The notes under the pieces: generated by a model | What the model saw: the letters and a program-made list of their open reading frames with translations, nothing else | What the model was told of the DNA's origin: nothing | The model's database searches: none | Shown: piece by piece, positions 1-64,000 of the stretch | Layout: each line of letters begins with the position of its first letter | How positions within the stretch are numbered: the stretch's first letter is position 1 | Made by a program: the position numbers and the translations under genes | Assembly: GCF_964204865.1 (NCBI RefSeq) | Contig: NC_135252.1 | Location: 8,308,001-8,372,000 of the forward strand | DNA: 64,000 bases | Reading direction: 5' to 3' | From: Styela clava | Lineage: Eukaryota

Positions 1-6
1 ACCAAC

Positions 7-3000
7 CTGATGTTTCAACCAAAAAATAAAATGGATGTTCAGATATTGGATTTGGCATTCCTAGTTGTTCTCCCACTTCTTTCATGCATGATGAATCAAG
101 AAATTCAATCGCGGACAAAATCTCGCCTAGAGATGTTTTGGCTAATTTTAACAGAGAAAGAAGGTCCTCGAATGTGTCTGCACCTAAAGATAAAGAGGAT
201 TACATCAGCTTTTATTGAATTTATTCAAGTTGAGAGATTATTCAAGTTCAAAATATAGTTTGAATCAGAGTAAGACCGTACACTTCGGTATTGAAATATC
301 AGTCTTTTAATCATGATATCAATTATTTTCTTTCAAATTTCATTCTGTTCAAAAATCGTTGGGTGAATACAATTGAGAATTTTTCCCAAAGTCAAAAAAA
401 CCTTACAATACTTATTACAAGGTTACATCATTTCATCTCACTTACTGGTATCTCAAACATATCAGGTTGTTTGCATTACATTTAGCAAAGCGAGTCACTT
501 ATACCCTACTTCAAACAAGAGTGTCAGCATTTTCATGGTGCGTGTTTGCATAAAGACTACCAACTTAAATATTGCTACATCAAAGTTTATCATTGTGTTT
601 CTAACTCATGGATGACTATAATGACATGAATAAGACAGTATAAAATACCATTACAAAATGATTCCTTCTAGTACAAAAAAAATGGGAATTATCATTTTAC
701 AAGTACATTATCATGTAATCTGGCATGAAAATTGGATGCTACTTTTGTGTTACAGTCATAATATCACTTTGCCAATTGCTTTTCTCATTCAAATTATCAG
801 ACACCGAACAATATATTCAATAGATTTTACCAGAAAAAATTCCGGTAGAATAGCATATGATAACCAAATGCTGAACAAGAGAGATTCCAGCCCTTACAAG
901 GATAAAGGCTCCTCACATATCAGAGGCTGCTTCTACAGATCCTCATTTAGAGTGAGTGGTATAAGAAACATTTTTGTTGAACATAATAAATTTTTTTACC
1001 GAAAAAAGCGACATTAACACAGGAAGGTTTGACAGGCGCAAGTATAGATACACCAGTTATAACACCCAACGTTCCCTCTGATCCTATAAATAGCTGTTTG
1101 AGATCGTAACCAGTGTTATCTTTCCTGATAGTACTTGAGAAATCCATGACTCTACCATCAGCCAAAACCTGTTATAAATGAACAAACAAGCAATATTAAT
1201 GAAGTAGTTCAAGCTGGGTGCAAAATTGCAGAAAAAACAAATCACAATTTTTTTGTAATTATTTGTAAAACCAGGAGGGTATTAATATAAATAGTCGAGA
1301 GTTTTTTCAGACATTAGAAGTAGAAACAAAATCGTTCTAGACCTTCAACTAGGCAATTTCAACTAATTTAGGCTATTGAGAGTACAAGCACACATACTTA
1401 CTGCTTCAATACCTAGGACTGATCCTCTGAGCGAACCATATCTTAAAAATCTGATTCCTGCAGCGTTTGTAGACAGATTTCCACCTATTAGACAACTACC
1501 CTTCGCTCCCAGGTCCAAAGGCATTGTCAAATTATGAGAAGCGAGAGCTGTGTTCAAATTTTCCAAAATACAACCAGATTGGCATTGCAATATACCTGTA
1601 CTGAGATAAAAGTATTTTCATATTTATACCAGGAGAGAAGGGAAAGTATTAGTCGTAAATGAAGCCATGAGTGAGTTTTAATATGTTTCCAATGATATTA
1701 CCCACAAAGTCACAGTTGTAGCCTTAAACTCAAGAGAATGGCTTCTAATAGCGGTAATCGAAATTTTTAACAGAAGCCAAAAAGCATCAAGTTGACTGAA
1801 AGTGATAAATAAAAAAAAGGCTTGCACACACAAAACAGTCATAATTTGATTGAAATTTGGAGCCGCAGCCAAAATTTCTGTTAACCAAGAGACAAGAGTT
1901 AGGTGCCAAAAATTGGCTTTTAAAATGGATCAGAGTTTGAAGTCGGTTTTAATTTTTCACAAACTTCACAGCTCATTAAGAAGTCATACTCAGGACCATG
2001 TTCATTCATAGGATTGGTAATAAATCATAAACACAAACATCTACACGAACCTGTCAAAGGATCAATTGATGTAATCTCATTCATCAGTTGCATAGAAAGA
2101 ATAATTTCATCAAAAACAGGAACACTTCCTCCAACTAATCCAGTGTTCCCACTCTGAAAATATTTAGCATAAATTCTATTAATTATGAGGTCAGCTGAAT
2201 TAATCATTGTAATAATCTCAACTATTTGATAAAACTGTGTTCAGGGTTTTAAGGAAAAAAAACAGTGATAAATGTCTTCAGTTCCAAGCTATGTGAACGC
2301 TGAATTTTACAGAAATTTGGTATAAGCAAGCCTTCTATATGTGTCTGTTGAAATTTTGACTTCAATAATCAACAATAACAACAACACAAAGTTTCGACTT
2401 CTGGGTTTAGTCTCCACAGCCTTGTTATGACTTTACCCGGGTGTTATGGAGTGGGTAGGAAATACTGAACCGAAAGAATTCCAATCCTTTCAAAAATACT
2501 TTTTCAAATATAGGTGAATGCTAGTTCAGGATTAGGATTCAAAAATTTATGCTGGGGTAGAGAAAAGTCGATATTAACACCGCATGGAATTCGAGCCTGC
2601 GAATCAGAGGTGCAGTGGCAAGCATATTCCTAACAATAAGCACGTGTCGAGCCACGGGCTTGTACAGAGCTTTATTCAGAGTGAAGGGTGTAAAAAAGTC
2701 CTATGAATCACTTCAGAAATATTCAACACTGCATTGAACTCAATTCAGCAAATGTATCATAAATATCTTTAACCTGTGGACAAACAGCTAAATTTTGTTC
2801 ATTACAGTGCATGAGAATTTTTGAAACTTCTTCAGTTGTTTTGGGCTTCAACAAAACCTGTAATAAATAAGAAGAACTTATTGAATAATGGTGTATCATG
2901 GTCCACTTCTGTGCCACAGAAACATTTTCAGGTAGGCCACAAACCTATCAAAAATTGCTAGAGTTATTGATAAATTTGTTAAACTTTGATTGTAGTAGCA

Positions 3001-4016
3001 AATAGCAATAAATGATGATGCTGTTTTTCACTGAGTGGTAATTATTGAAGTGGAAGTATGTCTATCTTTGCAGAAAGTTTTTTTTTGTTTTTCTTGTAGT
3101 TTTCTCTTGCATAAGACAGGTAATGGGCCAGAATTTTTTGCGCATCAAAAGTGAGCCATGAAACAAAGGTTGAGAACCACCCAGCTAGAAAATGATTTCT
3201 CAAATCGAAAAATCTTAGTTCATGAATACCAGTTCTTGCATCACAAATACATTATATAAATACATTGCCATATATTCCTCAATTTTTGCCAACCGGCTGA
3301 TGGATGAGTATTGAGTATCATTGAAAAAAGTTGTGCCCAAACTTGAAGACAAGGTAATGCGTTTAAATAGTACTATTTTGTTTATCCTGTACCTTACTCT
3401 GTCCACGAACAGTGTTCAACCAATCCACATTATATGATTCAATTACACTTTCATCTGTAATAACACGTTGTTCACCTAATATACTTTCAAATGTTCTGAT
3501 GTCTTTATCTGATACAAATCCATAGGGTCCTCTAAAATTATTTTACAAAATATCAATGGTGTAAAAGAACAAATTTAATCTGTTTTGGGAGACTCTGGAC
3601 AAGCAATTTAAAGAATCTTTGGGAATCGTTTTTATCTGCTTAACATTTGATTAATAGGGCCATAATATCAAATCCTTAAAGTAATAAATGCATTGAGATG
3701 CAATGATTTAGAATTTTAGCTAAAAGACCTGAAGAAGAATTTCTGTGTGATTGCGAAATGAAATTCTTATTTATTTTTATTTTTAATATTTAAAAAATGC
3801 ACAACACAACAAAATATGGCATATGCCACAACAAAATATGGCATATGCCACAACAATAATACCTCAATCATACCTTTTAACGTCATATAGTTCAGATGTT
3901 AATTTAGTCAAAGTTAGATTTGAAGAAGAACTGGATATTTGTCTTATATTCCCCAAACATCTTGAAGATCTGAACATGTAAGTGAACCATTTACACAAGA
4001 TTAATATTCTTCTCAT
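7..4016 (-). CDS. D2HGDH: D-2-hydroxyglutarate dehydrogenase, mitochondrial. 5' part only; the gene continues beyond the window start. Exons ~4016-3874, 3531-3393, 2857-2774, 2153-2051, 1595-1402, 1168-1000, 183-7
   Basis: The spliced translation gives an Arg/Ser-rich transit peptide, [80 protein letters not shown] and [10 protein letters not shown]. All introns are GT-AG with consistent phases. Confidence 0.95.
2545..2660 (-). mobile_element. Degenerate, internally deleted SINE copy
   Basis: cgcatggaattcgagcctgcgaatcagaggtgcagtggcaagcatattcctaac matches 10774-10840. Confidence 0.6.
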
Positions 4017-5174
4017 GATTCAAATTTCAAATACATGAGTTTGTATGTGTTCTCACTTGCTTAACATGATCTCAAATGCATACCAAAGTGGCACCAATTG
4101 TGTTGTCACTCTGGTATGCGTTTAGTCTCACAAAGTCATGGAATTCAGTTTCCTAATCCTAACTAAAATCACTGAAATCACACAACTGCTGTAATTTCAT
4201 ACCATAAAGTAGCACCGGTAGTATTGAATCATACATTAATAAAATTCTGAGATGGTACAAATTTCAGAAGAAAAACTTTTAATATATGAAGGTGAATTTT
4301 AATCATGATTTAACATACAAGGAAATTTATCTTGCTGGAATGAGGCAAATCTCACCAGATCGGTGTAGAAAAATGATTTGTGAAAAAAATTGTAGGATGA
4401 ATACGGTAATTATATTCAGGTTACATCCATAATAGGAATCATGGTGGCTGTCAACTATCATTACTTTTACAAAGTTACCTTTTTAAAAATTTACCTGGAA
4501 TAATTTATGAGGCACAATGCAGATCTTGCTAAAGTCATGACTAACTTCAACACCAACACCACTATAACTGGAGATTTGATAAATTTAAAATACTTCTAAA
4601 TTGGCAAAATATTTGATTTTGAAACATTATTGAAAATTGCACATTGATGAAAGGTATATGAAACCACTAAACATTCACACGGTTTTATTCAAATACAGTA
4701 TTAATTTGAAGTAGTAGTAAAATCAATTCATCTCAACATTATCGATAATACAATTTAAAAATGATCTCGAATTGAATCTGAGGCATGGATCTTTCAAAAT
4801 AAACTGTAAATTAAAGATTATGAAATATAGAGCAATAAGAGCACCCATGATTTTCCCATAATGATAATAGGAACATAGAATAAATATCTGCTCTGTAGTT
4901 AACTTGTACTAGAATTAAAATATGTGTTCTGTTTTTCGATGAGAGTCTTTCCTAGCACATTAGTTTAACTTTTTTTACTGATTTTTACTATTGATGATAT
5001 ATTTGATGAATTAAGTTGAGTATATAATGATAAAGTCATTTCAAAATTTGCTACTTGAACACAAAATTTCATCTCTTTACAGACGAATTCGAATATAATT
5101 CAAAATCACTTGACAACTCAAAGGTATAGTCGATGCGATATTATGAAAATGACCAATATTATTGCAATCTATAT

Positions 5175-5272
5175 ATATGTAGTGTTTCCAATCGAATGCT
5201 GTGTATGAAACTTTGATATAGAGATATGTAGTGTTTCCAATCGAATGCTGTGTATGAAACTTTGATATAGAG
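5175..5272. repeat. Perfect 49-bp tandem duplication downstream of BDH2
   Basis: atatgtagtgtttccaatcgaatgctgtgtatgaaactttgatatagag x2. Confidence 0.9.
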
Positions 5273-5508
5273 CCTATTAAATAATTGGAGGAACAACATC
5301 AAATAACAAAAATTACAGTAATATTTCCATTTTTGTTGAGAGACCTCAGATGATCTTGGAAGCTGCATATTTTAAGCATCTTACAGGATTAAAATTTGGA
5401 GAATCATTGACATTTATCAAGTAATGTTATAATAAAACACTGTGTAACATAAAATATTCTTGTCCACCATTTTTTATTATGAGCTGATAGAAAATAGACT
5501 ATAATATT

Positions 5509-6249
5509 CTATGCAGACCAAGCTCCGTCAATTACCATTTCTGTACCATGAATAAAATCTGATTCATCCGATGCCAGAAAGACAGCGAGTTTAGCAACTT
5601 CTTCAGCTTTACCAAATCTACCAATAGGAGATCTTGCTTGGAACATTTTCATCGATTCCTCAGGATCCATTTCACTATTTGATGCAATTCTATCTCTCAG
5701 TGAAGGTGTATCTATTGTGCCTGGTTGAATACAATTGCATCGAATACCTTTTGAACAAAAATCTGCAGAAATTGATTTAGTCAAACCAACAACTGCAGCT
5801 TTGGATGTTTGATATGCACAACGCAAAAGGGTTCCTTTTCTGCTAGATGCAACTGAAGACATGTTTATGATGTTTCCTTTTCCATGACTAATCATAGAAG
5901 GAAGAAAGCATCTAATGGTTAAGAACATGCTCTTAACATTAATTTCCATCGAACGATCCCATATTTCTTCATTGCAATCCAGAACAGAACCATGAGCCAC
6001 CCAACCTGCTACATTGAACAAAACGTCCACACGACCAATTTCTCGTGAAAGCTCTTCTATTTCCGATACCTTGGTAACGTCTAACTTTTTGACTGTTATA
6101 CCTTTTGTGCCCGATAACTCTTTTAATTTGTCAAAATTGATGTCAGTTGCAATTACCTCTGCGCCTTCCTCGGCAAAAGCCAACGCTGATGCCCGTCCTA
6201 TTCCTTGGGCAGCCGCTGTGACCAATATTTTTTTGTTTTGAAGCCTCAT
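5509..6249 (-). CDS. BDH2: BDH2/DHRS6 short-chain dehydrogenase, single exon, 246 aa (start MRLQNKK)
   Basis: TAAAQGIG nucleotide-binding motif, LFNVAG, NMSSVASS, YxxxK (YQTSK), and DTPSL...RI match the BDH2 family. Length is about that of human BDH2. Confidence 0.92.
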   Translation of the reverse strand: MRLQNKKILVTAAAQGIGRASALAFAEEGAEVIATDINFDKLKELSGTKGITVKKLDVTKVSEIEELSREIGRVDVLFNVAGWVAHGSVLDCNEEIWDRSMEINVKSMFLTIRCFLPSMISHGKGNIINMSSVASSRKGTLLRCAYQTSKAAVVGLTKSISADFCSKGIRCNCIQPGTIDTPSLRDRIASNSEMDPEESMKMFQARSPIGRFGKAEEVAKLAVFLASDESDFIHGTEMVIDGAWSA

Positions 6250-6746
6250 ATCTTTTTGTATTTTATGATATTTCTCGAAATTTAAAAATACGAACGAATG
6301 CACTTCACTGTTCGACTGACCGACAAGCGCGTTCGATGTGGAATGAACGCTGAATGCCGCAGCAGGCTATGTCACGTGTGCAAACGCAAACAAATATAAT
6401 AGAGAAGTTGCAGCTCAGTTCTACAGGGGTGGTAGCACAAAAGTCATATTGGGGGTGTCGTCCGAGGTCTATATCCAAGTCTCAATGGCCACTTGATAAT
6501 GATATACTGTATTTGAAGTGTTCTTTGTGTAAATGGTAATACAAGATATGATCACCCCATCCAACTGCTCAAGCTCAACAATAATATCATGATATTGAAC
6601 TTAAGATAGAAATGTGTTTATGACCTAGCCACCTAAAATCGAAATCTCACGTCGTCTGTGATGTCATAAAAGTGACTTGGATCTTTGATTACGTCAGAAC
6701 ACAGGTTGGCAATTTAAATGAGAGCTGCTGTTTCCGTAGTGCGAAA

Positions 6747-9700
6747 ATGGGGTGCTGTGGAAGCAAAAACGCTCCAGTCGTCATAAGGAATGATCAGGGA
6801 AGCACAACTCCAGTCAGAAGTAGAAAATGCAGGGATGTTTTCTTTCTCTTGTTCTTTATAGCGGCATTAGGCGGGGTAGGTTTTGTTGCTTACCATTCGA
6901 CCCGTAATGGCGACCCGATGCGTTACATCAACGGCGTGGATTCATGGGGCAACGTATGTGGCCGTAAGAAGAATCCCCCTATCATAGAAGACGGAAACAC
7001 AAACTCCTCAGTCCAAAATTCGGGTAAAGATCGATCAAACCATTTCTACGAGTTGAATTTGTTTCTTTCGGACATATCACTGCTGCTGAATCCGGAAAAT
7101 ATTCTATCCGAAGGCAACACTCCAATTGTGTTATGTGTCAGTGAATGCCCCAACGACACCGTGACGGACTGCCCCGACTTATTGGCCGATAATGGCTATA
7201 ATGTGAAAAGAGTAGTGATTAATAGAAGAGCATGCCAAATGCCAGGCAAAAAAGTTTTTGCTCACAAAGCTATTCTCAACAGATGCGTTCCGAAGCAGTT
7301 GGCAGCATTAGGTCAAGGAGTGGCACAAGCATCGATAGCAACCGCAGATGTGTTGGCGACAACTGTTATTGCGAATAAAACTGGTAATGAGCCCAAGTCA
7401 CTAAAAAACACTCCATTGCAACATGTACACGATATGATCCTCTCTGTTACTGACAATTGGGAATCAATAACCTATCTTTTGTTGATTGCTGTAGGGATAT
7501 CATTACTGACGATCATTATGCTCCAGGTAAAATTAGCTTAGTAAAAACGAGGAAAATATGAACCATATTTCACAATAGTACGAATAGGTCATAAACACAA
7601 GTGAATTTTTTTTTTTTTATAATATACTATGAAGCAATTGCATTTTATTAGAAGCGATTATTCACTGCCCACTGGACCAAATATAGCCGCGAAAATATCA
7701 TCCAAATCAATCAATATTTCGATGTGACATGGAAATATAGGCAAAACGTTGTGCCTGTTTTGCTTGTAACAAGAGTCGACAAGGCTTTTGTAATATTAGT
7801 ATGATAGTGAGCATATTCGCAATATCCTAGCAAGAAACGCATGCTATTTCCAAATCATTTTATGTTTCACATTCTATACAACGACATTCAACATGAATTT
7901 TTGTTTTCTGCAGTTGTTCACAAGAGTTTTGGTCATCACCATTATGGTCGTTTCCACACTCGGCACAGGAGCGGTTGCCGGTTATCTTTGGTATCATTAT
8001 CTCGTAACGATCAAAGTTATACCAGCAGGGACCGCTTTCACAGCAATTGTCAATTTGACCTCGTCAACGGAAGGTATGTGTCCTGCTTTGTGTTGTACTA
8101 AAATTAGCTTCGATGTATTTGTCTTCTATAGGTATTCCATTTAATTTTATGCAGTCAAACTTATATAGACTTGTACTCTTGAATAATGCCATCACCGTAT
8201 GACTTTTATTTATTGTCAAAATTTCTTGACGTATGTAATCATTGTTTTTGCTTTCATAGACATATTGGGAATACAAACAAATGTGAGCACAGATCTTCTT
8301 ACGACTACGTCAAATTTAACAGCAAGTTTAAGTTTGAACAGTCTTCATGAAAGTGAATATCTTCTACCAATCACAATTGCTGTCACAGTGTTCACATTGA
8401 TTACATGGAGTAAGTTGTACTTAATGAACGGCAATTGCCTATAACTAATGTAAAGAAATTCGTTTTAAAGGGTGATTGTGTGGGCCAACTTGCTTATTTA
8501 GTCTACCAAGTGTCAGAAATGCTTCTATACACTAATTTACCTATATGAATCTAAATATTGTGCATTTTCAATACTTTGTCCTAAAATCTCGTGTGATAAA
8601 AAGATACTTTTCGTTTTTATGACGTGATACTGCATGATTGGCAAACATCCAAACAGTTCTGCATACTAATTTGAGCAACAATTTTATATATATACTCGGA
8701 AAAACAGTCAATAAGTTTTATATAACCTGTCAGTCATACTTTCACAATTTCGCGTATTCACGCATGAAAACGGCCCCTGGTTTTTCATCATTTAGTTATT
8801 GGCCATATGCTCTGCAACCACAATAATATAAGTTGAGTTTTGAGTTGAAGCAAGACCTGTGCCATATGTTATACCTGGAAGTATGTATGGGGCGAGATAT
8901 AAGGCAATGTAACGGAAATTCGCTTCGTACTGTACTAATTATTGATGATTTTTACACTTATTCATTCACTTTGTATCTTTACGGTCGTAAACTCGTAATT
9001 CAAGATTTCTCCAGAATAACCTCGTATGTACGACCAATCGAATTCGTTGGAATATAGCACATTTTTCATTCAATTTATATGTGAATTCATTTGTGTATAT
9101 CAATTTGTGTTTTCTACTTTTTCATTTGTAGTTCTTCTCATTTGGTCACGAAAAAGCTTAAAATTGGTGATAAGTCTGTTTGATGAAGCAAGTTTGGCAC
9201 TTTTCAGCATGCCTGGGATCCTTCTACAACCTTTTATAACAGTAATTGCATTGGTTGTTGCTTTCGCTGGATTTTTGGTGATAAGTGCATTTTTACTTTC
9301 AGATCAGGTATGATTATGATTTTTGCATCGGCTAATAGTGTATTGGAATTTATATTAGTTAAAGGATTGTTTACGATTTTCCAGGTACCTCATGTGGATG
9401 AAGATGGCATTGTTACTTATATGAATGAACCCGGAATGAAATCAGGACAACTGTTGATGATACCAGTTGTGTTCGTCTTTCTGTGGCTTTTTGAATTTAT
9501 TTTTGCATGCCAGGAGGTAATTTACATTTTAATAGTCAATTTTCCAATACTAATCCAAAATAACTCAACGGGCAACGACTTTTGAAGGAAATTCTGTGTT
9601 GGTAAGTTCCGCTTACAAAATGACGTGGAGCTATTTTTTCAACCTGGTCGATTGCTCTATTTCATCATATAACAGGATCTTGAGTTTGGAGAGAAAATGT

Positions 9701-12596
9701 TTTGAGTCGACGTGAGGTTGTTTTAAAATTGATCGAACATATATATTTTCTGTGTAATTATTTAAAAAAAAATGTAATATTTTATTCGATTTTGTGCATT
9801 TGCAGATAATCCTAGCAGGAGCAATATCAACATGGTTCTTTACTCGAGGAATAACAAAAATATCTTGTAAAATATGTCCCACTCTGAAACCTACAAAAGA
9901 TTTGATATTATACAATCTCGGGTCCGCAGCATTTGGTTCTCTGATCATCGCCATTGTACAATTTTTTCGACTGATCTTGGCTTATATTCAAAAAAAAATG
10001 AAAAACGTGTAAGTTGAGCGAAATATATTTTTAAATTGATTGCTGTCAAAAGACGCATTTCTGTGTTGGTTCCATATGTGTTTATTTTTAACTTAAAGTC
10101 ATTTTTCGTATGTATCTCTGCTGTTGATTAGGAAGTTTTCCATAACTTTCAAAAATACAGAAGTTTATAATAGATCGGTTTGCGATCAATTGCTTTCTAA
10201 TTTTTTTTCTACCAAAACAGGAAAAAAAAAATATCTGTAACACAAATAATATTTTGTGAATTTATAATTTTCTTTGTTTCTTTACAGTGATAACAAAGCA
10301 GCAAAATGCGTTCTTAAATGCATGCAATGTTGTTTGGCCTGCTTCGAGAAAATGCTCAAATACATCAACAGAAATGCATTTATATGCATTGCCATGTACG
10401 GAGAAGGATTTTGTGCATCCGCTAAAAAGGCGCTCTCACTTTTGATCAGCAACGCTCAGCACGTGGTAGCCTTGAATTGCCTTAGTGGATTTTGTTTGTT
10501 TCTAGGTATATATTAATTTTCGATATCTTTATTTTTTAGGAAAGCCGCTATACGGATATAGGATAGGATTAACATATTTATCCCGGAGGAAAGGAAAGCC
10601 GATAATACGGCCTCTCGCCCGCTTGCCATTCCATGTCGGGTATTGGATTAGTCAGTTACTTGTTTTCGGAAGCATGGACTTGATGGTGGAGGAAGCCGTA
10701 ACCGACCAGCGGTTACGTGAACCATCCTACGGTGGCGAGGAGTCCAGCTATTCTCTCGCACATAACCATCTCCGCATTGGATTCGGACCTGCGAACCCAC
10801 GCAGAGTAATCAGAGGTGCGGTGGCGAGCGTATTCCTAACGCTTGGCACGATGAACCACACCGCCGCGCCATTCGTTATTACTTTAAATACAAACTAAAA
10901 TATTGTCGCATCTTACTTAGGATAGCATTTTTTTATTTATCCAGGGGGAGATGAAAGCCGATAAGACTGCGTAATTATATGGGGAACCACGGCTTCTCGT
11001 CGGGTTGGGTATGGTATTGGTTAGCCAGTTATTTGTTTTCGGAAGCATGTACTTTACGGGAGAGGAGGCCGTAACCGATCAGCGGTTACGTGAACTACAC
11101 TACATCGGTCCAGCAGTCCAGCAATCCTTCCGCACATAATCATGGGGTCGGGTATGGTATTGGCTATCCAGTTCCTTGTTTTCGGAAGCATGGACTTTAT
11201 GGTGGAGGAAGCCGTAACCGACCAGCGGTTACGTGAACCACTCTACATCGGCGAGAAGTCCAGCAATCGTTTCGCACATAATCATCCCCGCACGGGATTC
11301 GCACACCGCCGAGCCAAATATAAAGCGAATAAAAGTTTTTATTATTTCTCAATGTAAAATTTCTTATTGCAGGCAAAGTCACTGTAGTTGGTGTCGTAGG
11401 AACTCTTGCATCAGCGTGGTTTTCGGAAAAATCAACATCTGATATTTCGTTTTTGTTTCCTGTCATTATTTGCTGCTTGGGTGCGTTTTTCATAGCGTCC
11501 TGCTTCATGTCCGTCTTTGGAATGGCAATCGATACAATATTTCTATGTTTCTGCGACGACTGTCAACGTAACGATGGCAACGACAGGCCCTATTACAGCA
11601 GCCAGAGCTTACGGAAGTGAGTCGTTTTCTTGAGACAATATTATATAACCGCGTTTTTCCGACAAAAGAATTATTCACATTACTAAAGCTGATTCGCAAT
11701 TACTCAACCCTTAACCTGTTATATGATATAATTATTGAAACTTTTTAATCTTAGGAAACTCCAAATAAGGCAATGGGCTCTACGGCATTTATTGCCTTAA
11801 AATGTTCCACGTAACCATTGGTTTTCCCTTTTTTTACTGGGTGGAAAAAATAAACATGAATATCGCTTAGTTATTTTTGAAGAATAATAACCCGATCGAC
11901 TAGTTATATGTATCAACCATGGAACGATATCAACAAAATTCCGTGAAATATGAATTTTCAAACGACTTCGAACAGCTCCGTGATGATGCAGTTATCGGCA
12001 GTGCAAGCATGTTAAATTGTCTCGAACCAGAATAATAGGACTAGTATAAAAAAAATCTTTTTAGCAAAATACGCTACGTCAATAATCCGTCTTTTGGGAT
12101 ATAGAACTTCGTTTTGGTAAACATATTGGGGGAAAATATGCATCGAAATTTGCGCATCGTTTACATATGGAATCACCAATGCCTTTTCTTGGGCGTCAAC
12201 TATTCTTTTCCTATTTATACTTGATTCATATTCCGAGTTTCTAAAAGAAAATCTTTTTCATCAAAGAACCTAGATTTGAATGTGTTGATACAAGATTGTG
12301 TCTGTATATTTTTACCCAAACTTCATGATTGGAAGCTAAATGGTTCATTTTGCAGGTTCATGGAGTCAGCTAGCAGTAAGAAACAAAACAAACAGCCCAA
12401 AAGTTCAGCTGGGCCATCTTCTAAGAATCTACGTGTTCGCACGCGAGTGATCAAAAGCAAACCTGCGAGTAGAAAAGCTGCTGCCTCCTTTACTCGTATA
12501 AATATTCCTGATAAAGAGAAAAATCTTCGAAAATCCTATACATCGAGGGACAACAAAGTTTATCCACTACCCGGATCTGCTGCAGAGTGGCATTAA
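6747..12596 (+). CDS. Choline transporter-like protein (SLC44/CTL family, CTL1-like). Exons ~6747-7526, 7914-8073, 8260-8409, 9132-9307, 9385-9516, 9806-10008, 10288-10505, 11373-11616, 12356-12596
   Basis: MGCCGS N-terminus, RKCRDVFFL, NGVDSWGNVCG, CVSECP, YNLGSAAFGSLIIAIV, CCLACFEKMLKYINRNAFICIAMYGEGFCASAK, and AIDTIFLCFCDD...NDG..RPYY. The paralog cannot be assigned from sequence alone. Confidence 0.92.
10560..10870 (-). mobile_element. Same tRNA-derived SINE family, full copy in an SLC44 intron
   Basis: Reverse-complement match to 60816-61115, with a (cctat)-type tail at 10555-10570. Confidence 0.8.
10935..11305 (-). mobile_element. Same SINE family, 5'-truncated copy with an internally duplicated core
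   Basis: The core ggtatggtattgg...tgttttcggaagcatg...gccgtaaccga.cagcggttacgtgaa occurs twice (~11008-11140 and ~11150-11285). Confidence 0.75.
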
Positions 12597-13341
12597 TAAT
12601 TTCATTGTTTTGTGTTTTGTTTGCTTTCCACTTATTTGAATACATTCTATTACTTGACGTTAATTTGACATTGCTGTGTTAAATTTGCACTTTCCTGTGA
12701 TGATAGTCATTTGAAATGGGTATCTCGTTTTGGCATTGCCATAATTGGTAATCCGTAAACATTAGTTATATCGCCAAATATTGTAAAAGTGCGATTGGTT
12801 TCGTTGCAGAAAGCCTGCGGCGGTCTTGTGGATAACACATTCGTTCGTTTGACTGATGTGATCGTGATAGCCGACGCGATCGCTAGCTAATGAATACGTT
12901 TGAGTCGTTCCAAATATAAATATGCATATTGTTCAGTATGTTCAATAGAATATGGCTTGAAATATTATTGGCTTCGTCTAAGGTTGGATATCCCAGCAAT
13001 CGGGCGAGTTCCATTCGATGAGCGATTTATATACCTCTATAAAGCACTGAAGGTAAGAACGTGGGTGTAATATGTGGTCTAGACAGGAGTATCCAAAAGT
13101 ATTATATGTTGCCGCAGTAGCAGGTATTAATAATATAATAACTTTCAACCTATTTTTGCCACCTTGTTTGTACTGCTGTATGCCGAAACAGCGATTTTGT
13201 TGCGTAGTCACGTAGCGGATATTTTCAAGCAATTACCGTACTGTATTACATCTGACATGCCATGAATCTGTGAATTGAGAGACAGGAAAGTTTGATCAGT
13301 CTATAACAATATCATTGCAACGAAATACCACATTTGCATCA

Positions 13342-13630
13342 TTACTTATCGATTTTAATCGGTAAGTATGTTGATAGGTATTTGTCTGTTTGTTTGTCTG
13401 TTAGATGCACGCGATATCTCACGGAAGCGAGATTGAATCTGCTCCAGATTTTGCATGTGCATTCATCATATGTCGTACCAGAAGCCTATTGATTTTGGAT
13501 GAATTATGTAGTATAATTAGCGAGTTATTAATTAATTAGTGATGGTGTCACTATGGAGTAAGAGCGCTGTTTTGGGGATCCCCTAACTTTCGATCGATAA
13601 GTCTTCGGTCTCTGACTGATATTCTCGTTA
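13342..13630 (+). mobile_element. DINE-1/Helentron-like non-autonomous element
   Basis: 5' hairpin tacttatcgatt..aatcggtaagta, (tgtc/tgtt) microsatellite, inverted subterminal tcgataagt, and a short 3' stem-loop. A second copy lies at 55359-55670. Confidence 0.65.
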
Positions 13631-13945
13631 GTTTGTTAGTGGGTAAACTGGTGCATGTATATTTACATGTATTATACCTTTATGAAGGTTTTGCCAGTTT
13701 CCCCGATTTTCCCAATCTTCTGTGTGTTCATTGTTTGTGTATGACTTTTCTGTGGGAAAATCAAAATATACTTTATATTATTATAGATAATTCACAAGGT
13801 GCAAGTCTGCAGGTGAATGAAGCTTCTCTTTCACTTCTGATTTGTAAAAATAAATTCAAACCTAATTCCTAATTATTATTTATTACATTGATCATTACTA
13901 GATAGGGAGACCAGTAGGTCAGTTTGTAGTTATTGAAACTGTTAA

Positions 13946-16900
13946 ATGGAAGATGATGATTCTGCGATACTTCAGTCATCAACAATTGAAGATTCTGGCA
14001 TCGTGACAAATTCTAGTACCATCTCTGACGTGTTATTGGCAACTGAAAATTTGCTAGAAAATGATGACGATTTGGATGCTTTGAGCAGTTTGAGTGAGGA
14101 TGGTGTTTCAACTGGTAGCACTGATAACATCTCAGATGATTATGAAAGTGATTCTCATATATTTGATGAAGAAGATGTGCTATTTTCTACATCAGCATTG
14201 CATGAATCTTCTATTTTATCGAACAATCGCACAAAGAACAGTAATAATTGCAACAATGCGATGTCCAATGATCTGCAGAATCAACCAATTACAGAGAAGA
14301 AAAAGCTCAGTATAGATGATGCGCTTGTGGATTGTAAGTGAATATAATTTTTGTAAAAATCTGGTTGTCACTCAACATGGAGTGACTCAGTCATCTGAAT
14401 AGAATAACTCAAGACTGTCATTTACGCCAGTGAGATTTAACACATCGAATGAATCAAATGTGACTAGAGGTTAGGGATTTTCACCCAACACTGCTTAGTA
14501 CAATTGAAGATGACCTGGTTTCGAACATTGAATCCGGTGTATATATTCGTCGAAAAATTCAATTTTTTATTATCAAGTAATTTGCTAAGCTTCTTTTACA
14601 TTGCAAGTTATCATGTTTGAGCATAATAATTCTTGGTGTTTAATGGAAGAAAAAATATGCAAGTAATTTTGTAATGACAATAATTGTTTCACTTTATTTA
14701 ATTGCAGTGCATATTCATGATGTTAAAGCAAGTTCGGAAAAAACTGACCTTCTGAAGTCATTGGGAAATATGTTTTCTCGAGGTAAAATGTATAGTTGCT
14801 TTTTTCCCATGAGACAAATGCTCTATTCATTACTGATGTATATACATATGATATCTAGCATACACACTGTTTCATCAGCAAAATTTGAAGATGGGTGGGC
14901 CTTGTTTCTGATAGAGGCCACCCTTTATTTTATCTACTATTGATACTCTCCTCAGTCATCTTGAGTATTTTTCAAAACATGTACTTCTTTTGTTAGGTAA
15001 AACCTCTAATAAAGAAACTAACAACCCTTTTCCCGGAACAAAAATAACATACAAAGATGGTGAAAATACGGAGCATTGGGAATTTGCAAATAAATCGAAC
15101 CCACAAAATAACCAAGAAAATCAAGCAAGAGTAACATCTGAGAGTATCGGTCCAAAAAAAGTCTTGAAGTTACAACTATCTGGAATATCCAGTGACAAAG
15201 CGTATGATAAATTTCATGTATATATAACTTTGAAAATGCAATTACTCACCATGAAATCCATTTCCTTATTGCTCCATATTTGCAGAGAGGTTATATCAGA
15301 CGAAACTGAAGAAAGTGATGGTCAAGTGCCTGCCAGCAAAACTGTGAACACTGTAACTCACAACTCAAAAGGTCTGAAGATTGCTTGTAATTTGTATTTA
15401 ACAATTGATATCAGCAGTGGTTTGCCAGTCATGTTTATTATAACAAATTACTTGGATAACATTTCTATTATCTATTAAGGTAACATATCAAAAGCAAGCC
15501 CTATGCCCAACATTTCAAAATTCATGCAAAAGCTGCTATTTGAACTGAGGGATCCAGATGAATTACAATGCTCAAAATGGAAAAGGATATTTGTAGACTG
15601 TAACAACGTTGTGGTTTCGTGTCAACCACCCCTTGATGGAGAATTAGGTTACGATGCTGTGGTAAGCTTTCTTCTTTGAATAAATTTTAATTCAACACGA
15701 GCATGATTAAACCATCTTTTGCTAAATAATTTGTTTTGTAATGGGGCTAAATATTTTGCAGGGTAATGGAAACAAGCAGCAGACATAAATTTTATTTTAC
15801 TTGTTTCAGGTTATTCCAGGGAATAGTTTTGGATTTCTCGATGGTGAACCAGAAATTGAGTACACAAATACTTTTGGCTGGAATTTGTAAGTTTTTAGTC
15901 TGATTTTAAACCAAGACTATCAATATATCAAAACTACATTAACCAATAAATCTGCTGTGGTATTTTGGGCTTTTATTTGTTTCTCAATACATGCTGTAAC
16001 CAGTGGTGGGATTCGAATTTTTTGTCAGCCGGTTCTGTTACACAAAGTTTTTAGTGATGCTAACCGGTTCGCTGATCTCGTAAATTTCTGTGAGACGATT
16101 CTATAGAACCGATTCTATGTAACCCTATGCTTTGATTGAGATTGTGAAAAACTTGATTTTACTGAAATCGAATGGCAAATTTCTTTTTACTTTCAAATTC
16201 TCTGGTTATGTACAAAGCCTAGCTAACCCTAATTGCCATATCAATTCAGGCAAGACGAATTCCAGAGTTTAATTAAAGAAGAGCATGATGGAGAATTAGT
16301 TGTGGTAAGTCTCAAATCCTTAGATGAAATTGCAAGATAGTAACTTCCCTAATATCAACCCTTAAAATGTTTGTTTTCAAATATTGTTCTTCACACCATA
16401 TTTTTTTTAATTGTAATTGTAGCAAGAAGCATTTGTGAGAGTCGGTATATATTTTTTTTTTATGTTTTTAAAAGGAAAGCTTCTCAAAAATTGTGGAATC
16501 ATTGATATACTGATAAATTTATCTTGGCGGTGTGGCTCATCGTGCTAAGTGTTAGACCGCACTTCTGAGTGGGTTCGAAGTCCATGTAGGGATGGTTATG
16601 TGCGAGAGTATTGCTGGACTCCCCGCCGCCGGTTTCCTCCGCCACCAAGTCCATGCTTCCGAGAACCAATACCTAACTAATCCCATACCGACATGGAATG
16701 GTAACCTGGCGAGAGGCTGTGGTCCGCCATATAAGCCGTACGGCTTTCCTCTTTCCCGGGATAAATATGTAAATCCTATCTTTATATTTCTTTTTTGCTT
16801 TACAGGGAAAAGGTCTCATAAGGCCACTTGATCCTTGTACGGGAGTGAAATATGCAATTTATGTGCCTGTGATGAGGGTTCCGCTTGATGTCTCGGAATC

Positions 16901-17936
16901 TGCAAATGCGTACTTGGCTTTCAGAGCTGCGATAAAGACAGGTGTGTTCAGCTTCTAGTATATCTCATCCCATAATGAAATATTCATGAAAAAGTGGTCC
17001 AACAACATAAGGTGACACAACATTAAATTACTATTACATGACTGTGCGTTTCTAACTAGCCTTTAAAAAATATATCTATTCACACTGATATATATTTGTT
17101 CTAGGCAGAAACATATATACTAATTGGAATTTTATGATGCCTATCTACGAAGTTACCTATACGAAGTTCATGTCGCCGGTTTCCCATATGCTCTTATATA
17201 TTTGAATTTTCATTACAGTAAAACATCACAATGAAACATGTATGAAAGAAGATTGTATTATATCTATCCTGTGCCCAGCATTATGTAACGGATTTGGTGG
17301 AATGCCTCCTGCCAGAATAGCTTTACAAATGAGGACTGCTTATGATACATTTGCTGGTGGTGAAAAGGGTAACTTTTTGTATTCAGACGACCTTGGTGCT
17401 ATGGCAACAAACCATGTAAACATGACAACAAAAATTGGTAAATGGTATTGAAGTGAGATTATTAGTTTTTATTTATTTTATCAGGAAATAGAAGCTTTTA
17501 TTTTGTATTTCATATTTTGCGATGCTTTAGATAGTAATCTTTCTGCCAAATTTTTATTTCCTATACTTGCTTGAAGCAAAATCACAAGATCTTCCGATAA
17601 GGCCAGCATAAAGTAAGCAATATGAGATTATAACACATTATTTATCTTATCCAACTGTAGCTTTCTGTATTTATAATCATATAACACACTGCCCCACACA
17701 ATTTCTATCTACATAGTTTATATATATTCTTTTTGTTCATTTTCATATGCATGCATAAATACATCATGTTTTCATTTTTACTTGGAATCAAATCGTAGCT
17801 GAAGCCCTGTATGTTTTTAATAAGATACGATCTGTTCATTCTAGTTGACCAAGCCGGATTATTGCTGCAACCTCTTGCCTTTTATTTCTTGTTGCTGATT
17901 TACTGCCCATTCCTGTCTGCTGCTATTAAGTGTTAG
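13946..17936 (+). CDS. Macrodomain (Appr-1''-p processing-like) protein with an acidic disordered N-terminus. Exons ~13946-14333, 14708-14782, 14997-~15200, ~15286-15371, 15480-15661, 15810-15886, 16250-16304, 16806-16941, 17219-17437, and probably 17845-17936
   Basis: The spliced C-terminal half reads YDAVVIPGNSFGFLDG...FGWNLQ...HDGELVVG...YVPVMRVPLDVSESANAYLAFRAAI...ISILCPALCNGFGGMPPARIALQMRTAY. This matches the DAIVSPANSFGFMDG / APTMRVP / PGLGTGxG macrodomain subfamily pattern. Middle and last exon boundaries are less certain. Confidence 0.75.
16526..16780 (+). mobile_element. Same SINE family, in a macrodomain-gene intron
   Basis: ggcggtgtggctcatcgtgctaag ... gggttcgaag ... cgggataaatatgtaaatcctat. 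Confidence 0.8.
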
Positions 17937-18020
17937 TAGCTTTTGAAGCACTTCCAAGATTTTACACAAATGGGGGTTCATCTTATTGCACTTTTTTTTC
18001 AAATATTGCAAATTAATAAA

Positions 18021-19019
18021 CTACGGTATTAAATTCTGCTTTTTTGGTGAAAGTCTGGAAAATATTTGGTTGCCTTGAGAATCTTGAGTGAAGCGAACAG
18101 ATAAGTCGTATAGGTGTGGAGACTGTGGCTGATAATCATTGAAATCTGAGACGCTTTTTGGTTTGTCGGACTTCGGCGAGTTCAAGGGGATTTGAGTTGA
18201 GGTTTGCAATAGGCTGAAATATGCCTGCTGTGAAACAGTGTGATCATTTAAAATCGTAATGTTAGGCCTCACTACATTGGGTGTACACTCTGAAGAATCG
18301 TGGAAGGAATTATTCATAATCATTTGTGAATTTCCAGAGATTTGCGTGGAAGTTTGTAACGGTTTGAATGACATCCAATCTGGCGTATCGTCCAGAATAT
18401 CGATTTTTTCATATTGTGTGGAATTTTCAGGGAGATTTATTTGGCCAGAGCTTTCATTGCAAGTACTATCGAATGACAGTTTGCTAGAATTCTTGGACGA
18501 ATTTGATGATTGGGACGGTTTGCTAGGAAAATCTAAGCACTGGGAATGTTCAACTTGCACATTCACTTCCCTAATCGGTTTCGTGTTAGAGTGTGTTTGC
18601 TTTCCTGATATCACTGCATTCAAGCTATATTGTGTAGGATGTTCAGGGAGATTTAGTTGGCCAGAGCTTTCATTGACTTCATTATCGAACGACAGTTTGT
18701 TAGAGTTCTTGGGCGAATTTGATAATTGGGATGGTTTGCTGGGAAAATCTAAACACTGGGAATGTTCAACTTGCACATTCACTTCTTTCATTGGTCTGGT
18801 GTTAAAATGTGTCTGTGACGTCACTGCATTCAAGATATTTATGTCAGTGACAACTGCATTCTCCTTATCCTCACTCTCTGAATATAAATCTTTATGTGAT
18901 GTGAGTTTACCCTGACGACTCTTTGCAAAAGATAATATTGATTGCTGATTAATTTTTTTTCTATTGTATTTCTGTTTAAATACATTTCTTGTAATCTTCA
19001 CATCAAGCTTCCTTGGGTT
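18021..19019 (-). CDS. Probable terminal coding exon of an unidentified gene; Ser/Asn/Gln-rich, low complexity, with a 73-aa internal duplication
   Basis: A 1-kb open frame in AT-rich DNA is preceded by a strong acceptor (tttttttttctgttcgcag at 19020-19038) in phase 0. There is no ATG at its 5' end. Confidence 0.55.
   Translation of the reverse strand, partial: NPRKLDVKITRNVFKQKYNRKKINQQSILSFAKSRQGKLTSHKDLYSESEDKENAVVTDINILNAVTSQTHFNTRPMKEVNVQVEHSQCLDFPSKPSQLSNSPKNSNKLSFDNEVNESSGQLNLPEHPTQYSLNAVISGKQTHSNTKPIREVNVQVEHSQCLDFPSKPSQSSNSSKNSSKLSFDSTCNESSGQINLPENSTQYEKIDILDDTPDWMSFKPLQTSTQISGNSQMIMNNSFHDSSECTPNVVRPNITILNDHTVSQQAYFSLLQTSTQIPLNSPKSDKPKSVSDFNDYQPQSPHLYDLSVRFTQDSQGNQIFSRLSPKKQNLIP
18410..18835. 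repeat. In-frame tandem duplication (~219 nt) within the orphan exon
   Basis: EVNVQVEHSQCLDFPSKPSQ...KLSFD...NESSGQ.NLPE..TQY occurs twice. Confidence 0.9.
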
Positions 19020-19149
19020 CTGCGAACAGAAAAAAAATTTTAAATCTTATTTTTCACAAGCATTTCGCTTTGTACAAGCAGCCAAAAGTATGAGGGGTGC
19101 AACTGTCATCATTTCCCAACCAATTTAATATACCCTCTGTGACGTGATG

Positions 19150-20260
19150 GGCACCCGATTTGGTGATGCCAACTCAGTGAGAGATGCAACCACAAAGTTT
19201 CCAATACTGTATCTTAAAAATTGTATTCTCCATTCTCAATTACATGGCTTGCAACCCTCACCCCAAAACTCTTCACAACAGCTAATTCATATTTTCAACG
19301 TATTTTCAACGTTGTTATTATCTTGCACATTATTTCAATTGGAACAGAGGAATTTTAAATAACATAATAGTATAGATGAGAATTGAGATATATATTGACA
19401 ACAATTACCTTTATTCTTTGTTTTGATTTTGAGAGCCAGACTCCCGGTTTAACAGCAACATGTTGCGAAGAACATGAGTTCGTTGATTTATACATGGCGT
19501 TTAATAAAAGCATAAAATCTGGGAAAAATAAAAACACAAAAAGAAGCATCAATTTATATACAGTCTCAACTAACTCAAAAAGCATTTTCAAAATGTGCAA
19601 GAGTCAAGCATAAATAACTGCTAATAGCATTGCAAAGACCATAATAGCGATGATATATCTAGACAAAACAGAAGACTATTTCACTTCACCATAATAAAAT
19701 ATAGCTCATTTTATTGTTCTCATTGTATACTTTGTGTCAGTGAGAGATTCTGCATTTGCCTAATGCCTATACTTGGAAAAGAATTTATGGCGTATTGGCA
19801 TGTTCCTCCGCATACATTTCTTAATGCCAATTATTCTTAATATTGAAGCAACATTTGTTTGTCAGAACCATATAAAATTGTCATTGCTTTGAAACAAATA
19901 TGAACTATATATTGGCAATTTCAGTGAGGTGGAAATTAGAAATACGAGCATCAATCTATATCTGACATAACAATAAAGTCAAGATTTAGTTCTGCATTTG
20001 AAGATAATAACAGTGTGCTGATCTTATGATCAAATACACACAGCTCTACATTTGTACGACAGGTTGTAGGTTGATCTATTTTCACTTAAGTAAAGATAAT
20101 TGAAATAAACAATTAGAAGATATTGCAAATCACAAGCATGATTGCCATGCCGGAATGTCAAATAAAGCATTTTATATAGCTAGATGTCCATTTTCAAATT
20201 AAAAAATGTTGTTTGTAAGATTAGGAACTCATTTTTTTCTAAGAAATCATGCGTATTGGT
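19150..20260 (-). pseudogene. Degenerate tandem copy of the adjacent hAT-transposase-derived gene
   Basis: Colinear similarity blocks: 19258 tcaccccaaaactcttcacaaca vs 20735 tcaccccaaaattcttcacagca (CCEEFWGE); 19444 ccggtttaacagcaacatg vs 21144 cgggtttaacaatgatatg; 20048 acatttgtacgac vs 21985 acattttgtacgat. There are many stops and indels. Confidence 0.65.
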
Positions 20261-20382
20261 TAGGAAGAATACAATGGTGAAGTAATTTGTATACGAATAC
20301 ACAACAGCCAGTTAGAAAATTGTTCAAATTCAGCTATAATATGAAAATGGGATTTGAAACCTTCTCGATTTTTTCAAGCAGT

Positions 20383-22371
20383 TTACACCCTAACTCTTTG
20401 TGGAAAGTTCCGTTCGTCTGTAATAACTTCTATCTCTAATTCTTGTTTGACTTCAGATTTATATATATCGGCACGAAATGCGTCTATCATTTTATCAGAA
20501 GGAATAAAGTCATCACAGCAAATGTTGTTTCTTTTCATATATGCTCGGACTCTTAAAATATTTTCTAGCAGCTGTTGGCCCATTCGATTCCGCGGCTTAC
20601 TCTTTATCATGTTCATTTGCAGAAAAACTTTTTCGACTGAGGCATTAGTGAGTGGCAAAGTGAGAAGTGCAACCATAAAGGTCCCAAGATCTTGAAAATC
20701 ATGTTCTCCATCCTCATTCACATGACTCGCAACTTCACCCCAAAATTCTTCACAGCACGAGTCCAATGCCTTCTGCCAATTTATAGTCTCAAGCCTTCGC
20801 CATTGATTGTTAAGCTGGATTAAATCTCCATTAAATAGGGCAAGGAAAGGTAAACTTGATAGTCTTGGTTTCTTAGACCCGAGCACAACCGAAGGTACTA
20901 GTGAAGACATGCTGTTCAAGATTTGAATATTGTGAGGCAGTATATCTTTAAGCTGAGAAGCAAGTGCAAAAACAAATTCATAGCAATTTTGTTTAGCATT
21001 TTCAATTTGAGATGGATGGATCATGATCGACTCTGTCAGTACCATGGAGAATTTGGCACCGAAATCAACTGATGCGATACCATGCTGATTCTCTCCATCA
21101 CCAATGTCTATGTCCAATAATGAAGTTTGAGAAGCAAAGACATCGGGTTTAACAATGATATGAAGAAGCCTTTTGTACAAGCTTAAGTATTCTTTTCCTA
21201 ACCGATACGCGCCTCCAGATTCCAGCTCTGTTTGTTTGTAGACTCTAGAAAATTCATTAACGATTGGTTGCAAAAATGACAAATATAGCTTGTTTACAGG
21301 ATCATCAAACATATGAAATAGAATTTCCGCAGTGTAACTATTTTCTTGGCTTTGAGCTAGCTGAAAATACAACTTTAGCTCATCGTAGTTGTCAAGAATC
21401 TTGTTGACACAAGGAGCGACAGAGAGCCACTCTGTGTCAGGCAGCTGTAAAATCTTTAGTACTGGATCAGCAACACTAATGTTTTCATATATATTTTTGT
21501 ATTTCTGTTGTCTCACTGAGTTATGCAAAAACCATGTATATGTTTCAGCAATCATAAAATTTAGATTTCGTGGGAGAAGTCTAAATGCCTTTGATAAGCA
21601 GATTTGCAAAGAATGGCACATGCATTTTACATGAACAATATTAGGATTATATTCCAGAATTTTAGCAATTATTGCATTTTTTTCACATATTTCTTCATTG
21701 CAGTCAGTTGCAATACCACAACAATTTCCAATATCCAATCTATTTTGTTTCAAAAAATTGAGTACCATAAAATCTGATTGACCACCATCGAGTGGAAGAA
21801 GACCCAAAAATGAGGTGACTATCTTGTGCGCTCTCATACTATAATATCGAATCACCACACGCAATTGCTTCTCATAAGAAGGCTCCAGGCTTTCATCAAT
21901 GACTAAAGAATATTGAGAGTTACGAACATCATCAAGAAACTCGTTGTGCATTTCAGGCCCAAGCACTTTCCGAATCAACATGGAACATTTTGTACGATGA
22001 AGAGAAAAACGTTTTTGGGTCATCTCTTTGATAAGCGCCGAAAGATGATCCACAGTCAATATTGAAGAATGGCATGCTATGTGAGCTGCCATTTTTAAGG
22101 AAGCTGCTTTATTTCCCAACGGAGGAGGTGGGGGCGGTTTGACTTCAATTTTCATAAGCTCTGCAAAAGCAGATGGATCCATATTTTTCATGTGCTTTTT
22201 TGTTCTCCCATGATTTCTGATATCTCTCAAACGAGCTTTAAGTATTGTTAAGCATACTTTACAGCGACCTTTCTCATCATCACCAGGAAAGCTCTCAAGC
22301 CAATCTTGAAATTCAGGATCCTGCTCCCATTCTTTCTGATATTTCAGATAGGATTTTGGCCATTTACCCAT
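20383..22371 (-). CDS. hAT-superfamily transposase-derived protein (ZNF862/ZMYM/Buster-like), 662 aa, single ORF
   Basis: N-terminal zinc finger (W..W...CKVC...H...KKH), YSLVIDES, IATD, CMCHSL (CxxH), DTEWLS, and a C-terminal hAT dimerization region LPLTNASVEKVFLQMNMIKSKPRNRM. Confidence 0.88.
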   Translation of the reverse strand: MGKWPKSYLKYQKEWEQDPEFQDWLESFPGDDEKGRCKVCLTILKARLRDIRNHGRTKKHMKNMDPSAFAELMKIEVKPPPPPPLGNKAASLKMAAHIACHSSILTVDHLSALIKEMTQKRFSLHRTKCSMLIRKVLGPEMHNEFLDDVRNSQYSLVIDESLEPSYEKQLRVVIRYYSMRAHKIVTSFLGLLPLDGGQSDFMVLNFLKQNRLDIGNCCGIATDCNEEICEKNAIIAKILEYNPNIVHVKCMCHSLQICLSKAFRLLPRNLNFMIAETYTWFLHNSVRQQKYKNIYENISVADPVLKILQLPDTEWLSVAPCVNKILDNYDELKLYFQLAQSQENSYTAEILFHMFDDPVNKLYLSFLQPIVNEFSRVYKQTELESGGAYRLGKEYLSLYKRLLHIIVKPDVFASQTSLLDIDIGDGENQHGIASVDFGAKFSMVLTESIMIHPSQIENAKQNCYEFVFALASQLKDILPHNIQILNSMSSLVPSVVLGSKKPRLSSLPFLALFNGDLIQLNNQWRRLETINWQKALDSCCEEFWGEVASHVNEDGEHDFQDLGTFMVALLTLPLTNASVEKVFLQMNMIKSKPRNRMGQQLLENILRVRAYMKRNNICCDDFIPSDKMIDAFRADIYKSEVKQELEIEVITDERNFPQRVRV

Positions 22372-24316
22372 TTTCAGTAAATTGCAAATTATCCAATTTT
22401 ACGAAAATCTACCCACCTACTTTATGAGAGATAATGAGATATTCAATTACATATTAATTAATATTGATAAATTATTATTTTACTAAGGTTTTAGGATTCC
22501 TTTCAATATGTCTCATAGATCAATTTATAACTAGAGAATCAGAATTGCTGAACCCTGAAACTCCTACAGTCTTGAGAACTAAGAGACAAACGGTCTAAAA
22601 AATGGAAGATTGGTTCATCTAAAACAAAATATTTTGGTCGTTCGACGTGAAGCACTTTAACTATTAAAGTGGAATGATAGATCAGGAAATCTAAAATATT
22701 AATTTTGCTGTCACAAATGTATAAACTCAATGACCAAATTAGTTTTGCACAAACAATTTTTATCCATTCACCACATTCTGACAATTGTAAAATATAGCAG
22801 TATACGTGGTACTGCAACCAACAAGACTAATTACAGAAGTGCAGAACAGGATTCATTCTAACACACAAATCCCGCTTGAAGACATATAAGAACATTTTAA
22901 TATACTGTCAGACTGTAATTGCAGAATTGTATATGCTTACAGCGCCACCCTAACAACTGATAACTACACAACATACCGGTAGCTCAGTACAGAGAGAGAT
23001 TTATTGCCACAAAAGCTAGCTACTGACCTTCAGCTATATAGACAGGGACATGAATGGTATTCCTAGTAAGGCCAGAAAACTGAGAGAAATCAAGAATAAT
23101 TCACATAAACTAAAATCCGCATTGCGGCAATGGAAAAGGGGAACTTCTCCAGAAACAAAACAAATTTGAAATATATATTTTGTTCAAGTTGCCAGATGGT
23201 AACTAAAATTTGGTTACGTTCAAAAATTTGAAATGAATTACGTTAAGCGGAATTTGTGAATAGACAAAAGAAAAGTAACAGATGTCTATTTCACTAAATA
23301 CTTGTATAAAATAACTCATTGACGATGAGACAACTTCTTCTTGGTCACATTTTCAACACAAAAAGAGATTATGTTGTTCAACGGCTTGGATCTGACGTCC
23401 ATTTTTATCTGGCAACCTCATTGCATGCGCGCGAAACACGTGACGCTTTGGTTACGACACGGAGCACGGCGTGTTTAGTGACGCATATAAAAGGAAATGG
23501 TTTTGCATTGTATGATTGGGCACAAAAGCATGCTCTTACATGATTCCTTGATACCAAAATATTTTACCCACCATTGAACGCCTGGTGTACACCGCAATGG
23601 AAATTACAATTATTTAATTAGTTTTGTCCTATTCTTTTCCGCGAACCACAGTGAATGTCTTGGAAATGATGATAAACTGTTTAGATTTAGAAGAATTAAG
23701 ACACAACAATAAAATCTATTACAAATAGTAAAGATCGATTTTATATTTGAAATCGCACATTAATATACCGTATGGCATTTTTGTATCATTTACGGACGGC
23801 TTTGCTGGTTCTGGTCATAAACGACAGAACCGTTCCCGATTTCTTCTATAAGTTTAACCCAAGATTTATTTTCTTTTGTCTACACTCTTTGCTTTTGAAT
23901 TCACCAATTCTTCTTCTGCGTGGAATCTATGCACATGCTATATATTAAACATATTAATATTTGCCGAAAAAATGAACCGTTGACAAATTTTATAGACCCG
24001 ATAGATATAATTGTATATTCTTTTCATCCTAACAAAGTCTGCATTTCCCACCCAACAATCACATGTGTCGCAAGATTGTAGAAGGGATAGCTATTGATAA
24101 TGGCTAGGCTTCTTCTCAGTTGTTGTAAATTCCACTGCCCATGTAATAACGGAGCTCAACGTTTGCTGAACAGTAACACAGTTATCCAAAGCGGCTACAG
24201 ATGCTTCATATTGAGCGAATATGAAAAAAGAAACTCTTGTATACTGCTAGAAAATTCCCTTTCACACCACCCCATTTTCAACAAGAAAATATATTCTGTG
24301 TAGGTTTTTTTAGAAT

Positions 24317-27300
24317 TTATTTCAATGCTTTCTTCTTTTTAAAATTTGATCCTTTATCTTGTAGTTCGGAGAAAAACTTTTGTGAAGTTAATTTTCCATT
24401 GCTTTTTGTGGTCTGAAAAAGGAAAAAAAAAATGTTATGACCTGTGATACTTAGTATTTCGAACTTTTTTCACAAGTTAGCTGACAGGCAGATTCCATGC
24501 TGGGATTCCAATGTAATTTGAGAGTATTGTGGTGAGTATCATAATAGCAAGTTGATGGTTGTTAATTTTAAAACATGAAATATACCTTTATAATTGTGGT
24601 GTTACTTCCAGGAGCTTTTGCAGCTTTTTTCAGTTGATCAACCGCTTCCAAAGTCTTCACCTTATCACTGGTTGGATCCAATTTTTTCAACTTCTCCAAT
24701 CGTGCATTAGCACGTACCTGAAAGATTTATTTGCAATATATTATATTTATAGGCGACTCTACTGCTTAGATAAGTTCACTAGGCAAAGTAGTGGGCATTC
24801 ACTTGTGAACTTTTATTCATTTTCAAGTCAATTCTGAATTGTAAAGGATTTTTCTAGAATAAAACCTGTTAATAAATGTTAAAACTGATATTTGATAATC
24901 AAGATAATATTCATTGTCCAAAATTATTTACTGCTTTGGAGGTTGAAAAATTAAATACAGTGGGATAAATAAATTTCTCTAATCTTGAAAAACTGTACTT
25001 TGTTGCCATGACCTTTTATTACAGTCTTGAGTTTTCTTATTCTACTACCCAATCTATTTGGGTGATTAGCGAGCATATTTGCCTGTAACTATAATTTCGA
25101 ATTTCATGCAAACCAAAAATTTATTCATGGCACCGTAATACATTTTACATGATGTGACATATGATGCCATTGCCATAATATAGGTATTCTTCATGACAGT
25201 CCCAAACATGATAGGTTATAATGTGGCATCATACCAATAACTAGGCTTACCATATATCTGAAGCAAAAAACGTGCCAACCTTCGTTCGATTCCAGAGGCT
25301 TAGTAATAATTTAAACATTTTCCATACCATTGTGGGTAGATTACGGGCATTAAAATTAGCTGTTCACCCTATTAAAATATCCTCTATCGATCTTTGCTTC
25401 AAATAATGGAAAACGTTGAACTTGTTAGAAAACTTGCACTTTGTTTTCAGCATTTTGATGATTTAACGACAATACAGTTGGTTGTTGAATTAATGCCTGT
25501 TTCATACTTCATATCACAATTATGTTTATGACATAACAATTTTTCTCTCTATCTGAACTAGTGAAGTGAGACGCAAATCAGTGGTGAATCGGCTGCCTCC
25601 GTTAAAAACAATTTTGTGACAGTATTAAATGGAAAAGTTATTTATGACTGCCATACTGAAAACCGGAACATTTAGGAAAAACTTGCTGAAACCAGGACTG
25701 TCCCGGCTAAACCGGGACGTATAGTAAGCCTACCAATAACTCTGTTCATAGCGAAAGTCTTATAAATGTATTTTAGAATTCAGACAGAAAGCACAATACC
25801 TGCGAGCAATTTATTCCAAAATGAATATTTATTCAATTGGCACAAAAAGGAGTTTTGGCGTTGAGTATAAGTGGGGATAAATCAATGTACATTTTGAGGA
25901 TCGAACCATATATGCGCGAAAGAACAGAAAATGGCTCCAGTTTGTGTAAGAGTGGCTAAGAATGGTGACAAAAATGGCTACTTATCGGTCAGGTTCAGTA
26001 TACTGAAGATGATTGAATACTGTTAGCAAAAAAGAACAGCACTACAGTACTCAGAACATACCTTCATTCTTATTTTCTTTTTTCTCCTTTCACGCTTTTT
26101 GTCTGTTGATGATTTTTCCAATGTAGATTTTTCTTCTCCAGACTTGGATTTTGAAAATATTTCTTCTGGAGCTAGAATATTGGATTCTGCTTGTGTTACA
26201 GGCTGGACTTCTTCTTTTGCAATCGATGGCAGATTTGTAATTAACTTAATCTAGAAAAGAATGGTTTTTATAATTTGTTGACCATCATTACATTGGAATA
26301 TTTCATGAACAGCTGTGATGAACATGATTAAGATTGTTAGTCAGGAAAATGAAAGAAATCCAGACTAGGCCCGCAAAAAGGACTGGTACTCCTGTAGTAT
26401 GTGCAAGAAGATGGTAGACACCGGTACGTATTATTTGTATCAGGTTAGGGTTAGGCCCTAATTTCAGGTACAAATACTACGGGAGTCACTTGGCTAGTCC
26501 CCGAACTCGTAATAGAACTAAAATAAGGATTTGGAATAAAATTATGGCCTAACCCTAACCTGGTACACATGCTATGTTCAGGTGCCAGCCATCTTGTTGC
26601 ACATGCTCCGAGAGCCCCCAAGGACTGATATATGATCCATTCTAAGTTTCTAACAGTCAAAGTTAGCAAATATGTCTTGAATTAACGTAATTACCACATA
26701 GATAATAATAGAAAAACACCTCATTTACATTCAGAAGAAGACTTAAGACTTTAAAAGACTTAACAGACTTTATAATGAAATGTTTATGTTTCATACACAC
26801 ATACCTCTGGTTCAGGAGGAGGGGCGACAAAGTGGAAATTCGACAAGGCATCAAGTTTTCGGAACAAATCATCCATATCTTTTTTAATTTCATTATGTTC
26901 TTCATTTTCTTTTTCATCAACCTCCTTTCCTAATTTCTGTTTCTTTTCCATGTATTCCTTCTCGTAAATTTCACTGAGTGTTAGTTTTGATTGACTTGAA
27001 TCCAACACAATTCTTTTCTTGTATTCAGCAGGTTCAGCTGTCAATATAAATAGAGGATAGATTTTTTACTATAGTAACTTTCCCACTTCACTATAGTGAC
27101 ACAAATTTGGAATGTAGAACTAATTAGCATTTCGAGCTTTCGAAAATTAAAGTGCCTCACTGCATATAGATGGATGCTTACCGAATGCATCGCTAAGAGC
27201 CAAGATGCGTTGGAATTACATACCAAGAACTAGAGCTCGACCGATATCACTTTTTGGCACCGATACCGATAACGATATATCGGCCAACTAGTGACCGATA

Positions 27301-30300
27301 ACCGATATCGACATACCGATATCTACAACCTGAACCCGCAGTAAATACAAATAGAACAAAAAAAAATTCAGTTTCAGTCAATCAAAAGTTTATGTTGAAA
27401 AATAAAGCAGTCCTACAAAGTGCTTGCATCATTGATAAAAGTTTCACAGCAATTAATAAGAACACACATTAATGCACAAAACAGAAGGCAAAGTTTGAAA
27501 AAACCAAGCACAAGAGAAAAAGGGCAATCAGTAAAAAGCTTATAGAAGTCCATTTTGATCCATACAGTAGTAGGTGGGGACTAGGCTTGCACGTAATTTA
27601 GGGAATTACGTAATTCTTTCGAGTTACGGCAAGGAAGTTACAAATTACGTAAAGTCGCCACCCCGTTTGAGTGTTTGGTTTCACGATCAAAACGATATTA
27701 TTATGAGCGTTATCACCGTAACGCAATTAACACCGACAGACTTTTTTGTCTTCACGATTTGGTATCTTTTTTATTCCGCGCTGATAACGATAAATAGGAA
27801 TGTGTGATAGTTGATTGTAATTCCGGAAGGTGTATTTATCTCTCCGTGAAACAGAAATTAAACGAATTTTACCGCCGCTATGGAGCAAAGGGAGAGAAGG
27901 CTACTTTCTTTTCCCGACTCAATCACTTTTATTAATACAAATTACAGCACATTAAAAAACAAAATAGAATTTATTATCATTAATTTACAACGAGTTACGA
28001 GTAAGAATTTACCGCCGGCTAAATAATTATTATGTGATCTAAATTTATCGCAAATGTTATAACATTTAGGCCGCGAAAGGATTTGATATAAAATGAAGCT
28101 TGGTAATCGGAATATCGTCAATAATTCAGCATCAATAATTTTTGCAAAATGCTAACTAGGTAGCAAAGTCGGATAATGTAAAAAACAGATCAATAACAGG
28201 TCTTCGTTGCGAGGCAAGCGCAGGTATAATCAAACGAAAGAATACGCTCGTCGTTGATTAATAACTTGGAAACCCGAAATTTTTATTCAATACGAAAGTC
28301 GATTTTAAAAAAGGCAACTATTGTTTCATAAATATCCGTATACCAGTGTTGGTAATGATAAAATTGATCGCATAAAATTGGGACGGTTAATTTGCGAAAG
28401 TGATAAAGGAAAATCAAATCAAAAGATAAAAATCAGAATAAATTTAATTTGAATTCACTCCTTGGTATTTGTCTTTAACATCTGTCGCCGGCGTGTAGTA
28501 CTGTCGGTGATATGAAAACCAAACTTCGATGTCCCATTTGGAAAAGAAGTGGATTCAATTGGTTGTTATGATAGGTTTAAATGCGTGAAAAAATATCGCA
28601 ATTACGGGGTCATTACGTAATCGATTTTTTTCCGTAATTACGGAATTGATTTTTGTCGATTACGTGCAAGTCTAGTGGGGACGCAAGATATTCGAAGGCG
28701 AGGATTTTGCGCCGCACGAAGAGATAAAAGAGAGAACTCTCTGTTCATTGAGAGGCAAAATGAGAGAAGCGAAAAAAAGAAAAAGCTCGGCCGCAGATAT
28801 TTCCCGGGGGACTCATTTTTTAGAACGTGGAAAAGCGACTAACGCTGATATATATCGGCAAACACGCAATATCGGCCCGATATATCGGTTGGCCGATATA
28901 TCGGTAGAGCTCTCAAGAACTATAATATGGATACTTAAAACAATTTTACACCATTTATAATAGGTTCTTGATTATTCAAATTGTTTATATAAATAATAAT
29001 ACATCTAAGCATTTGGATATGCCATTTCATGATCTTGAAATGGTAATTGTATGCTTTGGATAATTTAATTATGGCCATAATACAATACAGATACCTAGGT
29101 AAATACAATAGAGAACATCTAAAACAAGTTGGAAACAAATTGAATTTTTTCGAAAGTAGAGTATTTTTTTTTATTAGTAGTTACCATCAGGTTTATATTT
29201 TCTCTCAATGTCATCCCAAGCACAATCCATGATTCGTTGTTTGATCAAACTTTCAAGATCTTTAGTGTGTTCTTCTGTTATATCAATAGGAGGTCGAGCA
29301 ACATGATCGAATTGAACCATTTCTTGCAGTAAACTATTTTCTGGTCTTGATGCAGCTTTGACTTCCCCTGTATCGCAAAATAATAAGATCAATAAATTAT
29401 GTAACTGAAATGAATATTTCACCAATCTAACTTAAGATGTCATAATCACAGATAATCAAGTAACAGTTGGTAAGAAAAAGTCAGCTAGAGCTCTCTTTAC
29501 GATACAAGCTTAGAAAAATGCACATAACGCATTCACCTAAAAATAGCTGACCACTAAAATGGAGGCCAGGGTTAGCTAAAACAAACTCCCAGTACTTCAC
29601 ATTCCAAATGGGTTCTTATTAAGGAATACTCGGTGCTAATTTGGTATATGATCTCAGTGATTTTAGTTGAAGTTAGAAACTGAATTCTATGAGAATTTCT
29701 TTATGAGACTGACCAAAAAGGCACCATGATTAGTGCTGTGCGTTAAGCAAGTGAGATTTGCATACCAAAGTGGACAGAATATTCTTTATTATAGAATGAA
29801 TAAAACAGTTTACCAGTCATTTGCCACTCTGCAGGTGCCAATGCTCTTTCCTCTAGTATTCCAATTTTCTGTGATATTTGTTTCTGATGCTTTTCAAAAT
29901 GAGATTGTTTTTGATCTTGTGCATTGTTTCTATCATCAATTTCAGTCTCAGAAATATTTTCATTTCTATTTTTTATTGAACTAATAGGTTCATCAAAATA
30001 ATCAGAATATTTCAAGTTTCTTGATGATTTAATCTTGCTTGAATATTCTTCATTCTCATCTTCAGATGAGGAAATGCCATCAGATGGAATATCTTCAAAA
30101 TAGTCTATGTCGCCCTCTACCGGCTTCTTTTGTTCTAATTCATATTTTCGATCTTCGTCTTCTAAGAATTTTTCCATTTTACGCAGACTGAAAAAATCAT
30201 CGTCCACTTCAGTCTGCTCCGTTACTACATCATGTTGATTGAAGTCTTCTTCTTCTTCTTCAGTTTCTTCGTCATCTCCTTCACTTTCTTCAAAATGGAA

Positions 30301-31173
30301 TCCTTCCACGTCGCTTTCCGCTAAATATATTCAATTTTGATTGTTAAATTTTCTTGATATCAGTTTGACTTTTAATACAGTTACAAATAAGAATTTGAAC
30401 AACATTGAGATGAAAACCAAAGGTGAGCCTAGCACTATAACTGTTTGCAGTGGTCTCTGGCAACCTTTATAATCATGATCTCTCAATTTTAAGTTTGGTC
30501 TTTGCTTGGGACTTATATTATAGAAAATATACATCGAACCCCTCTCAAACAAATGCATATTTCAATATCTTCCAGCTGTACAAATTAGAATTATGGAGAA
30601 TATTTTGTGCTGGACAACAGAATATAATAAAATCATACCTCCACTAGTCATGTATAGTAAATAGTATTGTAATCATTGATATTAAAAATATAAATTACCT
30701 GATGAATCAGTATTGTATTATATATATATAGGCTACAAAGTAAAAAGTGTAAAACGAATAAAAATAATGAACCAATCACCTTCTGGTTCCGCTTCTCCTT
30801 CAACAGGTTCTAATTCTGACAAATCATCATCTTCATCACCCGTTTCATCATCACTTTCATGTTTCTTTAACATGAACTGGGAAATGTCCTGAGAATTAAA
30901 ATATTCGGCTGCTTTAAGACAAGTTGCAGCTTCCTTCTTATTGAAAAGTTCAATTTCTTGCCAAATCTGCTCATGATCAAAACCTTCAATGATAAGTTTT
31001 GGTATTGGACCTGATCGTGATGAAATTGCTGATGATTTATTAGAATCATAAATCGTCTTTGATAATAATTTAAAATTGTCTGACACTTCTGTACATCCTT
31101 CCAAAAATGGCAAAGGTGAGGATACGAATTGCTCAAAGTTTGATTTCAATTTTGTGAAAAAGTGTTCATCCAT
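24317..31173 (-). CDS. MPHOSPH10: U3 snoRNP protein Mpp10. Exons ~31173-30780, 30320-29814, 29367-29185, 27037-26805, 26250-26062, 24717-24586, 24412-24317
   Basis: LIIEGFDHEQIWQEIEL, VDDDFFSLRKMEKFLE, SHFEKHQ, WQMTGEV..ASRPENSLL, IKQRI...WDDIERK, SKLTLSEIYEKEY, LFRKLDALSNFHF, NLPSIAKEEVQP, LAPEEIF and LTSQKFFSELQD. Phases are consistent. Confidence 0.95.
26388..26612. mobile_element. Foldback/MITE-like element with telomere-like TTAGGG arms
   Basis: Inverted arms atgtgcaagaagatgg / ccatcttgttgcacat and caggttagggttaggcc / ggcctaaccctaacctg. A related half-copy lies at ~55950-56010. Confidence 0.65.
27232..28913. mobile_element. Non-autonomous hAT DNA transposon (outer element, interrupted by a nested insertion)
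   Basis: TIRs agagctcgaccgatat / atatcggtagagctct (1 mismatch), ccgata subterminal repeats, and flanking direct repeat caagaact (27224-27231, 28914-28921). Confidence 0.85.
27582..28674. mobile_element. Nested non-autonomous hAT element
   Basis: TIRs taggcttgcacgtaat / attacgtgcaagtcta, perfect 8-bp TSD gtggggac (27574-27581, 28675-28682), and attacg subterminal repeats. Confidence 0.9.
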
Positions 31174-32635
31174 GATTGAGTTTGAACTTCAACTAATGCT
31201 GTATTTAATTTCCTAAACTCTACAACTCATCTAATAAAACTGAAAAGTTATGCAAAATATATTAAGTAGAACATATTACAGTATTAGTCTATATGCTATA
31301 CGGAAATTTCACAGTAACGTGGAATGAAGTATTGGAGCATTATCATTCTAGTGTGAGGCTAAATTTCTGCAATATAGGTCTATGCAAGTATTGCTAATAT
31401 ATTGGCTTACGATCCAGAAGTATTGTTAAAATATTCACGAAAAGCTTTGTGATATCAACATACACTTGTATATCAGTATATACGTAAGTTTATTTCGACT
31501 CCATAATCAGCATAACAGGCCATAAAGTGATTGATAAAAACAAATAAATAAAAACTGATTTATGAAATCCGGACTTGTACACCATTTAACTCAACTTTTT
31601 TGAATACTAGATTATACCATATATCTATATATTGTAGCTATTGATAACATTAATATGCCTTCTCGAACAGATTCAGATTCAGATTCAGATTCAGATATTT
31701 TATTTCTATCATGCAAGAATTAACACAAAATTTAAAGCACGAAAAATTGACAAACGTGTATAATGACAATCGTAAAAAATTAAATATACACATCAGAATT
31801 CATACAAGTGAGAGATTCATAGCAATAGATAAGGAGTCGCGAAAGACTGTGACAGTCATCGAGTCAACGACACCTGTGGGCTGGAGATTTAGAGGGAATG
31901 ACAAAAAAAAATTATACAAATTTAATTAATCATAATTAACAGAGAAACAAAATACCACCAGAGTAATAATACACGCGACAGCGCCCTCGTGGGGTTCAAC
32001 TGTGCGTTCATGGACCGTAACAAGAAATGAATGAAGCTCGTTGCTAGCAGCGATCAAAAGCTGGTTGTTGTAGCCTACTGAGGCATATTGGATACGAAAC
32101 GTAAGGACCATTTTATTAGTGGAGTAGGATCACACAAAAAATAACTGGATATGGTAACAGCAAGATTTCAAGTAAATCGGAATTTGTACGGAACAATATC
32201 CCATCACAGTACCGGTAACAGGGCGAGGCATCAAGACCGGAAGGGTGCCGTACGTTACGGAGACTAGCCTACCGTATATGAACGTCTATATACTGATATA
32301 ACCAATACGCCAGGAAAGGAAATCATATTATTTGAAAAGCTGACGGATCATCACCCAAAGTATTTTAAAGGATTTTATCGTACCGGTCCCTACATGCAAA
32401 CATGCCTAAGGTCATTGTGTGAGATTCAAACGTCGTTTGCCACAGGACAAATCCTCTATTGGCACACAAATACGCCAACACTCTCAGGTTATTTATCTCA
32501 GTTGATTCGGTGTATGGTATGTCTTTCATGCGCACGCTTCAAGGGGTCATGACCCTGGAAAGTACCAAAATTAGTTTTCTCGTTTAAGCATATTGTGGTT
32601 GAAAGGTTGGTGTTTGGGTTCGCCGAAGTTTGATT

Positions 32636-34828
32636 ATGGGTGAAGAGGAAGATGAACCATCGCCTAAATTAGCTAAGATTGATGTGGAGCTACATCCTTT
32701 CCATCGATTGAAAAATCCAGTCGTCCTAAATGAAGTAAAGGAAAAGAAACTTGTATTTCTCCATGGAAAAGTTGGAGAAGACAACAAAGACGCAGGTTAA
32801 TTTTATTTTCAACATTTACATTTCATGGCTTAATTAACTTTATGGTTTATGTGTAACGCAATAAAAGGCACTCCAAAATACCTTATAACAATCACCTTTT
32901 AAACATTTTTCAATTTATTTAAAAGAGCAATTTATCTTCTTATTTTCTAGTTGTAATATTGGAAAAAAGGCCTTTTGACACATCACCAAAGGGCTTGAAA
33001 TCTCTATTTTCCGAAGAAACAAAGCTCCGCCAAGATTTATTAAATGATATCTACAGTACATATGCAGCAGTACCCACTTCACCGCACACAGAAATTAAGG
33101 TAGTCTACTTTAAAAATGCGATTTCATCTTTGCCTGATGACCACTTCAACCTTTTTTTAATGGTGGTGTTGAGAGCAAGGATAGAGCATTCAAATAAAAG
33201 TAAACTTTCAAAAGGGAGTTTGAATGAACTTGACAATTTGAATGGTTTGGGATATGAAATGTATTTAACGAGTTATATGTTCGAAATTGAGTGCTTTGAA
33301 GTAATGTACTATTAATAATAATTGAAATCATAAAATGATATTTTTTTGTTTTTTGCTTCTGTCAATTATTATTATTCTCATCTGTTAATTTTAGACAACT
33401 GTGATATATCCAGCAACCACAAAGCACATAGAAAAATACACAAAGCAAGAAGTTGAAGTAATAGAGGAAACTGGCGATGACTACAAGCAAATCACACTGC
33501 CATATTTGAAAGAAGAAAATCGATTCAGTGTGCAAGTATGATTAAAAGCATATGAAAACAAAATTATAGGTTTCATTCAGAATTGACAATACCATAGAGC
33601 AGGTGTGTGCAACCTTTAATACAGGAGAGGCACATTCAAATAACTGGGAGAATCCGTGGGCCACACCTTTATATAACATAATCTTTAATTAATGGCAAGC
33701 ACAACAAATTATTTATGACAGGCATTGTTTGCTTTGCACAAGTATAGTTTTGCATGCAACTTATATGAGAAAAGTATGTTGTACATAAATCGTAAATAGC
33801 AGTTGGAAAATAATTTTTCTTTTTATATATCACCTATGTAGAACAATTGCAATAGTCTGATCTTTTTACTTTTATATAAAAAAGTATGTTTTTATATTTC
33901 AGAAATAATAATATTACATAATATTCCCATCTATTTATGGTATGTTTTTTTCACAGTGGGTTTTCAACATTCTGGATAAGAAAAGCGAATCCGAAAGGAT
34001 TGTATTTGAAGATCCTGATCCTGAAATAGGATTCATTCTTCTCCCCGATATGAAATGGGACCTGAAAGACATAGAATCATTATATCTGATGGGTATGCAA
34101 AATTTTCCTTGTTTTTGTTTGATCCTCACAATCCTTGAAATTTAATATTTTGTGTAGCCAATTTTAGAGAATAATTTGTATATTCATTGCTTCTGATGGC
34201 TGCCATATGCCACAGTGGGATTTTCTAATGGTTATCACATATGGCTTATTTATGCTGGTATTTTAAGGATTAACATCCCAAATAACAGAAGCTTCTTATA
34301 TGGTGCATCACATATTTTTTCTTCCCAGCTCTTGTTCACAGACATGATTTAAAGTCACTTCGTGATTTGAATAAAGATCATTTACCACTACTGAAGAACA
34401 TAAAGCAACGTGGAGAGGTGACAATTTTGTTTTGGAAATCAATTGAAGCTTATTAATAGAACAAGACTTAAGGACGATTTTTCTTTTACGTAGGATGCAA
34501 TACAGGAAAAGTATGGAGTGAAGAAACACAAGTTAAGAATATATTTCCATTATCAACCATCTTACTACCACCTCCATATACATTTCACAAACATCGCCTT
34601 TGATGCTCCAGGTAACTAAACACAATCTCAATATACACCTAACAACATTCATCTTCTGTTTCTTTCTAATGTTATTCATTTTCAGGATCGTCTGTAACCA
34701 GAGCTCATTTACTGACGGATGTCATTGAAAATATTGAATTCATGAGCGATTATTACCAGAAAAAAACCATGACATTCGTTGGGAAGAGAGATGATAAGCT
34801 TGTTACGGCTTTGCGAAAGACGCCATAA
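32636..34828 (+). CDS. DCPS: m7GpppX scavenger decapping enzyme. Exons ~32636-32795, 32951-33099, 33395-33535, 33957-34092, 34329-34611, 34686-34828
   Basis: DAVVILEKRPF, NDIYSTY, TTVIYPATTKHIEKY, WVFNILDKKSESERIVFEDPDPEIGFILLPDMKWD, KSLRDL, and the HIT motif HYQPSYYHLHIHF. Confidence 0.96.
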
Positions 34829-35012
34829 CAGAATGAAAAGCCATTTGGTTATCTCAGCCTTGACCGATTATCCCAAAGTCAAGACAAAAAGGTGTATAAT
34901 GCTTTTGGCATTCATTTTTAACCACAAGATCTCAAGGATTGACGAAATCACAGAAACTGCTATCTACAACTTTGTGTTTTATCCCAGAAGACTTAAGACA
35001 TGAAATATTTTG

Positions 35013-35028
35013 AAATAAAATTTTATTT
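35013..35028. terminator. Palindromic bidirectional poly(A) signal between the convergent DCPS and Tau/MAP genes
   Basis: aaataaaattttattt is a perfect palindrome giving AATAAA on both strands, about 185 nt after the DCPS stop. Confidence 0.5.
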
Positions 35029-36678
35029 TGCAACAATAGCAGGTCATCTACAAATCGAACAATGCTGATACCCTTAAACATTAAAAAGTAAAGTATTACA
35101 AGATCTAAAATACTAATAAAACAAGTCTTTTATGATGACCAGCAGCAGTAATTCAATTTTTTGTGTATGTGCAATTTTCCCTACATCTGATTGACATTTG
35201 GGTTACAAAAATATTTAGACACCTTGAGAATATAAATGGCAAAGTAAGCAATCTATTTCATGTTCTTCAGCAATAATTCACCATGGAATGAAGATGAGCA
35301 ATATTACATAAATTTGTTGACGATTTATTAACACCATATGGGGGGGAATCTTACTAAAAAAAATAAAAAGCCAATCATATCGTAGTTTATGTATGGAAAG
35401 TTGAAATAAAAATTCACACTACAAGAATGTGACGTAATTTGAGATAGCGTATTTTAGAGTGGGACATCTTATTGAGTAGCTACGCTCATTTTTTCTAGGG
35501 TCTGTCAAGCATGATTTGTGTTTTATATTCCAAGCCGAAGGGTCTGCCGATCACAGCTACTGTGAATTGATTATGTACTCACATGTAATATATCTCTTTT
35601 TTTTTTTTTAAAACTTACTTAAAAATTAAAAGGCTACGCCAAGATGAAGTGATTTGTTCTGCCCATTCAGGGATGAAATGACACCAGACTGCACAGCTCA
35701 GCTGTTAACTAACCCATTAACGTACAATGCAGTACTTATCACATGTCAATTCTGTGAGTGTGCTGAACTGACCAACTGAGAAACAATTTTTTTGCCCTCC
35801 CTTATTGGATGGTTATATACTGAAACGGATAGACTCATTTGCTAGGGAATGCGGTATTTTTCACATTTGGACAGTTACCAATAAGTCTATGAATACAATA
35901 TAAGCATTCATTGAACAATGCTTCGTGTCACAAGCTTAACGGACCCAAAATTTCCCACATATTACATGTACTACAAGTATTCCTAATATGACATATATGG
36001 AACAAAAAGAAAACAAATAAATTTCGACACTAAAATAACAAGAAGTAGAGACAATCACCACAATGTTGAAATACTTGTGCAATTCCTGAGCAGCAGTATG
36101 ATTAAACAAGTTTATGTATCATGCGTGTTAGTTGTATACAGATATTCATATGATTTTGTGACATAAATTGAAGGCAAGTGTACGGATCTGATGAAAGTTG
36201 AGATGTTGGGCTTAAGCACATCAATTCTAGTTCTGATATTAAAATATTCAGCTAGTAGGGTTTACGATTTATTATTTGTTCTCAGTAACCACAAAATTCT
36301 CTATTTGAATCATTGTTGCTGGGCAGTCAGCTTCCCGCAAAAATGTCAAAACGTTGTTATGCAAGAATCAGCTGATGCGAGTAAATGAATTACAGAACCT
36401 GAGTTCTGATAGTGGGAGAACAGAACAAAATTAGTTGAGCACCGATTTATATCATAAAGAACAAGCAAATTTTATAAATCTATCATGTCTCTTTCCCAGC
36501 AAAAGTAACAAAAACACATTTACAGCTTAAAAAATCAGTAATTGGTACCATAATAAAATTGCAAAAACTTCAAACAAATAATTGAAATCTGTCATATCAA
36601 AACATGTTTCATGCTATTGTACATCTCTTTCTTGTACCTCCTCCAGTTTTGTAAAAAATACTTCTTAACGCCCAAAGA

Positions 36679-39600
36679 TTATGTTGACGAAATCGATCCA
36701 GAAGCTGAAAAAAGAATTCATGTTATTTGCCACTTTTTGAAAACAACTCTAAAGAATATACTTGAAAAATGCCGCTTTTTAAACATATCTTACATCCAAT
36801 GCTTCCTGTGCCATTGAAACCAGTAGCAGTTTTTGGTGCAGCTGTTTCATTGAAGTTTAGTTTTTCATCGTATATCTTCACATCACCTCCACCTGCTATA
36901 TGATCAGCATTCTCCAATGATCCCACCTTTGAAAGAAAACAACTAATATTGGGAAGAACTGCACGAATTAGGGAGATGGCTAAAATTTGCCAAAAAAAGC
37001 CAGATGTATGCATCACTTGGTTAGACTTGTTGAATTCATATGGAATTTTAATACAGCATTGTCACCAGCAAACTTAATCATGTATCCAGGCATTCTTCGA
37101 CTGTGCCGCTATCCGTATACCCACCACAGATGTCAAATTTCGAGCGCTTTTTACTAGGACTTGGTTAGTTCAACCTTCGAATAGGTTAAGATGAATTTTC
37201 ATTCAGCTCAGAATTGCATTGCAAGCATCTCCTGCACTCAAATACTCAAAACAATAAAGTGATTCAACACAAGTTGTATACCTTTGATTTTGCAGTATCT
37301 TTGAACAGAGGTTTTTCATCAAAGATTTGTACATCTCCTCCACCAGCAATATGATCCGCATTATCTAACGAACCACATTTTGATTTAACGTTTGTCAAAT
37401 CGAGCGTCTTGCTGACAATTTTAACCTAAAATTTAAAAAAATACATATTGGGAGAAAACCATCACATTGACAAAACAGTGAAGATTAGCAAAATAAATTA
37501 TTTTCTGAAGAATACAGATTGATTTTGACATACCGGTAATTTCCGCACCCAACTCTATATATCTTGCAAGCCTTTTTCCTATCAAACAAAGAGATTTACC
37601 TTTCCTCCGCCAGGTGTGTGTGTTAGATTGTCCTTGCTTCCAACTTTCGACTGCACCTTGCTGGTGTCAATTTTTTCATGATGTATTTTGACCTAAAGGA
37701 AAAAAAATAGAAGCCGGTTTTAAAACTAGTTTTGACAGCAAACACTAAAGATACAGTTGCTGCTTTCTTCATGGTGCAATGTCTATAATGCAAACAATAT
37801 ATCACATCCAATTTGTGCATAATGTTTCGTGCTTGAAGTTAACTCCAAATTAAAGATCCACCTGTATATATTAAATGATTATTTACTACCGCTATGCATA
37901 GCTAGGAACACCAGCATGAGAAACACAATGACCTAAAATTGATTCATACCAGCAAGATGACATTACGCAATTTTATCATAAAAATATTATTTTACTTGAT
38001 GATGACAGAATAGTAAAAAAAAAGTGACACTATTGCGAAATATATTTGCATAGGCATAAGTATATGAAATAAAGAAGAGCAAGAGATTGAAAATCATTTA
38101 TGATGAGCAACAATCAGATAGAACGCAAAGGAAGAGATTACATAAATGAGCAATGTTTGAAGAATAATGTTTCAAATATTTCATTAATATTTGAAACAAT
38201 AATCACCCCCTAAAGTTTATGTTAGTACTAGAGATGTACCGATACCACTTTTGTCGCCGATACCGATACCGATCCGATACCAGCTAAAAAAGCCGATATA
38301 AATATTACTTAATTAGGTGTGCTGTGTAGGGCAGACGGGTTAAAACAATAGTCTTTGAGCGTTGTTCATAGAACACATTATTTCAGATCGAAATAAAGAT
38401 ATATCACATAATATGAAATTAATGTTTGGTGTTTGCTTTAACTGATTAAGATACACTGTACAGTAACGCTAGTAATCTCGGCCGGGATGTCCAATTTGAA
38501 TTTAATGTTAATATCGCGACCTTCGAATATCGTTATTCGTGTTTAAAAGAATATCAAATATCACCCACACATTCTAGAGCCGCCGTCCTACGTTCGAATT
38601 AAAAGCATTTTTCAAATATTTTATTTCGTGGCTAATCGTAATCGTCGACGCAATAAGTCAAAGCCAACATGAAAGAATATCAATCAGCACCGACCAAAAG
38701 AAGGCCTACATATAACCGTCGAGGATGTTTTCTTACTTTACTATTTTATATTATTATACAATTGCCATCATATATTTTGAGACAGTCTAGGACTCTAGGC
38801 CCTCTGGGGCTAGGCGGTCATGTCAATATATCTATAAAGAAATTGTGTAGTTAAACAAAATTAATATCTGCGTAGAGGGATAATTGTGTCGGAATTTAGT
38901 TTATCGATGTCGTCGGACTAAATGACACTCGTACTTGACGACAAACAGTCAGAATTTATACCCGTGCCAAAAGTCCATGTGCCGTTAATAAGGACCCCAA
39001 TTCCACTGTATGATTTAAAACTGGGCGCCTAATTGCTTTTTGTTATGTGCCGTGTTGATATATTTCTTCATAATTACTATGTAATATTAAAAATGTCAAT
39101 ATAAAAATTTGACAGCGAAAATAGCTAAAAATACGTGAATCCTATTCTCTCGCGGGGGTAGGGACATGTATGGCTCATAGCTCACGATCTCTCCAGACAA
39201 AAAATAAATTAAAAAGTAGTATTCCAACTTATCTTTTAAAACATTCTGGACCATATCAAAAAGGTAAATATATCGGAAATATCGGCCTTAATCTAACCGA
39301 TACCGATACATGGCCGATACCGAAAAAATGGCCGATATTGCCGATACCGATACCCGATACATCGGTACATCTCTAGTTAGTACTTATTACTTAACATTTA
39401 TTAATCAATATCTATTGTATTGAAAAAAGACAAACTAACAAAATAACATTATGTCTTCGGAAGCAAACTGATGAATGTCGCATAGAAGACACTTACCTAA
39501 TAAATAATTTTCAGATAAAAAAATATTTATTTCTGAGAATTTATTATAGACTTTGAATATTTAAAAACCCATTTTGAAAAAATGTGTTCGCCAAGGAATA

Positions 39601-42600
39601 CTGTAATCGTCTGTATGATAAACAATCATTAGACTTAACAAAAACATGATGACTAGACGACGACAAATGAATACAACGACAATCAAACCTTCCCACCACC
39701 AGGAGTGTGGTTAACATTATGAAGACTTCCAACTCTTCCAGAAACGTTGTCAAACTTTGATTTTTTGTTGAATATCTTCACCTGGTTTCATCCAAAAGAA
39801 GTAATGTCATCATTGTTTGATTGTAATCTTTACTTATCCATAATATCAGAAATATTCAGAGCATTGTTATACATGCTGAGATTAGTCACTTCAAGCAGTT
39901 GAATACAGAAGAGAAAAGAGCTTTTCAGGCACATCCACAAGATGTTGGAAATTTGAAGACAAATAGAGAAGAGACTGGAAATTCAACAATACAACAAATC
40001 TCCATAAGACATCACATATCTTTACAAAAGGCGAACTAAATTGCGAATAGAACTGCATTTGGCAAGACGAATACAAAAAGGAGGAATATCATACTGTTCC
40101 ACAAAACATGCATTTTCAGGCATAACATTAAATAAAGTTGGGTTAGGAAAGCCTCACAAAACGAGTTAAAGTTTTTGCAAACAACAAAGACTGATTATCC
40201 GTCATGCCATGTTAAAGATGAGTTGACATTGTTTCAGTTTCTTTACTCTTCAAATCCTATTGTTGGTCGTCAAAGTAGAATTATGACAAGAAAATGACCT
40301 TTTAGAAAATACCTGAGAAGATAGATATAGGCCTGAACAACACATTGTCAAAACTTTTAACTTTCGATGTGATTCCTTCATAGTTGGAACGTCGTCTTTT
40401 TTTGACTGTCACCTTTTACAAGCACCAGGTTTAAATATTGAAGATGATTGAAAGGCGATTCTTTCAGTTTCAGAACTGACAACTACCAAATACCAAAGGT
40501 AATAAATGCAAGTCGCACAAGTAAATTCAACAAAACAGCAACTATGAATAACATCTATTCAATACAAGAATAATGATTGCAGTGCGGAGGTTTTAACACC
40601 AGCATGCATTCTGTTGTTACTATAAGCAGCCCAGCGAGATGAAAAGCTATACAACCAACATGAAAATACCAACGTAATAGTCTTTTGTACATATCTCCCT
40701 TTTACCAAATTTCCAGAATCAAAATAAAACAGCTTATTGAAAATAAAAATATTTAAAATAACTGAAATATGCTTGAAAATTTGTCTCATTAACTTCGGTG
40801 TAAATGGTTGGTGCTGATAATTAAATAGATATCATATGATCGACATCACGGAAGAAAACAGTCATACATTTAGATTTTAAACCCTATCTTCTCCAGTGAC
40901 ACTAATCCAGCACTTTTACTGATTAAGAAATTAGGTCACTTACCAAAATGTTTAGTTTGAGAACTTCAGAAATAATAGTACCATTACTAAATCAACAAAA
41001 ATTGATAGTATAAATTGTAAACAATATATTATAAATTTACAGAAAAAATAAATTTGATAAATGACTACAGTCACATTACAAATCATTATTAAACACCATA
41101 CACTCTTTACAGTCACACCAACAATGGTCACACACACCCAAACACAAATCATGCTAATGCTATAAATCTGACACAACTTACATTTCCACCTTGTGCTGTA
41201 TGTTTCATGTTGTCTTTTGATCCACATTTAGATGTGACATTACTGAAGTCTAATTTCTTGCTTTCAACTTTGACCTTGAAATCATCAAAATAATCATGAT
41301 TACGAATTACAATGTGAATCACATTGAGGATAATTACTAATGTATTAGTTAGTGTAATACTGTTAGTTTTGACGACATCATCGATGGAAAGTAATATGTC
41401 TGATTTGCATCTAATGTCACATCCAATAAAATTCATCCACAAATTAAAAATCAGGACGATGAAGTCTTGTGTAGCAACAACAGCTATTGGCACCAGGTTT
41501 AAAGAAATTTTGACTTCAACCCTAAAAAAAAAATTTTTTTGACTACAGAAACTCTGGCGTATTATAAACTTTTAGACTTCAGGCTCAGCACTATATCAAA
41601 TGAACTGATTGATGTAAACCGAACCCAATCATATTCAAATCTGACAAATCAAAAAAAAAATGTCCAAACCACAAACATGATGTTTATGAAGTGAAAGAGG
41701 GAACATTCATACCATAACCATCCCATGGAAAATACTTCCCAAAAATTCTAGGCATAGGAGCTGTACAAAGACGATGACACTCAAGCTTTAAGCCACTACC
41801 TTTCCACCTCCAGGAGTATGAGTTAAGTTGTTGAAGGTACCACATTTGGAACTGACATGGCTCAAGTCCAATTTCTTGTGCTCAATTTTCACCTGTTAGC
41901 AAAACAGACATTGGCAAACAGACATTCTTCATTGATTGATGTTCTTATTCTTAACCTGTCTTTCTATAAAGCTATTCTAAGCAATATTCATATTATTTAC
42001 TAATAGAGATAAATTACCTTTCCTCCACCAGGTGTATGAGTTGTGTTAGACAAGGATCCACATTTTGATCCAACATTGCTGAAATCCAGTTTCTTGTTTT
42101 CAATTTTTACCTGGTTGATTATGAAAATTGCTTTAATCGCATGAACTTAGTAACATAAATCTTGATACTACGAACATAAGAGCAATGCTTTAACGTACGG
42201 TAAGGAGGGTCAAATAACTGATAGATCAACACAATATCAGCAAGACTACAGCCAAATGTCAGAAAATTGAAATAAAATTTATGATCCTAACACTAACAAC
42301 AACACACTTTCCACTTCATGTTTAAAAGCAACAAAATCAATCAAATCACCTTTCCTCCACCAGGAGTATGTGATGTATTCGACAATGATCCACATTTGGA
42401 TCCAACATTCTTGTAATCCAACTTCTTATTCTCAATTTTGATCTGCGAAAACAGATGAAAGATAAATTTTTATATAGGTAATAATAATAATCAACAAAAG
42501 TGCCCTATATTCGGGGCGTGAACAATTTTTTGGGAGGCATGGAGCTAATTAAAAATAAACAAATTTGTTAGATTTGATCCTGCTCGTCTTATTTTGGATA

Positions 42601-45600
42601 TTTACTTTTCTTTATTGTTTACACTTCTTTTTTATGTACACATATTTTCAACCTGTTTTTTGAATAGAACAGACTTTCGCCTTACTATATGTTATTTGTG
42701 GCTTATTGTTAGCTAGTTATTTTTGAGGTGAGGGGGGGGGGGAAGCTTGACAAATTCTAAAAAAGGAACGTGGCTCGAAAAGTTTGAAAACCACTGATCT
42801 AAACAATATATCATAGATTCTTTTCTTGCATATTTCATTACTACGTCTCTGGCAGTCAGGGTAGGTGACAAAAAAATGCATGAATATCCTTAAAAGTATT
42901 GATCGCAAATCTAATCAAGCATATGTAATATAAAATCAATAACTTACTGCACAAAAACGCAATAATTAATCATAATGTGTTTTGTAGAATTCAATGCATT
43001 ATACCATATTGATTAAATTCATTTAGTGCACAGTGCATATCCGCACAATATGTTATGCATTACATTGTAATATATTGTGGAATAACATGAGGAAATAAAA
43101 GAATAACTGCTAGTCTCAAATTTACATATGGTAGATATTGTTGTGCAGAATATTATTGTGTCATGCCAGTTAAACAGGTTTTTGTTGTTTTATTCTGACA
43201 AAATTTTATATGACACAAATTTCATATTGATGTCATCCTCTCTGAATAAGGCTCTGTACAAACTTTCACTTGTATTTAAGAGCTATGGTAGTTACTGATT
43301 AAGCTTAGTAACAAAAATTCATTACTGCAAAAAAAATGTTTAATATTTCCCCTTTAGTTCTTTCAAAAAGTTGAACAAGATTTTTTGTTTTACGGGTAAA
43401 GACATTTATTGATCCCTTGCAAAGATTCACTCCATATACTAGACGCAATAAAATCAAAGAAATTTCAACTTCCAAATTATGAATGAAATAATGATACTCT
43501 ATCTCTGCACTATCTCCTCTTGCCCTGCCTCCTCCCGCTAAATTTCTCAAGTGGCCCAGCTAGATATCAGAAGTTGGTTACATGGCCCACCAACAAAAAA
43601 TGTTGCATACACCTGCTCTAACAGGATAATTTAAGTAAACTCTTATGGTCAAAAATAATGTTTTCTTAGTTCATATTCATATAGCGTTTTATACAGTATT
43701 AGTAATCCCTCTGAAAAAAATACCAGGATACCACGATACAAATGCACTTTGAGATTTTGAGAATATTACTTAACATTGTTAACAAGAAGTAATAAAACAA
43801 ATGTAGCAAAATATTGAAACAATTACCTTTCCCCCAGTTGGTGTGTGATGAATATTGGATTTGGAACCAACTTTGGATGTTACTTTACTGTAATCAACTT
43901 TCTTGTGTTCAATTTTCACCTAAAATATATATTGAATGATCGACTTCGTCATCCGAACTACAAGATTTATCATAGACAGGAATTCACCAAAGCAAAAAGT
44001 GTTACGGAGCCTAGAGATAGTTAAAATTTCAGCAAACCTCTCAAAAAATGGGATTATTTTACAAATTAGGGAAGAATGGACAGAGAGTAAATGCAGAAAA
44101 GGGCAGTTTGAACTAATACTGATATAGATAAAATGTGTAAATGAAAAAATGAGTAGATTTAATAGAACTATTGACTCAAATCAAAATACTGTCGAAATAC
44201 TATTAAATTGTGAAATTAATCATTAAATCAATCATATAGAATTATACACAAATTACCAACATTCAACAATTCGCAACAAAATATTGCTGAAAATAATGTT
44301 GAGAAAGTTAGTTTTATTATTGGGTGTGAGTACTGGAAATTCAAAATAGGAAATCATTTGGTTAATCATTATAAATGATTTAAATTAGTATATTAAATTA
44401 AATAGTTCTGAATAATGTTCACCTTTCCCCCACCAGGAGTGTGTTTAGTATTTTCCATTGAACCGATCTTACTTTTTACATTCTTTGTGTCGGGCATTCT
44501 TGGACGAGGTCTGCCACCGTCTGATGACTAAACAATACATTTAACTATTGTTGAATGATACAGGTGACAGGAACACATAAAGTGGAAAGAGTTGCCTGAC
44601 TAGCACAATGATACGTATATCTAAACAACTACAAACCTGAAAACTATAATGACAAACTGGGACAAATAGTCATGCATATAGCCAAATCTGAAATTTTTTC
44701 ATTGTATATATCAACATTGTTCAAACAATATTCAGCTCAGAAAGGTAACAGAATGAAGCTTGGTGGTGCGGCGCATCGCGCTAAGCGTTAGGAATATGTT
44801 CGCCACCTCTGATTACCCTGCGTGAGTTCGCAGGTTTGAATCCTTTGGGAAATAATTATGTTCAATTGCTGTAGGTTTACATAACTGCTGGTCAGTTGCG
44901 GCTTCCTCCACCAAGTCCATGCATCTGAAACAAATAATTGGCTAACCCCATAGACGACATGGATTGGTAACCGGACTTCGCCAATTAAGTCGTTGTACAG
45001 GCTTCCCATTCCCCCGGGATAAATATGTAAATCCATTCCTATCCCTTTTTAACAATGAATTAAACCAACAACAGTTTTTTATAGAATTCATACCACCATA
45101 AAAACAAATTATTTGAGAAAAAGAATTCATACCTGTGAGCTAGGAGTCCTAGGTGTTCTGGGTGTAATAGATGCTGGGCTTCTAACAGGTGCAGATCTTG
45201 GAGATCTTAGTGCTGGCTATGCATTTGAATAAGAAATTTATTTTAAAAATAAAAAGTCGAAGTCTCGTAAGACAAACATGATGGCCAGTTAAAACTAAAA
45301 CTGTGTTCTAAAATGAACCATTGTAAATATAAACAAACATCTCAACATATTGCCAGGAGTGGATGTATTACAGAATTCACACATCTAAGCAATGCATTCA
45401 AACGCATAACTCTTTTGATTATTTTATTGAAAACTGGAGTTGCAAATCTCAATCGAGATGTAGGTTATTTTCCAGATTAATCTTAGATGGTGATTGCTTG
45501 GAATGTGTGAAACCTCATTCACAAACCTCCATCCTAATTCATGTTCGTAGGATTCATTTTGCTAAATTGTCGTTGCTCTTGGGACAAAAATTATTTTCTG

Positions 45601-48600
45601 TTTTAGGACATCAGGCTATTAACATTCAAATTTACAAATTAGTATTGATGAATTCTAAAAGGCCATCACTCTCATTTCTTGGTAAATTTTCTCCAGGCCC
45701 GCTAGAACCATTTATTTTACCTCAAATTTTCTGATTTTAATAAGGAAGCATCATGCACTCTCATAATAAGGCATAATAGAATTATACAGCATCCTGTACC
45801 TTCAATGGAGTAGTGCTGAGTGAAGGATGATTTTTAGATTGTGTTGGTTTACGTGTTGGAGTGTTAGTACGCAAGGTAGTTGGCTGAAGTGGGGCACGCT
45901 TCTCCCCTGCCGAAGAAGGCTTTGGTGTGGTGCTTGTACCCTGTAAAGTAAATCATACTGTTATAGTAGAATCCCCAGTCATATAAAAACAAATAGACTT
46001 TATCTTATAGTAATCTTCATAGCAATCTTTGGCTATGGTACCTCTATCTACGATCAAAAAATCATTCTAATTGCTAGTTCACATGACTTGCAACCTATTA
46101 GTTTTCCTCAATTAGCCTATAAAATATATACTTTGTACATAAAATCAAATTCCAAATTCAAGGAATAAAAACTTACCTTTGGGGTAATTCTGGTTGTAGT
46201 TGGAGTGCTTCTGGCAGTGTTGTTTTGCTTCACAGGCGATGCAGTATTCAATCTGTTGGACTGAGTAGTATTGTGTCGTTTATTTGTGATGGCAGTAGTG
46301 GTGGTGGCAGCTTTGGCAGAACCAGGTCGACCTGGAGTTGATGATTTTGATTGTGGAGTTGGAATCCTTCTAGGCAAAGAACTTCTCGGTGTTGGTTTGT
46401 TTTGCTTCGGTACAGCTTCGTCTGTGCTTGATGATTGCTAAAAGGCAATAGGTAGATGTCGTATGCTTGTTTAACAATCAGAATTGTTTGTAGTGTACAG
46501 GGCTACAGGCGAACTCACGAAAGCGAGATTGAATCTGCTCCAGATTTTGCATGTGCATTCATCTTATCTCGGACCAGTTATTAGTATATCTTCTAATTAA
46601 TTAAGATGAATTGTTATATTGATATATGGTAATCCACCAATTCATTGTAGCAAATACTCTCTTATATCATTTTCTCAACTAAAAGGGACTTTATCCTTTA
46701 CACAGAGATGCCATTATATTTTCTGATTATTTTTCATTTCAACTTGCAAAATAGATTACCTTTGTTTTTGCTTCTGATGAAATCTTTCCAGTTGCAATAT
46801 GATTATTTGAATATTCTGAAAAACGTTGGAAAATATATAAGTTATTTATCTTGAAAACATGTGTAGCGTTTTTGAATAACAATCTTCAATTATCTAAGCT
46901 CATCTTCATAATAATGGCTAGTTACAAAAAATCCAATATAATAAATGAAAAACGAGTACTAGAATGTACATGTACATGTACATGCAATAAAAAATTGTCA
47001 ATTATAGAGTATTATGGTCTTTCCTGTCTAATTTGAACAAATTTCATTAAAAACAGACTAAACAACTTACTGGTACTCCCTTATTTTTGGTTCTGTGTAA
47101 TATACCAAATTAGCTAAATTAAAATCATTGGCAGCATACGCTTGGCCATTGTCATATTATAGAGCCATTTGCTTTCCAATATCATTTAATCATACATTGA
47201 AACACCACCGCTTTTCCTAACAAGTACTAGTATGTACATGTACATATAACAAAAAATTGTCACTTATAGAGTATTATGGTCTTCCCTGTCTTATCTGAAC
47301 AAATTCCATTGAAAACAGGCAGTAGGAACAACATACTCCTTTATTTTTGGTTCCGTGTAATATACTTGATTAACTTAATTAAAATCACACACAGGGATTG
47401 CTTCAACAATGACCCGTAAGACTTGCATCCTTTCAAGAAATGTGTTTTTGCAACGGCGGGCACAAACCAAAGTATAAAGAAATCTTACGTTTGACCTAGA
47501 AGTCATGAATAATTTATAGAAACTCGCCAAGACAAAACAACCTTCTCTAATGTGAAATTGTTTCATAGGTTTTGAATGGAACATCGTCCCACGGGCACTC
47601 AATGTTTGCAAGACTAAAATAGCTACGGTTCAAAATATTTCACAGAAAACGAAAAATTGGGGATTCCCTTTATAAACAACTGGCATTCATGTAATTCATA
47701 ATAAATAAAATCACAATAATTCAAAATTCCATATTTAATCTTCTGTAATAAAAAATTTCCAGTTTCACACATCTTTATTTACGTACCTTCCTCGCCAACA
47801 AATTAACATGTAACATGAACGATCCCGAAAATAACAATTTTCAACTTGTTACGAGTTACGTGTGTGTTCCATTTTATATACTTCGGGGGAGTTATAAGAT
47901 GTGTTTTTATAGCATGACAACATCTTGACTGGACGTTAGACGCCTGCGGACGCGTTTCCAACAACAGAATAATATACATGTCATAACAATGGACATCATA
48001 ATAGCATTGTCCACTTCTTAAATGGGATTCGCAAAATCCTACCAACAATAAAATAACGCCCCGTTTCCCTGTCCACAATTCACTTGTGGACAAGTCGATA
48101 TCCGGTTGAGATGGCGACGAACGGTGAAATAGCCGAAATGGTGTCGTAAATTGTAAAAAAAAAATTATAGGACCAGTTATAGACACTTTTTTATTAGAAA
48201 CGGTGAATTTACGGTCATTTTTGAGAAAATTTATTATTTGACAATAGTACTAGTAGATTTTTATTTCGGCTGCGGGCTTGTGACTTACAATTACAAAATT
48301 GCTCCGGACGTAGCCTATATTTTCCCGGATTGACTAAACCAGGTACACTAGGTTTCAAGAAACTATTCTAAAGACCTAATGCGCAAATTAATATTTGCTG
48401 ACGTGATATACCAAACGAGAAAAACCCGATCAAAAACAACATACGTTGACGTTATGCGCAATTTCAGCTCTAGTGTATAGTTTAACTAAGAAAAATCTCC
48501 TTTACAAAGGCACTTTTTTGTGTATAGATCATATCAATCCTAATGACGCAGTCCTGCACACTACAATGCTATCGCTAACAATTCAATAGTCTTAAATTTA

Positions 48601-51600
48601 TAGAATTTCCCCGATATTACTATTGAAACAGACTCTGCGTAATTGGCAAATATTCAAGCTAAACTGTACCAGCCCCCTCCCCATCTTAAAATTCTACTAT
48701 CGACTGTGAAAAGTAAAATATGCATCAACCTCTGCTTCGCGAGACTCGAAAAAATAATCGAGAAGTGAGGTTGTACTAACTCGCCGTCTCCAGAAAAGCA
48801 TTAAAAATCAATAAACGATTATATTTTGCATTTTCGACCGAAAGCGATATCAAATCCCGACGCAATTACAGAGAACGCTATCAATTTACAAAATGTGCTT
48901 TCATGTGGACAAGAACGGCAACTAGCAGCATATATAGAATCAAAATTGCAATGTGTAAAAAAGAAAAAAATTTTCTTCTGTAAACTTACTCGAGTGGATT
49001 TATCTCAAGAATTCCAGGTAGCGCATTGTCCGCTAATATTTTAACAAAACGTATCAAAGCATTCCCTCGAGATTTATATCAGCTTTAGAGCAGATAAAAT
49101 GGTTAAAAACACATTTTTTTGTATAGTTCGCGATCTCCGTTGCTACAAACATCGTAATCTACTTAGAATTCCACAATCGAAGAATGGGATATTGCGAACA
49201 GGTATGAAAGTACAGTTGACGTAGCATTGAGCACAAGCAAATGCAGTTGGGAGGATATCATCCGGTAATATACGACCCACGGTATCAGTTCGTACTAATG
49301 AAAGTCGTCTTTAACTGTCGTTTTTAACCAGTTGAGTCTTTCCGAAATAAATCTTATACAATATTCCGATTATAATAAATAAATATAATTGCCTTTGCGA
49401 TATTTCAAAAAAAGATTCGCTAGTTGTGAACTAGTACAATTTTCCGTGCATCATCATTGGCCGAAGATAAACATAGGGCGTGAAAATAAAAGACAAAAAC
49501 GTCATATTTCAAGTCAAATCCCAATATCTTTCACATACTAGATTTATATTATTAATAGTTTTATTAGTAGTTTTTTGAAACCTAGACAGATATCGCCGTA
49601 ATCCGTCGGCTTTTGAAAAACAACCAAATCCCAACTTGAAACATGACATCCCTACCCTACGGTAAAATCTAAACTCCTACACAAAAATATGCTGCCGAAT
49701 CGATGAAAGCATTATTACCGAAATGGGATGTTGTGGTTCAATATATCGACAATCAAATCCACCGCATTAACCAATTAATCTCCAGGGATAACTCTTTCAA
49801 CCACCATTTAAGAACATTGTGTTATCGGATTGCAGATAATGGCGATTGAACGCTACTTAGTGACCTCCGCGTAATACGAAACAAAGTCAATGGTTCGAAA
49901 ACGAACGAAATCATATAATACTGCAAAATAAGTATATTAATATCAATAGTTACGAGAAATTAAATGGCTGACAATTATCTTAAAATTCCTTCAAACAAAA
50001 CAATACGCACTATTGAACGAGGTAAATAAATCGTTATTGTTGCATTATTGTCTCAATTTAGATCCTGACTTCTCTGGGTAATACGCGCTAAGCAATAGTG
50101 AAATAATTTCAAATCGAAATTTTTTTTACAAGCAACTGGCAAACCTCGAGCTAAAATGATCAAGCTGAATCCTCAATATAGAACCTGTTACAAGACAAAA
50201 AGTGTGTCGTGCACAACAGCCGACGATCAAGTGATCTTCGTCAAACCCATGAAAGCAACATAACCTCATGTGGCGTCTGCCAAGTAAATCAACACCGTCG
50301 TTCGTTCGCTCATCATCAAGTTCTTTCAGTACTTGACATAACGATTGTGCCTGTTGAGAATATTAATAACCTGGGCTAGGGTTAAAGTTGTCATCATCAT
50401 GGCTTGAATCCCAGTGGGATAGTTTAGTTCAACAAGTACAAAGGTGCGATGAAAACTACCAGTTGCTTTCTAGTCATCATCTCATATTGTATCGGGAATG
50501 AATCGGGAGTGTTTACGTAAAATAATCCACCCGCACGCTACATTAATTCAGTTCTTATTTACGCTTTCCTGATCCCATATAGTTTTAATATATACTCACG
50601 AGTTATATTTTCGACAATTCTGCATTAAATAACAATATATTTTCACACGAAGTGCGTTGTACACTTTTGCGACTCTAACTATCGTCAATCCCCATGTACA
50701 CTATCATTTACCGACTCTTCACTGGCTACATGACATTTTGTCATCAGTGGCCACACTACATTTATGATCGAAACAAACAGAAAAAGCTACTCGATAGTCG
50801 ATACTTCATCAATCACGATTTATAATACGCTCCATAAATTACACAACATTTTGCATCTTGTTTCTTCTGAATACACACTTTTATTAACTAACGCCTGGTA
50901 CATTCTAATAACATCGTTTTACAAACGACACGTTTCCAATTGCCGATAAAATATTTCTCTCAGCCGCATAACTGAAAGGTAATTTAAAGTTACTCGGGCA
51001 TAAATGTTACTGCAGCACCTATCCCACATTGCTGCAACACAATATATTATAGGTGGATTATCAAATTCGTTAAACCAGCATTTTTGCCAAACAGACCTTA
51101 CCGCCGCACCAAGTTTAGTATCAATATTAAGTGTAGCTAAGCTCATAATAGGCTTTTTTCTGCACGAGAAATATACCATCTATGACAAGTTTCACAAATG
51201 AAAGTAATATTGTAAAAATCTTATGGATTTGATACAAGTTCAGCTGATGATAGCACTCTATGAAGTACTTGAGACAAAATAAGACAAAGCATCAAACTTC
51301 GATGACAAGTACCAAAATCCCCATTTAAAGTGTTTTTAACACTGAACAGGCAAACACCTAAATACCATTCATATTATAAGGGTTAAGTGAAAAATAACAC
51401 ATTATAAAGTAGCCCATGCACAGTCAAAAAATGGACTTCATATGTCGAAATATTTTAACTTGGATAACCTGGACAAATCAAAATATCAAAATTGATTCGC
51501 TGAATACTATAACACATTAATACAAAAGATTATTTTAATGTACAAATTTTTATCCTCAATAAAATAGATCCACACAGATTAATAGGCTATATGAATATTA

Positions 51601-54566
51601 ATATAGATTTCACTGGAACCATCTCACCTTTTTCAATTTTTTCAAAGGAACTGGCAAAATAAGATTTTTCTTTACAATCACCACGAATCAATATGATATT
51701 AACCTGGCGATGTACTTGAATGCAAGATCCCATCCAATATGCTTACAAGAAAAACACTTACTTTCAGCCAAAACATGAAATCCATTCAAAAATAAATTAT
51801 TTAACACTGGATGGAAAAAGACATGTGTACAAGTGAGTCGGAAGAGTAGTACTCGTCTAGTAGATACATCAGTATGATTGAAATACCTCATTTGTGAAAC
51901 CACACAGAAGATTTGCTCAATAAGTGATACAGGAAAATAAAAACCAAATGAATGTTATTAGTATTAAAAATGCAATATTGGGAAAAATAGGTTTAAATAC
52001 AGCTTTTCAAACCTACAGTACTTTAAACTGAGTTATATTTATAAGAGAAATTTAAACAAATCAATGCATGTTTGACGCATAAATGCAGAAAAGGACTTCA
52101 ATTATCCAGCGTTGCCCAGTTTTTTTTGTTTTTGTTCTATATTAAAATATTTTGAATTATTATTTTATAAATGTTAAATAACTGAATTTCAAATCAGCCT
52201 CATTCCCAACAAACTAAAGTGATTGCCAACATCCCATTTGACTATATCGTATTACAATACCAAATGTAACTGAAAATAATTCCCCGTAATGATCTAAAAT
52301 CAATGCTGAAGCATTCAATCATGCTTCACAAAAATATATCTGTAAAAATTTAGCATATTCACAATATGATGTCCTATGGTATGATATGGTACATGCCACT
52401 AATCCTGCAATACATAAAAAAAAAGGGGATCTTTTCAGTGTTGAATAAAAAGCTTCAGGCTCGCTGCAAATGTAAAATTCATGTTGACTATATATAAAAC
52501 CAAAAACTAAATACACCTCTAACAGAACCACAATATTTCTGCACTGGTTTCAAACAGAATGTCACAAAATGTTTTAGAGACATTCCCATTTCCATCATGG
52601 CATGGTAATTTCAGTGATGGATCTAACTACTTGGCCTACATAGATTTAGGATGTCAAGCCCAAAAACCATACCCACCGCTTCACCCAACGTGTATTAAAA
52701 TGGTTAAAAAATGATAAAAAAAATTTGAAAAAATCATGATGAATGATGAAAACAACTCTCACCAGTTTTTGATGAATAAGAAGCCCCTTCTATTAATAAT
52801 TTCTTTTTTTGTTGTTCTTCTATAACCATTGATCGAAATTCTTCTTCCATCTTCTTGGATATGGACACCATTTCATTGTGCGATAATTCCTAGAATAATT
52901 TCTTTGTAATTTCTATCGTTTAAATTTGCACAACAACTTCATGAAATATTTATGATTTTAAATATGCCACTGATCATGTTAATTAACAAAATAAATCGGT
53001 AATTAAAGCTTAATGTAAGTTTCTGTTTATGAAATATGAAGCAAAAATCAACTAGACACACCTTATTTGGTGTACTTTCCTGAGCCGATGCCAACATATC
53101 AGCAATGATTTTCTCTTTTTCAGTTTCAGTTGGACTGGCTTCAGCATTATTTGTGTCCGATGGTGTGTGGGAATCAGAATCAACATGATTAGTCTGTTCC
53201 AAATTCATATCTCCAGTTGCAGTATCATTTTTCTTATCAAAATCCTGAACAATGACAATTAAAGCAACATTCATAAATTTTTAGTTGAATAAAATAACAT
53301 TGAGCCGTAAAGATATCAAACTATAAAAACATCTCACTCACTAAAATCATATCTTTAATAATTGAAGGGTAGGCTAATATATCTAATAGCGGAAAAGACA
53401 TTTTATTATGCACTAAGGCACAGAAGAAGGATATCTATACCTAATAACTAGTTGTTCCAAAATCAATAGTGGTACGCAGCAGCATTTGGATATCTTTCAA
53501 AATTGTTACACTGATACATACACCATCCAATAAGTGAAAGCAAATTAGGAATAGTTAGCCTTTTAGAGCCCAAATCCACATAAACTATATTAATTACCTG
53601 GCTTTTTTCTCCTATCGAATTTGAATCCGGAAAAGCCTGAATTGAACCTAGATATTTAAGTCACAGAATTATTAGGAAAAATAATGAAAGTAAAAATTCC
53701 GTGAACTATGCAATTAGTAATGATTGTTTAGGATCATTATCACATCTTTACAAGAATATTAGAACCTTTTTTTTCAATTTTCAAATACATGATTCAATCC
53801 CCGGCTTCATTGTGGTATAAAATATAAATTTGTAAATGAGGCAAAAAATTTAGTGAATAACTGATAAAAAACTGGCATCATAGAAACTTTTGCCATCCAA
53901 AATTTGTCAAAATCACATAATGCTTCGCAAGAGAGCATTAAAAACATGAAAAGATATGTATAAAATCAAATTTACTGATTATTCATTAAAAGTGATTCAA
54001 CTCAAGAACTAAAGAGATAACATCGAAGAAACAATATACTAGAAATGCATGCGCAGAAAAAATTATTTTTTTATCACTATCACCGAATTTGGCACAAGTA
54101 ACCTAAATGAACTTCATTCAACTAATACTGTAATATCTAGTATTGAATAATATTGCATGTTGCATCCAATAAAAATACAATTAGACTGACCATCAAATCC
54201 ATTTTCAATAACAGATTCTTTGTTTTTACATTCTGTTGAATTTCCATCACATTGGATAAGGTTATCAGATTGTGCTACATCTTGAAGCTCTTTCAAAATA
54301 TCACTTTCAAAATTGGTGATATTTTTTCCACTATTTTCAACAGATTTCATTTGCATTTGATTGAAATATTCATCGACTATTCCTTCTGATGAATTTGTAA
54401 AGAAGTCATGTGCAGCAGTTGCATTATATTGGAAGTTTTCTCGACTGGGTGAATTGTACGGAGAGATAAAAGTGTCATCAACCTGCAACGATGCATCTCC
54501 ATTATCTACATTGCCATCAACTTTGTTGATTTGGCCGTTAGTATGTAATTCATCCATGACTTCCAT
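36679..54566 (-). CDS. Tau/MAP2/MAP4-family microtubule-associated protein with about 10 repeats. Exons ~54566-54191, 53647-53598, 53244-53062, 52889-52763, 46815-46760, 46437-46177, 45940-45800, 45216-45133, 44527-44423, 43919-43827, 42442-42350, 42110-42018, 41892-41800, 41274-41182, 39781-39689, 37692-37600, 37425-37282, 36926-36794, 36704-36679
   Basis: Acidic N-terminal exons are followed by Pro/Thr/Ser/Arg-rich exons, then [25 protein letters not shown] (cf. tau R1) and nine further KxGS...H..GGG repeats. An R'-like [13 protein letters not shown] segment and a short Ser/Gly tail follow. Joining the N-terminal exons across the 6-kb intron is inferred from phase compatibility. Confidence 0.9.
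38229..39375. mobile_element. Non-autonomous hAT element in a Tau/MAP-gene intron
   Basis: Perfect 15-bp TIRs tagagatgtaccgat / atcggtacatctcta, perfect 8-bp TSD gttagtac, and ccgata subterminal arrays. Confidence 0.92.
44761..45045 (+). mobile_element. Same SINE family, in a Tau/MAP-gene intron
   Basis: ggcgcatcgcgctaagcgttaggaat ... cgggataaatatgtaaatcc. Confidence 0.8.
46514..46577 (+). repeat. Internal fragment of the DINE-1/Helentron-like family
   Basis: cacgaaagcgagattgaatctgctccagattttgcatgtgcattcatcttatctcggaccag is identical to 55435-55496. Confidence 0.8.
46955..47370. repeat. Diverged ~150-bp direct duplication in an intron
   Basis: gtactag.atgtacatgtacat...attatggtct..cctgtct...ttatttttggttc.gtgtaatatac at ~46955 and ~47223. 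Confidence 0.8.
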
Positions 54567-55358
54567 GACCCGATGCCTGTGAGAAGTTCGTCCACAATCT
54601 GACAATTAAAAAATAGACTACGGTACGGTCTGACGGTAGCAAACTCTTAGATCAGTATATCTGAAAATTAACGAGGAATATACAGATACGGTACCTATCA
54701 CCGTACTCCCGAAGAGTATAGATACAAACACCATAATTACGGTACCGGTAACATGGCGATTGTAAATGATCCAATTTTTATTAAAACTCCTCAAATGCAG
54801 AAATGTCTCAATGCGTTAAAAACACAATACCGCAAAGCGTAGATCAGGAAAACCCTCATACTGAATATACCATAATGCTCACCGATGCTCACTACACCTG
54901 TGTATGAAAACAAAGTTTACTCTCTTTTGCCTCTAGTGTCGATAAAATATTAAGCATTGGTAGAGTTTTGCATTATTTTTGCTTCGCCAGCAAGCATTCA
55001 TTTCCTTTCCCTTTTTTTTCCCATTTTTGTTTGAAATTAATGTAATCTTGAGATTTATATTATTTAAACTGTGTACCGGTGTTTTAAAATTCATCATATA
55101 ATACCGCCTAATTATTCATACTTACTCGAATATCCCTGTGGTGTCGCGATTGGGTCACGGAAGGCAAAGTGACTATAACACTTTGACGGAAGGCCAAAGC
55201 AGAGACAACGCGTGACATTCTTATTAGCGTCGGTCGGCGAGTGCGGAGGCGCGAAAGCTAGTTTTGAATTGCTATCCCTCAAACCGCTCTTATCGTTACA
55301 TTATCAAGTTTTCTAGGAGTTATTTTAGGATATGGACTTTTATTCATTTTAACTCTAG

Positions 55359-55670
55359 TTACTTATCGATTTTAATCGGTAAGTATGTTGATAGGTATTT
55401 GTCTGTATGTTTGTCTGTTAGATGCACGCGATATCACGAAAGCGAGATTGAATCTGCTCCAGATTTTGCATGTGCATTCATCTTATCTCGGACCAGAAGC
55501 CTATTGATTTTGGGCGAACTAGATTTTTGTAAAGCGAGAGAATTTTGAGACCCGCCGAGTGTGTGTGTGCGATGCGCAGTGCGCAAGTTACAAGAGCGGA
55601 TGACTCGAAACTGCAGTTTCTGTTTTGGGATCCCCTAACTATCGATCGATAAGTCTTCGGTTTCCAACCG
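55359..55670 (+). mobile_element. DINE-1/Helentron-like non-autonomous element, second copy
   Basis: Near-identical to 13342-13500 at the 5' end and to 13568-13610 at the 3' end, with a different middle. Confidence 0.65.
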
Positions 55671-56848
55671 CGTTTTAAGTATTTTGAGGCGACTGAAGCT
55701 CCCGCAAATCCATGGCAGGATTTACAAATCATGAAATCTAACCCCAAATCCTTCAAAACTGTATCCATAAGAAAAATGTTCCAACTTACCCAATATTTGT
55801 CACCATCAGGGGCAGTCCTGCCATTAAAGCCGATCTGTCTTGGTTAAGGCAGCAAAATTTTACCCCCATAGGTATTCAATTTGCGGGTCTTACTACTTAC
55901 TGAATAGAGCCCGAAACATCGCAGAAGATAAGGAAAAATTTACTTCATGACGCACCCTAATCTGGTACACATACTGTGTTCAGGCTGTGCGCATCTTGGT
56001 GCACATACTTTACAAAATTTTTTTGATAGGTGTGCTCAAAGTGTCACTATAGTCACTTTGGGTGTGCTCATATTACGTCATGTTGAGTTATTTAAAGATG
56101 TTACTGATAAAAATTCGTCATCATTCCCTACTACTGTATGCTGTTTTCCATCAAATTGTTTAAAATTTTTATGGACGCTAATAAATATTGAAAGAAAAAT
56201 GTTTCCATCTCTTCTGCGCTGTTTCGCGCTCTTTCCCTCTCTTCTGCGCTGTTTTGCGCTCTATTCAGTAAGTAATAAGACCAGCTTTACCTGTGATATT
56301 GTGTGAAAGTTTGGTAAACAAACGGAAAGTCATCTGTGCTTGGTGCACTGAACATTTTTTTAAATTTATTGCTAGTATAATGTAAAGTGAGTACATTTCT
56401 ACTGCACATCGATGAGTTGGAAATATCTTTTGTGCTTTTTTTGTAATGATAACGTTTTTTAAATTTCTGAGTGGGTACCTTTACTAATTTGAAAATACAG
56501 AATTATATTTTGAGTTCCCTGTTCATTTGCCAGCTTGATATTAATCATCTTTAAACAACTTTATCAAACTGGATCAAAATTATCCAGCAAGGACACTTTG
56601 GCCCATTAATCCACAAAAGATATGAAATGACCACAGAGTTGCCTGCAGAAATTCATATATTGAACCCCGCTCCTATTTTCGAATATGTTTTAGATTTAAT
56701 TTTTTCTATATTTTTATGGTTGGCACTTTCAGTTACATGTCCATAATCCATATTAACTGGCCCGTCAATGCATTGCTAATTTCATAATGGTGTTCTGTTA
56801 CTTTTAACAATAGAGAGAATATTAGAAAGATTACAACTCATTGAAATC

Positions 56849-58609
56849 ATGAAGGTCAAACCAAATATTTATGTAAAAACTGCTCCTCAAGAAGATGAAA
56901 GTAATCCACCAAGTGCTGACAAGAATCCATATAGAAAAGCGCGCCGGACGACAGAAATTTGGCTACCAGAAGCAAGTACTGCATTCAAGTTTTTCATGTC
57001 TGCAAATCTTGCCTCCGCTCTTTTGAGTAATATATCTGACTGTGATGAGACTTTCAACTATTGGGAACCTTTGCATTACCTTATGTACGGAAACGGTTTT
57101 CAAACTTGGGAATATTCACCAGCTTATGCAATACGATCATGGTCTTATATTAGACTGCATTCTATTCTGACTTGGGCCCACTTGAACTTGTTCAATTCAA
57201 ACAAGTTGCTTGTGTTTTATTTTATTCGGGCTATGCTAGCACTGTTTTGCTCTTTATCAGAGGTACATTTTTACAAAGGTGTTGCATTAATGTTTGGGGG
57301 TAATGTTGCTCGCATGCTCTTGGTATTTCTTACCTTTGGTTCTGGTATGTTTATATCTGCTGTTGCATTTTTGCCGAGCAGTTTTTGTATGTATATGACA
57401 TTTCTAACATTTGGTTCATGGATGCAGGGGCAGTTACACTTTGCTGTTCTATCTGTGGCAGCTGGTGCTATAATAGGTTGGCCTTTCTCAGCTGCATTAG
57501 GAATTCCACTTGCGATAGATATTCTTCTGCGAAGGCGTAGTTATTTTCAGTTCGCAAAATGGTGCTTTGTTGCTTTAGTGACTATGCTGCTACCTTGTAT
57601 GGCAATAGATTCTTATTATTATGGAAAACCTGTTATAGCTTCTTTGAATATTGTTCATTATAATGTATTTACACAACATGGACCAGATATTTATGGGGTA
57701 CAGCCATTGTCATACTATTTACTAAATGGGTTTCTCAATTTTAATTTGGCTTTCATATTAGCCATATTAAGTGGTGGCATTGTTTTTATTTCTGAACTGT
57801 TGATCATGTTGAAAATCAAGGGGTACAAGCCGGCATATATTATTTTTCTATTGTTTTTGACCCCAATGTATATTTGGGTCATGATTTTTTTCAGTCAGCC
57901 ACATAAAGAAGAAAGATTTCTTTTCCCAATTTATCCTTTGATTTGTCTGTCCGCATCAATTGCAGTAGCTACTGTTCAAAAATTATATTGCGTATTTAAA
58001 CTGCATGACTATCTAGATTCTAGATGGATGTCCCTGTCAACACTAGGAATTTACATCATATTATCGCTCTCGCGATCAATAGCATTATTCCAAGCTTATC
58101 ATGCACCTTTGGAAGTATATCCGAGTTTAATGATGGTTTCTGAAAATCGAAATTATGAGCATCCAAATATGCGCGTCTGTGTTGGGAAGGAGTGGTATCG
58201 TTATCCATCAAGCTTTTTTCTGCCTGCTAATTTTAGTATGGAATTTATCCAATCCGATTTTCGAGCTCAACTGCCCAGTCACTTTGTTGGCTTGCCTCCG
58301 GAGGGTTCAAGGCATATTCCGACTGATATGAATGATGCAAATCTGGAGGAAACTTCTAGATATGTTGACAGCGAGTCTTGTCACTTTCTTGTTGATTTGT
58401 CAATTTCAAAATACTCAATTAATGAACCAAATTATGCACTGCATTCCAAAAATTGGAAACTTCTGAAATCTGTAGCTTTTCTTGATGTTTCACAGTCGCA
58501 TAATAAAATATTTAGAGCTTTTTATATTCCTTATATTTTTGAGACCAGAAACCAATTTGGAAATTATGTTTTGCTTCAATCAAAGAAAAACAAGTTGCCA
58601 GAAAAGTGA
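56849..58609 (+). CDS. ALG9: Alpha-1,2-mannosyltransferase ALG9, intronless CDS, 586 aa
   Basis: ISDCDETFNYWEPLHYL, GFQTWEYSPAYAIRSW, AFLPSSF, GWPF, QPHKEERFLFPIYP, VCVGKEWYRYPSSFFLP and CHFLVD. Confidence 0.97.
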   Translation: MKVKPNIYVKTAPQEDESNPPSADKNPYRKARRTTEIWLPEASTAFKFFMSANLASALLSNISDCDETFNYWEPLHYLMYGNGFQTWEYSPAYAIRSWSYIRLHSILTWAHLNLFNSNKLLVFYFIRAMLALFCSLSEVHFYKGVALMFGGNVARMLLVFLTFGSGMFISAVAFLPSSFCMYMTFLTFGSWMQGQLHFAVLSVAAGAIIGWPFSAALGIPLAIDILLRRRSYFQFAKWCFVALVTMLLPCMAIDSYYYGKPVIASLNIVHYNVFTQHGPDIYGVQPLSYYLLNGFLNFNLAFILAILSGGIVFISELLIMLKIKGYKPAYIIFLLFLTPMYIWVMIFFSQPHKEERFLFPIYPLICLSASIAVATVQKLYCVFKLHDYLDSRWMSLSTLGIYIILSLSRSIALFQAYHAPLEVYPSLMMVSENRNYEHPNMRVCVGKEWYRYPSSFFLPANFSMEFIQSDFRAQLPSHFVGLPPEGSRHIPTDMNDANLEETSRYVDSESCHFLVDLSISKYSINEPNYALHSKNWKLLKSVAFLDVSQSHNKIFRAFYIPYIFETRNQFGNYVLLQSKKNKLPEK

Positions 58610-59454
58610 CCTCAAATTAAATTTTATTGAGGTCTATATGTTAGTTGCATCACCCTGACTTTTAAGATAAAAATGAAACAAGGGTTTGGAGTCAACAGGC
58701 AACCATACTCTCTATATATATACTTTGATTGATTGCTTTAGCACGTTAACTAGTTGTTGATGTCTACTTTTTTATCTTGCTGGATTGTTTCATTTTGTCC
58801 AGGTTATTTAATTAACACTTGTTTGTCAGTTTGGATATCTTTGATTTATTCATGTTATGAGGGTTTTTTGTTTTCGTCGAAAAATAAATTATTTCATATA
58901 AATTTAATGCTAAATTTGTATAATTGTACTATACCGCAATTTCCGACCTCAACCCCTTGCAAAAGGCAAGGGCTTTTATATGATGATGATTCATAAATGA
59001 CTGCCCAGTGATCTTTGAGTGATTCAGCAAGACTACACTAGTTTAGAAGATGTACCGTACATTAAGTTATTATCCTAAACACTTTGCTAGCGATTTTGGT
59101 ATCTTTCCGGATACATCCTAATTTGTGATAATTGTGCCGCCTTGAAATCTCAAGTGTTTGCTCAACCGCAGGTATCCTGAAAAGGTGTTGCCAGCAAAAA
59201 CAAAAATTTTTTTATCTTTCACTAGGTCTTTTATGGTAGCTAAAAACTTTCTCTGATCGTGATATGCCGATTGTGGAATTCATTTATTGTAGTTACAGCA
59301 GACTCGGTGTCAGATTTCTGTCAAACTTTGCCCCGGTCCCAAATTTAGGATATGATGTGTTTATTTTAATCTCATCGAAAAGTTGGATGGATGCAAATGT
59401 CCGTGCAAGGTGTATATTTGGGAAAATGCTCGTTACCACACCTTTGATTGCACT

Positions 59455-59620
59455 GCAAGGGTTCGCATTCCCCTGGCCTGGGGTATAGGTATAATATGAG
59501 AGAAAATTGTTGGACTTCTCGCGGGTTCAGGGCTTCTTCCAATGCATCTGCAACAGCACACCAGTCCCATATACGGCCGTTGTACATCTCTCCCCCGAGA
59601 TAAATATAATATGAATATCT
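59455..59620 (+). mobile_element. Degenerate partial copy of the SINE
   Basis: gggttcgcattccc ... cttcttccaatgcatctg ... gagataaatat. Confidence 0.45.
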
Positions 59621-60815
59621 CCATTCTGAAAACTCAAGGATGCGACATTAGGGGTGTACATGGGTACATAGACAATAAAGCCACCACAGGGATATAAAAA
59701 TTATGTTTTAAGTTTGTTTTTTTTTGCACGTAAAAGTATATGTAGAAGAAGAAGCTTTCACGGTAAACAATGGGTGCATCAACGGGCCTTCAGCGGCCAA
59801 AAATTATCAGTGCATAGTCATAACTGCTCCCTACTAACATGACTCCGTGACTGTCATCATGTATTTAAAGATGACTCGTGGCTCTAAAGACTTCTCGTGA
59901 AGGTAAAATCATAATTGATATATCCATGTTTAATAATGCTGAGACATAAAAAATAAACAATCCAAAAGGCGAAAATATGAAGCACGTTACATTTAATTCC
60001 CAATTCTCTTTGCACTGTGCCGCCAAGAAACAAAAGTGTGACGGGACCGAATTTATTCCTTTTATATTATTTTACTTCTTTATAGTATCTTAGGATACGT
60101 TAGTATGTGGAGACACAGCTATGGTTTCGAAAAATGTATTTTCCGCTGAAGTAGATTACTATACTTGGTCGACTACGAGCACTCTGTTCCCGTGACCCTG
60201 TTTTAGTATTGCACCACCCCTTTCTAGTCTGGCTGCTGTTTGAGGTGAGGTCGGGCGTACTTTCGCTGCTCTGTTGTATCTGATCAATCCGTGCTTTTCT
60301 GCCGGCTTGTAAAGTTATTTATTTGCAGCACCGGACTATTGAACATAATGTGTACCCTGGCAGACAAGGAAATCTTCTTAAGGTGTACAGACTTAGCGAG
60401 CATACTTATTCCTGAAACCGCGACGCTGCAGAAGCAAGTACTCACTAACATGTATGAATATTACTTGTCACAAAATTTATTCTATCACAGAAGTCTGATT
60501 GAGATTTACATTTCAATTTGAGTCAGTAAAAATAGCGCTAAATTATTGTACTGACCCATCGCCATACGTGTGTTTGGTATCAAGTAAAGTGATAACTTGA
60601 AGTTTGTTTTCATTAATTTTTTTTCATAATAATTATATTCCACTTGCCAAACCTTTTTTTCAATCTAAAGTGTATTAATTAAAGTCTAATTGGCAGTTTA
60701 ATGTTCGAGCTGTTATTTGGTGTTTTGCAATTTTTTGCTCTCGATTTTTTGTTCCTTCGGCAGACCACAAAAGATTCCTGGGATCCATGACGTAGCTTTC
60801 AATATTAATCAAAGT

Positions 60816-61115
60816 GGCTCGGCGGTGTGGCGCATCGTGCTAAGCGTTAGGAATACGCTCGCCACCGCATCCCTGATTACCCTTCGTGGGATCGCAGGTT
60901 CGATTCCCATGCGGGGATGATCATGTGGTTCACGTAACCGCTGGTCGGTTACGGCTGCTTCCTCCACCATCAAGTCCTTGCTTCCGAAAACAAATAACCG
61001 GCTAACTAATCCCATTACCCGACTGGACTGGTAACCGGACGAGAGGCCGTGGTTCGCCATATGATTAAGTCGTCTTATCGGCTTACTTCTCTCCGGGATA
61101 AATATGTAAATCCTA
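60816..61115 (+). mobile_element. tRNA-derived SINE, near full-length copy
   Basis: A-box-like tggcgcatcgtgctaa, B-box ggttcgattccc, core cctccaccatcaagtcc..cttccgaaaacaa and tail gggataaatatgtaaatccta. Multiple dispersed copies occur in the window. Confidence 0.8.
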
Positions 61116-63496
61116 ATGTAAAAGTCGAATCGATAAAACCAGACTACATTTTAACGCAGGGTCGTATTCATGTGAATGAACAGTTAATGTATGTATGTTT
61201 ATTTGCGTCAAAATTTAGCAACATCTGCATAATAAATAAACAAGAGAGCTGTGTTCAAACTTATGAACACGAACGCCTAAGCGAAGCAGTAGTCTAACTT
61301 ATCTTCCATGAAGTACCTCACATGGTACCGTCAAAAAACTTCCGACATTCGCGCACGAGAGATGTCGCAGAACCACTACATAATATTTATATTAATTTTG
61401 AAGAGGTTATCAAACAAAATTTCGAATCACATAAATCCCACGGAAAGTTTTGAAATAAATAGAAGTAATAACTTTCTAGCGAAAAATACAATCTTTAACC
61501 ACCGGAACTTTCAAAGCAATTGGTCCAGTAGTTGATTAGTAATATGAGTTTTTCATACCAGTTTGGAGAAAAACATCAGCAACAGCATATAATAAAAAAA
61601 TGATCGCCATCCCTTTTAATGAATGGGTTAAAAATAAAGTTTCATGGTAGAAATTAAGACCGTGAGGCTTATATATTTCAATAAAGTTTGCATCAACGAG
61701 AAACATAATCAGGGACGTGCCAAACTTTTCTGCTGCCCGGAGCGAGTTTCTGGTAAGGATGCCTTATACGTATACCTAACTTCAAAAATATTTCGGGGGA
61801 TAAACAGATTACACTGGCCAACAATTTTTTACTTTTCGAATGTTGTTTAGATTTTTGCAACTGATTTGGGGTATTTTGGCACTGCTGAATCCGAAAATAA
61901 CATCCGTTTCTCTCCATCAGGTCAAGTTTGTGCGTTTCAAAAAATCATCCCGATTGACAAAATTGATTACATTTATGTGTCATTATGATTTATGACGTCA
62001 TTTTGTCAGCACACATACTAAAAAAAGAAAAAAAATTATTTGTCCAACAATATATATTGATTATGAGATGGAAACATCGATTAATAAAAACTGAATGATG
62101 CTCATTGATAAAGAAAAGTAATGGAAAATGTAAAAAAAAGTTTGTATTTCAAATCGGAGTGATAAATACAAGCCAGATGTATGGTGGCCCATCGTTGTCA
62201 CGCGTAAAATTAAAAAAAAAAAATGAAAAAATAAAATGAAAAAGCGAAAATAAAAAAAACATAAAAATAATTGAAAAAAAATAAATGAAAAAAAAAAATA
62301 ATTAAAAAAAAAAAATTGGATAAAAAGAAAATAAAAAGGTTGACAACGATGGTCCGCCTCGTGGCCCATCGTTGTCACGCGTTTTTATTTTTAGAAAATT
62401 TGATGCTGCTTGGGACCAACGTTGTCAGGCTTAATCCTACACGCACGAATGTGTTTCCTGGGTTTCTAACTCACTACTGATTTTCATGAGCAATATTCAA
62501 TAAATTCAACATGAAAATGTTCTATGAATTCTCCATGCTACAAGTTCAACCACAAGCAATATATTTATAATAATGATAAGAGAATATAGAATTGAATACG
62601 AAAATTTGTTTTTACGTGTAGAAGGTAATTTAATTGGAAAATGCTGCTTAACTGCTCAGTTGTCCGGACACTCGTGCGATGCCGGTACGGTACCGTCTGA
62701 CCGTACCGGTACCCATGCAATCACTCATGAAAGAATGGGAGATACGGATAGTCTCGTAGAATATAGACTACTGAAACACTCTCTGCGCCTGCCCCATACC
62801 GTACAGCCGTAACGTACCGATCCAGACAAATGATAAATCGCCCGTGCTCAACCATTTATTTCAATCCATACCTCGACTCACTATGCAACTCTGACGTCAC
62901 TCCATAAGGCTACAGGCGAAAGATTGTATTTCATGATACGCTCCAATGCACATATTTCTCGTCGCCTTTCGTGACCGTTTTCCGCTCGCTTTTGCTACTC
63001 GGCGTTTTCTTTACGTGTAGTACCTTCCTATTTGCGCCTGTAACGAAAGAAAATAATCCTTATATTTAAGAAGATTTGCTCACTTGGAAAGCTGGAATCA
63101 CAGACAAGCTGTGAAGAGTAATTCTGGACATCATAGACGTTTTTTTATCAGAGAAGATTACGAACGCGATAGCGTAAAGATTCGTGTGGAACATTTTGCT
63201 GATAATGACAAAGTTTAAAGTTAGTAATTTTAATGTTTGCGCTTAAACATTGAAATTTCATTTAAAGGGGGTGTCATACAAAACAGCAAAACTGTTTTTA
63301 CTTCTTTTTACGGTGCTGTGGTACAATTCCATAACACAAAGTTTGCACCTATCGAACTTGCTTTAGTAGGTGAATTTATTAGACATATTACATATTCAGT
63401 TAATCGTAGGTAACATTTCTGGTACATAATGCCCCGTAGATAGGTTTGTGCCTAAATTTAGCTCATAGCTCACTAATTAATATTATCTTCGATGCA

Positions 63497-63602
63497 GGAG
63501 GTTGCAGGGCTGAATTCAACTTTCAGCCTTACCGATCACCTGACGATGCTCATTTAGTTTGGCTCGAGCAAGTCCTCTTGAAAGACTTGTGTGAATGGGA
63601 AC
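63497..63602 (+). pseudogene. Short P-element/THAP9-like transposase remnant
   Basis: The translation FQPYRSPDDAHLVWLEQVLLKDLCEW resembles the PY.S.DD.R..WL...FL..L..W segment of invertebrate P-like transposases. The match is short. Confidence 0.4.
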
Positions 63603-64000
63603 TACCTATATGTTTTGCCTTCCTCCGATTTTAGAAGACAAATTTATTCTGAGGGATTTCGCATATAATTCTCATTGATTGTTGGCTGTTTATAATTTCT
63701 ATTAATTGTGAATTCTGATCATAACAAAGAGTTAAAAAATATTTTACGTAATTTACTAGCACCTTTTTCTTGTCAGTACTCCAAGCTGAGGTAATAAACA
63801 AGACAATACATTTATGTCATCTGGAAGCAAAATATGCACACTAATTAAAAGTTTGACACATTGAGATAATACACCATGACAGGAAATAAAAGTTAAAGAT
63901 ATATATGACCATCACATGGTAATTAAAATTAAAAAAAAATAATAGGGGCTGTGGAGTAGGAAAAGTTCAAGACAAAGAAAAGAACAAAAGTTCATAGCTC

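Follow-up and report, generated by a model that had tools for sequence, protein, structure and literature searches.

The tau family of vertebrates consists of MAPT, MAP2 and MAP4, three genes that arose later than their pre-duplication pro-ortholog (PMC4815063), and in MAPT it is exon 10 that decides between the 3R and 4R forms (PMC8395099). An original prediction for the Styela clava locus described here, made from a 64-kb window (the whole stretch of DNA analysed, 64,000 nucleotides), took 3–5 repeats as the ceiling for the family. That ceiling does not hold, being exceeded in zebrafish mapta, which has 4R and 6R isoforms (PMC8395099) and for which 8 units were counted in one protein, in Notothenia tau, which has seven repeats (PMC4815063), in mollusc MAPs, which have 7–10 repeats with ten in Crassostrea gigas (PMC8985376), and in ascidians, sea urchin and brachiopod. 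Public protein sets contain 9–13 repeats in other ascidians, sea urchin, brachiopod and gastropods; in particular, the Crassostrea gigas MAP (PMC8985376), Lytechinus pictus MAP2-like, Lingula anatina tau, and proteins of Nucella, Haliotis and Mercenaria resemble the Styela gene in carrying 9–13 PF00418 repeats per protein. Among invertebrates, arrays of many repeats are a common feature of this family. The arrays of the other phyla differ from that of Styela in unit length, which in many cases is 30 or 32 residues instead of 31, and the expansions look independent. RefSeq models of Clavelina, Haliotis and Lingula differ by whole repeats, those of Haliotis and Lingula forming isoform series with 30-residue steps inside the array. 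The published mollusc account deals with repeat number only, without splicing (PMC8985376), and no account of splicing in the many-repeat relatives seems to have been published.

The ascidian ortholog is represented by Clavelina lepadiformis LOC143466172 (XP_076820920-26; UniProt A0ABP0F1N7, 'Microtubule-associated protein'). The Styela gene shares with it a run of 31-residue repeats and an end formed by a split repeat and a pseudo-repeat, preceded by a candidate acidic N-terminus with common motifs and a candidate basic Pro/Ser/Thr-rich region. What distinguishes the Clavelina RefSeq isoforms is the loss of exactly one or two repeats of 31 residues, the modelled cassettes being units 2, 9 and 10. 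Clavelina differs in having 12 repeats, compared with 10 here, and a duplicated pair of its own (units 5 and 7), and its models contain no counterpart of the R5-skipping form described below. With 11 repeats in a second ascidian assembly and 9 in Ciona savignyi, about ten repeats is the documented norm in this lineage (9–12 in other ascidians), an outcome that the original prediction itself had named as one that would reduce its novelty.

Our analysis indicates that the locus is very likely the sole tau/MAP2/MAP4-family gene of this ascidian, occupying the minus strand of the window between ~54.6 kb and 36.68 kb, with a C-terminal ten-repeat region that is transcribed and spliced as predicted, with at least R5 and R7 as cassettes, and with an array that is mostly ancestral. 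A Pfam profile search with PF00418 matches all ten units, in agreement with the predicted family membership and repeat number. Specifically, nine units score 42–69 bits against a curated cut-off of 27, while the tenth is a split repeat, the second half of which scores 22.8 bits against the same cut-off; the units are tandem tubulin-binding repeats of ~31 residues with a Gly-rich end. The nine matches, which are ordered on the same strand with E-values of 1e-11 to 1e-19 and are all accompanied by splice signals, are not due to chance. Microtubule binding and stabilisation via the repeats are predicted from membership of the family. A six-frame search with a profile of the repeats did not reveal further credible units in the 64-kb window. 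Its weak hit at 40341–40391 (profile E 0.057) was considered as an extra degenerate repeat and rejected, the frame being hemmed by stops and lacking exon context.

Sequence searches were performed with single exons, or an alignment of single exons, as queries. A genome scan, the counts of which are lower bounds, found no PF00418 match outside the locus in the 377-Mb assembly; all matches fall in the locus, indicating that the gene is single-copy and the only one of its family in the genome of this non-vertebrate chordate. The ascidian placement comes from the N-terminal motifs of the tau gene, which match ascidian proteins, and from ALG9, for which the closest named relatives are those of Ciona, Phallusia and Clavelina, with vertebrates behind. 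When the closest ascidian protein was used as query, no annotated protein from the window was recovered, and no public full-length model was found. The gene is apparently unannotated, and adds an example to a known many-repeat type.

Upstream of the repeats, open stretches of matching composition follow one another in the order of the family layout, with approximate exon ends, and ascidian orthologs can be aligned with two of them in their N-terminal portions. A candidate N-terminal exon, which would encode the acidic projection domain (54210–54554, minus strand, as are all features below), sits inside the open stretch 54117–54605 and was located by tblastn with two ascidian orthologs, P0002 and, from Ciona savignyi, P0180, with which it has a short N-terminal motif in common. 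A conserved internal exon with approximate ends (52776–52889), upstream of the proline-rich region, is 63% identical to P0002 and 40–41% identical to the orthologs of Clavelina and Ciona savignyi. Just 5′ of R1, the candidate exons of the proline-rich region (45785–46437) comprise six-frame open segments rich in Pro, Ser, Thr, Lys and Arg (46120–46437 and 45785–45952), proposed from their composition and their position ahead of the repeats, which match the family layout.

The repeat region begins with R1 (44423–44527), a 105-nt phase-0 exon that encodes the end of the basic region and a partial first repeat (PF00418 45.9 bits, profile positions 9–31), and a hint of its expression comes from loose contig ends that resemble this exon. 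R1 is followed by seven 93-nt exons, each symmetric (phase 0/0) and carrying one repeat, with translations exactly as originally claimed: R2 (43827–43919, 61.6 bits), R3 (42350–42442, 61.3 bits), R4 (42018–42110, 66.5 bits), R5 (41800–41892, 55.6 bits), R6 (41182–41274, 68.7 bits), R7 (39689–39781, 42.4 bits, the weakest full repeat) and R8 (37600–37692, 62.8 bits). The ends of R3–R8 are confirmed by RNA joints. The 144-nt R9 exon (37282–37425, 55.4 bits) encodes a full repeat and the first half of R10, while the 133-nt R10 exon (36794–36926) encodes the second half of R10 and a C-terminal half-repeat, the pseudo-repeat, and has a phase 1 end. On the minus strand, AG precedes and GT follows each of the ten exons as acceptor and donor, and the seven 93-nt exons, R1 and R9 are multiples of three and open in frame 0 only. 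The terminal coding piece (36679–36704), read from the sequence, comprises eight codons completed across the predicted junction, followed by the stop TAA at 36679–36681; its start is corrected from 36703 to 36704. The 3′ UTR extends downstream of the stop, with contigs reaching at least 700 nt past 36794.

To follow the splicing of the array, we used public RNA contigs (Logan) from four runs (X1, X2, X5 and X9) of three studies, in which joints were covered from R3 through R10. The run type was taken as RNA from the spliced joints, the index label being a guess; the contigs drop rare variants and do not phase exons. Contig depth is ~10x higher in exons than in introns. Joints with GT..AG ends at the exact predicted coordinates connect R3–R4, R4–R5, R5–R6, R6–R7, R7–R8, R8–R9 and R9–R10. 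In particular, the joints of R4 to R3 (42110 to 42350) and to R5, of R8 to R9, and of R9 to R10 (36926 to 37282) are present in 4/4 runs; R6 is found in all runs with joints on both sides, and R8 is joined to R7 or R6 in every run.

The in-frame exon skipping that had been foreseen is observed for two exons. R5 is included in 4/4 runs (joints R4–R5 and R5–R6), and in X1, X2 and X9 (three runs, two studies) it is also skipped, with a direct R4–R6 joint (41274 to 42018) beside the inclusion joints. The skipping joint, the short side of which is 22 nt, with R4 differing from R5 by 3 bases and from R3 by only 2, has a depth similar to that of the inclusion joint, giving a rough skip share of 0.5–0.6. 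R7 is included in X1, X2 and X5 by its joint to R8 and in X1 and X2 by its joint to R6, and is skipped in one run, X9, by an R6–R8 joint (37692 to 41182), with no R7-inclusion joint listed in X9. R7 use may differ by sample, being fully skipped in the sample of one study and included in others. R3, R4, R6, R8, R9 and R10 look constitutive in the four runs. Cassette splicing of the array is real but limited.

The original prediction had gone further, proposing that any subset of the 93-nt exons can be skipped, each as an independent cassette, to give proteins of ~3R to 10R in up to 128 forms. All seven exons are symmetric, so that any skip stays in frame, and R5 and R7 are indeed skipped; Clavelina skips three different units, the Haliotis and Lingula RefSeq models drop from 1 to ~9 repeats in many patterns, and contigs hide rare isoforms. 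However, full independence of the exons is quite improbable: of the six covered by joints (R3–R8), R3, R4, R6 and R8 have inclusion joints only in all four runs from three studies, the joints listed for these runs include no multi-exon skips, and the Clavelina models skip just three of ten units. Splice sites point the same way, those of R6 and R8 being near-consensus, whereas the R5 donor (GTAGTG) is non-consensus and R7, with a purine-rich acceptor and a non-consensus donor (GTTTGA), is among the weaker splice-site pairs. It is also unlikely that the skipped forms are allelic, unequal exchange between repeats having removed the R5 (or R7) exon from some haplotypes of a very polymorphic species, with constitutive splicing of every allele. 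In three runs the joints that skip and include R5 are roughly 50:50 in depth and in the fourth skipping is absent, which is what heterozygous and homozygous individuals would give; in the same intron region a 1.15-kb transposon is present in some copies and absent from others, and the contigs are 1–5% different from the reference. Yet no low-depth intron-to-intron deletion joint is listed around R5 or R7, although the empty site of the transposon was seen at intron depth; the introns flanking the repeats lack the mutual likeness that would promote unequal exchange; and the Clavelina unit that groups with R7 is modelled as a skipped exon from Clavelina's own data. The reading we prefer is thus limited cassette splicing, with both inclusion and skipping in transcripts for R5 and R7.

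A related question is the age of the array, which the original prediction had explained by serial duplication of an exon-10-type module. A young, lineage-specific tandem expansion of one exon, in place of an inherited many-repeat gene, would account for R3 and R4, which are alike at 27/31 residues, are 83% identical in DNA and form a pair in the repeat-level tree, but is very improbable for the array as a whole. The remaining exon pairs have 64–76% DNA identity, a DNA repeat search found no intron similarity between repeat units, and likeness ends at the exon edges. Furthermore, most units pair with positional counterparts in ascidians having 9–12 repeats. The tree has 31 columns and resolves few groups, of which only those with support of ~90 or more were used; in these, the partners of R7, R8 and R9 are the repeats at corresponding positions in Clavelina, Ciona savignyi or a further ascidian, R9 being placed with the next-to-last repeats of other ascidians and R7 with Clavelina unit 9, an annotated cassette. 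R6 falls in no well-supported tree group and has its best Clavelina match by identity in unit 8 (23/31 residues); the best match of R2 by the same measure is unit 2, which is skipped in Clavelina isoform X5. The array thus appears to be mostly inherited from an ascidian ancestor, except for the lineage-specific pair R3/R4. Recent segmental duplication was likewise rejected as an origin, as DNA similarity is confined to exons, the exception being the older R3/R4 pair.

Vertebrate MAPT exon 10, with the analogous cassettes of MAP2 and MAP4, provides the nearest parallel, in that a PF00418 repeat on a skippable, in-frame 93-nt exon sets repeat number (PMC8395099). Vertebrates differ in having one cassette among 3–5 repeats and three paralogous genes, while Styela has one gene with seven such exons and at least two cassettes. 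The exon boundary of MAPT has the same position within the repeat as that of the Styela gene, after the GGG-containing end. The zebrafish repeats form their own clade in the tree, apart from the ascidian units, and the latter are therefore not one-to-one orthologs of MAPT exon 10. Zebrafish mapta (4R/6R) and Caenorhabditis elegans PTL-1 (5R/4R) are similar in that repeat number exceeds four and/or is set by splicing (PMC8395099), but they have fewer repeats, and the teleost expansion is a separate event.

Together, these features suggest how the gene may work. The C-terminal half would constitute the microtubule-binding region, made up of the partial R1, R2–R8 on 93-nt phase-0 exons, R9, the split R10 and the half pseudo-repeat. 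Because at least R5 and R7 are cassette exons, it would be produced in proteins with 8 to 10 repeats, and by analogy with 3R/4R tau the change in repeat number may alter binding strength and the bound length on the microtubule lattice. We tentatively raise the possibility, which we hold to be somewhat less than even, that tuning of repeat number by cassettes is an ancestral, conserved trait of the single chordate tau/MAP2/MAP4 gene, with R7 and Clavelina unit 9 regulated across distant ascidian orders in a tissue- or stage-specific manner; if so, such tuning would be older than the vertebrate 3R/4R switch and a parallel to it.

No living group is closer to the vertebrates than the tunicates, and here one ascidian gene stands where vertebrates have MAPT, MAP2 and MAP4. 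The 3R/4R logic of tau is one case of a wider family habit, and the Styela locus opens no new category; public data already contain relatives with many repeats and isoform models that skip repeats. A ten-repeat ascidian gene with cassette exons offers a simple system for the effects of repeat number on microtubules, in embryos that are transparent and genetically tractable.

Ten exons on the minus strand, R1 to R10 in 5′ to 3′ order, encode the tubulin-binding repeats of a tau/MAP2/MAP4-type gene: 44423–44527 (R1), 43827–43919 (R2), 42350–42442 (R3), 42018–42110 (R4), 41800–41892 (R5), 41182–41274 (R6), 39689–39781 (R7), 37600–37692 (R8), 37282–37425 (R9) and 36794–36926 (R10). On that strand, AG lies directly before and GT directly after each proposed exon. 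The seven 93-nt exons (R2–R8), the 105-nt R1 and the 144-nt R9 have lengths divisible by three and are open in frame 0 only, while R10, of 133 nt, ends in phase 1, and a short terminal piece completes the reading frame, closing with a stop codon at 36679–36681 (minus strand). The translations of the seven 93-nt stretches in the original prediction were reproduced exactly, and the scan it proposed with PF00418 (tau and MAP tubulin-binding repeat) matched each unit of the array. Specifically, in searches made with single exons, nine units score 42–69 bits (curated cut-off, 27 bits), and the tenth repeat is divided between two exons, its second half scoring 22.8 bits. A six-frame search of the whole window, using a profile from the seven exons, recovered these units and nothing else credible. 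The array of about ten repeats built from 93-nt exons is thus borne out, far beyond chance, by translations, AG/GT ends, and PF00418 and profile matches.

Assembled contigs from four public runs of three studies (X1, X2, X5 and X9) were mapped to 36794–42793 (6 kb; R3 to R10), a region chosen because isoforms of Clavelina lepadiformis suggested that the units corresponding to R7 and R8 might be cassettes. The joints, written as the two exon edges made adjacent, reproduce the predicted exon ends with single-base precision, and the removed parts are GT..AG on the minus strand. In particular, R10-R9 (36926/37282), R9-R8 (37425/37600), R6-R5 (41274/41800), R5-R4 (41892/42018) and R4-R3 (42110/42350) are joined in all four runs, R8-R7 (37692/39689) in X1, X2 and X5, and R7-R6 (39781/41182) in X1 and X2. 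Contig depth in exon bins is about ten times that in intron bins, which, together with the spliced joints, shows that the runs are RNA, a type only guessed in the index. Loose ends at 39713 (X1, X2 and X9), where contigs partly on R7 run on into letters matching the R1 exon region (~44446–44468), are R1-bearing transcripts misplaced on a similar repeat and hint at expression of R1.

The joints further show that R5 and R7 are taken into or dropped from transcripts of one ten-repeat gene, yielding proteins of 8–10 repeats. A minus-strand joint leaving out R5 (R6-R4, 41274/42018) is present in X1, X2 and X9 and absent in X5; its short side is 22 nt, R4 being told from R5 by three bases and from R3 by two, and R5 is skipped either way. 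This joint is found beside inclusion joints at similar contig depth, with a rough skip share of 0.5–0.6. A joint leaving out R7 (R8-R6, 37692/41182, minus strand) is present in X9, a run whose listed joints contain none with R7. In-frame repeat skipping, as originally predicted, therefore holds for R5 and R7; for R3, R4, R6 and R8, as for R9 and R10, only inclusion was seen in the four runs, in contigs that lose rare forms and do not phase distant exons. The wider claim of combinatorial splicing, with any subset of the seven exons droppable and up to 128 forms, finds no support in the mapped contigs and is very improbable.

In this highly polymorphic species, the skipped forms could instead represent alleles missing an exon. 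We consider this unlikely, since no intron-level deletion joint is listed, although a transposon polymorphic for presence in the gene did show its empty site, and since Clavelina unit 9, grouped with R7 in the repeat tree, is likewise modelled as skipped. The transposon (38229–39375, R8/R7 intron) is a non-autonomous DNA element of ~1.15 kb bordered by an 8-bp target duplication, GTTAGTAC; its ends, inverted repeats of 17 nt without a mismatch, are hAT-like. Depth over the interior is that of a multi-copy sequence, and the empty site occurs at intron-level depth in X1, X2 and X5, indicating a presence/absence polymorphism of the insertion within the species.

Alternative use of R5 and R7 recalls tau, in which the exon-10 cassette decides between three and four repeats (PMC8395099), and both exons show exon-10-type cassette features. 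By analogy with tau biology, repeat number would govern how strongly, and over what footprint, the lattice is bound. The acceptor of R7 is purine-rich and its donor reads GTTTGA, the R5 donor GTAGTG is non-consensus, and the sites of R6 and R8 are near consensus. The weak R5 and R7 sites appear to agree with which exons get skipped, an agreement that is only suggestive, the donors of R1 and R9 also matching the consensus at just 3/6 positions.

The gene has the tandem PF00418-matching repeats that define the tau/MAP2/MAP4 family, with candidate upstream exons in the order of the family layout, and is apparently a new, unannotated member of this known kind. The top matches of the profile search are an annotated Clavelina protein and an assembly-derived ascidian protein, and Ciona savignyi H2YK32 is another full-length match. 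Counted with one same profile for all species, these have 12, 11 and 9 repeats, respectively; Lytechinus pictus and Lingula anatina have 13 each, Nucella 10, Haliotis and Mercenaria 9 each, zebrafish mapta 8 and two other fish taus 7 each. Published work describes 7–10 repeats in molluscs, including a ten-repeat oyster protein (2022; PMC8985376), and a seven-repeat tau in Notothenia (2016; PMC4815063). About ten repeats is the lineage norm, a finding that the original prediction had said would reduce its novelty. The early-diverging fungi Cetraspora (protein P0009), Rhizopus (P0197) and Gigaspora (P0225) also have proteins with 7–10 PF00418-like repeats, that of Rhizopus fused with other domains, so neither the repeat family nor its occurrence in long arrays is confined to animals.

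Among the six RefSeq isoforms of the Clavelina gene, the differences amount to precisely one or two repeats of 31 residues (units 2, 9 and 10, numbered by repeat), and members of the Haliotis and Lingula isoform series lack between one and about nine repeats, the array shortening by 30 residues at a time. One cassette repeat may be common to distant ascidians. A literature search on the splicing of tau in tunicates yielded no paper, and the presence of cassette repeats in the single tunicate gene is possibly noteworthy.

In a repeat-level tree of poor resolution, R7 and Clavelina unit 9 fall together, R8 joins repeats of the assembly-derived ascidian protein within a wider group holding Ciona savignyi unit 7, and R9 joins the penultimate repeats of the Clavelina and assembly-derived proteins. 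R3 and R4 form a pair specific to the Styela lineage, and all zebrafish units form a separate clade. DNA likeness between units is 64–83% and ends at exon edges. Together, the groupings and the exon-bounded likeness indicate an old array, inherited for the most part and modified by occasional duplications within single lineages, whose expansion was separate from that of the fish arrays.

All PF00418 matches in the 377-Mb assembly (match counts being lower bounds) fall within this locus, indicating that the tau-like gene is single-copy. Upstream of the repeats, two Pro/Ser/Thr/Lys/Arg-rich open stretches (46120–46437 and 45785–45952) and an acidic one (54117–54605), all on the minus strand, have the composition expected for a tau-like protein, and two upstream pieces align with N-terminal parts of ascidian tau-like proteins. 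The gene would therefore extend from ~54.6 kb to 36.68 kb, its upstream exons being candidates.

An MPP10 (U3 snoRNP) homolog is represented by two exons (29743–31173), also on the minus strand and downstream of the tau-like gene. An unbroken 662-residue frame (20383–22371, minus strand), with a weak, below-cut-off match to PF05699 (hAT dimerisation domain), could, judged from sequence, encode a hAT-type transposase, whether intact or domesticated. ALG9 mannosyltransferase (56849–58609, plus strand; 586 residues) and a short-chain dehydrogenase (5509–6303, minus strand; 264 residues) each occupy one uninterrupted reading frame and represent intron-less or retro-copied versions of genes that animals usually carry split by introns. 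The nearest relatives of ALG9 are two assembly-derived proteins (85% and 70% identity), followed by those of Ciona (58%), Phallusia (57%), Clavelina (51%) and vertebrates (about 49%). These ALG9 relatives, like those of the tau-like gene, place the sequence among ascidians. A 326-residue open frame without a Pfam match (18021–19001, minus strand) contains an internal duplication of ~100 residues, and the opposite strand also has a long open frame across the same stretch.
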